In this document: positions 1 through 64,000 of the stretch, one piece after another | Position numbering within the stretch: the first letter of the stretch is position 1 | How the letters are laid out: each line of letters begins with the position of its first letter | Virus record (IMG/VR): IMGVR_UViG_3300045391_006539 | Reading direction: 5' to 3' (one strand) | From: a virus | Taxonomy: Duplodnaviria > Caudoviricetes | DNA length: 64,000 nucleotides | Position numbers and translations under genes: made by a program | The notes under the pieces: generated by a model | What the model was told of the DNA's origin: nothing | Databases searched by the model: none | The model's input: only the letters and a program-made list of their open reading frames with translations

Positions 1-403
1 GGTAGTTCGCAACACCTGGATTCTGAGGGTGGTGGACGTAGTACTGCGGAGCCGTGGGTTGTGGTTGCGGCTGATTGAACTGCGTGAACGGCACCTGCTG
101 GGTTGGGGGTTGAGGTGGCGGTCTGGGTGGCGTATACGTGGGTGTCACGGGTGGCAGCAATGGTCTAGGTGGCGCCACGGGTGGGCGAGATTGCAGAAGT
201 GACTGCGGCGGAATGACTTGCGGCGCTGGCTGCGCCGGTGCGGGTCGGTTTTCTGTGTGCTGTCTGCACGGTTCGAACCAGTTGCATCGCTCCCGGTGAT
301 GGGTCTGGGTTTTTGGGTTCGTATAGACTGGGTCTAGTCCTCCTGCGCACTCCTTCTCGGTTGGGTCCCAGCTCTTGCCGAAGCAGCTGGGTTGGCTGGT
401 CAT
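1..403 (-). CDS. Hypothetical protein (3'-truncated by window edge): N-terminal Cys motif then Pro/Gln-rich region
   Basis: Not in ORF track. Hand translation from ATG at 403 (MTSQPSCFGKSWDPTEKECAGG...RERCNWFEPC...PPQPPTQQVP) stays open to position 2. Strong SD AAGGAGGTG just upstream. Confidence 0.75.
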   Translation of the reverse strand, partial: MTSQPSCFGKSWDPTEKECAGGLDPVYTNPKTQTHHRERCNWFEPCRQHTENRPAPAQPAPQVIPPQSLLQSRPPVAPPRPLLPPVTPTYTPPRPPPQPPTQQVPFTQFNQPQPQPTAPQYYVHHPQNPGVANY

Positions 404-476
404 CAACAGCACCTCCTTTTGCTTAGATTGACCTCTCCATTCCCCTTATGCCGTGAGGGGACTATCATTTGCGGTC

Positions 477-983
477 ATGAAGAAGCTTTCTGGGCTGGTT
501 CTCGACTACTACGATGACGTGGACGGAGTGGTCTTTCAGAAGCTCTCGTCAGCGGCGCCAGTCCTCTCGGGTTTGGAGAAGACGGCAGCGAGTCTCGACC
601 CCGAAGCGCTCTCGCGTCTGCCGGATGACGTATTCGCTCTGCTCTTGCAGGATGGGGACACGAGTCTGCGCAAGTACGCGATGGCAGATGCAGGCAACAC
701 GGCGCTCTCCATCGCCTACTTCCTCGAGCTCGGTCATCGACTGCCCGTCGAGGCCCAGAAAGTGGCGGCTGCCAATCTCATTCAGGGTTGCGAGTGGTAT
801 GGCTTCCAACCACCACCCGAGCTCGAGAAGATAGCTCTCGGTCTGGGTACGGCCATTCACGGAGCACTCGTTTTGCCGGGTGCAATGAGTGAAGCGAAGA
901 AGAACTTGCAGGCGGTCAAGGGCGCTCCCGGTATCATGACACCCGAGCAAATCAAGGCTCGCCGCATGCAGATGGGAGTGTGA
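477..983 (+). CDS. Head-associated protein with KxA motifs and LPDDVFAL..RKY motif (DUF6582-like)
   Basis: ORF 453..983, ATG at 477 preferred. Motifs LEKTA, QKVA, LEKIA; LPDDVFAL/RKYAMAD resembles the DUF6582-type repeat. Confidence 0.6.
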   Translation: MKKLSGLVLDYYDDVDGVVFQKLSSAAPVLSGLEKTAASLDPEALSRLPDDVFALLLQDGDTSLRKYAMADAGNTALSIAYFLELGHRLPVEAQKVAAANLIQGCEWYGFQPPPELEKIALGLGTAIHGALVLPGAMSEAKKNLQAVKGAPGIMTPEQIKARRMQMGV

Positions 984-984
984 C

Positions 985-1827
985 GTGAACGAACTCGAGA
1001 ACTACCTGATGGACAAGACGGCAGAGGTGGCGGGTACACACCTGATGCCTTCCAGTGCTCCAACGTACAGTGACCAGAACCGTAGCCCCACCAAGACCAT
1101 CAAGAAGGCCTCCCTCGGACAGCGGGTGGACGTTACCGGTGCGGAAGCATCCGGCGGAGGGGCTACCAAGCAGGCTCATCATTACGCTCTGCCTGGTCTC
1201 TCTCGCTATCCGCTGGATAGTCAGCTGCATGTGAAGCAGGCGAGTGCCTACTTCGAAGAGAACCACAAATCGATGGCGCCCGTGCATCGGCACGAGTACT
1301 GCGTCAACCTGGTCAAGCGCGCGAGTGCGCTCGGCATGAACGTCTCCGACCTCGCTCGTAAGTATGGCTCGGAAAGCTACGCGAGCGATGCGGAAATCGA
1401 GATTGCTCTGCTCGGTCGAGCGAGCGTCATCAAAGAAGCGATGCACCGCAGGGCGCTCAATGCTCTCGATGACCACCGCGCGCTGATGAAGCCGTCCGAC
1501 TTTGTCGTGGCGCTCGAGCAGTTTGACAAGGTTGCTGGTATCAGCCACCTCTATGACAGCCACGTGCTCGACCCCTACCTCTCGACCTTCGGGACCAAGA
1601 TGGCGAGTGACAGCGCCATCCAGGTCGACAACGAGTACATCCCGAGGGCAGACCTCGAAGCCTTTGCGAGGACCGATGCCAGCCGCCTCACCGACTCTTT
1701 CGGTGAGGACTTCGTCAAAGAGTTTCGCAAGGACCCGGTTGGTATCTTGAACAGCCTGCCGAAGGACCAGAAGAAGATGGTCATTCGTTTGGCCTCGAGT
1801 ACTCTGACGGACCCGACCTCCACCTGA
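985..1827 (+). CDS. Head-associated protein with DUF6582-like domain and KxA motifs
   Basis: YALPGLSRYPLDSQLHVKQASAYF...LVKRASALGMNV matches the DUF6582 pattern from memory; DKTA, TKQA, TKMA. Confidence 0.6.
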   Translation: MNELENYLMDKTAEVAGTHLMPSSAPTYSDQNRSPTKTIKKASLGQRVDVTGAEASGGGATKQAHHYALPGLSRYPLDSQLHVKQASAYFEENHKSMAPVHRHEYCVNLVKRASALGMNVSDLARKYGSESYASDAEIEIALLGRASVIKEAMHRRALNALDDHRALMKPSDFVVALEQFDKVAGISHLYDSHVLDPYLSTFGTKMASDSAIQVDNEYIPRADLEAFARTDASRLTDSFGEDFVKEFRKDPVGILNSLPKDQKKMVIRLASSTLTDPTST

Positions 1828-1828
1828 G

Positions 1829-2662
1829 ATGGAGCGCGAGGATGCAGAGAGCCGCTTCCGCCGCGCGTTGGCGGAGGTGCAGGCGTATCCGAGCTTGGTC
1901 AAGGCTGGGGCTGATTACATCCGCGACCGATTGCGCGAGGGCTCCGTTCCAGGCAACGACGATGATGATGACATCATCGAGACGACCGAGAACGACGATG
2001 GAAAGAAGGAGGCGGAGGCGTTACCGCCCCCGCCCCACATCAACCTCTTCCAACATCCAGATACACACCCAGCGATACTCGACATCCTCTTGCTGCGCAA
2101 GTACGGACCCGAGTGGATGCTCTGGGAGCCCGAGACGCTCGCGCTACGCATCCCGCTCGATTTTCACACCGGTGAAGTGAGCGACCTCAACATGCACAAG
2201 ATTCAGGCCATGAAGACCCTGCACGTGGTCGACAGTCCTTGGACGGCGTGGGAGGTCTTCGTGTGGTGTGCCATGCCACTCAACGGTCTGTTCCCAGACT
2301 TCGAGGTGATGCAGGTACCGACGGTGGCGCAGGTACTGGTGGCCATCGACGTCTTCAACATCGTCCGGCAAGACGTGACTTGGAGCGACGAGCTCGCGAC
2401 TTACCTCGGCACGGTCTGGCGGCACGAAGGTCTATTCGTTCCCGTCTCTCCTGCGGACTTCATCACCATCGATACGAGCGGGACGAAGCTCGACCTCGAT
2501 AAGATTCGGAGCATGTGGCCCGAGGTGCGGCAGAGTCGGAAGGCGCCCTCGGACGAGAATGCCGAGAGCGAGCAGCTGCGGCGCATGCTCGAAGCCGATA
2601 CCTACCTGCGCGAGTCGCAGGAACTGTTCGAGCGCCAGATGAAGGGAGTGCTGGGTGCCTGA
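1829..2662 (+). CDS. Hypothetical phage protein; N-terminus carries a copy of the capsid protein's YIRDxLRE motif
   Basis: 277-aa ORF coupled to its neighbours; GADYIRDRLREGS versus capsid GGAYIRDKLREVS. Confidence 0.7.
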   Translation: MEREDAESRFRRALAEVQAYPSLVKAGADYIRDRLREGSVPGNDDDDDIIETTENDDGKKEAEALPPPPHINLFQHPDTHPAILDILLLRKYGPEWMLWEPETLALRIPLDFHTGEVSDLNMHKIQAMKTLHVVDSPWTAWEVFVWCAMPLNGLFPDFEVMQVPTVAQVLVAIDVFNIVRQDVTWSDELATYLGTVWRHEGLFVPVSPADFITIDTSGTKLDLDKIRSMWPEVRQSRKAPSDENAESEQLRRMLEADTYLRESQELFERQMKGVLGA

Positions 2663-3662
2663 GTGGGTCAAGGAAGCGCTCGCGCCAGCAACCCTCGCGG
2701 CGATGAGCACGGCAGTCAAAGGCTTGGGGGCCGGGGCTGGGGTGGGCGGCCTGCTCGGCGCTGGTGCCGGTGGAGCCCTCGGGGCAGTCCAAGGGTACCG
2801 GCACCAGCGCCAGCACGGAGCCGACGTCGGTCACGCCCTCGCCGGGGGTCTGAGGGGAGCGCTTCCTGGCATCGGCGCCGGCGCCCTGGCAGGTGCAGGG
2901 GTCGGTGGTATCGCTGGGGCTTTGAAGCCAATGCAAGCGCTGGCCATGGGTCAGAAGCCCGGTCTCTTGCAAAGCGCGAGCCACTTCGGCCAGCGTCAAG
3001 TCCATGCCCTCACGGGCGTTGGCGGGGCCCAGTACGCGCGCTCGGTGGGCGGAGGCGCTCACGATGCCGTCGAGCGCTACGAGGCAGCCAGGAAGGCCGT
3101 GGACGCCGTTCACGAGCTGCACCCAGACCGGGTCCCGGCCATGCGCGAGTTCACCAAGGCCCGACAGTGGCGCGACGCCGCGCTCGAGAGCGAGCGTCAG
3201 GGTATTACCAGCTTGCCGGGCTATGCCAAGGCGCTCTGGAAGAACCCGGCCGATGCCGTGGCGGCTGGAGTCAAGGACCAGTGGCACAGCATGGGTACTG
3301 GGGGACGGGCGCTCATGTATGGCCTGCCCGCCCTCAGCGTGGCGGGCGAGCTCGCCCACTCCGAGGACGAGTCGGGTAAGGGCAAGGGCCGCTTCCAGCG
3401 CGCGGGTGAGATGCTCGGCACGGCGACGGGCGCCCTCGCACCTTTGCCCATCGTCGGTGACCTCGCCTTTGGTGGGGCGCTCTCGGGCAGCTTGGGACAG
3501 GTCGGCAAGCGTCTCGACACCCGCTCCGCGCTCCGCAATTTGCAGAAGCGTCGGGGTGAGCAGGTGTCGCTCCCGCCCGAGCCACGCGGCGAGACGACAC
3601 CGAGCGAGTACATCGCGAGCGACAGGGCCTCAGGGGTCATCCCAGAAAGCGTCACGGCATGA
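2655..3662 (+). CDS. Glycine-zipper-rich putative internal virion/ejection protein
   Basis: VKEA followed by GLGAGAGVGGLLGAGAGGALGA and further GxxxG arrays; overlaps the portal start. Confidence 0.55.
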   Translation: MPEWVKEALAPATLAAMSTAVKGLGAGAGVGGLLGAGAGGALGAVQGYRHQRQHGADVGHALAGGLRGALPGIGAGALAGAGVGGIAGALKPMQALAMGQKPGLLQSASHFGQRQVHALTGVGGAQYARSVGGGAHDAVERYEAARKAVDAVHELHPDRVPAMREFTKARQWRDAALESERQGITSLPGYAKALWKNPADAVAAGVKDQWHSMGTGGRALMYGLPALSVAGELAHSEDESGKGKGRFQRAGEMLGTATGALAPLPIVGDLAFGGALSGSLGQVGKRLDTRSALRNLQKRRGEQVSLPPEPRGETTPSEYIASDRASGVIPESVTA

Positions 3663-5686
3663 GTTTCGTCGGCAGTATCTCGGCAGGCACGGCTGGTAGT
3701 CCTGGCCGCTTCATGGCGCAGACCCGGGGGCGGGTACAGGGCTCCGTCGCGAACGGGGTGAACTACCCGAGTCCGTTCTTCGACGTCGCTCATACCTATC
3801 TACCCGTCACCATCAAGCAGCTCTTTCGCTGGTGTCGGTACTACTTCCTGACCAATCCGCTCATCAACGCGACGGTCTTCAAGCTGTCCGAGTATCCCAT
3901 CACGGACATCATCATCGAGCACCCCGAGCCGAAGGTGCGGCATCGTTGGGAAGAGTACTTTCAGGACCACCTGCGCTTCCGCGCATTCCAGGTCGAGTGC
4001 GGTCTCGACTACCACGCTTACGGCAACATGCTCGGCTCGCTCGGGTTCCCGTTCAAGAAGTACCTCAGCTGCCGAGTCTGTGGCTTCAAGGAGCGGGCGG
4101 ACAAGATTCGCCAGCACTGGACCTTCACGAATACGGCCTTTCGCTTGACGTGTCCCACGTGTGGGCAGACGGGTGATGCCTCGGCGCGCGATATTTACTA
4201 CCGCAACGCGAGCGGCATCAACCTCATCCGCTGGAACTGCGAGCACGTCGAAATCAACTACAACGACGCGACCGGCGAGACGACGCACTTCTACACCATC
4301 CCGCCGCAGGTGAAGAACGACATCACCATCGGCAAGAAGGACATCGTCGAGAGCATCCCGCAGGTCTTCATCGAGGCCATCCGCCAGCAGAAGGGCATCG
4401 TCTTTTCGAAGGACAACCTCTTCCACATGAAGCGGGCGACGCTCGCCCAGCAGGACCGTGGTTGGGGCATCCCACTCATCCTGCCGGTGTTGAAGGACGC
4501 CTTCTACCTGCAAATCATGAAGAAGGCGCAGGAGGCCATCCTGCTCGAGCACATCGTGCCACTGCGCGTGCTCTTCCCCCAGGCAGGTTCTGGTTCGAGC
4601 GACCCGTATACCAGTGTGAACCTCGTCGACTGGCGCGACCACGTCGCGACCGAGATTGCACGCTGGCGTTATGACAATAACTACATACCTATTCTCCCTC
4701 TACCTATTGGCAATCAGACCATTGGTGGTGATGGCAGAGCTCTACTCCTTACTCAGGAGATTCAAATCTGGTCTGAGCAGATGATGGTGGGCATGGGCGT
4801 GCCCAAAGAGTTCCTGCTCGGCGGCATGAGCTACGCTGGCACCAACGTCTCCATGCGCATGCTGGAGAACGCCTTCATCGGCTACATCCTGCGCCAGAAG
4901 CAGATGGCGAACTGGGTCATGCAGCAGGTCTCGGCATTCATGGGCTGGCCTCGAGCGCAGGTGCGCTTCAAGCCGTTCAAGATGGCCGATGACATCCAGC
5001 GCAAGGCCTTCCTGTTCCAGCTCAACCAGGCCAACAAGATTTCCGACACCACGCTCCTCGCCGACTGCGACCTCAATCAGGAGGATGAGGACGAAGTGAT
5101 GATTCGCGAGACGTCCAAGCGTTTGCAGGCAACCAAGCTGCAGCAAATCGCCATGGCGCAGATTCAGGGCGAGGCCTCGGTCGTCATGGCCAAGTTCCAG
5201 GCCAAGGCGCAGCAGGTTTCCCAGGCGGTCCTGATGACCCCGCCGGCGCCGGGTGAGCCCGGGGCAGAGCAGGAGATGATGAACCAGGCCATGCAGGGGC
5301 AGGCGGCCCCACCACAGCTGCCTGCGGGCACACAGAGCCCGCTCAATGCGGGGCAGCAGGCAGGCGTCCAGCCCGCTCCTGATAGCCTCGCCGAGGCCGA
5401 CCTCAATGCCCAGGCGCAACAGGGTGTGGACATCCACCAGCTCGCCACCATGCTGGCCGAGCAGTATCTGTCGCTCGGTGCCGACGAGCAGCAAATGGCG
5501 CTCCAGAATCTCCAGGCTCAGAGTCCCGAGCTCGCGGAGCTGGTCTTGCAGGAAGTCCACCGCATGCAGGCACAGGGCATGGGTCCACAGCAGATGCCTG
5601 GGGCGCTCGGCGCGAGCGTCTCCCAGGTGGACACTAGACCTTTGCCCGAGCAGCGGGGACCTCGTCGCATGGCTGCATCCGTATGA
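3659..5686 (+). CDS. Portal protein (putative) with zinc-ribbon insertion and Gln-rich C-terminus
   Basis: 675 aa. Portal-like N-terminus (YYFLTNPLINATVFKLSEYP), GWGIPLILPVL, MGVPKEFLLGG; CRVC/CPTC insertion; head-gene context. Confidence 0.7.
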   Translation: MSFVGSISAGTAGSPGRFMAQTRGRVQGSVANGVNYPSPFFDVAHTYLPVTIKQLFRWCRYYFLTNPLINATVFKLSEYPITDIIIEHPEPKVRHRWEEYFQDHLRFRAFQVECGLDYHAYGNMLGSLGFPFKKYLSCRVCGFKERADKIRQHWTFTNTAFRLTCPTCGQTGDASARDIYYRNASGINLIRWNCEHVEINYNDATGETTHFYTIPPQVKNDITIGKKDIVESIPQVFIEAIRQQKGIVFSKDNLFHMKRATLAQQDRGWGIPLILPVLKDAFYLQIMKKAQEAILLEHIVPLRVLFPQAGSGSSDPYTSVNLVDWRDHVATEIARWRYDNNYIPILPLPIGNQTIGGDGRALLLTQEIQIWSEQMMVGMGVPKEFLLGGMSYAGTNVSMRMLENAFIGYILRQKQMANWVMQQVSAFMGWPRAQVRFKPFKMADDIQRKAFLFQLNQANKISDTTLLADCDLNQEDEDEVMIRETSKRLQATKLQQIAMAQIQGEASVVMAKFQAKAQQVSQAVLMTPPAPGEPGAEQEMMNQAMQGQAAPPQLPAGTQSPLNAGQQAGVQPAPDSLAEADLNAQAQQGVDIHQLATMLAEQYLSLGADEQQMALQNLQAQSPELAELVLQEVHRMQAQGMGPQQMPGALGASVSQVDTRPLPEQRGPRRMAASV

Positions 5687-5700
5687 GGGGCTAAGAGAAG

Positions 5701-5889
5701 ACCGCCCAAAGACGGACTACCCGACACGCACCGGTTTGGCATTGGTGGGCCGCGAAGCTTACGTTAGCCGCCCCGTGGTTGTGTGCGTGTCGAGTAGCCC
5801 GTCTTCGGACGGTGGATGAGCCCCTCGAGAGGAGCGTGCTGCCCGCGGAGGGGGTTCGCGAACAGCAGCCCCACTCGAAGGGCTCATCC
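5701..5889 (-). ncRNA. Putative structured RNA: two abutting long hairpins in the convergent intergenic region
   Basis: 5701-5731 pairs with 5783-5813 (31 bp), and 5814-5889 folds into a ~32-bp rod. The + strand A/C mismatches are G-U pairs on the - strand. Confidence 0.55.
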
Positions 5890-5898
5890 CGGTTTCTG

Positions 5899-6342
5899 TC
5901 AGTTGCTGTTGAGGTAGTTCGCAGCCTTGACGAGGCTGTGTTGACTATGCACGGCGCGTGCCATTGCAGTGACCTCGGGTTCGGTCCGCAGTGCCTGGAC
6001 TGTCTTCTCGAGTATTTCGGACACGTCGTTGTAGCGGGTGTCCTTGGTGACCTCCGCGATGGCCAAGGCCCAGACGATGCCCCACTCTGAGGTCTTCTCG
6101 AAGGCGTGCTCGGTGCCGAGGTATCCGAGCAGACCGTGCTTGGCCTGCTCCTTCATTGACCAGAAGGCCATGTCATTGAACGTACCGATGATTTTCTGCA
6201 CGCGCTGCATGTTCCCATCATCATCTGTCACCCGAGTGAGCATCATGCTCTCGGCGGCTCCGGTGATGAGTAGGGTGGCACCCGTGGTAACCGAGGAGGC
6301 AATACCGGCGGCGCGGTCGAGAACCTTGAGGAACTTCTTCAT
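5899..6342 (-). CDS. Hypothetical protein
   Basis: 147-aa ATG ORF continuing the - strand operon. Confidence 0.65.
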   Translation of the reverse strand: MKKFLKVLDRAAGIASSVTTGATLLITGAAESMMLTRVTDDDGNMQRVQKIIGTFNDMAFWSMKEQAKHGLLGYLGTEHAFEKTSEWGIVWALAIAEVTKDTRYNDVSEILEKTVQALRTEPEVTAMARAVHSQHSLVKAANYLNSN

Positions 6343-6395
6343 AGCGGTCTATTCACGTGCGGAGATGTGATGCACGTGCCTTTCTTCCATAGTTG

Positions 6396-7706
6396 TTATT
6401 CCTCAAAATCGTCAGAAATTGCGGCACTCTGCAGATTGCGTAGAACTTCATACCGCTTCTGCACGTTGCGGTCGTTGGACGTGAGAATCTGAATGCCCCA
6501 GTCGCAGGGTCGGCGTGTCCAAGGTCCTGGGGCGAGTAGCCACACGAACTCGGTGCCGCGTGGCTTGTGAGTAGGCGCGACGCCGTCTCCATCCGTCGAG
6601 TAGAAGATGATGTCGGGTTTGGGTCTGGAAGACATCACCCGTTCGATGGCTGGGATGAAGTTCGTACCACTCCGACCCACGACGGGCAAGGTGAAGAGCT
6701 CGCGCACACCGATGCGGATGGGTTCTCTCTTTACACTGGCGTCACAGGCGAGGTACCAGACCTCCGAGAATCCGAGCTGCATCATGGCGTGAGCGAACTC
6801 GTAGCGGTTCTCCCGGAGCTGTGGGCTACCCATCGAACCACTCGAATCTTCTATGAAGTAGACGACGGGTTCGTAGGTGATGAGGCCGGGTCGGAGAAGG
6901 CCGATGGCGTAGCTGCGCCGGGAGGGTCGGCGGAGCGAGTAGTCGCTTTGCCCCGAGCGCACACGACCGCAGGCATCCCCCAGCACCATGGGCACGACTT
7001 GTTGCCAGGGGACGACCGCTTCTTCGGTACCATCGAACCGGAGGAGTTCCTCCATGAAGGCCGGCATATTGCCCCGCCCGAAAGCGCCGCTCTTGGCAGC
7101 CTCTCTGAGGGCTTGCTTGCCGGCTTGTTTGAAGTACTGGACCTCCGATTCGCTGCGACCCTGTTCCTTCGTCTTCTGTTCGGAGGGTGATGGCTTTCCA
7201 CCCGAGCAGGTGCCGCAGCGTCCAGAGCCCACTGACAGAGCCTTGGGTCGCTTGTCGGGAGGCAGATTCTTCAGGAGCTCGTAGTACTTCTCTCCAGTGA
7301 GTCCCTTGGGGAAGCCGTAGTTCTTGCTAAAGAGTCCCTCTGGCGGCAGCTTGACGCCGAGGGAGTCGAGCATGTCGTTGATGGGGAAGTCGAAGGCGCA
7401 GGCCAAGAGCTCCCACTCGCTTTGAGGAAAGCTGACGATGCGCGGCAGATGGTCGTTCAGAATGTGCAACGCCTCGTGTATGAGTAGACCACTCGCCACT
7501 TCTACATCCCACTGTGAATACCAGTGGTAATCGATGCCGAGGAGCATCTTGTCCGTGACGAATAGCGTTTGGATGGCCTGGACGTTCTCGGGGACGAGGC
7601 CGAGTACGGTCACGTAGAAGTAGGGGAACTTGGATTTGATGTGGAGACGGGCCTGCTGCAAGCGGATGATGCCCGCACCGATACTCTGTAGCTCAGTCTT
7701 GGACAT
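6396..7706 (-). CDS. Putative metallopeptidase + VWA-like domain protein (DUF2201-type)
   Basis: HEALH (HExxH), DFPIND, SLRRPSRR, MIDAS-like EDSSGSM, GRSGTNF, STDGDG; paired with an AAA gene. Confidence 0.8.
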   Translation of the reverse strand: MSKTELQSIGAGIIRLQQARLHIKSKFPYFYVTVLGLVPENVQAIQTLFVTDKMLLGIDYHWYSQWDVEVASGLLIHEALHILNDHLPRIVSFPQSEWELLACAFDFPINDMLDSLGVKLPPEGLFSKNYGFPKGLTGEKYYELLKNLPPDKRPKALSVGSGRCGTCSGGKPSPSEQKTKEQGRSESEVQYFKQAGKQALREAAKSGAFGRGNMPAFMEELLRFDGTEEAVVPWQQVVPMVLGDACGRVRSGQSDYSLRRPSRRSYAIGLLRPGLITYEPVVYFIEDSSGSMGSPQLRENRYEFAHAMMQLGFSEVWYLACDASVKREPIRIGVRELFTLPVVGRSGTNFIPAIERVMSSRPKPDIIFYSTDGDGVAPTHKPRGTEFVWLLAPGPWTRRPCDWGIQILTSNDRNVQKRYEVLRNLQSAAISDDFEE

Positions 7707-8961
7707 AGTCAGTGATGTTATTGTCCGCCATCCAGCGGTATACGGGGTCTGCGAAGATGCGAATCGCTGGGCTCACGCTCCGACCGAGGTTCTTGCTGAG
7801 CAGGGTTCGTGCACCAGAGACGATGACGTCGCCCATGTCGGCTTGGATAAAGTTGCTGAAAATGCTCCAGGCGCGAGCGGCCATGTCGATGGCCACCTGT
7901 CGGTCGGGGATGCTGGCAACGTACTCCGTCACGCTCGTGAGGACGGCGTAGCCGACATCCATGCGGTGATTGTTGGGCTGGAAACCTTTCTCGAGGACCT
8001 CCTCGGGTCTCGGCAGGTCGGCATTGCGCAGCCAGGTGAGCATGTCGAATGCAGCTCCCTCACCCACGCAGCCCTCTATCATGAGCTGCCCGATGGCCTC
8101 GGAATGACCGAGCGCATCTGCGGTGGCCTTGAGGCGCCCGGCGAGTCTCCAAGTACGGTGTGAGGGCCAGTTGTACCCCGATTGCGGGTGGTCCGTCGAT
8201 GGTTCCATGTGTAGTGTCATGCCCTGCCGATACTCGTGGTAGCCCGTCAGCATGGCTTTGGCGTGAGCATAGGTCGAGCTCCAGCGGGAGCGAACGATGT
8301 CTTCTCCCTTGGCGGCGTCGAATTTGGGTGTCGCCCGCTCGCTCGCCATGAAGGCAATCCAATCTCGGTGGGGTGGCGGCTTCACCTGGAGGTGGCAGTA
8401 GCGGTTGGCCGTTGCCGGTGATAGGTGGAAACCACTGGTCGACCACTTGGGTGGGTTGGCTGCAGCCAGGATGCGAATGCCGGGAGCAAGGCGGGTATCC
8501 CCAACGACTCGGTCTTGGATGAAGCCGAGCATGGCTCCTTCCGTTGCTCGAGTCGCGTTGTTGGCCTCGTCGAGGAAGATGACGCCTCGACCCTGTGGGT
8601 TGAGCCAGCGCACGGCGGCGAGCATGCACTCGATGGTGGGCCCATTCAAGCCAGGCATGAGCACGCCTGCAAAATCTTCGGGTTGGCGCTGGCCTGGGTA
8701 GATGGGTGCGTAGGGCAGCATGCATTCGATGCACGCCTGTTTGACCTTGTCGCTCTTGGCCGTAGAGGGTAGACCCCAGTAGAAGACGGGAGCGCCCCAA
8801 ATGCAGTCGGGTTCGAAGGGGTCTCCCATGGGAGTCATGATGGCGACGTGCGCCGTGACGTGCATGACGTTGGTGGCATCCGGCACGTTCGCATCTTCGA
8901 TGCCGACGTGCATGGTGCTGCCTTTGGAATGGTCGAATACGTGCTTTTTCTGGTCAGGCAT
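7693..8961 (-). CDS. MoxR-like AAA+ ATPase
   Basis: Walker A variant GLPSTAKS, Walker B IFLDEAN, ILAAANPP, LSPATANRY, PSHRTW. Confidence 0.8.
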   Translation of the reverse strand: MPDQKKHVFDHSKGSTMHVGIEDANVPDATNVMHVTAHVAIMTPMGDPFEPDCIWGAPVFYWGLPSTAKSDKVKQACIECMLPYAPIYPGQRQPEDFAGVLMPGLNGPTIECMLAAVRWLNPQGRGVIFLDEANNATRATEGAMLGFIQDRVVGDTRLAPGIRILAAANPPKWSTSGFHLSPATANRYCHLQVKPPPHRDWIAFMASERATPKFDAAKGEDIVRSRWSSTYAHAKAMLTGYHEYRQGMTLHMEPSTDHPQSGYNWPSHRTWRLAGRLKATADALGHSEAIGQLMIEGCVGEGAAFDMLTWLRNADLPRPEEVLEKGFQPNNHRMDVGYAVLTSVTEYVASIPDRQVAIDMAARAWSIFSNFIQADMGDVIVSGARTLLSKNLGRSVSPAIRIFADPVYRWMADNNITDYVQD

Positions 8962-8976
8962 AGACTTTGGTTGTAT

Positions 8977-8999
8977 GGAGCCAGCACGCTGCTGGCTCC
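8977..8999 (-). promoter_or_regulatory. Perfect 10-bp hairpin in the leader of the AAA gene
   Basis: GGAGCCAGCA-cgc-TGCTGGCTCC, 3 nt downstream of the GAGATAAC motif on the - strand. Confidence 0.5.
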
Positions 9000-9035
9000 G
9001 TGGTTATCTCTGCTTCTCTGAAGAATTGCTAGACC

Positions 9036-9629
9036 TCACCCGGACTCTTTCCGAGTGCAGCTTCCGGGGCAGCCGCTTCTCCAACATCTAGCGTAAGTTC
9101 CGTCCTTACATTCCTCTCCATGACAGACGCCGTCTGCCCAGACTTCTTGTATGTCCGTGTTCAAGTCCATGATGCACGAGATGCAGAAGTACGTCGGGTT
9201 GGGGTCACAGATTTCGAACCTGTCACCTGGTTCACTGACATCTGGATTCCTACTGGAACGATGAATCTCTCCGAATGGGGCGACGCACATCGTCTCGCCC
9301 GGTAGGATGCCGCTCTTGCAATATTTGCAGTACACGATGGCGCCATGCACGTTCACTGGTACTCGGTTCTCCGAGTAGACATAAAAGCGCTCTTCGATTT
9401 CATTCCAATTCTTCACATGGATGAAGGCTGGTTCGTATAGGTAATCGTCCTCATTTTCCGTCTTGATGTCGAAGAACGTCAGCCGACCATTGACGATGAA
9501 CGGTCTGACCATGAACATGCAAACGCAGCCATCCATGTATGGGATGGGTTCTCCATCACACGCGCAGAGGACGTTACTTTCCATGACCCAATCGCTGTTC
9601 TCCCAGTCGTCTTCTCCATAACTTTTCAT
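9036..9629 (-). CDS. Cys-rich hypothetical protein
   Basis: 197 aa with several CxxC/CxC motifs; lower GC than the flanks. Confidence 0.7.
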   Translation of the reverse strand: MKSYGEDDWENSDWVMESNVLCACDGEPIPYMDGCVCMFMVRPFIVNGRLTFFDIKTENEDDYLYEPAFIHVKNWNEIEERFYVYSENRVPVNVHGAIVYCKYCKSGILPGETMCVAPFGEIHRSSRNPDVSEPGDRFEICDPNPTYFCISCIMDLNTDIQEVWADGVCHGEECKDGTYARCWRSGCPGSCTRKESG

Positions 9630-10211
9630 CTACAACCTCTCCCAGATGAGCGGTGTTCGCTCGACCCGAGTCCAGCGCCGGTGCACTGTCTCGAGTCGTG
9701 GGTCTGGGGTCAGGTAGGAATCTGGGTCCCAGTCCCAGAGCAATGTGTCTAGTTGTTCGACGTCTTGTCGGAAATCGATGTGCAACCGTCGAGTGAGCTC
9801 GAGTCCTTGCGGCAAGACTCCTGGGTAGTCTCGTCGTGCGATGCACTCGCGTTCGAACAAGTCGTCACGCAGGTCTTCATCATCGCAGCACAGTCCATAC
9901 CAATCAGGGTCGGTGGGTCCGACGTAATCCTGGCCGAGCCATTTGCAGTATTGACCGGGCTTGGCCATGCCGAGCAAGACCTCGAGGTCTCGCTGATTGA
10001 CGAACGTGATGAAGCCTTTCGAGTCCGTGAGCTTCGCCCGGACGCCGCCGAGAAGGCGTCCGGGAACGGGTGCGAGCACCCATTGCACGTACCAAGGTCT
10101 GTCTGGTTCTAGTGGGTCGCGGATGGCGACACCGGGCAGTCCGATGGGGTCTTCGAGAAACCTCGTTCCCTCGATGAGCTTGAGACTATGCGGCGTTGGG
10201 TTGACGAGCAT
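9630..10211 (-). CDS. Hypothetical protein
   Basis: 193-aa ORF abutting the next gene; SD GGAG upstream. Confidence 0.7.
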   Translation of the reverse strand: MLVNPTPHSLKLIEGTRFLEDPIGLPGVAIRDPLEPDRPWYVQWVLAPVPGRLLGGVRAKLTDSKGFITFVNQRDLEVLLGMAKPGQYCKWLGQDYVGPTDPDWYGLCCDDEDLRDDLFERECIARRDYPGVLPQGLELTRRLHIDFRQDVEQLDTLLWDWDPDSYLTPDPRLETVHRRWTRVERTPLIWERL

Positions 10212-10315
10212 TGGCGTTTCTCCAACTCTCTCTGGTCAATACCTCTCGGCACCAGAAGAGAAGCCCACAACATATGCCGTAGAAAAAGCCGAGACAGAGC
10301 ACTCCAAACAATGTC

Positions 10316-10426
10316 TTAATCCTCCTCGTCCTCCTCTGTTATGCCGTCTATTCCCAGCATTTCATCTATGTCTGCTTCGAATGCCTGACCTGAATTGTCG
10401 TATCCCTCTTCATCGGTATCTTTCAT
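10316..10426 (-). CDS. 36-aa highly acidic peptide
   Basis: Below the ORF-track cutoff. MKDTDEEGYDNSGQAFEADIDEMLGIDGITEEDEED with SD GGAGG (10435-10431) and a GGAATAAC motif upstream. Confidence 0.5.
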   Translation of the reverse strand: MKDTDEEGYDNSGQAFEADIDEMLGIDGITEEDEED

Positions 10427-10512
10427 TAGTCCTCCGATGTAGTTATTCCCGAATCAGGCCTCTTCCTTGCTGATGCAGAAGGCCGTGGGTTACCCTGGTG
10501 CGCGAGTCATCC

Positions 10513-13500
10513 ATGGCGTACCTAGACCATCAAGAAGCGTACGAGGACTTCAAGCAGTCGGTGCTCGAGGGCATCCGCAGCCACTTCCCAGTGACGGGAA
10601 GTCAGCAGAGCGTCGAGCTCAAGAACCTCGAGGTCAAGGACCTCGAGCCGGGCTCCGACGACATCCGTGGACAGCACGCGGCCAAGGTCCAGGGTGGTAG
10701 CTGGTCGAGTCCCGTCTACGCCACGCTGGTGATGAAGAACAAGGCCGGCGCGGTGGTGCAGGAGAAGACGATGCGCATCGCCGAGATTCCGCGTGTCACC
10801 AGACGCTACAGCTACATCGTCGATGGCAATGAGTATCAGGTCGACTCACAGTGGCAGCTCAAGAGCGGCGTCTACGCCCGCCGGCGTGAGAATGGCGAGC
10901 TCGAGAGCCGCTTCAACACGCCCAACAAGGGCGAGTTCAAAATCATCTTCGACCCGACGACGAAGCAGTTCAACATGCACCGGGGCAAGGCCGAGACCAT
11001 CGCGGTCTATCCGCTCATGAAGGCCATGGGCATCGATGACGATGCTCTGGAGAAGAGCTGGGGTAAGGAGGTACTCGCTGCCAACAAGAACGCTCGTGGC
11101 ATGGCGGGCGCGCTCACGAAGTTCTACAAGGCAGACCGCCGGGGTGACCCTGCCGACCACGCCGAGGCACTCAAGTACTTCCAGCAGACGATGGCAGACA
11201 GCCAGCTCGACTCGGCCGTGACGAAGACCACGCTCGGCAAGTCCTTCAGCAGCGTCGAGGGTGACACCTTGCTGCGAGCGACGGACAAGCTCATCAAGGT
11301 CCAGGGTGGCGCTCCCGAGGACGACCGGGACAGCCTCGAGTTCAAGAAGCTCCGTACGACTGGGGACTACGCCTACGACCGTCTCACGGACTGGATGACG
11401 AAGCGCTCCATTGGTGCACGCATGGCGCGTCAGGTGAACAAGGCGACCGACATCCGTCAGGTCGTCAAGTTCAACATGCTGAACGACCCTATCAAGAAGA
11501 CCTTCAAGACCAACTCGGCGAGTCGTCAGGCGAGTCAAATCAATCCGCTCGAGATGGCCGCTGCAGCCCAACAGACTACCATCATGGGGCCCGGCGGCAT
11601 TCAGAACACGCGCGTCATCGACAACACCATCAGCCTCAAGCTGGTGAATCCGAGCCACCTCGGTTTCCTCGACCCCGTCAAGACCCCGGAGAACGAGAAG
11701 ACTGGTATCATCCTGCGTCTGCCTACGGGCGTGAAGAAGGTCGACGGCGAGGCGAAGGTACCTCTCTACAACATCAAGACGGGCAAAATCGACTACCTCG
11801 GTCCGACGGAGTTCGGGCAGCAAAACGTGGTGCTCCCCGACCAGGTCACTTGGGAGAATGGCAAGCCCAATCCCATCTCCAGTGCCGTGAAAGCGAGTAC
11901 CATCGGCAACAAGCTCGGCGAGGTCAAGTTCAAGGACGCGCAGTACGTGATGCGCCACCCGTCTCAGCTCTTCAGCCTGACGACGAACCTCATCCCGTTT
12001 CTCGGCAGCAATTCTGGTAACCGTGCGACGTACGCTGGCGGTCAGATGGAGCAGGCGGTGAGTCTCAAGCACCGCGATGCGCCTCTCGTGCAGGTGGGCA
12101 CGGGCGTCAAAGACCCACACATCGATAGCTTCGAGGGCATCATGGGTCGACAGGCAGGGCACGTGTCCCTGCACTCGGGCGAGGTCGTCAAGGTGAGTAA
12201 GGATGCCGTCGCCGTCAAGATGGCCAATGGCAAGCTGCATGAGGTCCAGCTCTACGACAACTTCCCACTCAACGACCCGAAGAGCATGCTCTACTCGACG
12301 CCGACCGTGAAGGTGGGTGACAAGGTCAAAGCGGGTGACTCCGTTGCAGATACCAATTTTACGAAGGGTGGGCGCCTCGCGCTCGGCACCAACCTACGTG
12401 TGGCTTACATTCCCTACAAGGGCTACAACTTCGAGGATGGCGTCGTCATCAGCAAGAGCGCGTCCGAGAAGCTCACGAGCGAGCATCTCTACAAGGAGAG
12501 CACCCGTATCACGGATGAGACCGTTCGTGATGTGAAGAAGTTCCGTATTCAACATGCAGGCGCATTCGACGACAAGCAATACGACAAGCTCGACGACAAA
12601 GGTGTGGTCAAGATAGGCACCAAGGTTTTGCCGGGAGACCCGCTCGTGCTCGGCATGACGCCGTATAAAATCAAGGACCGCATGGGCATCGCTGCCGTAC
12701 GCAAGAGTCTGTCGGGACAGCACACCGACACGAGCCTGCGCTGGAAGAGCGACTACGCCGGTGAGGTGGTGGCCGTCCACGAGAAACCGGATGGTACGGT
12801 CGCCGTGCACGTGCGAACCGAGGAGCCCATGCAGGTCGGTGACAAGATTGCCGGCCGTTATGGCAACAAGGGCATCGTCACTCAGGTCATCGACGACGAC
12901 AAGATGCCGAAGACCAAGGATGGTAAGCACATCGAGGTCGCGCTCAACCCGAGCGGTGTACCAGGGCGCATGAACATCGGCCAGGTGCTGGAGACGGCTG
13001 CGGCGAAGATAGCGCTGAAGACGGGCAAACCCTACATCGTCAACAACTTCGACGGCTCGAGCGCCGTGGAGAAGGTGAAGAAGGAGCTCGAGAAGCACGG
13101 CCTCTCCGACCAGGAGGAACTCATCGACCCGGAGACGGGCCATTCCCTGGGCAAGGCACTGGTCGGCCCTCAGCACATGCTCAAGCTCGTGCACCAGGTG
13201 GACAAGAAGGTCTCGGTCCGTTCGGGTATGGCACCCCTCGAAGGGTCTGGGGAGACCGTCGAGAAGTACGACAGCAACCTCATCCCGAGTGGCACGGGCA
13301 AGGTCGGCGCCCAGTCCATCGGACACAACGGTCTCTACACCCTGCTCGCCCACGGCGCCAAGGCCAACATCCGCGAGATGCAGACCTGGAAGAGCGAGGG
13401 CCCCGACAAGGAGACCAACCTCGCCAAGAAATGGCCGAGTCAACACATCCAAGTCTGGGGTGCCATCCAGAGTGGTGAGTCGCTGCCGACCCCAACGCCC

Positions 13501-16500
13501 ACCTTCAGCTTCCACAAGTTCGGCGAGCTGCTCCGCGGTGCTGGCATCAACATGGAGAAGCAGGGCAACCAGCTCAAGCTCCTGCCCTTCACTGACAAGC
13601 AGACCCTCGCGCTCTCGAATGGCGAATTCAAGAAGCCGCACATGCTGACGGACGCCCGTCTCGACGACAAGGGTGAGCTCCGACCGTACTCGGGTGGTCT
13701 CTTCGACCCGCGCATCACGGGCGGCCATGGGGGCAGGGGCTGGGGTCACATCACTTTGCCCGAGCCGGTGCCCAACCCAGTCTTCGAGGGTGCCATCCGC
13801 AAGCTCACGGGTCTCTCCCAGAAGGACTACGATGACCTCGCTGGCGGCATGCGTGCGCTCGGGAAGAGCGGCAAGTTGGTCGAGCTCAATACGCCAGGCT
13901 CGGTCACTGGTGGTACAGCACTCAAGCAGATGCTCGACGACATCGACCCGAAGAAGGAGCTCGCCAAGGCGGAGAAGGAGCTCGCGGGCATGAAGCTCAC
14001 GAGCAGCATTGCGCATGGCGCTTCGACCCAGAAGGTCGATGCGCTCGTGAAGAAAATCAAATACCTGCGTACGCTCGACCAGGTTGGCATGAAGCCGAGC
14101 GAGGCGTACATCATCAAGCACTTGCCCGTCATCCCGCCGGCACTACGTCCGCCGGCGCTCATGAACGGCGACGTCAAGTGGGACGACCTCAACGGGCTCT
14201 ACCAGAACCTCGGGCAGCTGGTCACGCGCATGAAGGACCCGACGCTCGAGAAGAGCCTGACCGACAAGGGCAAGATGGAGCTCCGGAGCGACATCTACGA
14301 TGGCGTCAAGGCCATCATGGGTCTCGATAAGCTCACGGATGACAAGCAGAAGAAGGGCATCCTCCACCAGATTGCCAACAACGGCAATCAACCGAAGCAT
14401 GGCTTCTTCCAGGCGACGCTCATGAAGCGCAAGCAGGACCTGACCATGCGCTCGACCATCATCCCGGAGCCGTCGCTGGGTCTGGACGAGATTGGTCTGC
14501 CCAGGGACAAGGCCCTGTCTCTCTACAAGCCGTTCGTGGTGCGGAAGTTGGTGGAGATGGGCGCCGCGCGTAGTCCCCTGTCTGCCCAGCAGCTCATCGC
14601 CGACAAGGACAAGAGCGTCTACCGAGCGCTCGAGCTCGCGACGTCCGAGCGGCCCGTGCTCATCAAGCGCGACCCGGCGCTGCACAAGCACAGCGTCCAG
14701 GCCTTCAAGCCACGGCTGGTGCAGGGCATCGCCGTGCGCATCCACCCGCTCACTACTAGCGGCTTCAACGCCGACTTCGATGGTGACACCATGAGTGCCT
14801 ACGTGCCCATCAGCGATGAGGCCGTGAAGGAAGCCCGGGACATGTTCCCGAGCAACAATCTCTACAATGAAGCAACGGGCAAGGTCATCTACAAGCCCAC
14901 GCTCGAGGGTGCACTGGGTCTGTTCAAGCTCTCCCGCGTCACCGGCGACAGTGGCAAGAGCTATACCAGCATGGCCGAGGCCCTCAAGGCCGTGAAGGGC
15001 GGGGGTCTACCCATTGACAAGACCATCACCGTCGCCGGTCAGAAGACGACGCCGGGACGCCTGCTCATCGCCAGCGCTCTGCCCCAGCAGATGCAGAAGA
15101 AGTACATGAACGCAGACCCCAAGATGCTGGTCGATGGCAAGGGTCTCGATGCGCTCTTCGACGAGCTCGCCAAGAACCACAAGGCCGAGTTCGGCGTGGC
15201 GGCGAACCGTCTCAAGGACCTGGGCAACGGCGCGGCCTACGGCTCCATCATGGTGTCGAACTCGGGCAATGATGGACCGCGCGCCATTGCTGCCGCCGAG
15301 GGTCACACCAAGCGCGAGTTCATCCCCATACCCACGCACTCGCTCAGTCTCGACGACTTCATGGTCGACAAGGGTCTACGCCAGAAGCACGTCTCTTCAG
15401 CCCAGCGCCAGGTGGACTCCATTCAGAAGTCTCGTATGACCCCGGCGGAGAAGGAACGCAAGACCGTGGGGGTCTGGCAGAAGATGATGACGGACCTGAC
15501 TTCCGAGCATCTCGCCAAGCACGAGAAAGACCCGAGCAACCTCGCGCTCATGGTGCAGGCAGACGTCAAGCCCAGCAAGACACAGTACCGACAGATGGTG
15601 CTCGCTCCCGGCATCCTCGAAGATGCGGCGGGCAAGCCCATCGCCATCCCCGTCATCAAGAGCTACGCCGAGGGTCTCGACCTCGCGGGCTACTGGATTC
15701 AGTCGAGTGGTGCACGTGGCGGCACCATCAAAAAAGTGCAAGAGGTCAGAGACCCTGGTGCATTTAGCAAACAGCTGATGCAGACCACCATGGGCTCGGC
15801 GCTCGTGGCTGAGGAAGATTGCGGCACCCAGCGTGGTGTGAGCATGAGTGTGGGGCACCGTGACGTACACGACCGGGTGCTCGCGGCAGATTTCAACGCC
15901 AAGGGTATGACGATTCCAAAAGGGACCGTCCTATCTCCCGACGTCGTCGCGAAGATTCGTGCGCTCGATAAAGACTCGAGCGTCCTCGTCCGTTCGACCC
16001 TGAAGTGCGAACACGAGAAAGGCGTGTGTCAGAAGTGTGCGGGGGTCAGTCCGAATGGCGGCTTCTACCGCATTGGTACAAACCTCGGCGTCATTGCGGC
16101 GCAGGCGCTCGGCGAGCGCAGCATCCAGCTCACGCTCAAGGCATTTCACTCGGGTGGTGTGAGCACGGGTGGCAGTGGGACCATGAACAGCTTCAAGCGC
16201 GTCGAGGACCTGACCAATCTACCCTCGACCATCGCCGACTCGGCGACGCTCGCCATGCAAGGAGGGACTATCGAGAAGCTGGAGAGCGACGCGACGGGCA
16301 CCAAGGTCTGGATTGGTGGCAAGGCACACCACATCGGCAAGGACCGTGCGGGTCAGCTCCTCAGCAAGCCACTGGCTGGTGTGAACACCAGTTGGTCACC
16401 GCCCAAGGTGGGCATGAAGGTCGAGGCGGGGCAAGTCCTCAGCGACCCGACTCGCTCCTTCGTCAACCCTCACGACCTCTACAAGGCCACCGGCAGCATG

Positions 16501-16971
16501 GAGCGGGTTCAGAACTTCCTGACCGACGAGCTGCACGGCATCTACCAGAGCGAGGGCGTCCGCCGCCAGAACGTCGAGACCGTGGTGCGCTGCATGGGGC
16601 AGCTCACCAAGGTGCGGGACTCGGGTGACGCGGAGGGAGTGCTGAAGGGCGAGTATCGAAACGCATCTCACATCCGAGCCATCAACAAGGAGCTCGCCCG
16701 TCAGGGCAAGCGCCCCGTCGAGCATTCGCCCATCCTCAAGGGTATCGATATCTTGCCGCGCGAGATGCAGGAAGATTGGATGGCCAAGCTCATGCATAAC
16801 CACCTGAGCCAGACCATCTTGCAGGCTGCAGCAACGGGCGCGGTCTCTGACATCCACGGCACGCATCCCGTACCCGGCATCGCTTTTGGTGCGGAGTTCG
16901 GACGCACGAAGAAGGACTCTTTGAAGCCAGGTCTAGGTCATCTACGAAGTGCTCCGGATTATGGGTACTGA
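10513..16971 (+). CDS. Single-chain multisubunit-type (double-psi beta-barrel) DNA-directed RNA polymerase, beta+beta' fusion
   Basis: Beta motifs GDKIAGRYGNKG, LNPSGVPGRMNIGQ, MLKLVHQVDKK. Beta' motifs GLFDP, WGHITL, KRDPALHK, catalytic NADFDGD (14767-14787), EEDCGT, CEHEKGVCQKC, trigger loop AAQALGERSIQLTLKAFHSGG. Confidence 0.95.
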   Translation: MAYLDHQEAYEDFKQSVLEGIRSHFPVTGSQQSVELKNLEVKDLEPGSDDIRGQHAAKVQGGSWSSPVYATLVMKNKAGAVVQEKTMRIAEIPRVTRRYSYIVDGNEYQVDSQWQLKSGVYARRRENGELESRFNTPNKGEFKIIFDPTTKQFNMHRGKAETIAVYPLMKAMGIDDDALEKSWGKEVLAANKNARGMAGALTKFYKADRRGDPADHAEALKYFQQTMADSQLDSAVTKTTLGKSFSSVEGDTLLRATDKLIKVQGGAPEDDRDSLEFKKLRTTGDYAYDRLTDWMTKRSIGARMARQVNKATDIRQVVKFNMLNDPIKKTFKTNSASRQASQINPLEMAAAAQQTTIMGPGGIQNTRVIDNTISLKLVNPSHLGFLDPVKTPENEKTGIILRLPTGVKKVDGEAKVPLYNIKTGKIDYLGPTEFGQQNVVLPDQVTWENGKPNPISSAVKASTIGNKLGEVKFKDAQYVMRHPSQLFSLTTNLIPFLGSNSGNRATYAGGQMEQAVSLKHRDAPLVQVGTGVKDPHIDSFEGIMGRQAGHVSLHSGEVVKVSKDAVAVKMANGKLHEVQLYDNFPLNDPKSMLYSTPTVKVGDKVKAGDSVADTNFTKGGRLALGTNLRVAYIPYKGYNFEDGVVISKSASEKLTSEHLYKESTRITDETVRDVKKFRIQHAGAFDDKQYDKLDDKGVVKIGTKVLPGDPLVLGMTPYKIKDRMGIAAVRKSLSGQHTDTSLRWKSDYAGEVVAVHEKPDGTVAVHVRTEEPMQVGDKIAGRYGNKGIVTQVIDDDKMPKTKDGKHIEVALNPSGVPGRMNIGQVLETAAAKIALKTGKPYIVNNFDGSSAVEKVKKELEKHGLSDQEELIDPETGHSLGKALVGPQHMLKLVHQVDKKVSVRSGMAPLEGSGETVEKYDSNLIPSGTGKVGAQSIGHNGLYTLLAHGAKANIREMQTWKSEGPDKETNLAKKWPSQHIQVWGAIQSGESLPTPTPTFSFHKFGELLRGAGINMEKQGNQLKLLPFTDKQTLALSNGEFKKPHMLTDARLDDKGELRPYSGGLFDPRITGGHGGRGWGHITLPEPVPNPVFEGAIRKLTGLSQKDYDDLAGGMRALGKSGKLVELNTPGSVTGGTALKQMLDDIDPKKELAKAEKELAGMKLTSSIAHGASTQKVDALVKKIKYLRTLDQVGMKPSEAYIIKHLPVIPPALRPPALMNGDVKWDDLNGLYQNLGQLVTRMKDPTLEKSLTDKGKMELRSDIYDGVKAIMGLDKLTDDKQKKGILHQIANNGNQPKHGFFQATLMKRKQDLTMRSTIIPEPSLGLDEIGLPRDKALSLYKPFVVRKLVEMGAARSPLSAQQLIADKDKSVYRALELATSERPVLIKRDPALHKHSVQAFKPRLVQGIAVRIHPLTTSGFNADFDGDTMSAYVPISDEAVKEARDMFPSNNLYNEATGKVIYKPTLEGALGLFKLSRVTGDSGKSYTSMAEALKAVKGGGLPIDKTITVAGQKTTPGRLLIASALPQQMQKKYMNADPKMLVDGKGLDALFDELAKNHKAEFGVAANRLKDLGNGAAYGSIMVSNSGNDGPRAIAAAEGHTKREFIPIPTHSLSLDDFMVDKGLRQKHVSSAQRQVDSIQKSRMTPAEKERKTVGVWQKMMTDLTSEHLAKHEKDPSNLALMVQADVKPSKTQYRQMVLAPGILEDAAGKPIAIPVIKSYAEGLDLAGYWIQSSGARGGTIKKVQEVRDPGAFSKQLMQTTMGSALVAEEDCGTQRGVSMSVGHRDVHDRVLAADFNAKGMTIPKGTVLSPDVVAKIRALDKDSSVLVRSTLKCEHEKGVCQKCAGVSPNGGFYRIGTNLGVIAAQALGERSIQLTLKAFHSGGVSTGGSGTMNSFKRVEDLTNLPSTIADSATLAMQGGTIEKLESDATGTKVWIGGKAHHIGKDRAGQLLSKPLAGVNTSWSPPKVGMKVEAGQVLSDPTRSFVNPHDLYKATGSMERVQNFLTDELHGIYQSEGVRRQNVETVVRCMGQLTKVRDSGDAEGVLKGEYRNASHIRAINKELARQGKRPVEHSPILKGIDILPREMQEDWMAKLMHNHLSQTILQAAATGAVSDIHGTHPVPGIAFGAEFGRTKKDSLKPGLGHLRSAPDYGY

Positions 16972-16987
16972 TTCAGAGTTGAGTAGA

Positions 16988-16996
16988 TGCTAGACT
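16988..16996 (+). promoter_or_regulatory. Extended -10 promoter (TGC-TAGACT), probably leaderless transcript
   Basis: 7 nt upstream of GTG 17004 with no SD; same geometry at 477, 18295 and 19311. Confidence 0.45.
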
Positions 16997-17003
16997 CGAG
17001 TTC

Positions 17004-18263
17004 GTGCCCCTACCCGGCGTAGCTACGTACTCTCAGGCTGGACCTGACCAGAGACACCCCTTTCGAAACGCGTGGACGCAACCGGAAGGGGGCTCTGGCG
17101 CGTTCGTCCAGGAGTGCCAAGTCACCGATATCAATCTCAAGCTCTGGACGGTCGACGTCGTCACCAAGTTCGACCAGAAGCAATACCTGAACATTCAGAT
17201 TGCTTCTCCGTACATGCACTTCAACCAAGGTGAGGGCTTCTATGCGATGCCGGACATCGGCGCGAAGTGCCAGGTCTGTATCCCCAGTGATGGCCCACCA
17301 CCCTTCGTACTCGGCTTCATCATGCCGCAGGAGACGATAGATGGCGCGAGTGCGGACGCTCCCCAAGGAACAGATGGGCAGAAGGGAGGCGTCACCCAGA
17401 CCGCCACTACCGCCTCCTTCGCTGGTGGCCGTAAGCGGGCCAAGCCTGGAGACATGGGCGTCGCTTCCAGAGACGGGAGCTTTGTACGTCTCCACCGCGG
17501 TGGGGTCTTGCAGATTGGTGCTTCAGAGCTCGCTCAGCGCATTTACATCTCTCTACAAAACGTCATCACGGATATCAGCCAGAACTACCGTCACCAGAAC
17601 ACTGGCGGCAGCGTCAACTGGTTCATCTCCCCCGGAGAGTCTGTCACTAACCCTCCTACCACAGCACGGTATACCTATCGAGTTCTGGCCAATGAGGAGA
17701 AGGCTACCGTCCGTGTTGCCGTCGGACGAGTGAGCGACGTCTTGAAGGAACCGCTCGAGGAAGTTCGGAGCGACCTGACGCAGCTCGGTATCGATGGCAA
17801 GAGCATCGTCGCAGAGGTCATCATCGCGCCCGAGACCATTGCGGCAGAGGATGGGGCTCTCGGCAAGGACACTCCAGGTGCCAGCGTGCTTCGCTACTTC
17901 TTCGACAAGGCGGGCAATGCCCTCTTGCGGATGGAGGGCAGCGTCGTCGCGAGGGTCGGCAAGCGTCTGCGCCTGCGTGTCGATGACAACGTCGAGGTCT
18001 TCGGCAAGAAGGACATGACCATGACGTTCGATGGGGTCGGCCGCCTCGCAGCGCAGGGCGGACTCGACCTCTCGGGAGCCGTCGTTCGGGTCAACGGTGG
18101 CAGCAAGGCTGTGGCTACCGTGGGTTCGACCGTGATGATGACCGTGGTCGCGCCCATCCCCATCACGGTCGTCGTCGCCGGCGTGCCGAGCCCGGGAACC
18201 ATTCTCACCGGCGCGGTCTTCAGTGGGGTCATTACTAGCGGCAACCCGACCTTCCTCGCTTGA
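17004..18263 (+). CDS. Baseplate central spike protein (gpV/Gp5 OB-fold-like) with PAAR-like C-terminus
   Basis: TVDV...GEGFYAMPDIGAKCQV OB-fold pattern, beta-strand repeats, terminal GVITSGNPTFLA. Confidence 0.55.
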   Translation: MPLPGVATYSQAGPDQRHPFRNAWTQPEGGSGAFVQECQVTDINLKLWTVDVVTKFDQKQYLNIQIASPYMHFNQGEGFYAMPDIGAKCQVCIPSDGPPPFVLGFIMPQETIDGASADAPQGTDGQKGGVTQTATTASFAGGRKRAKPGDMGVASRDGSFVRLHRGGVLQIGASELAQRIYISLQNVITDISQNYRHQNTGGSVNWFISPGESVTNPPTTARYTYRVLANEEKATVRVAVGRVSDVLKEPLEEVRSDLTQLGIDGKSIVAEVIIAPETIAAEDGALGKDTPGASVLRYFFDKAGNALLRMEGSVVARVGKRLRLRVDDNVEVFGKKDMTMTFDGVGRLAAQGGLDLSGAVVRVNGGSKAVATVGSTVMMTVVAPIPITVVVAGVPSPGTILTGAVFSGVITSGNPTFLA

Positions 18264-18294
18264 AGATGAGTCCTCGGGCTAATCTGGTCTAACG

Positions 18295-18939
18295 ATGGCC
18301 TCTGTAGATGAAATTGCGGGCGGAACGCTCGGTGAGCTCAACACGGGCCTCGACCAGGCCACGGTGCTGCTGCCGGCACTGACGGCGCAGATAGACGCGG
18401 CCATCGGGCTCGGCCTCGGCCCCCTCAAGTTTGACCTCGGGGTCCAGCTCAACGCCGCGCTGGCCGCGACGGCCACCCTCACGCTCCAGGTGGGCAACCC
18501 CCTGGCGGCCCTGCAGGCGGCGCTGGCGGCCGTCGTGCAGCTCCAGGCTGCCATCACGGCGAGTCTTGCCCTGCCACCAGTGCAGCTCAGTCTGGGCGCC
18601 GAGCTCAGCGCCATGGCGGCCCTCGCCGGTACGGTCTCGGCTCGGCTCGGGGCCATCGAGGGCATCATCCAGGCCGCGCTCGCGGCGAAGCTGCCAGCCG
18701 TTCAGTTCCTCGATGGTCTCGACCTGAACGTGGGCCCCGCCATCCTGCTCGGTTTCGACGGCATCAGCGACGGTACGCAGATGTCTCAGATTGGCAACCT
18801 CATTCAGAACAAGCTGCAGGCGCCCGTCACCTTCGGCGGCGATACCATCCAGCCCACGGACAACGTGAGTGGGGTGCTGCTCCTGACGACCGCAGACCCT
18901 GTCTTCACAGTGATGGCGCAGATATTTGCGGGGCTATGA
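18295..18939 (+). CDS. Ala/Leu-rich hydrophobic hypothetical (likely baseplate-associated)
   Basis: 214-aa ORF directly after the spike gene. Confidence 0.6.
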   Translation: MASVDEIAGGTLGELNTGLDQATVLLPALTAQIDAAIGLGLGPLKFDLGVQLNAALAATATLTLQVGNPLAALQAALAAVVQLQAAITASLALPPVQLSLGAELSAMAALAGTVSARLGAIEGIIQAALAAKLPAVQFLDGLDLNVGPAILLGFDGISDGTQMSQIGNLIQNKLQAPVTFGGDTIQPTDNVSGVLLLTTADPVFTVMAQIFAGL

Positions 18940-18962
18940 GAAGCACTCGATGAGTGCTCCTC
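18938..18962. terminator. Hairpin between convergent genes
   Basis: AGCACTC-gat-GAGTGCT core stem; no clear U-tract. Confidence 0.35.
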
Positions 18963-18976
18963 TGGGCACTCTGCCG

Positions 18977-19246
18977 TCAGCCGAGTGCACGTAGGTCATG
19001 AACCTCTTCGATGTTGGTGACCACCCATCCTGATTCGGTATCGGTGGTGTCTAGTCCCCCCAATTTCTCTAGGGTGGGAACTGGGTCGAGCACCTTTCGG
19101 TAGACCTCGGGTTCGTTACCGAACCGCACCTCGAAAAGCTCACTTCGGTCGCCCTTTTCATTCACCGTGAAAGGCCAACTCGGATGCGCAAAGAGAAAGA
19201 TGTTCCGGTGTGGATACCCAGTTCTGATGGTGAATTGATAAATCAT
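18977..19246 (-). CDS. Small hypothetical protein
   Basis: 89 aa filling the gap between + strand genes; SD GGAGG and GGAATAAG motif upstream. Confidence 0.6.
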   Translation of the reverse strand: MIYQFTIRTGYPHRNIFLFAHPSWPFTVNEKGDRSELFEVRFGNEPEVYRKVLDPVPTLEKLGGLDTTDTESGWVVTNIEEVHDLRALG

Positions 19247-19294
19247 CGCGTTCTAGTCCCTCCAGTCCGCTTATTCCGGTACTGGCAAACTCTT

Positions 19295-19303
19295 TGCTAT
19301 CCT
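19295..19303 (+). promoter_or_regulatory. Extended -10 promoter (TGC-TATCCT), probably leaderless transcript
   Basis: 7 nt upstream of ATG 19311; no SD. Confidence 0.45.
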
Positions 19304-19310
19304 CTCGGCC

Positions 19311-21662
19311 ATGCAGCCACTCTTCCTCGAGCCGCGAGTCGAGTTCCAAAAGACTGCGGCGATGACGCAGCTTCCTGAAGACCCAAACGCGTGGCCTCAC
19401 GAGATTCTGCAGGAGCTCTACAAGCAAGCACCCTACATCGCAGACTTCTCCCCGCACGTGGTGATGGAGAAGGTCGATGGGGAACAGGGGTATGGACTCG
19501 GGTTCGTAGAGGTGGGAAACCAGACCGAGATTCAGGCGGCTGCAACGCCCGAAGCCACGGCAGCATCTGGAGTGCGCAAGGTGCGCGTCCCCGTGGTCAT
19601 CAAGGACGGGATGCTCTTCCCCTTCGACTTGCTCGTGAGCGACGACTCGAAGGTCTTGCCGCTCACCGAGACGCGGCTACGTGCCGCCATCTTCCGTCCC
19701 CAGGCCTTCGACGTGACGAGTCGTACTCCTGGCGACCAGAGCATGATTGGCCAGCTCTATCCTCCATATCGCCAGAGCATGGGCTTTGGCAGCGGCACCA
19801 TGACGAGCGTTGGCATGGGCGGCATGGACAAGGGTGGCAGCGCGCTCGAGACCTACCTCGGCGAGAAGACGGCAGGCTTCCAGGAAGAAGCGGCGCAGTT
19901 CATGTCAGCGGACTACCTGCACGCGCCGGAGGGCACCAAGCAGGCACGCTACGGCAAGAAGGTCGCCTCGGGTGACGCGCGCGTCGGGATGATGGACGAG
20001 TTGCTTTCGAAGAGCGCCTCGGCGCTCGGCGCCGTCAACGCAGCGCTCGCGGGTCGAGGTGCAGCCAGTCAGGCCGTGAAGAATACGGCAGCGGCCAAGA
20101 GCCACGCCACGGCGGCGATGGTGCGCGCCAAGAACATCGCGAGCAAGAGCGGGCTCTTGAAGAAGACTGGGTCACTGCTCGCCGATATCGCGCCGACGGT
20201 TTACGAGAGCGACCTGCTCGCGTTCAAGCGCGCCATGGTCGACTCCGACCTGCAGCCCTTGCTCTACAAGAACGCAGCGGCCATGACCCCGGCACTCGAG
20301 GTGCTGCTCACGGTGCCAGAGCGGCCCAAGTTCGCCTCCGCTCTGCCCAGCCTGGTCTCGCCCACGGTGGTCCAGCTCAAGCGCACGGACGAGGGTTACA
20401 GGGTCAAGGCGGCGAGTCATCTCCTATGGGCGCCGTTCACGGAGGACATCGACCGCGGCGCCGCCGTCGCGCGCTTCGGCGAGAAGGTCGTCCTTGCAGC
20501 CGATTTGTCGGGTGCCGTCACTATGTCTGGGGAAGAACCCGCCGCCGAAGACATGGAAGCGGCGCAGCCCACCGCGGCGCCCAAATCTATAACGGCGCCG
20601 GGCGTCTATCGCGTGACCACGCCCGAGGGCGAGGACGTCGTCGGGCACGTCATTCCCAACCTGGTCGACATCGACGGCACGGAGTTGCCGCTCGCGCTCT
20701 TCACGAATGGTGAGCAGTCCATCGTGCAGGGTGACGTGGTGGGCGTTCCCGTAGACGAGGCCGTGGAACTACCCGCGGGAGCGAGCGAGCCTCACGGTCG
20801 TGGTGTATTTATCACCGAGGGTCCCGAAGGCACCAAAGCCACCATCCCGCTCGACATCCAGGGCTCGGTGGACATGGGCGATGGTGAGCCCTCGCTCTAT
20901 CGCGCCGAGAGTTTTACGGGTGAGCAGGTCATGGTCTCGCTCCAGCCCAACATCGTGGCCGTGACGGGCACCGAGGACGGCAAGATGCTCATCCCCTCGA
21001 GCTGGTCGTGGCTGCCACTCGACCATACGGATGCCGTAGCGCTCGAGTCCCAGGAAGATGGGCTCGGTGGCAAGACGGCCTCGCTCCGCGCTGCAGACTC
21101 CACCATCGAGCTCGTGAGCGGGCATGGCGGGACGTACTCGCTGCGGGGTCTACCCGTCGAGAAGCTCGCACATGACGAGCGCGAGATGCTCGGTCTCGAC
21201 GACACGATGTTTCTGCTCGCAGGTCTCGGTGTGCCGCAGAAGCGGGGCATCGAGAAGCTCGCCAAGGCGATGACTGGGCTCGAACCGGTGCAGGTGCGTG
21301 TGTATCACACACTCAAACTCGCGAGCGATGCGGCAGCGGAGGCCGTAGCCGCCGCGCGGGAGGTACTCGCACACCTACCCAACCTGCGCCAGCCCCATCT
21401 CTTCAAGGAAGCGGCAGTGCTCGGCGACCCCCAAGCCGTCGACACGGTGCTCGCTCTCGGGTTCCTAAACCCGGAGAATCTCACTACGTTCGTGGGCTAT
21501 CTGCCCGAGCTCGAGGCGAGCCAAGCCAAGCTCTGTGACATCTTGCTCGCGAGCCGTCTCGGCAGCCTCATCGAGACGCCCGAAGGCGCCGTCGAGCGCT
21601 CCGTGCGCAGCGTCGAGGCGGTACTCGAGGGGCTCAAAGCTCTGGCCTTCCAGCAGAACTGA
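19311..21662 (+). CDS. Large head-associated protein with many KxA motifs
   Basis: 783 aa; QKTA, EKTA, TKQA, KKVA, SKSA, YKNA, PKFA, GKTA, EKLA, LKLA, FKEA. Confidence 0.7.
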   Translation: MQPLFLEPRVEFQKTAAMTQLPEDPNAWPHEILQELYKQAPYIADFSPHVVMEKVDGEQGYGLGFVEVGNQTEIQAAATPEATAASGVRKVRVPVVIKDGMLFPFDLLVSDDSKVLPLTETRLRAAIFRPQAFDVTSRTPGDQSMIGQLYPPYRQSMGFGSGTMTSVGMGGMDKGGSALETYLGEKTAGFQEEAAQFMSADYLHAPEGTKQARYGKKVASGDARVGMMDELLSKSASALGAVNAALAGRGAASQAVKNTAAAKSHATAAMVRAKNIASKSGLLKKTGSLLADIAPTVYESDLLAFKRAMVDSDLQPLLYKNAAAMTPALEVLLTVPERPKFASALPSLVSPTVVQLKRTDEGYRVKAASHLLWAPFTEDIDRGAAVARFGEKVVLAADLSGAVTMSGEEPAAEDMEAAQPTAAPKSITAPGVYRVTTPEGEDVVGHVIPNLVDIDGTELPLALFTNGEQSIVQGDVVGVPVDEAVELPAGASEPHGRGVFITEGPEGTKATIPLDIQGSVDMGDGEPSLYRAESFTGEQVMVSLQPNIVAVTGTEDGKMLIPSSWSWLPLDHTDAVALESQEDGLGGKTASLRAADSTIELVSGHGGTYSLRGLPVEKLAHDEREMLGLDDTMFLLAGLGVPQKRGIEKLAKAMTGLEPVQVRVYHTLKLASDAAAEAVAAAREVLAHLPNLRQPHLFKEAAVLGDPQAVDTVLALGFLNPENLTTFVGYLPELEASQAKLCDILLASRLGSLIETPEGAVERSVRSVEAVLEGLKALAFQQN

Positions 21663-21677
21663 TTGCATTTCCCGAAG

Positions 21678-21786
21678 AGCTGGGCCAGGTTATGCCTGGG
21701 CCAGCTACCCCGGGGTCGTCTTCTCCGTTCAGCGTTTTTCCGTGGGTTCGTCGTGCTTCGCCCTGTTCGGGGTAGCTGGGCCCGGC
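21678..21786. promoter_or_regulatory. Intergenic element with two mutually exclusive hairpins
   Basis: 21678-21689 pairs with 21695-21706; alternatively 21701-21712 pairs perfectly with 21768-21779. Confidence 0.45.
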
Positions 21787-21796
21787 TTCGACCACC

Positions 21797-22729
21797 ATGA
21801 TTCGCTCGAGTCCTGCGGACTATTATTTGAAATATTTATGTACCCATCCCGAGGGGTACAAGAACGACCAGATACGGCGCCTCGTCAAGCTTCAAGGTCT
21901 CGACTTCTTGGGCATGGAGCATCTGCAGAACCTGCGAAGTGAGTGCACACCACCGACGCCGTTCTACCCAGAGGACAAGCTGCACCACTCGTCCATGCGC
22001 TTCCTCACCAAGGAACGCATCTACGGGCTCTATCATCCCGATGGGGACACCCTCATCGCCATCAAGTTGCTCGACAATCCCAAGGCCAAGGAGGTCGTCG
22101 AGAGCATGCTGGCCGCCGGCGCCGAGCCGGTCTTGATAGTCCACTCGCTCAAGCGCCTGCAATTCCAAGCGACGAGTCGAGCCGTCGAGCTCTACCAGCA
22201 TTTCTACTTCAACACGAAGCTCCTCGATTCGACAGAGCTCCGTGCCGTCTTGCTCATGCGGTCGCAGATAGATGTCGACCCGATGGATACGGATGCGAGC
22301 CGTTATCGGACTGCCTACGAGAAGGTCTCCAAGAGCAATGTACACATGCTGGCGCAGTCGTCTCCGCTCTCGCCCTTCAGCCGCATTCTAAACATGATGC
22401 AAGTTGGCATCATGCCAACGGGTGTGCAGATTGCGAAGCTCGCTACCATCGCGCGCATGGCTGCCGTGGTACGAACTGCCGAGAACTCCTTGCTGGGCCG
22501 CGCCGAGCGAGCCAGGGACTTCGCGCTCACTGGTAAAATCATGAACGAGCTCATCGAGAGCGTCGGTGACGCCTCGGGTGACTTGCAGAAGAGCATGATG
22601 GGTGTGGCGCTCGACACCGAGGCGAGTGCAGTGCCCAGTCTCGAGCAGCTCACACAGGGTAACTACACGGTAGAGTTACTCCCCGAGCGCGTAGGCGAAG
22701 ATTCCGAAGTGGAGGCAGCGAGTGAGTGA
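21797..22729 (+). CDS. Hypothetical protein (terminase small subunit candidate by position only)
   Basis: 310-aa helical ORF two genes upstream of the large terminase; no diagnostic motif. Confidence 0.55.
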   Translation: MIRSSPADYYLKYLCTHPEGYKNDQIRRLVKLQGLDFLGMEHLQNLRSECTPPTPFYPEDKLHHSSMRFLTKERIYGLYHPDGDTLIAIKLLDNPKAKEVVESMLAAGAEPVLIVHSLKRLQFQATSRAVELYQHFYFNTKLLDSTELRAVLLMRSQIDVDPMDTDASRYRTAYEKVSKSNVHMLAQSSPLSPFSRILNMMQVGIMPTGVQIAKLATIARMAAVVRTAENSLLGRAERARDFALTGKIMNELIESVGDASGDLQKSMMGVALDTEASAVPSLEQLTQGNYTVELLPERVGEDSEVEAASE

Positions 22730-23147
22730 GAGAACGGTAGTCCTGGGAGAAGTCGATGAGGACCGTGCGCGGCGCACCATCAGTGACATGCAGGCGGCCA
22801 GTGGTCCATCCTTGTCGGCTGTGATTGATGCAGTCCCCAAGTTCATCTCCGTCGATGACTTCACCACCTTTCGCGCCGAGTGGACGCTGCAGGATGGCAA
22901 CGTCATCGTTCACTTCTTCACGCCCTCCGTGGCCCCGACCATCGCGTACTGGACCGAGGTCTTCCCCGTGGCCCTCGACCGCGTTGGCCGCGAACACTTC
23001 GAGGCAGACAAGCCTAGGCTGCAGGCCAAGTATACGGTGGAGCTCAACTCCTGGTGGCTGCGTGCTTTGAAGTACGACCACATCATCGACATCGTCCGTT
23101 TCATGGATGCGTTCTTCGACAAGCTCGACGCTGCTCTCGAGGCATGA
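22722..23147 (+). CDS. Hypothetical protein
   Basis: 141 aa; SD GGAGG; overlaps the upstream stop. Confidence 0.65.
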   Translation: MSERTVVLGEVDEDRARRTISDMQAASGPSLSAVIDAVPKFISVDDFTTFRAEWTLQDGNVIVHFFTPSVAPTIAYWTEVFPVALDRVGREHFEADKPRLQAKYTVELNSWWLRALKYDHIIDIVRFMDAFFDKLDAALEA

Positions 23148-23388
23148 GACCGAAGCTCAGAAACCGCTTCTCGAAGACGAGGTCTTTCAGCATCCAGCCC
23201 GCCTCCTTCGTGTGCCAGCGCATGAAGTGACGCACCATGGGTCTCATCTTGACGGGGATGACCTCGCGCGCCTGGAAGTAGATTAGGTATCCGTCCTCCA
23301 GTGTCTGGATGACCGGGTTGTAGAATATCTCGTACGCTCTCTGTAGAGAGGCGAGCAGGTCTTCCACATAGGTATCTACTTTCATCAT
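23101..23388 (-). CDS. Small hypothetical protein
   Basis: 95 aa of globular-looking sequence filling the gap; its start overlaps the terminase start at CATG. Confidence 0.5.
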   Translation of the reverse strand: MMKVDTYVEDLLASLQRAYEIFYNPVIQTLEDGYLIYFQAREVIPVKMRPMVRHFMRWHTKEAGWMLKDLVFEKRFLSFGLMPREQRRACRRTHP

Positions 23389-26266
23389 GGCAGCAGCCGA
23401 AGTCTATCTCGACAACGACGAAGAGGAACTCCCAGATGTCTCTGCGAGCCATCCGGATTACATCTGGCAGCCTGAAGAGGACCCCGAGGAGCCGGACCTG
23501 CTAATCCGCGAGGAAGCCATTGCGAAGCTACCCAAACTACCACGGGTCAAGCCGAGCGTCTTCACGCAGACTGCCTTTCTCATGCCCACCGAGGTGGGTG
23601 AGGGTGACCAGCAGACCATAGAGCTCAGGAACTTCTCGTTCAAGGAGCGCCCGCACCTGCGCCGCATCTACGATACGGCGTGTCGTCGTGTATTGCTCAT
23701 GTGCGCTCGTCAGGTGGAGAAGTCCACCCTGCTCGGCAATATCTCCATCGCGTACTCGTGCATCGTCCCCGGCTACCGCACGCTCTACGTCTCGCCCTCT
23801 GCCACTCAGACCAAGACCTTCAGCGCCGACCGCATCAAGGAGCCGCTCGAGACCAGCACCTTCCTTCGTCAGTTCACGACGAAGATGCTCTCCATGAACA
23901 TCCTGGAGAAGCAGTTCATCAATCGCAGCAAGATTACCCTGCGCTACGCGTTCCTCAACGCCGACCGCTGCCGAGGAATTCCGGCATGGGCTCTGTTCCT
24001 GGATGAGATTCAGGACATCCTCGCCGACAACATCCCCGTCATCGAGGCCTGCCAGAACCACGCGCCCAAGCGCTGGCGTCGCAACATCTACAGCGGCACT
24101 CCGAAGTCCCTCGACAACACCATCGAGACTTACTGGTCGTCGATGAGCACGATGAACGAGTGGGTCGTGCCCTGTGAGGGGTGCAACAACTGGAACATCC
24201 TGGGCGAGAAGAACATCGGCAGGAAGGGCATCGTCTGTACCAAGTGCGGCAAGTACCTGAACGCTCAGCACCCACGAGCTCAGTGGGCCGCGCAGCGCCA
24301 GTTCGACGACGTGAAGGTCCCCTTCGAGGGCTACCGCATCAGTCAGTTGATGGTGCCCTGGGTGGACTGGAACGAAATTCTCATTGCCTATGAGAAGCAC
24401 GGGCGTGACAAGTTTTATAACGAGACGCTCGGCATTTCGTACGACTCGGGCATGCGCCCGCTCACTCGGGCGCAGGTCATGGCGGTTTGCAACCCCGAGA
24501 TTACGATGTATGACTCGAAGCAGCGCGAGTACTACAAGCAGCTCAGCGCTGCTCAGCCCATCTTCGCTGGCATTGATTGGGGATGTCATGACGAAGACAC
24601 CCGCATCCTGACGAGGGATGGCTTCAAGTACTTTCGAGACCTGGGTGACAAGGACGAGGTTGCTCAGTGGGACCCAGACACTCGGGAGATGACTTACACC
24701 AAACCGAAGGCCGTGACCGTGAGGGATTGGGACCAGCCCCTTCTGCACTTCAAGACCAAGGGTGGTCTCGACATGATGTTGACCCACACCCATCGCATGC
24801 GGGTGGGCGCCCAGCAGGGGGAGCACTGGCTGACGGAATCTGCAGGTGAGCTTGCTGAGCGGGGTGGCAACGTGAAGTTCGTGGGCCACGTCGAGTGGAA
24901 GGGCGACTTCGATGCCGTGGGCTTCATCTTGCCAGGTCTACCAAAGAGTCCTGGCTACAAGGGTTCCGAGGACGTTGAGTACAGAATGGACGACTGGCTC
25001 GAGTTCCTCGGCTATGTCCTGTCCGAGGGTGGTGTTTGCCTGAAGAAGAACAAGGTAGGTGAGCTCGTTCCTTACTGCGTGAAGATGTCACAGCGGGAGA
25101 CAGTGAGTCCAGAGAAGTACGAGAAGATTCGTATGTGCATGGTGCGTATGGGTCTCAACTTCACGGCATTTCCCAACCCGAAGACGGGCGATGTCAACTG
25201 GACCATCTACGGTAAGCAGCTCTGGAGCTGGCTTGCCAAGCATGTAGGGATGACGGGTGACGTGAAGCGCATCCCCGCCATGTTCAAGCGTCTCTCTAAG
25301 CGGCAACTGCGCATTCTGTTCGACGCCATGCTCCTCGGTGACGGTTACGTAGACCCACGGGATGGTTGCACGGGTGGCGCCTACTACTCGACGTCGAAGA
25401 AACTCTGCGAGGATTTTCAGGAACTCTGCATCAAGTTGGGTCTACGTTGCGTGGTGCGTCTGCACAAACCAGCCGCAGGCAATCGCAAGGCTCGCTACCG
25501 TGCATCTTGGTCTGTGGGCAGGGACTATACATTCAACAAGCCCAGCACCAGCATCGAGCGAGTCCCCTACAAGGGCAAGGTCTACTGCTGCTCGGTGCCC
25601 ACGGGCTACATCGTGACCGAGCGCAATGGTTGCATTGCGTATCAGGGCAACACGGGCGAACATTCGTACACGGTGCTCACCCTGGCCACGTACATCGGGC
25701 GCAAGTTCCGCTGCTTCTACATCCACCGCTTCGTCGGCGAGGAGACGGAGCCCGACCGGCAGATAGAGCTCATCATCGAGACCTTGCGCTACTACAACGT
25801 GGCGCTCATCGGTTGTGACTATGGTGGTGGTCACTACCCGAACGACAAACTCGTTCGTGTCTTCGGTCCCAACAAGGTCTGGAAGTATCAGTACTCCAAC
25901 ACGCCGAAGCAGGCATACAAGTGGAACCCGCAGCTCCTACGCTTCATGCTCCACCGCACCGAAGTGATGAGCCAAATCTTCAATGCCATCAAGCGCCGGC
26001 GTGAATGTGAGTTTCCTCGCTGGGAGGAGTTCGAGAAGCCCTACGCTCAGGACTTCCTCAACATCTACAGTGAGGACAACAAGATGACGCGCATCATTCA
26101 GTACAAGCATGCGCTCGACAAGCCCGACGACAGCTTCCATTCGTTCCTCTACTGCTGGCTGGTCTCGATGCTGAAGTTCCGTCGCCCAGACATCATCAAG
26201 CCCAACCGCGAGGACGCGAAGGGCAATCAGGTGCCCATCTATACGGGGCCTGTCGAGCAGTCGTGA
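23387..26266 (+). CDS. terL: Terminase large subunit (GpA-like), intein-containing
   Basis: Walker A ARQVEKST, Walker B LFLDEIQD, SGTPKS, CEGC/CTKC Zn finger, nuclease GIDWG and PDDSFHS. Confidence 0.9.
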   Translation: MAAAEVYLDNDEEELPDVSASHPDYIWQPEEDPEEPDLLIREEAIAKLPKLPRVKPSVFTQTAFLMPTEVGEGDQQTIELRNFSFKERPHLRRIYDTACRRVLLMCARQVEKSTLLGNISIAYSCIVPGYRTLYVSPSATQTKTFSADRIKEPLETSTFLRQFTTKMLSMNILEKQFINRSKITLRYAFLNADRCRGIPAWALFLDEIQDILADNIPVIEACQNHAPKRWRRNIYSGTPKSLDNTIETYWSSMSTMNEWVVPCEGCNNWNILGEKNIGRKGIVCTKCGKYLNAQHPRAQWAAQRQFDDVKVPFEGYRISQLMVPWVDWNEILIAYEKHGRDKFYNETLGISYDSGMRPLTRAQVMAVCNPEITMYDSKQREYYKQLSAAQPIFAGIDWGCHDEDTRILTRDGFKYFRDLGDKDEVAQWDPDTREMTYTKPKAVTVRDWDQPLLHFKTKGGLDMMLTHTHRMRVGAQQGEHWLTESAGELAERGGNVKFVGHVEWKGDFDAVGFILPGLPKSPGYKGSEDVEYRMDDWLEFLGYVLSEGGVCLKKNKVGELVPYCVKMSQRETVSPEKYEKIRMCMVRMGLNFTAFPNPKTGDVNWTIYGKQLWSWLAKHVGMTGDVKRIPAMFKRLSKRQLRILFDAMLLGDGYVDPRDGCTGGAYYSTSKKLCEDFQELCIKLGLRCVVRLHKPAAGNRKARYRASWSVGRDYTFNKPSTSIERVPYKGKVYCCSVPTGYIVTERNGCIAYQGNTGEHSYTVLTLATYIGRKFRCFYIHRFVGEETEPDRQIELIIETLRYYNVALIGCDYGGGHYPNDKLVRVFGPNKVWKYQYSNTPKQAYKWNPQLLRFMLHRTEVMSQIFNAIKRRRECEFPRWEEFEKPYAQDFLNIYSEDNKMTRIIQYKHALDKPDDSFHSFLYCWLVSMLKFRRPDIIKPNREDAKGNQVPIYTGPVEQS
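24584..25651 (+). mobile_element. Intein with LAGLIDADG homing endonuclease (356 aa)
   Basis: Starts CHDEDTRILTRDG; block B LTHTHRM; FLGYVLSEGG and LFDAMLLGDG; ends VTERNGCIAYQGN before Thr+1. Confidence 0.92.
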
Positions 26267-26268
26267 GA

Positions 26269-27000
26269 CTACTCGTTGCGGGGCGCCTCCCAGACGAGGT
26301 TGTTCATCGATAGCGCGATGACATCTTCGTGGGGGCACCCCTTGACCTCGGGAAACATCTCGGCGGCGAGCTCTTTGCCGTAGAGCGTGCGCACGTGAAA
26401 GTAGGCGGTACGTCGGGCTGTGCGTAGTCCCGTGTTCAAGAGCTGGTAGGTCGTCTCGAGCTCGGGGTTGTAGCGGGTGACGAGGACATCCTGCCCGTCG
26501 CAGAGCTTGCGACCGAGCCTGAGGAAGGCCCGCCAGGGTTCCTTCTGGTCGGTGTAGAAGGTGATGGCCTCGAAGTGACTCTCGGTCAGACCGTATAGGG
26601 TCTTGGCCCACTCGAGCAGGACGGTAGGATTGCGACTGGCTGGCTCGCGCAGTGCGTCCTCTGCTCGGAGCAGAAGACTCACGACCGAGTCCCGGTCTGT
26701 GGCGATGTGTGGCGTGTTCAAACCCAGCACGAAACGAATCTGGTCGAGTTCACGGCGCAGGGCGCGTGCCTCCATGGACGCACGCTTGGCTTCGACGAAG
26801 GCGGCCTCCGGATTACTACCCTTCTCGCGAATCTCCTTCAGCGCTGCGATGTCCGTCATTCGATAGAGTCGATTGGCGACAGTCGAGGGGCTCTCTGGAG
26901 CGGGTTTCAAGATGCCCCGGCGCAGCATCTTTTGTAGTTGTGAGCTAGTGACACCGAGGATGGACGCAGCTTGTTCGCCATTCACGAGCTCGTATTTCAT
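26269..27000 (-). CDS. MerR/excisionase-like HTH DNA-binding protein
   Basis: EQAASILGVTSSQLQKMLRRGIL...RLYRMTDI, then a coiled coil. Confidence 0.7.
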   Translation of the reverse strand: MKYELVNGEQAASILGVTSSQLQKMLRRGILKPAPESPSTVANRLYRMTDIAALKEIREKGSNPEAAFVEAKRASMEARALRRELDQIRFVLGLNTPHIATDRDSVVSLLLRAEDALREPASRNPTVLLEWAKTLYGLTESHFEAITFYTDQKEPWRAFLRLGRKLCDGQDVLVTRYNPELETTYQLLNTGLRTARRTAYFHVRTLYGKELAAEMFPEVKGCPHEDVIALSMNNLVWEAPRNE

Positions 27001-27090
27001 CGCTCGAGTGAGACACATCGAGGCCCTCGCGTCTAGGCCCCTTCCTTCCCTTGACTACATGCCACGGTATATTCTTACCCCGGAGGACCG

Positions 27091-28332
27091 ATGGAAGACC
27101 TACCCACCGCACTATTGACGCAGCAAGAGCATGCGCGAGCGAGAACTGGCGAGGAACTGGAGACGTTCGGCAAGCATGCCTCGAAGCTCTACCTCCGGGG
27201 AAAATGTGAGACGCTGAGCGAGGCTGTGGTCGAGGCGGTGAAGACCGCTGGTCTGTCCCCAGAACAGGTCAAGCGCGTCGTCGAGTTCGCCAATACGAGC
27301 ACCTACCTCGAGAAGTTTGCGAGCGAAGACTCGACCCACAAGGTCATCAACTTCGAGGGCGGCCCAGCCTCCTTCCCCGACGTCATCCGCGACCTCAATG
27401 ACGGTGGTGGGGGCTCGGTCTACGATTCTGCCCAGGGCGACTACTCGCTCCCACCCCCAGACGTGGAGAAGATGGCGGCTGCCAACCTCGCTCGGCTGGG
27501 GTTCATGGACGGGAAGCTGGCGAGCGCCTTCGCCGTCGACGAGATTCCGCTGCCCTATGGAGAGCCACTGCGTGACGCCATCGACATGAAGGACAAGCTC
27601 GCGAGTCTCTACGATGAGGCCATGAGCGAGCTCGGCAGTCTCGAGACCCGCTATATGGACCTCTGCGACCTGATGTTTGGGCAGGTCAAGCAGGCCTCGC
27701 TCGAGGGCGTGCCACTCGGTCAGCTCGTTCCGCTCTTTGCATCGGTCACCGAAGACCCCGCCTTCCTCAAGGCGGCCTTCGCCGAGCTCGGTCCGCGCCT
27801 CGTGGACAACCGGGTCTTCGAGACTCACGATGCCATGAGCGAGTCGCTCATGAAGACCGCGGGCGCCGGTATGCCCAATCCCCAGCACCCCCTCGTCGGT
27901 ATCTACGCGGACTTCTGCGAGACGCTCGCGAAGCTGGCCGCCACCCGCCAGGTGAGCGAGGACGTCGTCGCCAACCTCGACACGTTGCAGACCTTCATCA
28001 AGAAGGCTTCTGCGGCCACGGCTGGCGAGAGCGTCGGCAAGGTCCTCGGTGCCATCCCAAAAGCCTGGAGGGCCGTCACGGGAGCGGCGGCCCACGCCTC
28101 GCAGCCTGTTGAGCAGTTCGTCGAGAAGGCGGTGGGTCCCAATGCGGCATGGGCAGCGAGCCGCGCCGTCAAGTACGCCCCTCATGCGGCGACGGCACTC
28201 GCGGGCGAAGAGGTCTACCAGCGCGCCAAGGCCAACCCCGCCATCCAGGGCGCGGAGAACTTCGTGCTCTCGCGTCTCCCCTATACTCGTCAGAACATGG
28301 CGCGACAGTACAACTTGCAGATGGGTTACTGA
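27091..28332 (+). CDS. Head-associated protein with many KxA motifs
   Basis: SD GGAGG; VKTA, EKFA, EKMA, GKLA, VKQA, MKTA, AKLA, IKKA. Confidence 0.7.
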   Translation: MEDLPTALLTQQEHARARTGEELETFGKHASKLYLRGKCETLSEAVVEAVKTAGLSPEQVKRVVEFANTSTYLEKFASEDSTHKVINFEGGPASFPDVIRDLNDGGGGSVYDSAQGDYSLPPPDVEKMAAANLARLGFMDGKLASAFAVDEIPLPYGEPLRDAIDMKDKLASLYDEAMSELGSLETRYMDLCDLMFGQVKQASLEGVPLGQLVPLFASVTEDPAFLKAAFAELGPRLVDNRVFETHDAMSESLMKTAGAGMPNPQHPLVGIYADFCETLAKLAATRQVSEDVVANLDTLQTFIKKASAATAGESVGKVLGAIPKAWRAVTGAAAHASQPVEQFVEKAVGPNAAWAASRAVKYAPHAATALAGEEVYQRAKANPAIQGAENFVLSRLPYTRQNMARQYNLQMGY

Positions 28333-28333
28333 G

Positions 28334-28801
28334 ATGAGCAATCCCCTCGAAGACTACCTGGCGACCAAGCCCAAGACCAAGACGGCCTTCCTCGGCATGT
28401 CGGGCAGCAGTATCAAGAATGGCATCACCATGGGTGCCGAGGAAGCCATCGGCAAGGGCGTCGTGGGTCTAGCTGCGACAGGTATCGGTATCGCTGCACT
28501 CAAGACCATGCGCGCCCTGGGCAAGGCCCGGGACTTCAAGAACATGATGGCGCTCAACCCAGACCTGGTCGAGTACCACGACCAGAACCCGGCGCAGTTC
28601 AACGCCCACTACAACTCGCTCCGAGCCATGGCTCCAGCGTACGGGCAAGACCCCGTCATCTCCGGCACGCTCATGCGCCAGATGAACAACAGTCCCATGC
28701 ACGCCGGCGGCGTCCTGATGAGCGCACTCGAGGGCGCTCAGAAGTCCTCGCCGTCGTTCACTGCCAGCATGGACCCGCTCAAGGTGCAGGGTCGCTTCTG
28801 A
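28334..28801 (+). CDS. Small head-associated protein with KTA and a hydrophobic Gly-rich helix
   Basis: Internal ATG of track ORF 28049; MSNPLEDYLATKPKTKTA|FLG...GVVGLAATGIGIAAL. Confidence 0.65.
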   Translation: MSNPLEDYLATKPKTKTAFLGMSGSSIKNGITMGAEEAIGKGVVGLAATGIGIAALKTMRALGKARDFKNMMALNPDLVEYHDQNPAQFNAHYNSLRAMAPAYGQDPVISGTLMRQMNNSPMHAGGVLMSALEGAQKSSPSFTASMDPLKVQGRF

Positions 28802-28804
28802 GCG

Positions 28805-30493
28805 ATGCTCAAATGTAGTCACTTCCGGGCCGAGACGGAGCATGGACCCTCTGCCATCCCGCTCTTCGGCAAGGCCGACGCGTACTTCGAGAAGACCGCG
28901 TCGGCCCAGCTGCTTCCGGAGGTGAGTCGGTACATCGCTCAACTCCGTCCGCTGCCCAACTCCCAGTACGTCTTGGTCAACGCCATGGGCGCGGGCGAGT
29001 ACTACGGCAGCAACGTCAACGGGGACTACTTCACGGAGGCGTGCCTCATTCACAAGCCCGACGAGTGGACTGGCAATCCCCTGTTCGACCGTGCTCTGGC
29101 GGCAGCATGGCCCTATGGGTTCCCCACCTTCTATCGCGCTCATCCATACGCGCATCATCGAAACAAGGACAGCAAACGCGCCTTCGGAGAAGTCGAGCTC
29201 GCTGCCTGGAACCCGCACATGCGCCGGGTCGAGCTCGTCACCCGGGTAGACCAGGACAAGTGTGCCGAGTTCGGTGGGCAGGGTACCTGGGACAAGCTCA
29301 GGACAGGGGCCTATCCCGATGTATCGATGGGTACCAAAGTCCCTTTCGACACCTGCAGCATCTGCCTCGACTGGAAGACCTACGAGGAGGCGCTCGCGAG
29401 CTTCGACCCAGTGCGGCACAAGCACCCGGGTCTCGCTGCGCTCGAGTGGCACAAGACCAAGCGGCCCATCCAGGGCCTGTCCATCACTCGCCAGGACTAC
29501 TGCGAGCATGCCCTGCGGCAGATGAACCGCATCTTCCCCGATGGGAGGAAGTCATTCGTCTACAACGACTGGCCGGCATTCTTCGATATCAGCTTCGTCT
29601 TCATCGGCGCGGACAAGACGGCGAAGACGATGTTCTTCATCTTCTCGCAGGGTGTACCGCACAGTGCGGTACGTTCGAGCGCCGAGCTCGCCGATGACCT
29701 GGGGGTCGAGGAGCCGGGGGAGAAGACCGCGAGCGTCGATGACCTGCTGCTCGAACAGGCTTTCGGCAAGCTAGCGCGGCAGAAGCGTGGGGAAATCGAC
29801 AAGAGGTACGTGCCCACGCAGTTCGCGGGCAAGGCCGTGCCCCTCATCACTGGGTGTGAGCCCGACCTACCCAACGAAACTCTCGACCAGCTCTCCTCGG
29901 TGGCACCCGCGAACGTCCTGTCCACGCTCGGCGGGATGGGAATTTTGCTCAAGCCGAGGGAGTTCCAACGCCTGATTCTCACCCAGCTCGGCCAGCGTGA
30001 GTTGGCGGATGAACTCGATGAGAATGGTGAGGTCATCGAGCAGACGGACGAGCGAGAAAACATGGGCGTGGATGCCAAAAACTTCCAACCCGCGCTCGCC
30101 GAGATGCTCTCTGGACTCATCGCCCAGCGTTCCCTTTTAGCCCCCGAACTCGAACAGCGCGCAGTCATGTCGTCGCCGTCCGAGAAGACCAAGAGCGCAC
30201 GAGCGCCTTCCCATTCCAAAGACCTGCTCGATAAGATTGCCGCTGCCTATAACGGCTACCGCCAAGACGTGATGGAACTGGTCGCTCACTCGCAACACTT
30301 GATGGCTCTGGCGGGGACTACGAGTCCCCTGCAGAAGCTTTCATCGGTGCCTGCCAGTGAGGTCTTCACCCCGCTATCGGCTGCATACCTCCGGTATGCT
30401 TACGCCGATGAGTTCGGTGGGGCGAGTACCACTACCAAAACGGGCGGCAGCCGGCGTGGAGGAGGGTCTCCCTCCGAAGAACACGTGGGGTGA
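28805..30493 (+). CDS. Prohead (capsid maturation) protease, HK97/assemblin-like, with zinc-finger insertion
   Basis: NVNGDYF, HHRNKD...AFGEV, DVSMG (Ser nucleophile-like), CSIC..YCEH, FFDISFVFIGAD..A; lies upstream of scaffold and capsid genes. Confidence 0.7.
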   Translation: MLKCSHFRAETEHGPSAIPLFGKADAYFEKTASAQLLPEVSRYIAQLRPLPNSQYVLVNAMGAGEYYGSNVNGDYFTEACLIHKPDEWTGNPLFDRALAAAWPYGFPTFYRAHPYAHHRNKDSKRAFGEVELAAWNPHMRRVELVTRVDQDKCAEFGGQGTWDKLRTGAYPDVSMGTKVPFDTCSICLDWKTYEEALASFDPVRHKHPGLAALEWHKTKRPIQGLSITRQDYCEHALRQMNRIFPDGRKSFVYNDWPAFFDISFVFIGADKTAKTMFFIFSQGVPHSAVRSSAELADDLGVEEPGEKTASVDDLLLEQAFGKLARQKRGEIDKRYVPTQFAGKAVPLITGCEPDLPNETLDQLSSVAPANVLSTLGGMGILLKPREFQRLILTQLGQRELADELDENGEVIEQTDERENMGVDAKNFQPALAEMLSGLIAQRSLLAPELEQRAVMSSPSEKTKSARAPSHSKDLLDKIAAAYNGYRQDVMELVAHSQHLMALAGTTSPLQKLSSVPASEVFTPLSAAYLRYAYADEFGGASTTTKTGGSRRGGGSPSEEHVG

Positions 30494-30519
30494 CGATAAC
30501 CACGGTTGAGGAGTTTGGA

Positions 30520-31326
30520 ATGACCATGAATCAAGATTTGCGCCAGATGTTCGCGGGCAGCGACGAAGCCACCGTGAAGCAGGCCGAGGCCGAGATGTTC
30601 GCGAAGCTCGCTGCGGCGGAAGGCGTCAACCTCGCAGACTTCACCGATGAGCAGGTGCAGCAGCTCTGGGACCATACCTTCGGCAAGCATGCCGAGGATG
30701 GCGAAGAGGCCAAGAAGGACGACGAGGAGAAGGACGACGACGAGAAGAAGGAAGCGGCCGCGGCCGAGCACCAGCAGAAGCTCGCGTTCGCCAACGAAGT
30801 CGCCAAGGCCGAGCACCTCGGTCAGGTGATGGCCGAATCTTACGTGCAGCACCTCAACAAGCTGGGCCACGACCTGTCGAAGGAAGCCACCAAGGCGCTG
30901 CCGGGTCCGAGCATGCGTGGTGCCTTCGGTCGGGCACTGACGAGCGTCCAGCAGGCGGCTCGCAAGGGCAAGGGCGCCGTCGAGCGCGGCGCGCGCAAGG
31001 CGGGTGATTTTGCCAAGGAACACAAGGGCAAGTTCATCGCTGGTGGCGCGGGTGCTGCTGCGGGTGCCGGTGGGGGCTATGTGGCTGGCAAGAAGAAAGA
31101 GAGCTCGGCGCTCTCCAACATCGACCAGCTGGCGCTCGAGCACGCGGTCAAGCTCGCGAACGACGCAGGTCTCGACCCCGAGGTGGCGGCGACGCGTGTG
31201 ACGAGCGTCGCGAACCTGGGTCTGGACGAGTCCGACAAGGTCGCCTCCACGCTGCAGGAGCAGGTGCACGTCCGCGCGCTCGAGTATCTCGAGGCGGCGG
31301 GTTACCCCGTCACCTGGCCCGAGTGA
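30520..31326 (+). CDS. Scaffold-like head protein with KxA motifs and an internal Gly-rich cationic peptide
   Basis: SD GAGGAG; acidic helices; VKQA, AKLA, GKHA, KKEA, QKLA, SKEA, VKLA, DKVA. Confidence 0.65.
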   Translation: MTMNQDLRQMFAGSDEATVKQAEAEMFAKLAAAEGVNLADFTDEQVQQLWDHTFGKHAEDGEEAKKDDEEKDDDEKKEAAAAEHQQKLAFANEVAKAEHLGQVMAESYVQHLNKLGHDLSKEATKALPGPSMRGAFGRALTSVQQAARKGKGAVERGARKAGDFAKEHKGKFIAGGAGAAAGAGGGYVAGKKKESSALSNIDQLALEHAVKLANDAGLDPEVAATRVTSVANLGLDESDKVASTLQEQVHVRALEYLEAAGYPVTWPE

Positions 31327-31360
31327 ACGTAGTTCCGTAGTCATCGGGACACGACGAAAG

Positions 31361-32779
31361 GTGGCAGCGACGTTCAAGATGGCGGCGTCTATGGGTTCTG
31401 GTCTACCAGACCCCCATAAGGACGTCGCTGCTTCCAACCCCATCCCGACGATGGCTGTCGAGAACAAGCCAGCGCCGGGGCAGACGGGTCCCAAGGGTCT
31501 AGCCCCGAGGACCACGTACTCGCGAGTGAACACGGGGCAACCTCCCGTCATGGACGCTGGAGCATCCGCCCAGAAGAGTGGCCCCAACATGGGGATGAGT
31601 TTTCTGCCTGCTAAAGTGGCAGCGGATAGAGGTTTTATGGCTACGTCATTTCAAGAGCGCCCCACGCTGCAGTCGATGGTGAAGGCAGCCATGGAGGGGG
31701 CGACGCATCGTCTGTCTGTCAACATCGAGGCAGGGCGTCAGGAGCAGACTCGCAGCGGTGTGAAAACCGCGAATGCGAAGGCGTCTTCGTCCTCCCCCGG
31801 TCACGTATCTACCGAGCTTTGCCAGAAGCTCGCAGGTGCACTCGGTTTCATCAGCCAGCAAATCGTCAAGGAAGCGGAGGGTCCCGGTGAAGGACCGGGC
31901 GCATTGACGGTGATGCAGGCGACGAGCAACGAGAAGCCCCTCGAGCCGGGCGAGAGTGGCCAGGCGACGGGCAAGAACCAGCCGCCGCGCACGCCCGAGA
32001 CTCAGAGCGAGCAGGTGCAGAGCGGCAACGCTGGTACGGGTCTCGAAACCAATGACGACATGATGCACGGCGAGCAGCCGGTGGAACCCATCAAGAACGC
32101 CTCGGCCTTGGTGCAGGCCAACCTGGCCAAGGTGTCCTCGGCACTCGGCGCGGCCATGGGTGTGCGCAACGCCGTGCGCAATACGGCCGTCGATGCCGTC
32201 TCCAAGGGCAAGGCCCTTGGTCAGAAGGGTGTCGACTGGGCGAAGGCCAACCCCAAGAAGGCCATCGGCATCGGCGCAGGCGCCGCGGCCGTGGGCGGTG
32301 GTGCTGCTCTCGCCTCGCGCAAGAAGGAGGGCTCCGCCCCCATCGCGCTCATCCGGAAGCTGGCGGAAGATGCCATCAATCCGGCGCACATCGACTCACC
32401 AGCGAGCGTCAACCCCGCCGAGCCCCCGCCTGGTGCGAGCGCGAGCGAAGAGGGCGTGCCGAGCGAGCCCGGTGACGTGACCAGCCAGAAGCGGATGATT
32501 GCCTCCAACCAGGCAGCCATCGACTACACGAAGCGCGAGGCCAAGGCAGACCCCAAGAAGGACGTCGCCCAGGTCGTGACCGAGCCGCCGCTGTCGAGCA
32601 CGACGGACAAGGTGCTCGAGCAGGCCTTCGATGCCACGGGTCAGGCCGGCGTGAAGATTTCGTCGGCGGGTGGTCTGCGCAAGACCGCCATGCAGGTGAG
32701 CGCCCAGCGCGTCATCCTCGACCGCTTGCTCAAGCAGGCGAGCGCCGACGTGGAGAAGTCCCAGGGCGCGAGCGCCTGA
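31361..32779 (+). CDS. Low-complexity scaffold-like head protein with KxA motifs (possible internal start 31637)
   Basis: 472 aa; VKTA, QKLA, VKEA, IKNA, RKLA, RKTA, LKQA. TGC-TAAAGT and GAGG precede ATG 31637. Confidence 0.65.
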   Translation: MAATFKMAASMGSGLPDPHKDVAASNPIPTMAVENKPAPGQTGPKGLAPRTTYSRVNTGQPPVMDAGASAQKSGPNMGMSFLPAKVAADRGFMATSFQERPTLQSMVKAAMEGATHRLSVNIEAGRQEQTRSGVKTANAKASSSSPGHVSTELCQKLAGALGFISQQIVKEAEGPGEGPGALTVMQATSNEKPLEPGESGQATGKNQPPRTPETQSEQVQSGNAGTGLETNDDMMHGEQPVEPIKNASALVQANLAKVSSALGAAMGVRNAVRNTAVDAVSKGKALGQKGVDWAKANPKKAIGIGAGAAAVGGGAALASRKKEGSAPIALIRKLAEDAINPAHIDSPASVNPAEPPPGASASEEGVPSEPGDVTSQKRMIASNQAAIDYTKREAKADPKKDVAQVVTEPPLSSTTDKVLEQAFDATGQAGVKISSAGGLRKTAMQVSAQRVILDRLLKQASADVEKSQGASA

Positions 32780-32793
32780 GCGAAGGAGGTCAA

Positions 32794-33150
32794 ATGGACA
32801 AGCAGAGTGCAGCCAAGGTCGCGCAGGTGCTCCAAGAGGCGGGGGAGACCATCCTCAGCCTGAGTGCCGAGCGTGACAAACTGGCTTCCGAGAACGCGGC
32901 CTACAAGCGCCGTGAGGAAGCCACCAAAGTCGCGAGTGTGCTCCACGACAAGGGCATCGACCGTGACATGGAGTTTCCCGAGCTGGTATCGAAGCTCGAG
33001 AAGGAAGCAGAGGCAGGCCGTCTCCCAGAGATTGCCCGCGCTGCAGAGTGGATTGGTCCACAGATGAGCTTCGGCTCCACCAATCACGACGAGAACGTTG
33101 GTTCGGGTGGCGACATGCTGACCAACTACCTCGTTGGTTCTGTCGGCTAG
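32794..33150 (+). CDS. Small coiled-coil scaffold-like protein
   Basis: SD AAGGAGG; DKLA, TKVA, EKEA. Confidence 0.7.
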   Translation: MDKQSAAKVAQVLQEAGETILSLSAERDKLASENAAYKRREEATKVASVLHDKGIDRDMEFPELVSKLEKEAEAGRLPEIARAAEWIGPQMSFGSTNHDENVGSGGDMLTNYLVGSVG

Positions 33151-33169
33151 ACCAGAGGAGACCAAGTAA

Positions 33170-33691
33170 ATGAGCACCATTCAGAAGGTCAACTTTGAGA
33201 TAGTCAGCGACTTGTTGAAGAACCAAGTGCGTGACTTCGCGCTTGCCGACAAGACCATCGCTGAACCTCTCAACACAACCGCACTCGTCGACGGCGAGTG
33301 GTTCATCATCGACTCGAGCTACAAGGCGGCGCGGGCCACGGCCATCAACGCGGCCAACAACGTGGCAACGCAGACGTCCTACGTGGTGTGGTCCGAGCGT
33401 GGGCGTACCGACGTGCTGGCCATGGCGCAGCGCAAGGTTCCGCTCATCTTCCTCGGCGATTTCGAGGCAGACACGCGCATCTTCGACGCCACTGCAACGC
33501 CGAGCGGCGGCGCGGCCATCACGACCGTGGGCCAGCCCCTGAAGGTCGCGAGCATCGACATCGGCGGCAAAATCGTGTGCGGTCTCGTCGGCGCCGTCGC
33601 GGGCGATGGCGAGCCCATCGTTGGCCGCGTCACCCGCTTGCCCGCCAACAACGGCGGCAAGCTTCGTTTCGTCCGAGCCAGCAGCATCTGA
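33170..33691 (+). CDS. Putative capsid decoration/cement protein
   Basis: 173-aa beta-rich ORF immediately upstream of the capsid gene; SD GAGGAG. Confidence 0.5.
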   Translation: MSTIQKVNFEIVSDLLKNQVRDFALADKTIAEPLNTTALVDGEWFIIDSSYKAARATAINAANNVATQTSYVVWSERGRTDVLAMAQRKVPLIFLGDFEADTRIFDATATPSGGAAITTVGQPLKVASIDIGGKIVCGLVGAVAGDGEPIVGRVTRLPANNGGKLRFVRASSI

Positions 33692-33718
33692 GCTCAGAAA
33701 GGAAAGAGGACACAGACC

Positions 33719-34834
33719 ATGGTTTCAGGTCGCATGCTCAACGAGTCCTTTGCTCAGAAGCTGAACACGGCTGATGGCAAAGAGAAAGTCGCCGAATTCG
33801 GCGGCGCCTACATCCGGGACAAGCTGCGCGAGGTTTCCTTCGTGCGCAAAATCATCCCCCCGGAGAACGTGACGCGCGCGGATTGCCAGCGCTCCGTCAA
33901 CCACGACACGCTCGTGAAGATTGTCGATATCGAGCCCAAGAGCCGCGCGATGACGGTGACCTTCCGTGGCGCTCCGTCGGCTCGCTTCATCCGCGGCGAC
34001 CGCGCCGAGGTGGCCTTCTTCACCATCTCCAGCGAGATGTTCCAGAAGACCGAGCAGGAGCTCCTCGCCTACGAGATGCCCATCACGAAAATCATCGAGG
34101 AGAACTCGGTGAAGGACATCCAGGAAATCGAGGACCGCGAGTTCGTCATCCACATCGAGGCGGCAGTCCAGGCGCTGCAGACCGAGGCCAACAGCGGCAC
34201 CCCGGCGGCGCTGGCAGCGAGCACCATCGGCACGACGGTGGAGTTCTCCATCATCAAGGGCGAGCTCGCCCGCGCCGATTCGGCAGACACGGCGACGGTG
34301 CAGCCCATCCAGCGGCCCGACATCGTCAACCTGTTCAAGCTGCTCGACACCAACCGTCTGCGTTGTGAGCGCCTGCTCATGACGGAGCCGGACTGGGACG
34401 ACCTGCTGCAGTGGACGGTCGAGGACTTCGGCGACAAGATTCAGTCCGAGACGGCCATCGATGGCTACAAGTACAACACGGTGCTGGGGCGGCCTTACAT
34501 CCGCACCATCAAGACGGACATCCTGCGTCCGGGCAACGTGTATGCCTTCACGAAGCCGGAGTTTTTCGGGAAGTTCTACGTCCTGAACAACACCAAGTTC
34601 TACATCGACAAAGTCGCGAACACCATCACGTTTCAGGCGTGGGAAGACATCGCGATGTCGGTCATCAACGTGGCGTCCGTGCGCAAGCTGGAGCTCTACT
34701 CCGGCAATGCCAACCCGAACGCGGGTAACCAGAGCCTCATCGCCAACTTCGTGCCGGTGGACGAAGACCAGCTCGGCGCAGTGAACAACCGCGTGAGCGC
34801 CGGCCTCAAGTTCCCGTCGGTGACCCAGTACTGA
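33719..34834 (+). CDS. Major capsid protein (HK97-fold, inferred)
   Basis: 371 aa with very biased codon usage; follows protease/scaffold/decoration genes and precedes a terminator; IRDKLREVSFVRKIIPP N-terminus; helix EIEDREF. Confidence 0.75.
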   Translation: MVSGRMLNESFAQKLNTADGKEKVAEFGGAYIRDKLREVSFVRKIIPPENVTRADCQRSVNHDTLVKIVDIEPKSRAMTVTFRGAPSARFIRGDRAEVAFFTISSEMFQKTEQELLAYEMPITKIIEENSVKDIQEIEDREFVIHIEAAVQALQTEANSGTPAALAASTIGTTVEFSIIKGELARADSADTATVQPIQRPDIVNLFKLLDTNRLRCERLLMTEPDWDDLLQWTVEDFGDKIQSETAIDGYKYNTVLGRPYIRTIKTDILRPGNVYAFTKPEFFGKFYVLNNTKFYIDKVANTITFQAWEDIAMSVINVASVRKLELYSGNANPNAGNQSLIANFVPVDEDQLGAVNNRVSAGLKFPSVTQY

Positions 34835-34888
34835 CGGAGCGCGAGACGTAACCATAGGGCTCGCGTTCGCGTGAGCATGGTCAGAAAC

Positions 34889-34925
34889 GGGCGTCGGTGC
34901 CGGATGGACCGGCGCCCTTTCTGTT
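34889..34925 (+). terminator. Rho-independent terminator after the capsid gene
   Basis: GGGCGTCGGT/ACCGGCGCCC stem (one G-U) followed by TTTCTGTT. Confidence 0.65.
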
Positions 34926-34938
34926 CGAGGAGATAGAC

Positions 34939-35640
34939 ATGCCCATTCTAGGTTCAGGACAGTTCACCTCACAGAAGGCGCAGCGGCCTCACCTTCTGCG
35001 TGGTGCAGGCGGTATCGCAGGCGAAATTGCCGACCTGCGCGAAGACATCAAGGCAGACTTCACTCCGAACGCCGCCATCGCGGTCGAGGAGTTCACCAAC
35101 TTGCCGGCGGCTGGCGCGGCGCTCATCTCGACGGCGGCATCGGTCACCGTCGCGCCTCGCTCACCGACGCTGCTCGCGCTCGCCGCGAACATCAGCCCGC
35201 CCCGCAACATCACGGTGACGACGGCTGGTGGTACGCCTGCCGACGCGCCGGCAACCACGCTCATTACGGGCACCGACATCAACGGCGACGTGATGACCGA
35301 GACCATCAACGTGGCCCAGACAGCGACCATCGCGGCGGGCGTGAAGACCTTTGCCTCGGTGACCTCCATCCTGGAGGCCGCTGCGCAGGGTACGGATGCC
35401 ACGCTGAGCTACGGCATCGGCGTCGCCGTGGGCCTCAAGAAGAAGGTCATGACTCGGGCGGGTCTGTTCGCGCTCGTCAAGGAGATTGCTGCGGGCTCGC
35501 TCGCGCCGACGCCCGGAACCTTCGTGGTCCCGGCCACGGCCGTGCCGAACGGGTCGTACGCTCCGAACACCGCGGCGAACGGGACGAACGACTACACCCT
35601 GTTCTACGAGTACGACCCGACCACGAACGAAAACGCGTGA
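34939..35640 (+). CDS. Thr/Ala-rich virion structural protein
   Basis: SD GAGGAG; beta-rich sequence including ITGTDINGDVMTETI. Confidence 0.6.
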   Translation: MPILGSGQFTSQKAQRPHLLRGAGGIAGEIADLREDIKADFTPNAAIAVEEFTNLPAAGAALISTAASVTVAPRSPTLLALAANISPPRNITVTTAGGTPADAPATTLITGTDINGDVMTETINVAQTATIAAGVKTFASVTSILEAAAQGTDATLSYGIGVAVGLKKKVMTRAGLFALVKEIAAGSLAPTPGTFVVPATAVPNGSYAPNTAANGTNDYTLFYEYDPTTNENA

Positions 35641-35649
35641 GGTGACTTC

Positions 35650-36219
35650 ATGGCCGAAGACACCAAAGACTCAGAGACTGTCGAGGCACCTGCCCCGGCA
35701 GCTCCCAAGACCTACCTGCTGAAGAACGTCAGCCGGGGTCGGGGCAACCGCATCGAGCGGAAGTCCCAGCCCGGTCGTCGTCCCTTCGTGCAGCGGTTTG
35801 CCGGCGGCAACATCGTCGTCCGCCGAGCCCGTCCAGCGCGCATCTCGGAGGCCGCGCTCTTGGCCAACCTCGGAGCCATCAAGAAGGCCGTCGCTGCTCA
35901 TCAGATTGTCGTCACGACGTCTGCTGGTGACATCGTCGACCTCGAGACGTTCCAGGTGACGCCGCAGGTACCGGCGAGTCCGGTGCCCAATCCTCCGCTG
36001 GACTCGGCCAAGAACGACAAGAACGAGAACATCGGCTACGACGTGCCCCCGACTCCGGAAGGCACGGCGGCACACTCCGAGGTCCCCGAGCTCCTCCGTC
36101 AGGGGGAACTACCGGGGGAGTCAGAGCCGCCACCGGAGCCGAGTGGAGAGCCCGAGGTCGAGAAGCCCCATGAGCACTCCCATTCCCACAAGAAGGGGAA
36201 GAAGCGAGGCCACTCATGA
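35650..36219 (+). CDS. Hypothetical protein, Pro-rich C-terminus
   Basis: SD GAGGTG; in operon. Confidence 0.65.
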   Translation: MAEDTKDSETVEAPAPAAPKTYLLKNVSRGRGNRIERKSQPGRRPFVQRFAGGNIVVRRARPARISEAALLANLGAIKKAVAAHQIVVTTSAGDIVDLETFQVTPQVPASPVPNPPLDSAKNDKNENIGYDVPPTPEGTAAHSEVPELLRQGELPGESEPPPEPSGEPEVEKPHEHSHSHKKGKKRGHS

Positions 36220-36560
36220 AAGTCTTCAACATCACGGACGCCTCCACGGCAGCCCTGCGCAATCAGGGACTCGAGAACCAGCACATCAAAGTGGGCGACG
36301 TCATCGTCGCCCCGGGCGCTTCGACGGTCCTTCGAGGCACGGCCAAGGAACGGTCGGAACTCTCGTCCCTCATCAAAGCGGGGGCGGTGGTAGTCGGCAA
36401 ATTGCCCGTTTGGTACGCGGCCAAGCGCAATCTGAGCTTGGATGGAACGCCTTTTGTGGTCTCGGAACCGGTGGCTCAGGTGGTGGAGGCCGACAATCCT
36501 CCGCCCGAGAGCGCGCCGGAATCCGCATCGGTGGCCCCCGAGTCATCGACCGAGGAGTGA
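36216..36560 (+). CDS. Hypothetical protein
   Basis: ATGA overlap with the upstream gene. Confidence 0.65.
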   Translation: MKVFNITDASTAALRNQGLENQHIKVGDVIVAPGASTVLRGTAKERSELSSLIKAGAVVVGKLPVWYAAKRNLSLDGTPFVVSEPVAQVVEADNPPPESAPESASVAPESSTEE

Positions 36561-36563
36561 GTC

Positions 36564-37109
36564 ATGGCTGAGCTCCAGTCCGTCATCCCGCTGAGTCCGT
36601 CGATGCAGGCATTCGTGCCGGTCGTGCGGGCCTACATGCGCGACATGCCGGAGCTCAACCGACTCGTCGCGGGAGTGGAGAGCGGGGACCGTTTCATCGC
36701 CTGGTCGGTGCTCGACGCCATCAGTCGGTTCAACGGTACCCCGCACTTCACGAGTCTGTCTCTCGACGACTTGCTCGGTCTGCAGCAACATCACTTGCTG
36801 CTGCGCCTGACGAGTGAGACCATCCTCGAGAGCGTGGGTCTACTGCAGACCCGCAACCACATCAACTACTCGAACGGCGGCATCAACGTCGGCGTCAACG
36901 ACAAGACCCCACTCATCCAGTCCTGGCTGCAGCTCTTCAGCGCACGGACGGAGCAGATGATTTCTCGGGTGAAGGTTGCCATCAACATCCAGGGCATCCT
37001 CGGACCCGAGAACAACGGGGTCCATTCTGAGCTGTGGGCAGTCAATAGCACATACCTGAGCTACGCAGTTCCTCTATTCCTGTTCATCAAGTTCGTCCTC
37101 ATGTCCTGA
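36564..37109 (+). CDS. Putative head-tail adaptor/neck protein
   Basis: Helical 181 aa (VRAYMRD...YSNGGINV); position between head and tail genes. Confidence 0.5.
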   Translation: MAELQSVIPLSPSMQAFVPVVRAYMRDMPELNRLVAGVESGDRFIAWSVLDAISRFNGTPHFTSLSLDDLLGLQQHHLLLRLTSETILESVGLLQTRNHINYSNGGINVGVNDKTPLIQSWLQLFSARTEQMISRVKVAINIQGILGPENNGVHSELWAVNSTYLSYAVPLFLFIKFVLMS

Positions 37110-37119
37110 TTGGGGCTAC

Positions 37120-37581
37120 ATGGCACTCGCATTTCGAAAGTTCTCTCGGCTCGAGCACGCGACGTCGTTTCTCCAGGGTCACCTCGTCGGAAGCGTGAGC
37201 TTGCTGCGCAATGGCAACTCGCTCTATTTGCATGGCAAGACCCTCATCTTCACGACGCCGAGCGCCACGGTGACGTTCGATGCGACTCCCGATGGCACGC
37301 AGATTCCTCTCACGCTCGCGCAGGTGAAGTCCCAAATCGAGGCGGGCGCGTCGGGCGTGACGTGCCACTTTAGCGAAGGCCGGCTCGACCTGTTCATGGC
37401 GACGCCCGGGTCTATCGCGCTCGACAAGGACGGCACGGCCAATGCCCAGCTCGGCTTCAGTACGACGGCGGACAGCTCGGCGGCGGTCTATGCCGCGCCG
37501 GGTGGGTCTGCGCCAGCGCTCGTCCAGATTGTCCCGGACACGGGCAGCAACTCCTTCGTGGTGGTGACCGATGATGCATGA
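37120..37581 (+). CDS. Virion structural protein with a sheath-insertion-like motif
   Basis: TLAQVKSQIEA...GTANAQLGF resembles repeats in the sheath N-terminal region. Confidence 0.5.
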   Translation: MALAFRKFSRLEHATSFLQGHLVGSVSLLRNGNSLYLHGKTLIFTTPSATVTFDATPDGTQIPLTLAQVKSQIEAGASGVTCHFSEGRLDLFMATPGSIALDKDGTANAQLGFSTTADSSAAVYAAPGGSAPALVQIVPDTGSNSFVVVTDDA

Positions 37582-40318
37582 GTTCGAACGCGCCCTTTCC
37601 CGCAGTATTCCTCTCGGGGTCTCCGCTGGCTTCTTCCACCGCATCAAGACGGCGGGCTGGGGGGAACCACCGGATGAGACGGGCGCCCTCGAAGGCGCCT
37701 TTGCCGCGCCCATCGAGCAGGTCATCGCCAAGCTCACCGAAGTGGCGGCGGCGAAGTTCCAGCTGATGGTGGCCTACCATGTCTACGCCGAGAGCATGCG
37801 GGGCGTGGCGCAGCATGCCTGCGCCGAGGTCTTCCACGAGCACGCCGAGCAGGAGCGCGCGGCCGGTGAGGCTTACCTCAAACGCACGGCCGTGCTCGGC
37901 AGTGGCCCCGTCCACCTACCCGAGGTGACGACGCCGCCGGCGAGTGCAGACCCGGCGGGCATTCTCATGCTGCTCGCCCGCGCCGAGCAAGAGGCGATTG
38001 CCGCCCAGCGCGAGCTCAAGGCGCTCGTCGGGGAGGACAACCCCCTCTCGTTCCAAATCGAGCAATTCATGGTCGAGGACCAGCACCACCTCGACGAGTG
38101 CTGGCAGATGCTGCCGCAGGACGCCGTTCGTACGCCAGTCATCGACACGGCCCCTGCCGGTATGGTAGAGGCACCAAACGTCGAGGAGGAGACTCCGGCG
38201 CCTGTCGAGGCTCCCGCAGTGCCGAAGTCTCCGTCCAAGACTGCCGGCGCCCTCGCGAACATCGAGAAGACCGTCTTTGACGGCAAGCGTCTCGGAGCCA
38301 AGCCCTTCCAGTCCTTCAATGCTTTCGGCACGCCGAGCAAAGAGGTGCTGATGGCGCTACCGGCAGGTGGCGCAGCCGTGGGCGCGGGTCTAGGCTCGCT
38401 CAGGTCTCTCGTACAGAGCCCCGAAGACAAGGAGCAAGTCCTCGAAACGGGCGGCCCCGTCAGTCAGTTCAAGACTCGGCACCCCGTCATCGCGGGTGCT
38501 CTCGGCGGCGCAGCCCTCGGCGGCAGTGCTGCGCTCGCAGCCAAGGGCCTCATGCGTGGCCGCTCGCCACTCGACCCTACGGGTGGCGTGAAGCCGGCGA
38601 GCGTGCCGCATCTCGTGGGTGGTGCGGGTCTATTCGCAGCGCCATCGGCGGTGGGCATCGTCGACGAGGCACTCGCCCGGAAGCGGGACGAGGCGCTCGC
38701 CAAGAGCGCGAGCATTGCCGAGCTCGGGCGCAAGATGCGTCGTGGTCTGGGGCGCTACGGCGAGCTCGTCTCGGGGAGCAACGCACGGCGCATGGGTCGC
38801 GCGGCACAAAATGCGATGCTCGACGCGCAGCGGGTGGCTGGAAGGGGCGTCGACCAGGCAGCGCGCAGGGGCAAGCACCACGTGCGAACCCACGGCGAGG
38901 AAATCGTTGGTGAGTTCAAGCGTCGCATGGGCAAGGCGACCGAGCTCGGGGACGCGGCGGTCAAGGAGTACGACCTCTCGCGCAAGGTTCAAATCGGTAC
39001 GGGTGCCGGCGCCGTGGGCGCGCTCGGTACGGCCGCGGCCGCCAAGAACCGCTCGGACATGAAGAAAATCGAGCGCACGAATCAGCGGCTCAAGACCGCT
39101 TTCGTCGTCGCGCTCGAGAAGCTCGCCCTCGCTCCGAGCGAGCCTGGCTTTGGCAGCGACCCGTCGGCGGCGCCCATGCCCGGCAACGAGCCCTCGTTCG
39201 TGCCCCAGCCCAGCATGGAAGCCCCCGGTCCCCAGCCGCCCATGGCGCAGCCGCCGGGCACGGGGCAGTACGCTCCGGTCAACTATCTCGAGGCGGAGCT
39301 CACGGGGCGTCGCGTGCAGGAAGCCAACGAGGCCAACTTCTACCGCGCCAAGGCGGACGAGGCGAGCACGCAGGTCGCCAGTATGGGCGAGCAGGTGCAG
39401 TCCATTCAGGGTCAGCTCGACCAACTCTCGGCGCAGGCTGCCGAGAGCCAGTCGCAAATCATGGCCGCCAACGAGGAGGCCATGCGCGCGAACGACCAGA
39501 TGCTCAACCAGGCGACCCTCGCTGCGCGCATGCGCATGGGCATGCAACAGCTACGCGCCCAGATGATGGAAGTCGCGAGCCAAGACCCCGAGCAGCTGGC
39601 AGCGGCTGCCGGTGGCCCGACGCCGATGGACGTCGGACAACAAGCACAGATGGCGGGCGCTCCGGCGGCGGCCCCTGCGGGTTCTCCTGAGGGAGCGTCA
39701 GACCCGACGGGTGGCGCCGGCGGAGCGCCACCGGGTGCTCCGGCAGAGCCCGGTGCAGACCCGGGAACGCCAGCAGCCTCACCCGACCCGGGTGCACCCC
39801 CAGGCTCGCCGTCGGCGGGTGCGGGTGGCCCTCCAGGCGGTGGTGGCGGTGAGGGTGGCGAATCGCAGAAGAGCGACGGCGGTGAGTCGACCGACAAGAA
39901 GAAAGACACTGCCGAGACCACCGTGTCCATCAAGAAGGGCTCGGCGAAGACGGCCGGTCTCATGAACATGCCGAACATGGAGCAGGAGCTCCGGCACATG
40001 GCACCCTACGTTGCTGCTGGCGTGGGCCTCGGTGGGCTCGCGGGCGCGTACGAGGGCTATCACGAGGGGGACAAGGTTCCGAACCTGCAGAAGCGCGTGA
40101 GTGAGCTGCAGGGGACGTTCGGCAAGTCGCTCGAGCTCGCACAGACCCAGGTCGAGCTGGCGAAGGCGGAAGAGGCACGCGCCAACCCGGGCAAGAGCGC
40201 CCTGCGTGGGGGTCTTCGTGGTGCGGCCATCGGCATGACGGCGGGTGCCATCACTCCGCAGGCCATCGGCGGCGTGCGTGAGCTCGGCAAACACATCAAG
40301 CACCTGAGGGCAAACTAA
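37571..40318 (+). CDS. KxA-punctuated polyprotein: ferritin-like domain, glycine zippers, coiled coil, Pro/Gly linker
   Basis: Four-helix ferritin pattern (AYHVYA, FHEHAEQE, KRTAVLGS, AEQEAI, EDQHHLD) between IKTA and SKTA; later AKSA, LKTA, EKLA, AKTA. Confidence 0.7.
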   Translation: MMHEFERALSRSIPLGVSAGFFHRIKTAGWGEPPDETGALEGAFAAPIEQVIAKLTEVAAAKFQLMVAYHVYAESMRGVAQHACAEVFHEHAEQERAAGEAYLKRTAVLGSGPVHLPEVTTPPASADPAGILMLLARAEQEAIAAQRELKALVGEDNPLSFQIEQFMVEDQHHLDECWQMLPQDAVRTPVIDTAPAGMVEAPNVEEETPAPVEAPAVPKSPSKTAGALANIEKTVFDGKRLGAKPFQSFNAFGTPSKEVLMALPAGGAAVGAGLGSLRSLVQSPEDKEQVLETGGPVSQFKTRHPVIAGALGGAALGGSAALAAKGLMRGRSPLDPTGGVKPASVPHLVGGAGLFAAPSAVGIVDEALARKRDEALAKSASIAELGRKMRRGLGRYGELVSGSNARRMGRAAQNAMLDAQRVAGRGVDQAARRGKHHVRTHGEEIVGEFKRRMGKATELGDAAVKEYDLSRKVQIGTGAGAVGALGTAAAAKNRSDMKKIERTNQRLKTAFVVALEKLALAPSEPGFGSDPSAAPMPGNEPSFVPQPSMEAPGPQPPMAQPPGTGQYAPVNYLEAELTGRRVQEANEANFYRAKADEASTQVASMGEQVQSIQGQLDQLSAQAAESQSQIMAANEEAMRANDQMLNQATLAARMRMGMQQLRAQMMEVASQDPEQLAAAAGGPTPMDVGQQAQMAGAPAAAPAGSPEGASDPTGGAGGAPPGAPAEPGADPGTPAASPDPGAPPGSPSAGAGGPPGGGGGEGGESQKSDGGESTDKKKDTAETTVSIKKGSAKTAGLMNMPNMEQELRHMAPYVAAGVGLGGLAGAYEGYHEGDKVPNLQKRVSELQGTFGKSLELAQTQVELAKAEEARANPGKSALRGGLRGAAIGMTAGAITPQAIGGVRELGKHIKHLRAN

Positions 40319-41097
40319 TGCTGGACGCATTTCTGGAAGTCGCGTGTGGCCGTGAGAAGATGGCCGCGCAGAAGACCCGCAACATGGAGCTGCTCGGCAA
40401 GCTCCCGACCGAGACCCTGCAGAAGATTGCCTGCGGCGGACTCGGCGGGTACGGTGGAGAAGGCTGGCTCGAGAAGTTCCAGGGCAGTCCCTTGCTCGGA
40501 CAGGCCATCGCCATCGAGAAGGAAGAACTCGCCATCCAGATGGAGGAAAGTCAGCGGCGTGCTCGCGAGCGCGAGGTGCGAGAGAGCATGGGCTCGTGGG
40601 AAGACACGGCGGCCAAGCGCGACGAGCTCGCCGTCAAGCGACGTCTTTTGGAACTCGAGCTGGTGGGCGGACCCTCCGCTGTCAGCCCCGCGCCGGCTGT
40701 CGAGGAAGACCCGGGGCTCGAGCCCGAGCTCGCTGCTCCCGCCGAAGACCCGGCGGTCGATGTTGCCCCGAGTGAGGGGGCAGCAGCTCCGCCGAAGGGT
40801 CTACGCCCTCACTCCACGGAGGTGGGGAACGGTGGCGCAGACCCGGGTGCGGAGGTAGACACACCCGAGACCGACCCGAGTGAGGCGGCAGACCCACCGA
40901 AGCCCAAGCCCAAAGCCGAGGCCAAGGAGAAGACTGTCGAGAAGACCACCGAGAAGCCGGTGCCGGAGAAGATTGACGTCAAGACCTCTGAGAAGGAGGC
41001 GGCTGCGCGCTTCAAGTTCGCTGCGGCTCGCTTGCGCTTCTCTCAGGCCGTGAAGGAGGCGCAGCCCGCGAACGGGCAGCGTCCCTTTCACCGCTGA
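40318..41097 (+). CDS. Head-associated KxA protein; probable +1 frameshift extension
   Basis: MLDAFLEVACGREKMA, QKIA, EKEA, FKFA, VKEA; ends CCC TTT CAC CGC TGA. Confidence 0.7.
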   Translation: MLDAFLEVACGREKMAAQKTRNMELLGKLPTETLQKIACGGLGGYGGEGWLEKFQGSPLLGQAIAIEKEELAIQMEESQRRAREREVRESMGSWEDTAAKRDELAVKRRLLELELVGGPSAVSPAPAVEEDPGLEPELAAPAEDPAVDVAPSEGAAAPPKGLRPHSTEVGNGGADPGAEVDTPETDPSEAADPPKPKPKAEAKEKTVEKTTEKPVPEKIDVKTSEKEAAARFKFAAARLRFSQAVKEAQPANGQRPFHR

Positions 41098-41848
41098 GAA
41101 GACCGCCGGCGTCGCCGCTCCCGCCACGGGTCTCCGTCGGGGGCTGCAGCTCATCTCGGGCAGCCGTCTCGGGCAGCTCGAGCAGGCAGCGGCGCAGCGG
41201 GGCGCGGTGGCCGCGCGGCAGTCGGGTCTCGCCAACCACCACTACCGGGGCGCCTTCCACGCCGCCGACGAGGCGGCGAGCAGCCGCCTCTACCAGCGCT
41301 CGCTCACGAGTGCTCGGGGCTCGGCTCGGACCCATGGTGCCGCCGAGCGCGCCCAGCGCGCGCTCGGGGCGGAGCGGGCCGCAGTGCAGGGCGCTCGGGG
41401 TACGGCGCTTCGGGCTGCTGGCGCCGGGGCGCTCGGGGTGGGTGGAGGTGCGATGGGCATGAACGCCGCCGAGGGTGGCCCCAAGCTCGCGAGCCCCCTG
41501 ACGGCCACCGTGGCCTCGGGCAAGCGCCTGGTCTCGGGGGCGGTCGACGCCCTCGGGAGCACCATGGCAGCGGCTCCCAAGGCCATCTCGGGCGTCGTGC
41601 CCAAGGCGGTCGCCAGCGAGGCAGCGACCGCCGCGGGTAGCCGGCAGGCGGCGCGCGCCGTGGCGAACGAGCGTCGGGTGGCGCAGGCTGCTCGAGCAGC
41701 GGCACCCCCCGTGCCACCACCGGCCGCACCGGTGGCAGCCCCGGCCCTCGACCCGCGCGCTCGCGCACGGCGCATCATCGGCGGCGTGGGTCTCGGGGGT
41801 CTCGGTCTCGGCGCGGTCGCCGCCCACGGTCAACCCGAGGCACGCTGA
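41090..41848 (+). CDS. Ala/Arg/Gly-rich extension in the +1 frame (frameshift product candidate)
   Basis: Frame open from 41054; encodes AEKTA|GVAAPATGLRRGLQLISGSRL upstream of the first GTG (41207). Confidence 0.55.
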   Translation, partial: TAEKTAGVAAPATGLRRGLQLISGSRLGQLEQAAAQRGAVAARQSGLANHHYRGAFHAADEAASSRLYQRSLTSARGSARTHGAAERAQRALGAERAAVQGARGTALRAAGAGALGVGGGAMGMNAAEGGPKLASPLTATVASGKRLVSGAVDALGSTMAAAPKAISGVVPKAVASEAATAAGSRQAARAVANERRVAQAARAAAPPVPPPAAPVAAPALDPRARARRIIGGVGLGGLGLGAVAAHGQPEAR

Positions 41849-41851
41849 GAC

Positions 41852-42748
41852 GTGGCCATCGGCATCTCCGTCGACGACGTGGTCGTGCGTTCCCTGGACG
41901 TCGACCACTTCGAAGTCTCCTGGAAGCTCAAGCCGACGAGTCAGGACATTCTGGACTACACGTTCCAGGTCCTGCGCTCGGAGGCGGCGATGGGTCCCTT
42001 CGAAGCGGTCTCGGCGGAGATGGACGACCGGTTCTTCTTTGTCGACAACCGCATCGCCAGCGGCAACGACTTCCGGCAGTGGTTCTACACCATCCGGGTC
42101 AAGGACAAGCAGTCGGGCGACACCAAGGACTTCGGTCCCGTCTCGCCCGGTGCTGACGCAGACCTCATCGCCGCGGAGCTGCGCAAACACATCAACCTGC
42201 TGATGCAGGAGTTCATCGGGCGCAGGTGCTGGGTCTTCCCCGTACGCACCTTCGGTCAACGCTGCTCGTGCTGGAACCCGACGTTGCAGAAGCGCACGCG
42301 GAGCCACTGCCTCACTTGCTACGATACGGGCTTCGTGCGCGGCTATATGACGCCCATCGAAGTCTGGGCCAGCATCGACCCGGATACGAAGAACGAGCAG
42401 AACATGACGCTGGGTCCGACCCAGCAGAGCAACACCTCGGCGAAGCTCGGCTTCTTCCCACCCGTCAAACCGCGCGACGTCATCGTCGAGGCGGAGAACA
42501 TTCGCTGGCGCATCGTGACCGTGGGTGGGACCGAGCAGGTGCGTGCCCAAGTGCACCAGGAAATCACCCTGCACAAGATTCCCTCGACGGACATCGAGTA
42601 TCGACTACCACTCGACCCGGGCGGCGCGCTGCAGAACTTGTGGCTCTCGCCACCTCGGAACTTCAGCAACCCCCACAACTATGAGGGCTTCACGTCCGAG
42701 GACTACATCAACGCCCAGCGTCTATACACCTCGCGGTTCCCCCAGTGA
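41852..42748 (+). CDS. Putative neck/head-closure protein with FN3-like N-terminus and Zn motif
   Basis: VSWK..YTFQVLRS..FVD..YTIRV (FN3-like); CSCW...CLTCYDTGFVRGY. Confidence 0.55.
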   Translation: MAIGISVDDVVVRSLDVDHFEVSWKLKPTSQDILDYTFQVLRSEAAMGPFEAVSAEMDDRFFFVDNRIASGNDFRQWFYTIRVKDKQSGDTKDFGPVSPGADADLIAAELRKHINLLMQEFIGRRCWVFPVRTFGQRCSCWNPTLQKRTRSHCLTCYDTGFVRGYMTPIEVWASIDPDTKNEQNMTLGPTQQSNTSAKLGFFPPVKPRDVIVEAENIRWRIVTVGGTEQVRAQVHQEITLHKIPSTDIEYRLPLDPGGALQNLWLSPPRNFSNPHNYEGFTSEDYINAQRLYTSRFPQ

Positions 42749-43134
42749 TGGACAAGTTTTCGCACTGCCTCGACGTTCTCTCCAAACTGGCGGAGCTCGC
42801 GCCCGACCCCATCAAACCGTCGCCGCCAGACCCGCAGATGCCCCCGGGTCGAGCGCTCAGCCTCGCCAAGACGCTCGGCGTCGGGACACTCGGCCTCGGT
42901 GCCGGTTATCTGGCGGGTGCAGGTCTCGGCAAGGGCATCGAGTACGTGATGGGGCAGCAAGGTGAGAATCCGGCCAGTGCTGCACGCGTCATCGCGCCCG
43001 TGGCGGGCGCCGCCGCCGGTATCATCTATCCTCTCTGGAAGGAACGGGAGCAGCAGGTGCTCCGTCAGGCGGTAGAAAAACGACATGCCTACGAGAGTGC
43101 ACGAAACCAAAACAGGGGCAGGCTTCCCGGGTAG
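42745..43134 (+). CDS. Small glycine-zipper KxA protein
   Basis: SKLA, then GVGTLGLGAGYLAGAGLG and a second hydrophobic helix. Confidence 0.6.
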   Translation: MMDKFSHCLDVLSKLAELAPDPIKPSPPDPQMPPGRALSLAKTLGVGTLGLGAGYLAGAGLGKGIEYVMGQQGENPASAARVIAPVAGAAAGIIYPLWKEREQQVLRQAVEKRHAYESARNQNRGRLPG

Positions 43135-43975
43135 TAGTTTCAAGTACACCCCCCTGCAGCACGTGCGCGTGCTGTGCATCAGCTTCGTTCAGGGCCTCTT
43201 CGCCGAGGCCCCACCGGGTAACTACCGCTGGAGTCCCGATGACGAGCTCAGCGAAATCGTCATTCGTGACGAGAGTCCCATCCAAGTGCGGACCGTGGGT
43301 ATGCGCCCCGCCATCAACTTCACGATGGGTAAGGTCAGCTTCTACAGCCTGGGCATGGATGACATGTTCACCTACGACTTCGATATCGGTCGCAAGGTGA
43401 AGGTAGTCCTGATACCTGGCACGATGAACATCAATGTCTGCTCACGGGTAGACATCGAGGCGCACAATCTGGCATGGGTCGTCTCCGAGCATCTCTGGCT
43501 CTTGCGCGAGCTCTTGCTCAAGGCCGGCTTCTTCGAGATTGGTCGGGGCATCGACGTCTCTCCGCCTTCTCCCGCAGGTTCCATCGTCGCCAATGACTCG
43601 GGTGACGAGTGGTACTGCTCGTCTCTCACGCTGCCCTTCCAGTTCAATCGCAAGAGCGCCTTCACGCCACTCGGTGACAAGATTGCCGAAAGCATCGCAC
43701 TACGCGTGCGCAGTCAGCTCGGTCTCATCGAAGAGGGGCGGGGTGGACCCGCGCTCGCGGGTCACGAGTACCCCGTGAAGGTCTCGACGCAGTTCCCGCC
43801 TTCGTTCGCGCCTCAGGCGAGCGACGTCTACGGCAAGACACCCGACCCAGCGGGTACACGGAACTACCAACTGCCCGTTGCACCGCACCCGCTCAACCCG
43901 AGCAAGCTCGTCGTCATCGAGACCGTGCGTCCCTGGGCAGCGAGTGCTCCGCCTCGTGGTAGACGCATCGTGTAG
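43085..43975 (+). CDS. Putative tail completion/terminator protein
   Basis: 296 aa directly upstream of the sheath; RPAINF..G motif; call mostly by position. Confidence 0.45.
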   Translation: MPTRVHETKTGAGFPGSSFKYTPLQHVRVLCISFVQGLFAEAPPGNYRWSPDDELSEIVIRDESPIQVRTVGMRPAINFTMGKVSFYSLGMDDMFTYDFDIGRKVKVVLIPGTMNINVCSRVDIEAHNLAWVVSEHLWLLRELLLKAGFFEIGRGIDVSPPSPAGSIVANDSGDEWYCSSLTLPFQFNRKSAFTPLGDKIAESIALRVRSQLGLIEEGRGGPALAGHEYPVKVSTQFPPSFAPQASDVYGKTPDPAGTRNYQLPVAPHPLNPSKLVVIETVRPWAASAPPRGRRIV

Positions 43976-44057
43976 GAGAGGGGTGGTCTTCCCTTAATTC
44001 GAGGCTGCGTGGAAGGATTCCCCTCGACGACATGCACAGTCGAGAAGGAGCCGACCA

Positions 44058-47000
44058 ATGAGCGTCCAGCTTGCGCAGCCAGGGGTAGAAATCATCCAGG
44101 AGTTTCAGGCTGCGAGTCCCAGCATCATCACGCCGGCGCTCTTGCCCAACGTGGTCGGTGTCGCCAAGCAAGTCGTGGGACTCAATGTCTCCGACGGTGC
44201 GGGTGGTACGACGCTCAACCCGGACGCGCTACTCCAGCTGCCTGCGCAGTTCACGGCACTCGCCGGTAGCGGTAACCCCAAGGTCTACTCGGGACTCGAT
44301 GGTCTCGACCTGGTTTTCTCCGTCAACAACGGCGTCGACATCACAGTCACCTTTGCGGGCAGCAGTCTGTCCGTCGACGACGTGGTGGCACAGGTCAACG
44401 CGGAACTCACGAGCTCGGGTGTCTCGAGCGTCATCGCCGAGACCTTGGGTGATGAGGGCAACTGGACCCTGCGCACCATCGGTACTGGGTCTTTCCAGAC
44501 CATCGTCGTCAAGGCGACGAGCGATTCGGCGGTGCTCACGGCCTTTGGCATTGGCGCAGGCAAGACCTACGCGGGACTCACTGTCTACAACCAGTACGAA
44601 GTGGTGGTGCCGCCAGCGAGTCTGCCCGACCCGCGTGACAACCTGGCAGAGCTCGCCGTCGAGCAGGACAGCATCCGGGTCTTCTTCTCGCTCGGCGGGT
44701 CCGCGGGGGTGTATGAAGCACTGCGCACCGAGGCCTTCCTCAAAAATGGCGAGGTCAATGATGCGGCCGTCATCACGGGCAACGTCTCGCTCGCAGGCCT
44801 GACCCTGCCGGGTGACATTGGTACGGGCACGTTGATGATTTCGGTCGATGGCGGCGCGGCCCAGACCGTCACTTTCAGCAACCCAGCCAACCCCGCCGCC
44901 ATCGTCAGCCAGATTGCCGGGCAGCTCACGGGTGCGACTCCGTCCCAGTCGGGCAACTTCCTGCGTCTCACGACGACGAGTCTCGGCGCCGATGCCTCCG
45001 TGACCATCACGGGCGGCTCGGTCGCGAGTACGCTCGGTGTCTCGGGTCTGACCGATACGGGCGAGAGCATCCAAGCCATCGACGACGGTGATGGTGATTC
45101 GCTCACGAGTCTGCTCAAGTTCTCGGCCGAGAGTTTCACGGCGAGCGCCACGGCGGCGGTGGTGAGTGCCTTCACGGCAGCGACCAATCCTGCCGATGGT
45201 ACGACCCTCATCCTCTCCGATGGTGGGCAGCCACAGACCATCGTCTTCGACGGCGTCGCGGCCTTTGCCGATATCCTCGCCCAAATCAACGCGGTGGTGG
45301 GCACGGTGGCAGGCGGCAAAATCACGGCGAGCGACGCGGGTTCGAGCAAGCTGCGCCTCACGCACTCGGACACGGGCAGCGACTCGGTCATCAAGATTCT
45401 GGGTGGCACGGCACTGTCTGCGCTCGACCCGAGTACCCCGACGCTGGTGGTCGGCACCTACCGGGGTACGGCCAACGTGCCACTGCCGGGTGATGCGCTC
45501 TACATCGATGGCGCTTTCTACGCCAACATCACTCAGGTGGCCCCGGGTGCAGTCGCGACCAACCTGAAAATCGACAAGCTCGTGCCGGTGAGCACGGACG
45601 TCGGCCGCTACTACTACATCGTGGCCAAGGGTCTACCGACGGCGAACCGTCCCGACCCCAATCTGGTGGTGGACGCAAACGGCAACGTCATCCTCAAGCC
45701 GGAGCAGTTGCGCGACGTCAACGGCAACCCGACGTCCGTGACGGCGCCGATGTACTTGTCCTACTCGGCGGTGCGCAAGGACGTCTCGGCGAGTGCCAAC
45801 CAGCCGGGTCTACTGGTCTTCGACGACACGGCTCAGCTCGAGGAAGTGCTCTCGCCGGTAGACTCGACCAACCCGCTCGCGCTCGGTCTGTTCTTCGCCC
45901 TGCTCAACGCACCCGGCGCGCAGGTGACGGGCCTCGGCGTGGATGAAATCAGCGACGATGCGCCCTACGGCACGCTCGACGCTTTCAGCCGCGCCGCGGG
46001 GTTTCTCGAGGGCAAGGAGGTCTACGCCATTGCGCCGTTGACCCACGACCCCTCGGTGCACCAGGTCTTCAACACCCACGTCTCGGTGATGAGCTCGCCC
46101 TCGAACAAGGCCGAGCGCGTCGCCATCATCAACGTCCAGACTCCGACCACCAAGCCTCACACGTTGGTGGCGAGCGGTGTCGGTGACCGTGCGAGCTCGA
46201 CTACGTTCGACACGGGTATCTCGAACCTGACGGCGCTGGTCTTGAACCAAGGCATCACGCCGACCGGCACCATCCCCGCCGATGAAGGTCTGTTCCTCGA
46301 CCTCGCGAGTGATGGCAACCGCTACTCCATCGAGAGCATCAGTGGTGACTCTGTCACCCTGCGCACGAGCTTCGACGCGGGCGAGAACGACGACGGGTTC
46401 TACACCGCTGCAAACCTCGCCTCGACCGTGGTGCAGACCGCCTTCACGGTCAGCGTCCGGGGTGCAGACCTCACCATCGCTGGACTGCCCGACCTCAATG
46501 GCATTGCCGACACGATTGCCACGACGGGTCGCGGCTATGGCAACCGCCGATTGTGGATGACGTTCCCCGACCAGGTGGGTGCGACCGTCAACGGGCTCGA
46601 GAGTCTGCTGCCGGGTTTCTACGCCTCGGCCGCCATCGCGGGCATGGTCGGGCAGCAGCCGCCGCAGCAGGGCTTCACGCGCTTCCCGATGGCTGGCTTC
46701 ACGCGTGTGGTGGGCAGCAACGACCGCTTCAGCACGACGCAGCTCAACGTGATGGCAGGTGGCGGCGCCTACATCCTCGTCCAGGAAGCCCCAGGCGCAC
46801 CCATCATCAGCCGCTTCGCCATCACGACGGACCTCACGTCCATCGAGGTGCGGGAGACCAGCATCACCCGCATCCTGGACTTCACGGCGAAGTTCTTGCG
46901 GCGCTCGCTGCTCAACTTCATCGGGCGCTTCAACATCACCCAGGGCTTCCTCGACACCCTCGGCAACGTCATCGAGGGTCTCGGCCAGTTCCTCATCGAG

Positions 47001-47132
47001 ACGGGCGTCCTGCTCGGCTTCAACCTGAACCAGATTCAGCAGGACAAGGACGCGCCGGACACGGTGCTCATCGATGTCACGGTCGAGGTGCCCTACCCCT
47101 GCAACTTCATCCGCCTGACGCTGGTCATCTGA
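44058..47132 (+). CDS. Tail sheath protein
   Basis: 1024 aa; N-terminal QPGVEIIQE; C-terminal sheath domain (TTDLTSIEVRETSITRILDF...FIGRFN...VPYPCNFIRLTL). Confidence 0.85.
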   Translation: MSVQLAQPGVEIIQEFQAASPSIITPALLPNVVGVAKQVVGLNVSDGAGGTTLNPDALLQLPAQFTALAGSGNPKVYSGLDGLDLVFSVNNGVDITVTFAGSSLSVDDVVAQVNAELTSSGVSSVIAETLGDEGNWTLRTIGTGSFQTIVVKATSDSAVLTAFGIGAGKTYAGLTVYNQYEVVVPPASLPDPRDNLAELAVEQDSIRVFFSLGGSAGVYEALRTEAFLKNGEVNDAAVITGNVSLAGLTLPGDIGTGTLMISVDGGAAQTVTFSNPANPAAIVSQIAGQLTGATPSQSGNFLRLTTTSLGADASVTITGGSVASTLGVSGLTDTGESIQAIDDGDGDSLTSLLKFSAESFTASATAAVVSAFTAATNPADGTTLILSDGGQPQTIVFDGVAAFADILAQINAVVGTVAGGKITASDAGSSKLRLTHSDTGSDSVIKILGGTALSALDPSTPTLVVGTYRGTANVPLPGDALYIDGAFYANITQVAPGAVATNLKIDKLVPVSTDVGRYYYIVAKGLPTANRPDPNLVVDANGNVILKPEQLRDVNGNPTSVTAPMYLSYSAVRKDVSASANQPGLLVFDDTAQLEEVLSPVDSTNPLALGLFFALLNAPGAQVTGLGVDEISDDAPYGTLDAFSRAAGFLEGKEVYAIAPLTHDPSVHQVFNTHVSVMSSPSNKAERVAIINVQTPTTKPHTLVASGVGDRASSTTFDTGISNLTALVLNQGITPTGTIPADEGLFLDLASDGNRYSIESISGDSVTLRTSFDAGENDDGFYTAANLASTVVQTAFTVSVRGADLTIAGLPDLNGIADTIATTGRGYGNRRLWMTFPDQVGATVNGLESLLPGFYASAAIAGMVGQQPPQQGFTRFPMAGFTRVVGSNDRFSTTQLNVMAGGGAYILVQEAPGAPIISRFAITTDLTSIEVRETSITRILDFTAKFLRRSLLNFIGRFNITQGFLDTLGNVIEGLGQFLIETGVLLGFNLNQIQQDKDAPDTVLIDVTVEVPYPCNFIRLTLVI

Positions 47133-47140
47133 GGTCTTCG

Positions 47141-48355
47141 ATGCCCCAGAACACGGCACCCATCGCCCTCATCCGCAAGCTCGCGGCTGAGGGCGCGCCG
47201 GCGGAAGTCCCCGAGGGCTATGAGAAGCAGCTCGGCAAGGACTACCAGCGCACGCATCAGAAGCACGTTCAACGTACGGCTCTGCCCACGACCCTCGGTG
47301 CCCTCGGGGGCGCCATCGGTGGCGGTATCCTGAGCGAGCGGCTCACGCGCACGAAGCTGCCTGCGCTCGACTTCATGGGGCAAACGCTCTTACCCGAGTC
47401 CCACATCGCTGGTGACCCGTTCATCGGCGCGCTCGGTGGTGGCGTCATGGGCGGCGCGCTCGGTCATGCTGCAGCCCACCTCTCACCGGAGACCCGGAAA
47501 CTTCGCGACAAGATGCAGTCCATCCAGACCGAGCGTGACGCCCTTGGCGCACGTACGCCCGGGTCTACGACGGTCCTGACCGACGAGAACCTCGACCGGG
47601 ACCGGTACGGGGAGCTCCGTGCCGATGCAGCGCAGGCTCGCCTGAACCTCCGTGAGGCGGGCAAGCCCACACGCGTGGGCGCAGGGCTCGGCGCGCTCGC
47701 TGGGGCAGGTGCCGGTCTGCTCTCGGGTTATCGTGCCAGTGGTGGCAGAGCGTCAGAGATGGCGGCTCACGGACTCCTCGGAACGAGCTTGGGAATCGGC
47801 GCCGGCGCCATCGGCGGCTCGTTGGCCTCTGGACGCTCTTTTCCTCTGGCAATCAGGCGGCAAATCCAGACCGAGGAAGCCCGGCAGCGCTTCCGTCGGG
47901 GCGCGCAGACGCTCGACGCAGAGAAGGAAGCGGCCGCGCGCGCCAACTTCGACAGTCTCTTCGTGGGCCCAGACCCCACACTCGAGGAGACCATCGACGA
48001 GCTCAAGTTCGCGGCCATCGCAGACCCCGAGCTCTTGAAGGTGGCCTACGTGCTCGCCGAAGACGACTTGCTCACGACCTACGAGGCGCTCGGTGGCATC
48101 TACAAGGTCGCCTTTGGTCAGCAGATGTTCGACACGAAGCAGCTCGCGGGTAGTCCTGCCCTCGCCGGTGGCATGAACCAGCGCGCCTCGACCGCCACTC
48201 CCACGCTCGCCCAGCCGGGTGCTCAAGCGCCGCAGTCGCCAGCGGCCCCCAAGGTGCCCACCAGTCAGCCGTCACAGGGTTCGAGCGCTCCTTCTGCTGC
48301 TTCGGCGACGTCCGCACCGTCGACCCCCGGTGCCACGACAATCACCGTGGGTTGA
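47141..48355 (+). CDS. Glycine-zipper KxA protein inserted between sheath and tube genes
   Basis: Internal ATG of track ORF 46553; APIALIRKLA, four GxxxG segments, EKEA, LKFA, LKVA, YKVA. Confidence 0.65.
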   Translation: MPQNTAPIALIRKLAAEGAPAEVPEGYEKQLGKDYQRTHQKHVQRTALPTTLGALGGAIGGGILSERLTRTKLPALDFMGQTLLPESHIAGDPFIGALGGGVMGGALGHAAAHLSPETRKLRDKMQSIQTERDALGARTPGSTTVLTDENLDRDRYGELRADAAQARLNLREAGKPTRVGAGLGALAGAGAGLLSGYRASGGRASEMAAHGLLGTSLGIGAGAIGGSLASGRSFPLAIRRQIQTEEARQRFRRGAQTLDAEKEAAARANFDSLFVGPDPTLEETIDELKFAAIADPELLKVAYVLAEDDLLTTYEALGGIYKVAFGQQMFDTKQLAGSPALAGGMNQRASTATPTLAQPGAQAPQSPAAPKVPTSQPSQGSSAPSAASATSAPSTPGATTITVG

Positions 48356-48378
48356 TAGAATCGGACTAGGAGACGAGA

Positions 48379-49134
48379 ATGGCCGGTAACTACAGTGATT
48401 GGGCTCCATACACCAACTACGTCCAGTCGGGTATGGTGGACGGGGCGTACGCGAACGCCGGGTTCACGCTGCTCGCCGCAGGCCCGCCACGCATCGCCAA
48501 CATCGGCGGTGCGGCTGCCTTTGCACAGTCCCTCAATGGGCAGGGGGCGAATCAAATCGTCTTCCCCATCGGCATCGTCCAGAACTTCAGCCTGAGCCAC
48601 AGCCGCAACTTCTCGCGCATCTTCGAGATTGGCTCCGAGCGCAGCTACTTCATCGGTGGCCGCACCATCGGGCAGCTGGGTCTGGCGCGCATCTACTACC
48701 ACGGTGCGTCTCTCCTGCGCGTGCTCTACGCGTACTACCAGGACCTCTTGCCGCCCACGGTGGTGCCGGCGATGTTCCCGAATGCGGGCGCGTCGGTGAT
48801 GAGCAACCCGCACGACGTGGTCATCCCTCCGGGATACGAGAACCTGTACATGAACCTGGCCTCGGACTTGTTCGCGCAGCCCGTGGGTATCATGATGTAC
48901 GTGCGTGACGTCAACCAGGACGCCCTGGGCGCGATGTACTTCGAGGCCTGCTACCTGCCGAATCACAACTGGCAGACCGACAGTCAGGGCGTGCTCATTC
49001 AGGAGAGCGTCTCGGTCCAGTTCGAGCGCGCGGTGCCCGTCGCCATCTCGGCGCTGCAGCTCATCTCGAGCGCCAACCAGAATGCGGGTGGCGCGAACCT
49101 CTCCGAGACCTTCATGGGCATCCCGCAGAGCTGA
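48379..49134 (+). CDS. Tail tube protein (putative)
   Basis: PIGIVQNFSLSHSRNFSRIFEIGS..., YFEACY...IQESVSVQFER; SD GGAG; follows the sheath. Confidence 0.7.
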   Translation: MAGNYSDWAPYTNYVQSGMVDGAYANAGFTLLAAGPPRIANIGGAAAFAQSLNGQGANQIVFPIGIVQNFSLSHSRNFSRIFEIGSERSYFIGGRTIGQLGLARIYYHGASLLRVLYAYYQDLLPPTVVPAMFPNAGASVMSNPHDVVIPPGYENLYMNLASDLFAQPVGIMMYVRDVNQDALGAMYFEACYLPNHNWQTDSQGVLIQESVSVQFERAVPVAISALQLISSANQNAGGANLSETFMGIPQS

Positions 49135-49523
49135 TGGCAGCCAAGCCCTACACCCTGAGCGCACTCATCCGCCTCCCGCCCGATGATGGGCAGGAGGCGG
49201 GCGTCCGTGAGTTCTCCACTGCAGGGGTCTTCTCCCACAAAGTGGAGGCCGAGCTCGTCTTCACGGGAACGGGTACCCACGTGGTGAACTTCGGGAGCAT
49301 CCCGAGCACCGGTGCGAAGGCCATCCTGCTCGAGTACGAAGCGACCGACAGCTCCGACCAAGACCCGCTGCTCGTGAGCCTCAACGGCAGTGAAGACACG
49401 TTCCCGGTCTTCTCGGGTGGTGGTCTGATGCTCAGCAATCCCCTACCCGCCGGTGCCGGTGTCACGGCGCTCAGTGTCACGTATGCAGCCGCCTGCATCG
49501 TGAAAGTCACCCTGCTGGCGTAG
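49134..49523 (+). CDS. Small beta-rich structural protein
   Basis: 129 aa coupled to the tube gene. Confidence 0.6.
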   Translation: MAAKPYTLSALIRLPPDDGQEAGVREFSTAGVFSHKVEAELVFTGTGTHVVNFGSIPSTGAKAILLEYEATDSSDQDPLLVSLNGSEDTFPVFSGGGLMLSNPLPAGAGVTALSVTYAAACIVKVTLLA

Positions 49524-49528
49524 TTCAC

Positions 49529-49900
49529 ATGTTCCTCGCACTCCTTCAGCCGGTGGCGCAAGTCCCGGCTGAAGTCGCGGCCAAGGCGGGGACTACACTG
49601 ATAGAGAGCGGCATACTCGGTACGCTGCTCGTCGTCAGCGTACTCGGTAACGCGGCTCTCATCTGGCTCGCTCTCCGCACCATGAACAAGCGGGTGGAGG
49701 ACGGCAAAGCCCTGCATGCCCTGAGCGAGAAGATGGTAACTACCTTCGCCAGCATGGAGACGGCAGTCGAAGACCTGAACGACGCAGACAAGGCTCAGAC
49801 TATGGCTCTTCAATCCATGAAGAGCACGCTCGACACACTGCTCATGAGCATGGCTGTTCGTGGCGTACCGAACAACCACCCGCCGGGCAAGGTGCGGTGA
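49529..49900 (+). CDS. Membrane protein, holin-like candidate
   Basis: SGILGTLLVVSVLGNAALIWLAL transmembrane helix plus coiled coil. Confidence 0.45.
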   Translation: MFLALLQPVAQVPAEVAAKAGTTLIESGILGTLLVVSVLGNAALIWLALRTMNKRVEDGKALHALSEKMVTTFASMETAVEDLNDADKAQTMALQSMKSTLDTLLMSMAVRGVPNNHPPGKVR

Positions 49901-50097
49901 TGCTCCAGGCTCTGCTACGGTATCTGGGACTCGATGCCGAGAGCAAACGGCAACGAGCGGAGACGAAAGAACGCCTCGACCGCGCCAATTCACAGCTCGA
50001 CTTGCTTCAGAAGAAGCTCGAAGAGACCAGCCAGAACTCTTTGAAGGAGCAGAAGGCGATTCACAAGACCTTGAGCCAAGGTGGCAGCCGTGGATGA
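49897..50097 (+). CDS. Small coiled-coil protein
   Basis: 66 aa overlapping both neighbours. Confidence 0.55.
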   Translation: MMLQALLRYLGLDAESKRQRAETKERLDRANSQLDLLQKKLEETSQNSLKEQKAIHKTLSQGGSRG

Positions 50098-50572
50098 AGA
50101 CACCAGACCCGTAGACCGTGACATCTTGCGTCAGGCCATTGCTGCTTTGCGCGAGGTCAACGCCAATCTCGAGAGCGTGATGCTCCGTAACGACAAGGTC
50201 ATCCGCCGGCAGAACTGGCTCACGGGGCTGTTCCTACTGTCGCTCGGCATGCTCGGTGGGCAGCTCTTCCTGGGCCTTTCTCAGCAGGCGCTGCAGGAGT
50301 CGGCCAAGACCCAGCTCGCCGCACAGGAGCAAGGGCGCATCGAGATGCAGCGCGCGCTCGAGGCGGCCAAGATTCAGGTGCGCGAGCTCGAGACGTCGAT
50401 GAAGCAGCAGCTCCAGGCCGTGCCCACGGTGACGAGTGACAAGGCGGGGCGGCTCAGTCTCGAGGTACCACTCGACGACGCCACCAAACAGGCGGTGAGT
50501 GCGACTCCCACACTCCCTCCCGAGAAGGTGGTGATACCCTTGAAGCCGTCACAGGCGAAGCTCTCGAACTGA
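50081..50572 (+). CDS. Single-TM coiled-coil protein (spanin-like candidate)
   Basis: WLTGLFLLSLGMLGGQLFLGL followed by a heptad-rich region. Confidence 0.45.
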   Translation: MAAVDEDTRPVDRDILRQAIAALREVNANLESVMLRNDKVIRRQNWLTGLFLLSLGMLGGQLFLGLSQQALQESAKTQLAAQEQGRIEMQRALEAAKIQVRELETSMKQQLQAVPTVTSDKAGRLSLEVPLDDATKQAVSATPTLPPEKVVIPLKPSQAKLSN

Positions 50573-50577
50573 GGTCT

Positions 50578-51351
50578 ATGGACAAGCAGGCAAACCCGGT
50601 CGTCGCCGCCAAGCTCATCGCCGCCATGCTCGGCTCGGGCTTGATGATGGCCGACAGTGCCCATGTCCAGGAACTCCAGGAAGAAGCGGCGGTTCTCAAC
50701 GAGATGAGCCGCATGTACGAGGCGAGGAAGATGCAGCAGACCATCGACAGCCTGAGCACCCAGAAGTTCGCTTCGGCCGAGTGGCATGCCCTGCGCGCGG
50801 TGAAGGTGGCGGCCGCCGTCACGGCCGCCGGCGGGGACTTCGACAAGCTCGCGGCCCTGCTCGAGGCGGAGGGCATGGACAAGGAGGCGCTCGGCGCGCT
50901 CATCGGAGGTCTCGCCCGGCTCGGTGGGGCCGCTCTCAAAGGCCTCGGCGGGGGCGCCAAGGCGCTCGGCGCCGCCAAGCTCCCCTCACTCGGGGGCTCC
51001 GGCGTGGGCGCGTTCCAGAAGGCCTGGCAGGGCGCCGCGCCGGCAGCGCAGGCTACCCAGGGGTACCTGCAGCGCGCTGGCGGCTGGCTCCAGGGACACG
51101 GCGCCTCGCTCGCCGCCAAAGGTCAGGCCAGTGTTGCGGCCGCCGCGCCGGCAGCCGCTGCGAGCAAGCCGCTGCTCGGCATGGGAACCAAGGCCAAGCT
51201 CGTCGGCGCGGGTGCGCTCGCTGGTGCGGGCTACCTCGGATACAAGGGTCTGCAGGCGGGACGAGACTACATGCTGGCGCCGCCGCGGCACAGCATTTAC
51301 GGCACACCCGTCGCGAACAACATCAATCAATACGGAGTGCCGCAGTACTAG
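50578..51351 (+). CDS. KxA protein with C-terminal Gly/Ala-rich amphipathic peptide
   Basis: DKQA, QKFA, VKVA, DKLA, MDKEA|LGALIGGLARLGGAALKGLGGG. Confidence 0.7.
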   Translation: MDKQANPVVAAKLIAAMLGSGLMMADSAHVQELQEEAAVLNEMSRMYEARKMQQTIDSLSTQKFASAEWHALRAVKVAAAVTAAGGDFDKLAALLEAEGMDKEALGALIGGLARLGGAALKGLGGGAKALGAAKLPSLGGSGVGAFQKAWQGAAPAAQATQGYLQRAGGWLQGHGASLAAKGQASVAAAAPAAAASKPLLGMGTKAKLVGAGALAGAGYLGYKGLQAGRDYMLAPPRHSIYGTPVANNINQYGVPQY

Positions 51352-51668
51352 CGGAGCCAGCTAGGGATGACATCGGCGTTCGGAGGCAGGTCTTTTGGAG
51401 GCCTTTCCTCGAGCGCCTCATCGTCCGCCGGTGACGACGTCGAGGCTCTGGAGGAGCTCGCTGACCTTGTCTTCGCCGAGGAGCTCTCGGGATTCGAGGA
51501 TGAGACGGCGGTACTCTTCCGGTTGAAATCCAAGGTCGCATTGTCGAGCAGAGTCTGCTCCATTGGCGACAGGGTCTCGAGAGTCTTGCTTCCGCTCATC
51601 AGTTCCTGCAGCAGTTCGCTCACCCCCGTCTCGTATTTGCTCGGGTCTCGAAGCAGGTCGTCGAACAT
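51348..51668 (-). CDS. Hypothetical protein overlapping the upstream gene in another frame
   Basis: MFDDLLRDPSKYETGVSELLQEL...VIPSWLR; its stop overlaps that of the convergent + gene. Confidence 0.4.
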   Translation of the reverse strand: MFDDLLRDPSKYETGVSELLQELMSGSKTLETLSPMEQTLLDNATLDFNRKSTAVSSSNPESSSAKTRSASSSRASTSSPADDEALEERPPKDLPPNADVIPSWLR

Positions 51669-52050
51669 AATCTCGGGGCTTCCAATGAGGTTGGAGAAGA
51701 GCCCCTGCGGACGCGAGGATGGCACGGAGTCGCTTCTTCGAGAGACCAGACTTGACCACGAAGGGAACGTGGGCGGGACTACTGGATGCAATTGCATCAA
51801 TGTAAGCAAGGCCGAGGCCTGTAGTTTCGGCGTCTGTGAGCTCGCGCTGAACTTTCTCGAACTCATTCTCTATCCACCTGCGATGCGTGTGTAGATGGCT
51901 CGCAACTATACCAGTGACCGTGCTGGTGACGCTCATGTACTCGTTGCCGCGCTGGGCCACGCGATGACTCAGAACGACGCAATACTTGCCCAGTAGACGC
52001 CAGAAGTAAGGCGTCATCTTGAGGGCTACCGTGGGAGCGTCTCTTCGCAT
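51418..52050 (-). CDS. Hypothetical protein
   Basis: 210-aa ATG ORF. Confidence 0.55.
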   Translation of the reverse strand: MRRDAPTVALKMTPYFWRLLGKYCVVLSHRVAQRGNEYMSVTSTVTGIVASHLHTHRRWIENEFEKVQRELTDAETTGLGLAYIDAIASSSPAHVPFVVKSGLSKKRLRAILASAGALLQPHWKPRDYVRRPASRPEQIRDGGERTAAGTDERKQDSRDPVANGADSARQCDLGFQPEEYRRLILESRELLGEDKVSELLQSLDVVTGGR

Positions 52051-52200
52051 AGACCCAGTAGATTCTCTCGAATTTTCAGTGGACTATGAACTATGAAGGA
52101 TGCACAGTCAAAGGGCCTGCGTCGATAGGGAAAAAGAGTGTGGGCGCGAATCTCGCACTAGAGGCAGGTTGCCCCTGAGAGCGTCGCGATAGGAGAGACC

Positions 52201-52932
52201 ATGGCAAAACTAGAGACTGCCGACCAATTCATCGAACAAGTCAAGAACGGGAAATACGAGACCAAGGTCAACGCGCAGCGTGCTGCGGGGCGAACCCGTC
52301 TGTCAGATGGCGAGAAGAAGAAGGCTTTCGCCTTCCTCGACAAGCACTTTGGCGTAGATGCCGCGCCGGCGTCAACCACCCCCAAGACTTCCAAACGTCT
52401 CGCGAAGGTTTCACGCAAGAAGAAAGTCACACGCCCGAAGAAGACTACCCCGAGCGAGGTCGCGGTGACCGAGCCCGCGGCGGCAGCCGCGTCCAAGCCA
52501 GCCAAGACGGCCAAGAAGGTCGTGACCAAGACCCGCAAAGCGCCGGTCGAGGCGGCTCCCGAGGGAACGCTGCCCATCAGCCCGAGCGAGGTCAACTCGG
52601 TCGCCGACGTGCTCAAGCTCATCGACTCCACCGTGAGTCAGAGCGTGTCCATCGTTGGCGCTCTGCGCACGGCCAACGACCTGCACGAAGCGGGCGACAT
52701 CGCGACGGGCGTCAGTACCATCAAGCTGGCCCTGGTGGGTGCAGCCCAGCTCCTGCATCAGAACGTGGTGGCGCCGCTCAACAGGGCGGGGACTCAGGCC
52801 GATGCAGAAGTGGCACAGCGACTGCAGGAAGTCATCAACGCGAGCGTCGACGGACCCGCTCAGCAGAATGCATCCGTGCAGCACGCGGGTTACGTGCCAC
52901 CGCCACCCGCGTTCGAGTCTCAACTGTCCTGA
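52201..52932 (+). CDS. Protein with a histone-H1-like Lys/Ala/Thr-rich segment (putative DNA-binding)
   Basis: SD AGGAG; KKKVTRPKKTTP...SKPAKTAKKVVTKTRKAP. Confidence 0.6.
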   Translation: MAKLETADQFIEQVKNGKYETKVNAQRAAGRTRLSDGEKKKAFAFLDKHFGVDAAPASTTPKTSKRLAKVSRKKKVTRPKKTTPSEVAVTEPAAAAASKPAKTAKKVVTKTRKAPVEAAPEGTLPISPSEVNSVADVLKLIDSTVSQSVSIVGALRTANDLHEAGDIATGVSTIKLALVGAAQLLHQNVVAPLNRAGTQADAEVAQRLQEVINASVDGPAQQNASVQHAGYVPPPPAFESQLS

Positions 52933-53369
52933 GCAGGTCGCCTCTTTCTCCACAGGATGCCGATGCTGTGAACGTCGTCCGTGACTTCGGGCTCTCCCAG
53001 CAGGCGTATGTCCCCACTCGTATGGATTGGAATCGACCAGCCTCGGCTTCCGTGGTGAGATTCTAAGACCACCGAGACTTCGCGCTCCTTCTGCTCGGCG
53101 AGGAGGAGCGCGTAGGCCCGGGTCTTTTGCACGAAGGCGTGCAGCGTCTCGGGCCAGCTCGTCTTGTTCGTGGGCAGGTCGAGCACGCACGCGCCGTTGA
53201 CGGGCAAGCCATCCTCTCCGAGGATGGTCTCGCTCGGCCAAGCGATGACGAATGGGTCTACCTGGCGTCGCTCTCGCCAGCTCTCATAGACGCTCTTGAG
53301 ACCGCGGGCGGCCTCTGCCTTGATATTGTCCCAGATGAAGCGTTCGCTCGTGTAGTATCGGTTGTCCAT
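52920..53369 (-). CDS. Hypothetical protein
   Basis: MDNRYYTSERFIWD...; internal ATG of track ORF 52920..53495. Confidence 0.6.
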   Translation of the reverse strand: MDNRYYTSERFIWDNIKAEAARGLKSVYESWRERRQVDPFVIAWPSETILGEDGLPVNGACVLDLPTNKTSWPETLHAFVQKTRAYALLLAEQKEREVSVVLESHHGSRGWSIPIHTSGDIRLLGEPEVTDDVHSIGILWRKRRPAQDS

Positions 53370-53640
53370 GGCTGCTCGTGACAGCTTGGAGGGTCTACGC
53401 AAGGAGCTCAAGCTCCGTGAGTCGAGAATCGCTCGAGCCACGCATTCCCTACGGGTAGACGTGGGTCCACTGGAGGGTGATGGCTTCACCGTCACTGCGG
53501 TTTGGCCCCATGGGTCCTGGCAGCGACGCTTTTCGTACGCGGACTGTCATCAATTCGGGACCTTCCCGCCGCGTAAGAAGACAGGCTGTAGTCTCAGTCG
53601 AGACATCATTCAAGCCATCCACACCCAACGAGGCATATGA
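53368..53640 (+). CDS. Hypothetical protein
   Basis: MAARDSLEGLRKEL...; coupled to the next gene by ATGA. Confidence 0.5.
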   Translation: MAARDSLEGLRKELKLRESRIARATHSLRVDVGPLEGDGFTVTAVWPHGSWQRRFSYADCHQFGTFPPRKKTGCSLSRDIIQAIHTQRGI

Positions 53641-54143
53641 GCAGACCGACCAGCATGGAGCATGCGAAACCCATTGAGGAGTACCTGGCCGCCGGCGAGG
53701 AGGTCGTGCCACGCACTACTTGGTTCTATTTTGGCTACGACTGGCAATCACGCGAGAAGCAGGTCTTCCTGAACGAGCCGAGCGAGGACCTCCAGCGCTC
53801 TCTGGTGCAGGAAGGCAAGTGGCACCATCTCTACAAGCTGCAGGTCGAACTGCCCGTACCTGCGGAAGTCGATGAGCGTACGGAGATTCGCGTCTCGGAG
53901 ACCGCCGACCTGCGCGTCGAGGTCATGCTCGACGCAAAGGACTACGCCGAGAGTGAGCGGCTCTCCTATGCGTTCGCCCGCCGTCTGTATGGCATTACGC
54001 CGTATGTGATACCGGCGACGAGGACCATCAAACAGACGAACTACACCTGGAAGACGAACCTGGATGAGAAAGGCGAGGGTCCACACGTCTTCATCGTGGA
54101 GCGTGATGGGCAACGGCTCCGGGTTACAGTAGAGGAACTATGA
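53637..54143 (+). CDS. Hypothetical protein
   Basis: 168 aa with ATGA overlaps. Confidence 0.65.
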   Translation: MSRPTSMEHAKPIEEYLAAGEEVVPRTTWFYFGYDWQSREKQVFLNEPSEDLQRSLVQEGKWHHLYKLQVELPVPAEVDERTEIRVSETADLRVEVMLDAKDYAESERLSYAFARRLYGITPYVIPATRTIKQTNYTWKTNLDEKGEGPHVFIVERDGQRLRVTVEEL

Positions 54144-54862
54144 TTATCGGCATCCTCGGATTCGCTCAGACAGGCAAAGATACCATCGCCAATCTACTCG
54201 CCGAACATGGCGCCCAGAAGATTGGCTTTGCCGACGAGCTCAAGCGCATCACGATGCAGCTCTTCGGCTTCACTCCCGAGCAGATGTGGGGCACCAAAGA
54301 GCAGAAGGAAGCCCCGGATTTGCGATACCCGCGTCTCCATTCCATCACGTATTACAACGATGAGCCGGGCAGCGTCAGGGTCAAGTGCCTATGCTGCGGT
54401 CTCGAGAGTCCCAGTGACGACATCGATGTGGTCAACGCGACGTACGAGGCTCCGTGTTACCTCAACGGGCGCTACGCATTGAAGACCCTAGGTACCGAGG
54501 GCGCTCGTGCGTGCTGGGATGGTATCTGGGTGCAGAAGGCCGTCCAAAACGCTCGTGGGATAGAGCGCGGTCTTTGGTACGACGTGCGGCAGGGTTTCGG
54601 GACCTCGTTTCACGACCATGCGGCCCCAACGACGGCCGTCTTCATCGATTGCCGCTTCGAGAACGAGGTCGTGGGCATCCAGGCTGCGGGTGGTCGGGTC
54701 TACCGCATCAAACGACCGGGCTACGAGAAGCCCATGTTCGACCACCCGAGCGAGACGGAACAACTACGCATACCCGATGATAAGCTCCAGGGTGTGATTC
54801 ACAACGACGGCACACTGGAAGACCTGAAGGCGAAAGCCATCGGGCTCCTCTCGGAGAGGTGA
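54140..54862 (+). CDS. Deoxynucleoside monophosphate kinase (T4 gp1-like)
   Basis: MIIGILGFAQTGKDT P-loop, FADELK, DCRFENE, HPSE, IHNDGTLEDL. Confidence 0.88.
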   Translation: MIIGILGFAQTGKDTIANLLAEHGAQKIGFADELKRITMQLFGFTPEQMWGTKEQKEAPDLRYPRLHSITYYNDEPGSVRVKCLCCGLESPSDDIDVVNATYEAPCYLNGRYALKTLGTEGARACWDGIWVQKAVQNARGIERGLWYDVRQGFGTSFHDHAAPTTAVFIDCRFENEVVGIQAAGGRVYRIKRPGYEKPMFDHPSETEQLRIPDDKLQGVIHNDGTLEDLKAKAIGLLSER

Positions 54863-54865
54863 GGC

Positions 54866-55255
54866 ATGACGGCACGTACGTTCCAGCTCTCTCAGGAGGA
54901 ATACGAGTCGCTCATTGCGCTCGCACGCCAGGGCGCCCAGCTCTCGGGCAACCAGAGCCGTGTGCGCCAGCTCGAGGAATGGCTGAAGCTCATCGAAAAA
55001 CAGAATGGCGTGAGTCGAAGTGTGGTGACGGTCTTGTGGCAGGAGCTCGATGAGCCGCTACCTCCGGGCACGTTCTTCCCCACGACCTGGCCACCGACGC
55101 TCAAGCGCACCGTCGAGCTCATCGGTAGACTCGTCTCCCGCGCCGACATCGACGCGGTGCTCTCGGCGCATGCCAAGAACCCGACCAGCGTGATGTGTAC
55201 CAAAGACCCCAATGGAGTCGTGGGCCTCACGCCCATCGACCAATTCTTCGTTTAG
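54866..55255 (+). CDS. Hypothetical protein
   Basis: SD GAGGTGAGG; 129 aa. Confidence 0.7.
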   Translation: MTARTFQLSQEEYESLIALARQGAQLSGNQSRVRQLEEWLKLIEKQNGVSRSVVTVLWQELDEPLPPGTFFPTTWPPTLKRTVELIGRLVSRADIDAVLSAHAKNPTSVMCTKDPNGVVGLTPIDQFFV

Positions 55256-55258
55256 CGC

Positions 55259-55525
55259 ATGCCAACCATCGATGTGAGTCAGCTGCCGTCCTACGTCCTC
55301 CTGTTCGAAGACATCGAGGCGACGTGTACGGTCGATGGCTGGAAGAAGAAGTTCAAATTCGTCAACGGCATGAGGCTTCGGGTGGGTGACCCTTTGCCTC
55401 GCGGTGAAGACCCGAACTTTGATACATGCATGCGATGCAAGAGAAAGTCGATGCGAGTGACGAAGGTCCCGGAGGCCCCGTCCCCACTCCCGCCACGTGG
55501 CTTCTGGAGGGTTCCCACCGAATAG
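55259..55525 (+). CDS. Small Cys-containing hypothetical protein
   Basis: 88 aa with CMRC. Confidence 0.55.
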   Translation: MPTIDVSQLPSYVLLFEDIEATCTVDGWKKKFKFVNGMRLRVGDPLPRGEDPNFDTCMRCKRKSMRVTKVPEAPSPLPPRGFWRVPTE

Positions 55526-55548
55526 TCGTCGGCCCAGAGCCAGGACAG

Positions 55549-55878
55549 ATGACGGTGCACGGAGACTTCGGTCCCGTCGCCGTCGTGGAGGGACAAGTCA
55601 GTTGCCGTCCCATCGAGAGTGCCGCTCAGCGCTTTCGTGGGGTGGTCTACGACTTCGACCACCTCTGGTGGACGCACACCGGGATGATTCTGCTCTTGCA
55701 GGGGGTCATCTTGCCGAATCTCGTTGGCCCCGTGATGACCATCATCCGTGGTCAGCACAGCGAAGTCTGGCGCCCACGTCCCTGCGTGCGTGACGTGCGC
55801 TTCGTAGTTCAGATGGACAATCCAGAGGGTCTGTCCTGCGGCGACATCTTCCAGCTCGCCGTGGGTCTAGGCCTCTGA
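55549..55878 (+). CDS. Hypothetical protein
   Basis: Internal ATG of track ORF 55426 with AGGA upstream; fills the gap. Confidence 0.4.
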   Translation: MTVHGDFGPVAVVEGQVSCRPIESAAQRFRGVVYDFDHLWWTHTGMILLLQGVILPNLVGPVMTIIRGQHSEVWRPRPCVRDVRFVVQMDNPEGLSCGDIFQLAVGLGL

Positions 55879-55930
55879 CTTCCCTTCTTGCTAGGATTGT
55901 ATATACGATGTGTCGACAATTGAGAGGCCC

Positions 55931-57208
55931 ATGGTCCGACGAACCGTGACGCAGGGCTCGAGCAAGGGCGTGGTGGAGCTCCCCAATCCCACCGGTGAGG
56001 TGTTCATCGCGCCAGGCGTCGGTGCCGAAGGCACGGCCAAGGCGCAGGGCTACCAGGCGGGCATCCACGCGCGGCGTGGGTCGTTGCCCAAGCAGGACCT
56101 GCCCCTCAACCCAGACCGGCCACTGGTGCCACACCTCTCGGGTGGACCCACCTCGGGCGGACGTCCCCAAACGATGGCCGAGTTCGCCGCCAGCGAGCGC
56201 GGACAGATACCCAGGGGACCCGCACCCGCCCCGGGCGGGAACTCCATCATCATGGAAGGTGCGCCCCGCCCCCAGGCGCCCCCCGCCGCGCCGCCGCGGC
56301 TGAAGCTCCTCCCCAACGACGTCCTGCCGACCCAGGCCAAGGACGACCCCGAGTACCGCCAGGGCTACGGGTCCGAGTTCGCTGCCAACCAGCCCAACCT
56401 GGCGGCCAAGTACGGGGTCATCCGGGGCGGTACCTTCATCCCGCCTCAGAAGCTCGTCGCCGACACGGGGCAAGCCAAGCTGCGACCTGACACCGTGGCG
56501 GGCCTGCAGGCGCTTCAGCAGCACCTGCAGCAGGGAAATGCACCCGAGCCTGCGCCTGATGCCGAGGACCTCGCGGCGGAGAAAGCCGTGGCAGAGGGCC
56601 TCGGTGGCTCGGCAGCGCGCATCGGGGGCGTCGACCCGGGTTCGGAGACCAAGCCGCGCGACAGCGACGACGAGCGCGCCAAGGCCCTCAAGCGCGCCAT
56701 CGACCAGATGGACGCCTTCGAGTTCAACCAGTGGCGCCAGCTCACCATGCGCCAGATTCTCCACTCCGAAGAGGAGCGCGAGACCATCGAGAAGCGTCTA
56801 CAGCCGCTCGACATCGGCGACATCCTGATGAAGGGGGTCATCCGCCAACGCATCCCCATCATCCCCGGTAAGTACGAGCTCACGCTGCAGTCCTACGAGG
56901 GTCAGGTCGAGCTCGCGCTCAAGCGCCTGGTCATGATGGAGAGTCGCAGCGTCGACGTCGGTGAGCAATACCTACTCGACAAGCACTCGTTCATGAGCAT
57001 CGCCGTCGGCCTGCACAAAATCAACGACACGGTCTACCCCGATGTCTTTGACGCCAATGGGGTCTTCGACGACAAGTTGTTCTTCACCAAATTCAACCGC
57101 GTGATGCGCTTGCCACTGCACATGCTCGCCAGTATCGGGGTCAACCTGATGTGGTTCGAAATGCGGGTGCGCAAGCTCTACTCGGCTACCGCACTGGGAA
57201 ATGGCTAG
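55931..57208 (+). CDS. Probable tail assembly chaperone (gpG-like) with Pro-rich N-terminus
   Basis: Ends at in-frame slippery heptamer G GGA AAT (57196-57202) two codons before the stop; alternative start GTG 55910. Confidence 0.5.
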   Translation: MVRRTVTQGSSKGVVELPNPTGEVFIAPGVGAEGTAKAQGYQAGIHARRGSLPKQDLPLNPDRPLVPHLSGGPTSGGRPQTMAEFAASERGQIPRGPAPAPGGNSIIMEGAPRPQAPPAAPPRLKLLPNDVLPTQAKDDPEYRQGYGSEFAANQPNLAAKYGVIRGGTFIPPQKLVADTGQAKLRPDTVAGLQALQQHLQQGNAPEPAPDAEDLAAEKAVAEGLGGSAARIGGVDPGSETKPRDSDDERAKALKRAIDQMDAFEFNQWRQLTMRQILHSEEERETIEKRLQPLDIGDILMKGVIRQRIPIIPGKYELTLQSYEGQVELALKRLVMMESRSVDVGEQYLLDKHSFMSIAVGLHKINDTVYPDVFDANGVFDDKLFFTKFNRVMRLPLHMLASIGVNLMWFEMRVRKLYSATALGNG

Positions 57209-57624
57209 GGACTCCCGAAGGCTGGTCACGAGCAAATCTCTTGCTCAAGACCCTGCGAGCGCCACCCGAACCCGGGACGCTTCGGGAGTCCATGCTGAAT
57301 CTGCTGCTCATGAAGCAAGAAGCCATCGAGCACGCACGGTTCAGAGCGCTCTCTCAGATAGTCATCGACAAGGACAAGGGCATCGAAGCATTTGAGGAGT
57401 ACATGAAGACGGCCTTCCCGTACTTGGAGGCCACGAAGAAGAAAGACCGCAAAGAGTCCATCGACAAGCTCCTCGCAGAGATTGGTAAAGGAGCCATCGC
57501 CATTCGTCCCATCGCCACCCCCACCATGCGCAGCCGTATCTCCGAGGCCAAACAGAAGCGCATCGCACCCCAGTCCAAAGAAGAAGAGCAGAAACTCTAC
57601 AAGCGCATCGGCCGTAGCATATGA
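57202..57624 (+). CDS. -1 frameshift extension (gpT-like)
   Basis: -1 frame continues WLGTPEGWSRANLLLKTL... for 140 codons. Confidence 0.55.
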   Translation, partial: WLGTPEGWSRANLLLKTLRAPPEPGTLRESMLNLLLMKQEAIEHARFRALSQIVIDKDKGIEAFEEYMKTAFPYLEATKKKDRKESIDKLLAEIGKGAIAIRPIATPTMRSRISEAKQKRIAPQSKEEEQKLYKRIGRSI

Positions 57625-58016
57625 CCACCATTCTCGGACCCAGACAGACCACGGCAGAGGCCTACTTCTGTCCAAAGTGCCAGAGCCCAGTCGAGGTGCC
57701 CGTGACCCTGCTGGGCGTGCCTGGTGACGTGCGCTGCTCGTGTGGTTGGTACGGCATGCACACCGAGCTCGCCGTCTCCAAGTTCAAGCACGAGTTCGCG
57801 AGTGACGAGGAGATTGCAAACCGCATGTCGAGTGACCTGCGCAATCTCCTCGCCAAGACGGCGGGTTCGAGCTACGCGGCGTTCCTGCTCAAGTGGGGCT
57901 TTCTCGACCAGCCTGTCCAGCGAGCGCAGCTCGCCCGTTATCTGCAGGACATCGCCAAGGCCGTCGTTCCAGCCATCATCGAGACGCGCAAGAAGCTGGT
58001 CGAGGAAAAGTCATGA
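57621..58016 (+). CDS. Zinc-ribbon hypothetical protein
   Basis: FCPKC...RCSCGW. Confidence 0.7.
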   Translation: MTTILGPRQTTAEAYFCPKCQSPVEVPVTLLGVPGDVRCSCGWYGMHTELAVSKFKHEFASDEEIANRMSSDLRNLLAKTAGSSYAAFLLKWGFLDQPVQRAQLARYLQDIAKAVVPAIIETRKKLVEEKS

Positions 58017-58345
58017 TGGATGACCCTCTTCGAGACGAAGACGACGAGGCGCCTCGAGCCCCGGAGGTCAAACCCGACAGCAACGGACTTTTCTGTTTTC
58101 TGAATGGCGAGCGCGAATGCGGGGCAGACTGCATGGCCTACCTCACCGAGCCAAACAGCGAATCCCCGCATCTCGGTCTCCAACAGAAGAACTGCATACT
58201 GCTCGTGTCCGTCGAGCGCCTCGGAAGGTCTACTGCTGGCATCGCCAGTCTGGTCAACAAGGCCCAGCAGGCATCTGCTAAGGAGGCGGCTGACCGCATG
58301 CGACAGTCGCATCCCTCCCCTCCAGACCCACGAGGCACGAAATGA
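58013..58345 (+). CDS. Cys-cluster hypothetical protein
   Basis: FCFLNGERECGADCMAY..NC; ATGA overlap. Confidence 0.65.
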   Translation: MMDDPLRDEDDEAPRAPEVKPDSNGLFCFLNGERECGADCMAYLTEPNSESPHLGLQQKNCILLVSVERLGRSTAGIASLVNKAQQASAKEAADRMRQSHPSPPDPRGTK

Positions 58346-58947
58346 AGGCCACCATCACCTCCGTCGACCAGAACTACGTGCTGGCAACGAAGTCGGTACT
58401 CAACTTCCTCACGTTCGAGTTGCCGAGTGGTCGGCGCTTCCAAGTCCCCGTCGATGACGGGGTGGTCGAAGCCATCATTGGTGAATCGAATCAGTCGAAG
58501 GCGCACACGGACACCACTGGGTATCTACAACACGCGCCGGTCGAGCCCATACCATCCGTGAGCCGTCAGCTCGATTCTCTGTTCGAGGAGGCGCCACCCG
58601 CCAACGTCTCCATCGAGACGAGTGTGCAGCACGTCGAATGGGCGAGTCTACCAGATGCTCAACTGCCCCAGCAGGCCAAGAACGTCATGCAGGCGAGCGG
58701 TGTCGCCCCCGTCCTTCCACGTGAGGACTTCGAGCGGCTGCGAGAGCAAATCATGGCCAAGCTCTCGCAACGTCAGGAAGTCGGCAAGGTGGATTGGAGC
58801 TCGGGTGCTCGACGCGCGCCGACGCGAGTTGCTCGGCGCACGGTGCCACAAGACGAGTTCGGCAACCCCATCCCACCGGGTGGCGTCATCGAACCAGACC
58901 CCGGTGAGACCCGTGACGAGGACGATGATGGGGTCCAACAGGCATGA
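58342..58947 (+). CDS. Hypothetical protein
   Basis: 201 aa with ATGA overlaps. Confidence 0.65.
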   Translation: MKATITSVDQNYVLATKSVLNFLTFELPSGRRFQVPVDDGVVEAIIGESNQSKAHTDTTGYLQHAPVEPIPSVSRQLDSLFEEAPPANVSIETSVQHVEWASLPDAQLPQQAKNVMQASGVAPVLPREDFERLREQIMAKLSQRQEVGKVDWSSGARRAPTRVARRTVPQDEFGNPIPPGGVIEPDPGETRDEDDDGVQQA

Positions 58948-59417
58948 TTACCCTCGCCTGCCTCGAGTGCCGACTCGCGTTGCGCACGAGCAGCGAGAAG
59001 CACGACGAGGTCAACTTCCTCATCGGGATGTACTCGGAGTGGTACCCCGACCGCTATCCGTGCCCACGCAGCGAGTGCAAGGGGAAGATGACACTCACCG
59101 ACGCCATCGCCGCGGACGAGCTCGAATATCTCGAGATGCACGACGTCACGCCACAGGAGGCGTTTCAGGCGCTCCAGGGTATGGGTCTACCGAGTGAGAA
59201 AGCGTGCACGGTCGAGGGCGTACGGGCGGCATTTGCCCAGAGAGTCATCGAGCTCGATGTCGCTCCCGTACCGGGCACGCAGCGGGTGCTGCTGCGCTCG
59301 CTCAAGGTCGAGGATGGAACGCGCCTGTTCGTCGCCTCCAGCCCCTTCGGAGCCGTCGTCTACCGCATCGCCCCACCTCGTTCCGTGACCCGGGAGGTTC
59401 TCAGTGAGAATCTTTGA
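58944..59417 (+). CDS. Zinc-binding hypothetical protein
   Basis: CLEC...CPRSEC. Confidence 0.65.
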   Translation: MITLACLECRLALRTSSEKHDEVNFLIGMYSEWYPDRYPCPRSECKGKMTLTDAIAADELEYLEMHDVTPQEAFQALQGMGLPSEKACTVEGVRAAFAQRVIELDVAPVPGTQRVLLRSLKVEDGTRLFVASSPFGAVVYRIAPPRSVTREVLSENL

Positions 59418-60123
59418 CGACGTCGTCTTGCTCGAATACCGGCGTGAGAACGACGCCTACACTTTCGCGGGTAGTATCACCATCAAGGGGCAGCACGAAG
59501 AGGCCTTCCAAGGCGCCTCGTTTGTGGACATGCTCGAGCGTGCCGGGGCGGTGCTCCGGCAGTATCTGGGCTACCGCCTCATCCTCAAGCGGGGCGAAGC
59601 TCCTTACCCCATGGCCTTGCCGGAGAACATCGAGGAACTACTCCGAGACGACACGGCCGAGGCAATTCGGAGGCTCACCATTCCCCCACAACGCATCGAG
59701 ATTCGAGACCGACCCACCCGTGGCAAGAAAGACACCTTGCTCGGGGAACTTCGGCATGGCTTCGACACCCTCGCCGACGCCCTGGGCGACGAGCTCTACC
59801 TGCGACTGCAGGTGCGCCGAGATGGGTCATGGGCAGAGGACCCGGCATCCGGGCGCTGGCTACCCGTCAGTGCAGACCAACTCTGTGGCAACCTCCGCAT
59901 CGTCGAGGTCAGCCCCTATCGAGGGGCGTGGTGCACCGCTCGTACCAGCGACGTGCTCGCGCTCGGCCTCGGTCGTTACTACCTCCCACGCCGCTGGAAT
60001 CCCAGCCGTGGCTGGATTTCACACACTGCTCTCGTCGAGATGTACGAGACCTATCAGAAGGAGAAAGCCGATGCTACCAGCACGAGGAGTGACGACTCCG
60101 CAGAATCAGGGCTCCCCGCGTAA
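59404..60123 (+). CDS. Hypothetical protein
   Basis: 239 aa; SD GGAGG before GTG. Confidence 0.65.
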   Translation: MRIFDDVVLLEYRRENDAYTFAGSITIKGQHEEAFQGASFVDMLERAGAVLRQYLGYRLILKRGEAPYPMALPENIEELLRDDTAEAIRRLTIPPQRIEIRDRPTRGKKDTLLGELRHGFDTLADALGDELYLRLQVRRDGSWAEDPASGRWLPVSADQLCGNLRIVEVSPYRGAWCTARTSDVLALGLGRYYLPRRWNPSRGWISHTALVEMYETYQKEKADATSTRSDDSAESGLPA

Positions 60124-60388
60124 CGAGGGTCCCGCCAACACCGTCGTCAGCGTGGCGCCAGCCCAGTTCGTCGCCGTCGAGTATTTCGACGCCGACGGCC
60201 GTCGACACCGGGACGTGGCCCTGGATGTGGGTGGCGAGTACTGGTTCGCACGGGATGGGGAGGCGTGGACGGGTGACCTGCGTCAGGCCAAGCCGTGGCT
60301 GCGCGATGGCATCAAAGCCAAACTGCCACTGCCCGAGGCGACCCGTATCACGGACAACGTGGACGTCCTACCCGCCGTCACTGCATGA
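60071..60388 (+). CDS. Hypothetical protein
   Basis: Internal ATG of track ORF 59414 with SD AAGGAG. Confidence 0.6.
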   Translation: MLPARGVTTPQNQGSPRNEGPANTVVSVAPAQFVAVEYFDADGRRHRDVALDVGGEYWFARDGEAWTGDLRQAKPWLRDGIKAKLPLPEATRITDNVDVLPAVTA

Positions 60389-60741
60389 AGTTCCAGAGCC
60401 TCGGCAGCGACCGCGTTCTCGTACGTCTCGACCCCCGCCGGACCCACACGCGCGGGGGTCTCGTCATCCCTGACACCGAGGCGCAGATGATTCGCACCGG
60501 GGTCATCTTGCAGACGGGCCCTGGCAAGTGGGTGAAAACCCGGCGTCGAGTAACCCAGGACTACCGCGAGGTTCTACGTCCCATCGAGGCGCGTGTAGGT
60601 GAAAGGGTAGCGTTTTTCATCGGTTCGGTAGATACTAAGAGCGGCCAAGCAGTTTCCTTCCATCTACGAGAGGACGAAAGACTGATTCGAGAAGAGGACG
60701 TGCTCTTCGTAATCGAGGAAGGAGACGTGGAGGTGACCTGA
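60385..60741 (+). CDS. groES: Co-chaperonin GroES (Cpn10)-like protein
   Basis: SLGSDRVLV...TRGGLVIPDT...GVILQTGPGK...VGERVAF...LIREEDVLFVIE. Confidence 0.85.
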   Translation: MKFQSLGSDRVLVRLDPRRTHTRGGLVIPDTEAQMIRTGVILQTGPGKWVKTRRRVTQDYREVLRPIEARVGERVAFFIGSVDTKSGQAVSFHLREDERLIREEDVLFVIEEGDVEVT

Positions 60742-61136
60742 TGGAACCCTTGAAGAACACCAAGCCGGTCATGGCGGAAATGCTCGTTCGGCACGTCTTT
60801 GGCGAGTCGGAGAGCTTCGAACGCGTGTGTGCTCAGCGCGGAATGAACCTGACGGAGGCCGTCCACCAAGCCCTCAAGAGCTGGGTGGGACAGGCACTCC
60901 TCACGGCTCACTCCGAGCCGGCGCTGCCCGTCATTGGCATGCTCCCCGACCCCTCGGACTGTCCGCATGGTCAGGAGGCGCACTTCATCGACCTGGTCGA
61001 GCATGACCTGGCCGTACTCCGCCAGCGGCAGCAGGCCTGCTTTCGGGACAAGAACCAGGGTGAGCTCGCCAAGACCACCCAGGCCATCGAGACCCACATT
61101 CAGGCCTTGGCCGCGCTGCGCGAGCGGGTGGCATGA
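60741..61136 (+). CDS. Protein with ribbon-helix-helix-like N-terminus
   Basis: FERVCAQRGMNLTEAVHQALKSW. Confidence 0.5.
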   Translation: MEPLKNTKPVMAEMLVRHVFGESESFERVCAQRGMNLTEAVHQALKSWVGQALLTAHSEPALPVIGMLPDPSDCPHGQEAHFIDLVEHDLAVLRQRQQACFRDKNQGELAKTTQAIETHIQALAALRERVA

Positions 61137-61393
61137 GATTCGTCCACCTCACGAGTCCCGGGCGCCTGGAGTTCAATTGGCTCTGGGCGCCGACGTGGGT
61201 CGGGATGAACAACCAGTTGAAGGGTCAGCTCGAGCGGGACCTCGGTGAGGCAGTGCGTGTGGCGGGGATGCCCGCCACCGAGGAGAACCTCGACCAAATT
61301 CACGAGGTCTTGCTCGACTTGCTCGTCGAGCGTTACCCCGAGGTGCCGGGTCTGCGGGACTATCTCGACGGTATCAAGTTCGTACGGCCATGA
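61133..61393 (+). CDS. Hypothetical protein
   Basis: 86 aa with ATGA overlaps. Confidence 0.65.
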   Translation: MRFVHLTSPGRLEFNWLWAPTWVGMNNQLKGQLERDLGEAVRVAGMPATEENLDQIHEVLLDLLVERYPEVPGLRDYLDGIKFVRP

Positions 61394-61572
61394 CGACCAA
61401 GAAGAAGGGAAAAGACTCCAATCCGCACGTCTCCATCCGCATCCCCTTGAAGCTTCGTGACGACATCAATGACTACGCCAAGCGTCACAACACGACGGTC
61501 TCGGTGCTCACGCGTAGTTATTACGAGCAGCTTCTCGCGGCAGATGGTCCGCAAGATGCAGAGCAAATCTGA
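61390..61572 (+). CDS. Ribbon-helix-helix (CopG/Arc-like) DNA-binding protein
   Basis: VSIRIPLKLRDDINDYAKRHNTTVSVLTR. Confidence 0.7.
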   Translation: MTTKKKGKDSNPHVSIRIPLKLRDDINDYAKRHNTTVSVLTRSYYEQLLAADGPQDAEQI

Positions 61573-62150
61573 TGGAAGGCTACGAGGAGAAGACCAGCTC
61601 CGTCACGGTTCCAAAGAACACTGGCGTCGAGGGCTTCATGCGTACGCTCAGGGGCATCCTCGAGCTACGCAACGTGCAGAGCATTGCCATCGACGCACGT
61701 GGCACGGTGAGTTACACGCGCTACGTTCGGCAAGGTGAGACTCCAGTCCAGCTCGCCGTCGACTATACGAGCGTCGAGCCTTGGGCCATCATCCGTAATG
61801 GCGAGCTCGAGGAGGTGGATACGCGAGGACTGCCCGCGGCGAGCGTCGTCGCACTCCTCTTCAACCGTGTGGCGAGTGAGGGGCTCGTACCCATCGCCTT
61901 TGCTTCTGGAGCAGGCACGTTCTTCTGGAGCTGGCACGAAGAAACGAGTGGCATACGCCTCTCGCGTCGTGGTCAGGTCTACGGACTGCCTCTCTACATC
62001 GACCGGCAGATGCCCGACCATTCCCTAGTTCTCTGTGCTGCCCATGTGCGCGGAAGTCTCGTAGACTGCCATCGTTTTCTCACGGTGACGATGGCTCTGC
62101 CGCTTTCGGTGCAGGCCATACCGCCGCCGACGGAGGTGCAGATACTATGA
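61572..62150 (+). CDS. Hypothetical protein
   Basis: 192 aa, coupled to neighbours. Confidence 0.65.
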   Translation: MEGYEEKTSSVTVPKNTGVEGFMRTLRGILELRNVQSIAIDARGTVSYTRYVRQGETPVQLAVDYTSVEPWAIIRNGELEEVDTRGLPAASVVALLFNRVASEGLVPIAFASGAGTFFWSWHEETSGIRLSRRGQVYGLPLYIDRQMPDHSLVLCAAHVRGSLVDCHRFLTVTMALPLSVQAIPPPTEVQIL

Positions 62151-62635
62151 GCTACGAAAGCAAGGCAGCCGTGCTGCAGGCCGGCATCGTTCCAGAGACC
62201 ATGCTCAAAGAGCTCGAGCGTTGGGGATTGTCCGTGCCGCCCACCATCATCGAGGAGAACCAGCGCCTCGCGCTCGAGAACATCCGCGAGGCACTCGAGA
62301 GCCGTGAGCTCGTAGAGGTGCGCATTACGGACCTCGATGCTCTGCGCTCGTATCACGAGAGGAGCCGCACCGGTCGCCTCTACTTCGGGGCACATCGGAA
62401 CGGGACCAAGAAGACCCCGACCTTCGTCGAGGTCACGTTCGTGAGGACGGCAGCCGGGGACTACCTCATCCCCTGGACGCACGAGGACATCTATGACCTC
62501 ATGCTCGATGACACCACCTATCTCAAGCCGGTGGGTGAACCACGCGTCTACTTCTCCGACGTCTCGGAGCTCTATTACGGTAGGCGGAAGTTTTTCATGG
62601 TCTGCCGCCCCGCTCCCGAAGAGGTCAAGCGATGA
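62147..62635 (+). CDS. Hypothetical protein
   Basis: 162 aa; SD GGAGGTG. Confidence 0.65.
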   Translation: MSYESKAAVLQAGIVPETMLKELERWGLSVPPTIIEENQRLALENIREALESRELVEVRITDLDALRSYHERSRTGRLYFGAHRNGTKKTPTFVEVTFVRTAAGDYLIPWTHEDIYDLMLDDTTYLKPVGEPRVYFSDVSELYYGRRKFFMVCRPAPEEVKR

Positions 62636-63072
62636 GCCTCCAGGAGCGCTTCAGTGAACTCTGTGCCGCACTGCAGGCCAAGAGTGGCGCAACGGTAGTA
62701 CCGGGTAGTGAGACCATCACCCCAACCCAGGTTCGTTTCAACGTCCGCGTCCAGCCTGGTAACGATGCCCGGCGTTGGCTCAAACTCACCAAGAACATCT
62801 TGATTCTGGCGCGTACGGCGCGTTGGACCACGGATATCTCTCGACAGTACTTCCTCGACCCTACGGACGAAGTCCGCTGGGGCTGGCGCCTCATCTTTCA
62901 GGGGCAGGAACTCGAGTCTTCCCTCGCTCTGCTCGCGCAGTCCGTGCGCAGTTACGCCATCCAGGCCTCACAGCAGCTCGAAGAAGTACCCCTGCATGGC
63001 AGCCCAAATCGTTCGAGGGGTGCCGGTCTCACGGGTACGGTACCCGTTGGTCCTTTCGCCACCCGAGGATGA
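62632..63072 (+). CDS. Hypothetical protein
   Basis: 146 aa; ATGA overlap. Confidence 0.65.
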   Translation: MSLQERFSELCAALQAKSGATVVPGSETITPTQVRFNVRVQPGNDARRWLKLTKNILILARTARWTTDISRQYFLDPTDEVRWGWRLIFQGQELESSLALLAQSVRSYAIQASQQLEEVPLHGSPNRSRGAGLTGTVPVGPFATRG

Positions 63073-63075
63073 GCC

Positions 63076-63723
63076 ATGCCCGTCGCTCCAGTTCTCTACT
63101 CCGACACTCCCGAAGCCACGCCACGCATCCTCACCGAGGAGGAGAAGGCAGCCCTGGCTCAGGACCAGGTCATCCAGGACTTGAAGCGCGCCGCTGCCGG
63201 CGTGGCCAAGTTCAAAATCGAGCTCATGTTCACGGCTCAGTTCTCCATCATCAAGCCCGTGCAGGGTGTGGTGAGCTTCTGGGAGAGTGGGTCGAAGCTG
63301 CACGGTGGTGGTGACACCATCATTCACTTCTGCCCCGGCAAACGGCTCGGTAAGAACCAGTGTGAGCACTACATCCCAGACCCTTCTCACGGCTATGGGT
63401 TTCTGGTCTGTCCGGCGTGCAACAACCTCTGGAACGGTGACCAGGTCTATGGCCAGGTCCTCGCTCGTCTCACGGCGCAGGACTGGGCGAAGCTGCTCGA
63501 AAAGTACTACCGCAAGCTGGACATGAACTGCGATATCGTCATCAAGTACCAGCGTGAGGACATTCGCAATGCACATCGCCACCGGCTCCAGGTGGACAAG
63601 CTCGCCGACGTGCGTTCGGCGCCCAAACGGCTGCGGCGTATCTACACCCTGCAGAGCCTGATGGCAGACATGGCCGGTGGGTCGAGCCTGTACGATAGGA
63701 TATTGTCCTTTGTGAAGGCCTGA
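63076..63723 (+). CDS. Zinc-finger-containing hypothetical protein
   Basis: FCPG..QC...VCPAC. Confidence 0.7.
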   Translation: MPVAPVLYSDTPEATPRILTEEEKAALAQDQVIQDLKRAAAGVAKFKIELMFTAQFSIIKPVQGVVSFWESGSKLHGGGDTIIHFCPGKRLGKNQCEHYIPDPSHGYGFLVCPACNNLWNGDQVYGQVLARLTAQDWAKLLEKYYRKLDMNCDIVIKYQREDIRNAHRHRLQVDKLADVRSAPKRLRRIYTLQSLMADMAGGSSLYDRILSFVKA

Positions 63724-63726
63724 ATC

Positions 63727-64000
63727 ATGTCCAAACCCCTCCGCACCAACCCCGCCTACGCCCACCTCGCCTATCAGAAGTCTCTCATCAACAAGACTAT
63801 CCTGTATTTGAGGCGGACCTTCCTGGGCGACGAAATCAGCGACCCACGCGAGATTCTGGTCTGTGAGGAGGTCTTCCAGCAAGACCAGCAGGTCCCGCAG
63901 GAGGCCGTACAGCACTACATCGAGAAGCTCACCGAGGAGGCGGCAGGTCTCGACGTGGAGCTCCGACGCTTCCAGCTCGTCGCTCCCATCAACTCTCCGC
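63727..64000 (+). CDS. Hypothetical protein (3'-truncated by window edge)
   Basis: ATG 3 nt after the upstream stop; MSKPLRTNPAYAHLAYQKS... open to the window end. Confidence 0.65.
   Translation, partial: MSKPLRTNPAYAHLAYQKSLINKTILYLRRTFLGDEISDPREILVCEEVFQQDQQVPQEAVQHYIEKLTEEAAGLDVELRRFQLVAPINSP

What the first reader, a model, noticed from the sequence alone, without database searches (positions are those of the whole stretch)
37655..38245. Ferritin-like domain bracketed by KTA sites in a virion polyprotein: an encapsulin-like cargo parallel
Seen: between IKTA (residues 26-28) and SKTA (38237-38245) lies a four-helix bacterioferritin-type pattern. By eye-alignment the ferroxidase positions read K, E, A, E, D, H instead of E, E, H, E, E, H, so the centre is partly degenerate. 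Known: HK97-fold encapsulins load ferritin-like cargo (e.g. Myxococcus EncB/EncC), and Dps-like proteins protect DNA. Inference: a phage capsid may package a ferritin-fold protein as DNA protectant, inner-core scaffold or injected effector.
Basis: partly seen in the sequence, partly recalled or inferred. Interest (0 to 1): 0.72.

Follow-up and report, generated by a model that had tools for sequence, protein, structure and literature searches.

The report
Ferritin domain on phage head protein
A large uncultured phage encodes, between its capsid and tail-sheath genes, a 915-residue protein that starts with a genuine ferritin-type four-helix bundle lying between two conserved K-x-A motifs that look like capsid-protease cutting sites, which suggests, without proving, that a whole phage lineage packs a ferritin-like protein into its capsid.

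Summary
ORF 37571-40318 (+, 915 aa) has a Pfam Ferritin domain (residues 52-180, 42 bits against a cut-off of 24.5). A confident AF2 model of it best matches Dps-like (DpsL) proteins. KTA lies at residues 26-28 and 223-225.

New here:
- The protein belongs to a large metagenomic family (204 cluster representatives at E<1e-30). The ferritin domain is always N-terminal, and the gene always sits in the same head-to-tail module.
- Of 162 representatives, 83 keep the canonical E,E,H,E,E,H set and 66 share the K-E-x-E-D-H pattern. On a tree the state changes once.
- K26 (146/162) and A28 (120/162) are conserved. 131/162 have a second K-x-A-[GSAE] about 38 residues after the bundle (52.7 expected).
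- In the window, K-x-A is enriched only in head-module proteins.
- ORF 28805-30493 is a weak but coherent match to the T4 gp21/assemblin protease.

Packaging and cleavage remain inferred; there are no virion data. The encapsulin parallel is an analogy only. The scan had noted this stretch once before, on the same genome. New variant of a known kind; interest about 0.6.

The parts
37571..40318 (+). 915-aa multi-module head-module protein (P0001) with an N-terminal ferritin domain
   Evidence: ORF list and translation. 37 close homologues of 600-1060 aa, all PF00210 at the N-terminus. 204 cluster representatives at E<1e-30.
37571..37654 (+). 28-residue N-terminal leader ending in K26-T27-A28 (37646-37654); candidate capsid-targeting propeptide
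   Evidence: K26 in 146/162 and A28 in 120/162 representatives. Two short helices of modest confidence, followed by a low-pLDDT stretch.
37655..37711 (+). Conserved N-terminal tail of the ferritin domain (residues 29-47, motif PPD..G.LEG.F)
   Evidence: P34, D35, G38, E41, G42 and F44 are near-invariant in 162 representatives. It aligns with the N-terminal tail of PaDpsL 8w1d.
37712..38110 (+). Four-helix ferritin bundle (residues 48-180). Di-iron positions: K62 (37754-37756), E95 (37853-37855), A98 (37862-37864), E139 (37985-37987), D170 (38078-38080), H173 (38087-38089)
   Evidence: Pfam, PDB sequence alignment, AF2 model, Foldseek, ligand map.
38111..38245 (+). Pro/Glu-rich linker ending in the second site K223-T224-A225 (38237-38245)
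   Evidence: 131/162 family representatives have K-x-A-[GSAE] within 100 aa after helix D against 52.7 expected; median offset 38 residues. Low pLDDT in the model.
38702..38710 (+). K378-S-A: a recurring [DE]-[IL]-x-K-x-A-S motif in the variable middle part
   Evidence: The same motif is seen in many homologues, for example ELAKNASA and DIAKNASL.
39092..39100 (+). K508-T-A, third KTA
   Evidence: Its conservation was not quantified.
39263..39610 (+). Conserved coiled-coil segment (about residues 565-680), Lpp-like heptads
   Evidence: Pfam PF04728 LPP, 30.7 bits against a cut-off of 29.1, residues 604-649. Column conservation 0.6-0.75 with full occupancy.
39947..39955 (+). K793-T-A-G, fourth KTA, about 120 residues before the C-terminus
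   Evidence: 67 of 134 family members have a K-x-A-[GSAE] 80-170 residues from the C-terminus against 41.8 expected.
39956..40315 (+). C-terminal module with Gly-zipper hydrophobic segments
   Evidence: Conserved across the family, 0.44-0.52 with occupancy about 0.9.
33719..34834 (+). Major capsid protein, with K23-V-A25 (33785-33793) near the N-terminus
   Evidence: phrog_2522 major head protein, E 6e-11. tblastn to the Arash major capsid protein. 74-79% identical in 14 IMG/VR loci. Motif.
28805..30493 (+). Candidate prohead protease (domain about residues 33-307, 28901-29725), flanked by EKTA|S at residues 30-33 and 307-310
   Evidence: tblastn to phage G gp19, E 2e-7, which PMC12484599 calls a head maturation protease. 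The top three Foldseek hits are T4 gp21 5jbl, E 0.08. VIA Z 4.7 over 135 of 165 residues. Invariant His-His and Ser about 56 residues apart.
23387..26266 (+). Large terminase
   Evidence: phrog_675, E 4e-54; PF05876.
44058..47132 (+). Tail sheath
   Evidence: phrog_279, E 4e-9.

Best explanation
ORF 37571-40318 encodes a conserved component of the head module of a roughly 200-kb uncultured myovirus-type phage.

Shown: the first 225 residues are a 28-residue leader, a DpsL-type ferritin four-helix bundle with a conserved N-terminal tail, and a Pro/Glu linker.

Inferred: the precursor is taken into the prohead. A T4 gp21/assemblin-like protease (candidate ORF 28805-30493) then cuts it after the Ala of K-x-A. 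This removes the leader at A28|G29 and frees a ferritin module of about 22 kDa at A225|G226 from the downstream Gly-zipper, coiled-coil and C-terminal modules. A folded module of that size cannot leave the shell, so it would stay inside with the DNA.

Shown for this phage and its clade: the two ligands specific to iron site 1 are replaced (E to K62, H to A98) and one bridging Glu is shortened to Asp (D170). The ligands specific to site 2 (E139, H173) and the bridging E95 are kept.

Inferred from that: the domain here is not a canonical ferroxidase. At most it binds one metal. It most likely acts as a stable oligomerising, DNA-associated or metal-binding internal head protein. The sister clade keeps all six ligands, so the ancestral role was probably Fe(II) and peroxide chemistry carried in the particle.
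For: - Ferritin fold and ligand map.
- Family size and fixed N-terminal position of the domain.
- Ligand states: 83 canonical and 66 K-E-x-E-D-H among 162 representatives. They separate with one change on a tree built without the ligand columns. Both clades keep about 55% mean identity, so the altered site is maintained rather than decaying.
- Conserved synteny (scaffold-like gene, capsid gene, small genes, ferritin gene, further genes, sheath) in the P0037 contig and in 14 IMG/VR loci.
- Leader K-x-A is near-invariant. The second site is present in 131/162 against 52.7 expected.
- K-x-A is enriched only in head-module ORFs: 15 against 4.7, 12 against 3.4, 8 against 2.1 and so on. It is not enriched in the RNA polymerase, terminase or sheath.
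- N-terminal K-x-A occurs in nine head genes lying almost next to one another, including the capsid protein.
- Both bracketing sites fall in low-confidence, non-helical parts of the model.
- Protease candidate.
- Assemblin-fold proteases are known to cut after Ala, for example YLQA-T and VQA-S in pseudorabies virus (PMC4498786).
Against: - There is no direct evidence of cleavage or of presence in particles. The phage is uncultured, the closest cultured relatives (Arash, Vibrio D69) have no homologue, and read data could not be consulted.
- Plain K-x-A is not enriched in this protein itself (8 against 7.1).
- The protease assignment is weak: model pLDDT 61, Foldseek E 0.08, VIA Z 4.7 among unrelated folds of similar Z.
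- Known gp21-type phage proteases cut after Glu, not Ala.
- The gene lies among neck-type genes and carries a long coiled coil, which would also fit an external fibre.
- Many clade members have a K-R-A-A inside helix B, so not every K-x-A can be a cut site.
Confidence: 0.5

Rival explanations
1. It is an ejected effector. The protein is packaged as above, but its purpose is in the host. It would be injected with the DNA and the virion RNA polymerase, and the ferritin module would manage iron or peroxide at the entry site, or bind or nick DNA. The Gly-zipper and coiled-coil modules would help to cross the envelope.
For: - The same packaging evidence as the main reading.
- PaDpsL oxidises Fe(II) with H2O2 and nicks DNA in vitro (PMC11150526).
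- Half of the family keeps an intact di-iron site.
- The protein has hydrophobic Gly-zipper modules.
Against: In this phage's clade the di-iron site is half destroyed, so a catalytic role in the host is unlikely here. Nothing shows ejection. A folded 22-kDa bundle, or a 12-mer of it, would have to unfold to pass through a tail tube.
Confidence: 0.2
2. It is an external neck, collar or fibre protein. The coiled coil would form a trimeric fibre attached near the head-tail joint, with the ferritin bundle as an attachment or display domain. On this reading the K-x-A motifs are not protease sites.
For: - The gene lies after the capsid gene and four to five small connector-size genes, and before neck- and sheath-type genes.
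- The central coiled coil is conserved and shows Lpp-like heptads.
Against: - The conserved leader ends in the same motif as the N-termini of the capsid protein, the scaffold-like proteins and the protease.
- The motif is enriched only in head proteins.
- The Gly-zipper hydrophobic segments and the Pro/Gly/Ala low-complexity stretches are unlike known whisker proteins. This last point is my own knowledge.
Confidence: 0.15
3. It is an ordinary phage auxiliary ferritin or Dps. On this reading it is a cytoplasmic iron or oxidative-stress helper gene of the kind known from Lactobacillus phages and Gratiaviridae, and its fusion to a long protein has no structural meaning.
For: Stand-alone Dps or ferritin genes are known in phages (PMC6669764, PMC8008677). 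BFVD lists several viral Dps-like models.
Against: - The domain is always fused at the N-terminus of a 500-1300-aa protein. The only shorter forms found came from a very short contig (P0038) or were partial (P0039).
- The gene is always in the head-to-tail module, not among DNA-metabolism genes.
- The active site is lost in half of the family while the domain stays conserved.
Confidence: 0.05

Closest known systems
Dps-like (DpsL) proteins: P. aeruginosa PA4880 (8w1d/8w1e), S. solfataricus DpsL (2clb), B. fragilis thioferritin (2vzb)
   Same: Best sequence and fold matches. It is a four-helix bundle with an N-terminal tail and ligand positions inside the subunit. The sister clade of the family has the same E,E,H,E,E,H set.
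   Different: Here three of the six ligands are changed (K62, A98, D170). No conserved Cys pair is seen. No short helix is predicted in the B-C loop. The domain is the N-terminus of a 915-aa phage head-module protein, not a free protein of about 170 aa. The 12-mer state is unknown.
T4 internal proteins, and the phiKZ and SPN3US inner-body and ejection proteins processed by a gp21-type prohead protease
   Same: There is an N-terminal leader ending in a short shared motif, and the motif recurs in many head proteins and around the protease itself. The protease candidate is of the gp21/assemblin type. SPN3US head proteins are cut by its prohead protease (PMC10052503, abstract as listed).
   Different: The proposed motif is K-x-A followed by S, A or G. 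T4 uses L/I-x-E and phiKZ-type phages use A/S/G-x-E (my own knowledge for these motifs). None of those phages is reported to have a cargo protein with a ferritin fold. Cleavage is untested here.
Herpesvirus assemblin release and maturation sites
   Same: Cleavage is after Ala with a small P1' residue, YLQA-T and VQA-S in pseudorabies virus. The protease domain is released from a C-terminal scaffold part by its own site (PMC4498786). ORF 28805 likewise has EKTA|S on both sides of its protease-like domain.
   Different: The match is in fold class only. The conserved Lys at P3 is specific to this phage group.
Ferritin-like cargo of Family 1 encapsulins (Flp/EncFtn, Bfr, IMEF)
   Same: A ferritin-superfamily protein is proposed to sit inside an HK97-fold shell. 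Encapsulins are thought to derive from HK97-type phages (PMC8346489).
   Different: There is no encapsulin targeting peptide. The shell gene belongs to a complete tailed-phage module. The domain resembles DpsL, not the two-helix EncFtn. Loading would be by an N-terminal leader plus proteolysis.
Stand-alone phage Dps/ferritin-like proteins (Lactobacillus myophages, Gratiaviridae, Bacillus phage G gp346)
   Same: These are phage-encoded ferritin-superfamily proteins. Phage G gp346 was detected in particle proteomics (PMC12484599) and appears as a weak fold match.
   Different: They are small free proteins encoded among DNA-metabolism genes. No sequence similarity was detectable by tblastn.

Membership tests
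Ferritin-like superfamily (Pfam PF00210) | Score above the Pfam gathering threshold | tested here: met
   42.4 bits against a cut-off of 24.5, residues 52-180.
Ferritin-like superfamily (Pfam PF00210) | Four-helix bundle with a long B-C crossover loop | tested here: met
   AF2 helices at 48-75, 78-110, 128-153 and 158-180, with pLDDT above 90 across the bundle. All top Foldseek hits are ferritin-superfamily proteins.
Dps-like (DpsL) proteins | Bacterioferritin-type di-iron ligands E,E,H,E,E,H inside each subunit | tested here: not met
   K62, E95, A98, E139, D170, H173 in this protein. The set is met in 83 of 162 family representatives.
Dps-like (DpsL) proteins | 12-mer cage | not testable with these tools
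   Only two to four copies can be modelled. See Tried and rejected.
Dps-like (DpsL) proteins | Dps-type subunit: an N-terminal tail and a short helix in the B-C loop | tested here: inconclusive
   A conserved tail at 29-47 aligns with the PaDpsL tail. No helix is predicted in loop 111-127.
Bacterioferritin | Haem-binding Met next to the second ligand (E51-M52 in E. coli Bfr, my own knowledge) | tested here: not met
   The residue after E95 is R96.
Encapsulin cargo protein | Targeting peptide of the GSL-K/R type | tested here: not met
   One look-alike (GLGSLRS at residue 273) lies outside the ferritin module. The motif is found in 3 of 162 relatives against 1 expected. Consensus from PMC8346489.
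Encapsulin cargo protein | Shell gene is an encapsulin, with no packaging or tail genes | tested here: not met
   Terminase, portal-like gene, capsid gene and tail sheath lie in the same window.
Capsid-targeted, protease-processed head proteins (T4 IP / phiKZ type) | N-terminal leader ending in the motif shared by other head proteins | tested here: met
   Leader K-x-A is conserved. The same motif lies near the N-terminus of the capsid, scaffold-like and protease proteins and is enriched only in head ORFs.
Capsid-targeted, protease-processed head proteins (T4 IP / phiKZ type) | Demonstrated cleavage and presence in particles | not testable with these tools
gp21/assemblin-type prohead protease (for ORF 28805-30493) | Assemblin-like fold | tested here: inconclusive
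   Model pLDDT 61. The top three Foldseek hits are T4 gp21 5jbl at E 0.08, probability 0.85. VIA gives Z 4.7, rmsd 3.7 over 135 of 165 residues, and VZV protease at Z 3.1.
gp21/assemblin-type prohead protease (for ORF 28805-30493) | Conserved His and Ser in that order; gene lies between the packaging and capsid genes | tested here: met
   Invariant H93/H94 and S150 in alignment A3. Gene order. Homology to phage G gp19. That these residues are catalytic is inferred.

The most novel reading that the evidence does not exclude
A widespread lineage of large soil and environmental phages carries a ferritin-type compartment inside its HK97-fold capsid. In about half of the lineage this would be a working di-iron ferroxidase that guards the packed genome, or the first minutes of infection, against iron and peroxide damage. 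Loading would use a leader and an Ala-specific, assemblin-like protease code (K-x-A followed by S, A or G). That would be a viral counterpart, and a possible evolutionary forerunner, of ferritin-loaded encapsulins.
Probability: 0.2. Interest if true: 0.85.

Novelty: new variant of a known kind. Interest (0 to 1): 0.62.

Why it matters
Ferritin and Dps genes in phages have been described only as small free auxiliary genes. Processed head cargo is known from T4 and from phiKZ-type phages, but none of it has a ferritin fold.

Here a DpsL-type domain is a fixed N-terminal module of a core head-module protein in hundreds of metagenomic phages, with an intact di-iron site in about half of them. If it is packaged, three things follow:
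- An HK97-fold capsid would hold a ferritin-like protein, the arrangement that defines iron-storing encapsulins, so the proposed phage origin of encapsulins could be tested on a living intermediate.
- It would point to protection of packed phage DNA, or of its entry into the host, against oxidative damage in soil.
- It would define a new Ala-specific cleavage code for a phage prohead protease.

The single clean switch from E,E,H,E,E,H to K-E-x-E-D-H, followed by long conservation, is also a natural experiment in how a di-iron site is turned to another use.

Tried and rejected
- Homodimer of residues 29-190: complex prediction gave no verdict (score 0.21, mark 0.42). It says nothing either way.
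- tblastn of the whole protein against 50,697 phage records: no match. No cultured phage with a proteome carries a homologue.
- PHROGs and NCBIfam gave no family for the ferritin part.
- Search for free-standing close relatives of 94-301 aa found only a 245-aa protein (P0038) from an 899-bp contig and a partial 104-aa match (P0039).
- Protease candidate: no hit in Pfam or PHROGs, none by phmmer against PDB and none with a PDB profile. Only the fold search and the phage G gp19 match gave a lead.
- Encapsulin targeting-peptide look-alike at residue 273: not conserved, rejected.
- Thioferritin Cys pair: C83 and C177 of this protein are not conserved in alignment A1, rejected.
- Literature searches for a ferritin domain in phage ejection, internal or head proteins found nothing relevant. 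The 'DPs' in PMC12796354 are decoration proteins.
- No whole genome is held for this window.
- The protein-atlas search and the look-up of sequencing runs were closed, so no Atlas look-alikes, environment or expression data were obtained.
Full report
**What is there**

The finding lies in ORF 37571-40318 (+ strand, 915 aa, P0001). Base 37655 starts G29 and base 38245 ends A225, so the coordinates are exact. K-T-A occurs at residues 26-28, 223-225, 508-510 and 793-795.

Pfam places a Ferritin domain (PF00210) at residues 52-180 with 42.4 bits against a cut-off of 24.5. By sequence, the nearest solved structures are the Dps-like protein PA4880 of P. aeruginosa (8w1d, E 1e-4), a mini-bacterioferritin (9qq4) and the S. 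solfataricus Dps-like protein (2clb).

An AF2 model of residues 1-215, built on 36 homologues, has mean pLDDT 84.5. It shows four long helices (48-75, 78-110, 128-153, 158-180) at pLDDT above 90. Two short leader helices and the segments around residues 29-47 and after 181 have low confidence. The top Foldseek hits are DpsL proteins (8w1e, 2clb), then 2qqy, 2vzb and 9qq4, followed by ferritins in general.

**The metal site**

The published ligands of PaDpsL are E47, E80, H83, E130, E162 and H165 (PMC11150526). Counting through the HMMER alignment, they correspond to K62, E95, A98, E139, D170 and H173. I checked the residue numbering for the first three; the last three rest on the same alignment by eye.

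In bacterioferritin-type sites the first Glu and first His bind only iron 1, and the third Glu and last His bind only iron 2 (my own knowledge of E. coli Bfr). Exactly the two ligands specific to iron 1 are lost here. The site-2 ligands and one bridging Glu are kept, and the other bridging Glu is shortened to Asp. That this leaves at most one metal site, with the Lys possibly filling the other, is inference.

**The family**

A word-based search found 37 close relatives of 600-1060 aa, all with PF00210 at the N-terminus, on contigs of up to about 200 kb. An exhaustive profile search of 1.84 billion cluster representatives found 561 at E<1e-3 and 204 at E<1e-30. Nearly all of the best 150 are 500-1300 aa, with the domain starting at residue 2-5.

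Among 162 representatives of at least 400 aa:
- 83 have the canonical E,E,H,E,E,H.
- 66 have K/R-E-x-E-D-H, as here.
- 13 have other combinations.

A tree of the domain, built with the six ligand columns removed, separates the two main states with a single change. One clade holds 84 members, 83 of them canonical (support 0.88), and another holds 72 with no canonical member. Mean pairwise identity is 0.53 and 0.56 within the two groups. The altered site is therefore an old and maintained state, not decay. Since the wider superfamily has the canonical set, canonical is most likely ancestral (inference; the midpoint root does not decide this).

**Context**

The window carries:
- a large terminase at 23387-26266 (phrog_675, E 4e-54);
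- a major capsid protein at 33719-34834 (phrog_2522);
- a tail sheath at 44058-47132 (phrog_279);
- a portal-like protein at 3659-5686.

The closest cultured relatives are Salmonella phage Arash and Vibrio phages D69, D181 and D148, whose capsid proteins are 26-30% identical. None of them has a homologue of P0001.

The gene order from the scaffold-like gene through the capsid gene, small genes, ferritin gene and 298-aa and 296-aa genes to the sheath is kept in the contig of P0037, the most distant member of the word-based search, which has a canonical site. It is also kept in 14 IMG/VR viral contigs, where the capsid protein is 74-79% identical and the ferritin domain 41-61% identical. The protein is thus a core part of the head-to-tail module of a phage lineage.

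**The K-x-A motif**

Shuffling each protein 2000 times shows that K-x-A is enriched in the following ORFs:

| ORF | Observed | Expected |
|---|---|---|
| 985-1827 | 8 | 2.1 |
| 19311-21662 | 15 | 4.7 |
| 27091-28332 | 12 | 3.4 |
| 28805-30493 | 8 | 3.1 |
| 30490-31326 | 9 | 4.3 |
| 31361-32779 | 12 | 5.4 |

It is not enriched in the RNA polymerase (9 against 15.9), the terminase or the sheath. In P0001 the plain motif is not enriched (8 against 7.1), but K-[TEVS]-A-[GSAET] is (4 against 0.76, p 0.0085).

Fifteen of 56 genes have K-x-A in their first 35 residues, against 8.9 expected. Nine of these lie almost next to one another between 27091 and 40318, including the capsid protein (GKEKVA|EFGG).

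Across the family:
- K26 is present in 146/162 and A28 in 120/162, followed by A, G, E or S.
- 131/162 have a K-x-A-[GSAE] within 100 residues after helix D against 52.7 expected, at a median of 38 residues. It sits in a fixed setting: an acidic or Pro-rich run, then K-x-A-S/A, then a basic or hydrophobic stretch.
- A further site about 100-130 residues from the C-terminus occurs in 67/134 against 41.8 expected. The total after the ferritin part is 490 against 342 expected.

Both bracketing sites fall in non-helical, low-confidence parts of the model.

**A protease to match**

ORF 28805-30493 (562 aa) has EKTA|S at residues 30-33 and 307-310. Its residues 63-299 match phage G gp19 (E 2e-7), which a recent study lists as a head maturation protease (PMC12484599). 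It also matches Arash gp222, a protein detected in the particle proteome.

It has more than 1345 relatives, some interrupted by inteins. Invariant His-His and a Ser in V-S-M-G lie about 56 residues apart. The AF2 model is only moderate (pLDDT 61). Even so, the three best Foldseek hits are the T4 capsid assembly protease gp21 (5jbl, E 0.08, probability 0.85). VIA-align gives Z 4.7 over 135 of 165 residues for gp21, and varicella-zoster protease at Z 3.1, among unrelated folds of similar Z. I rate this as weak but coherent.

Assemblin-fold proteases of herpesviruses cut after Ala (YLQA-T and VQA-S in pseudorabies virus) and free themselves from a C-terminal scaffold part (PMC4498786). A specificity for K-x-A followed by S, A or G is therefore plausible for this fold.

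**Reading**

The best explanation, at about 0.5, is a head-internal precursor. Its leader is removed and its ferritin module is released by the prohead protease, and the module then stays in the capsid. In this clade it would be non-catalytic, or would bind a single metal. The rivals are an ejected effector acting in the host (0.2), an external neck or fibre protein (0.15) and an ordinary cytoplasmic auxiliary ferritin (0.05). Packaging, cleavage, oligomeric state and metal binding are all untested.

**Comparison with known systems**

Free Dps and ferritin genes are known in Lactobacillus phages, in Gratiaviridae and in phage G, where gp346 was seen in particle proteomics. BFVD also holds viral models named Dps or 'Prohead protease' that weakly match the bundle; I did not follow these up.

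I found no paper describing a ferritin domain on a phage head-internal or ejection protein.

Encapsulin cargo is defined by a targeting peptide and an encapsulin shell (PMC8346489), and neither applies here. The encapsulin parallel is therefore functional analogy only.

**Earlier notes of this scan**

They had already flagged the K-x-A motif and the same stretch on this genome. I tested the motif independently.

Noticed in passing
window 28805-30493: The candidate prohead protease is unusually conserved: more than 1345 relatives, 55-77% identity among the best 120. Some relatives carry inteins (PF14528, PF14890). It also has an invariant Cys/His cluster (C160, C163, C209, H211 in A3 numbering) that looks like a zinc site.
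   Followed up: partly
window 23387-26266: The large terminase is 959 aa and has a weak LAGLIDADG hit at residues 647-687 (PF14528, E 0.0055), so it may contain an intein or homing-endonuclease insert.
   Followed up: no
BFVD entries A0A6J7WPK9, A0A6J7XDU5, A0A6J7WIS1: Proteins of uncultured Caudovirales named 'Prohead protease' (333-763 aa) match the ferritin model at E 0.004-0.015. This hints that other phage lineages fuse a Dps-like domain to the head protease.
   Followed up: no
window 38387-38407 (residues 273-279 of P0001): GLGSLRS resembles the Family 1 encapsulin targeting-peptide core but is not conserved in the family (3 of 162 against 1 expected).
   Followed up: yes
window 48379-49134: This 251-aa ORF downstream of the sheath contains no lysine at all. 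It may be the tail tube.
   Followed up: no
window 40318-41848: The two ORFs after the ferritin gene (259 aa and 213 aa, the second 29% Ala) look like further cargo-type proteins. Earlier notes propose a +1 frameshift joining them. The 259-aa ORF has homologues at the same position in the IMG/VR loci.
   Followed up: no
window 3659-5686 and 28805-30493: Both ORFs give weak PHROG 'portal protein' hits (E 3e-6 and 0.075). The first is the likelier portal, which would place it about 25 kb from the capsid gene.
   Followed up: no
P0001 residues 104-107 and homologues: Most close relatives have K-R-A-A inside helix B of the ferritin bundle, while this protein has K-R-T-A. If K-x-A is a cleavage code, this site must be shielded by folding.
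   Followed up: partly
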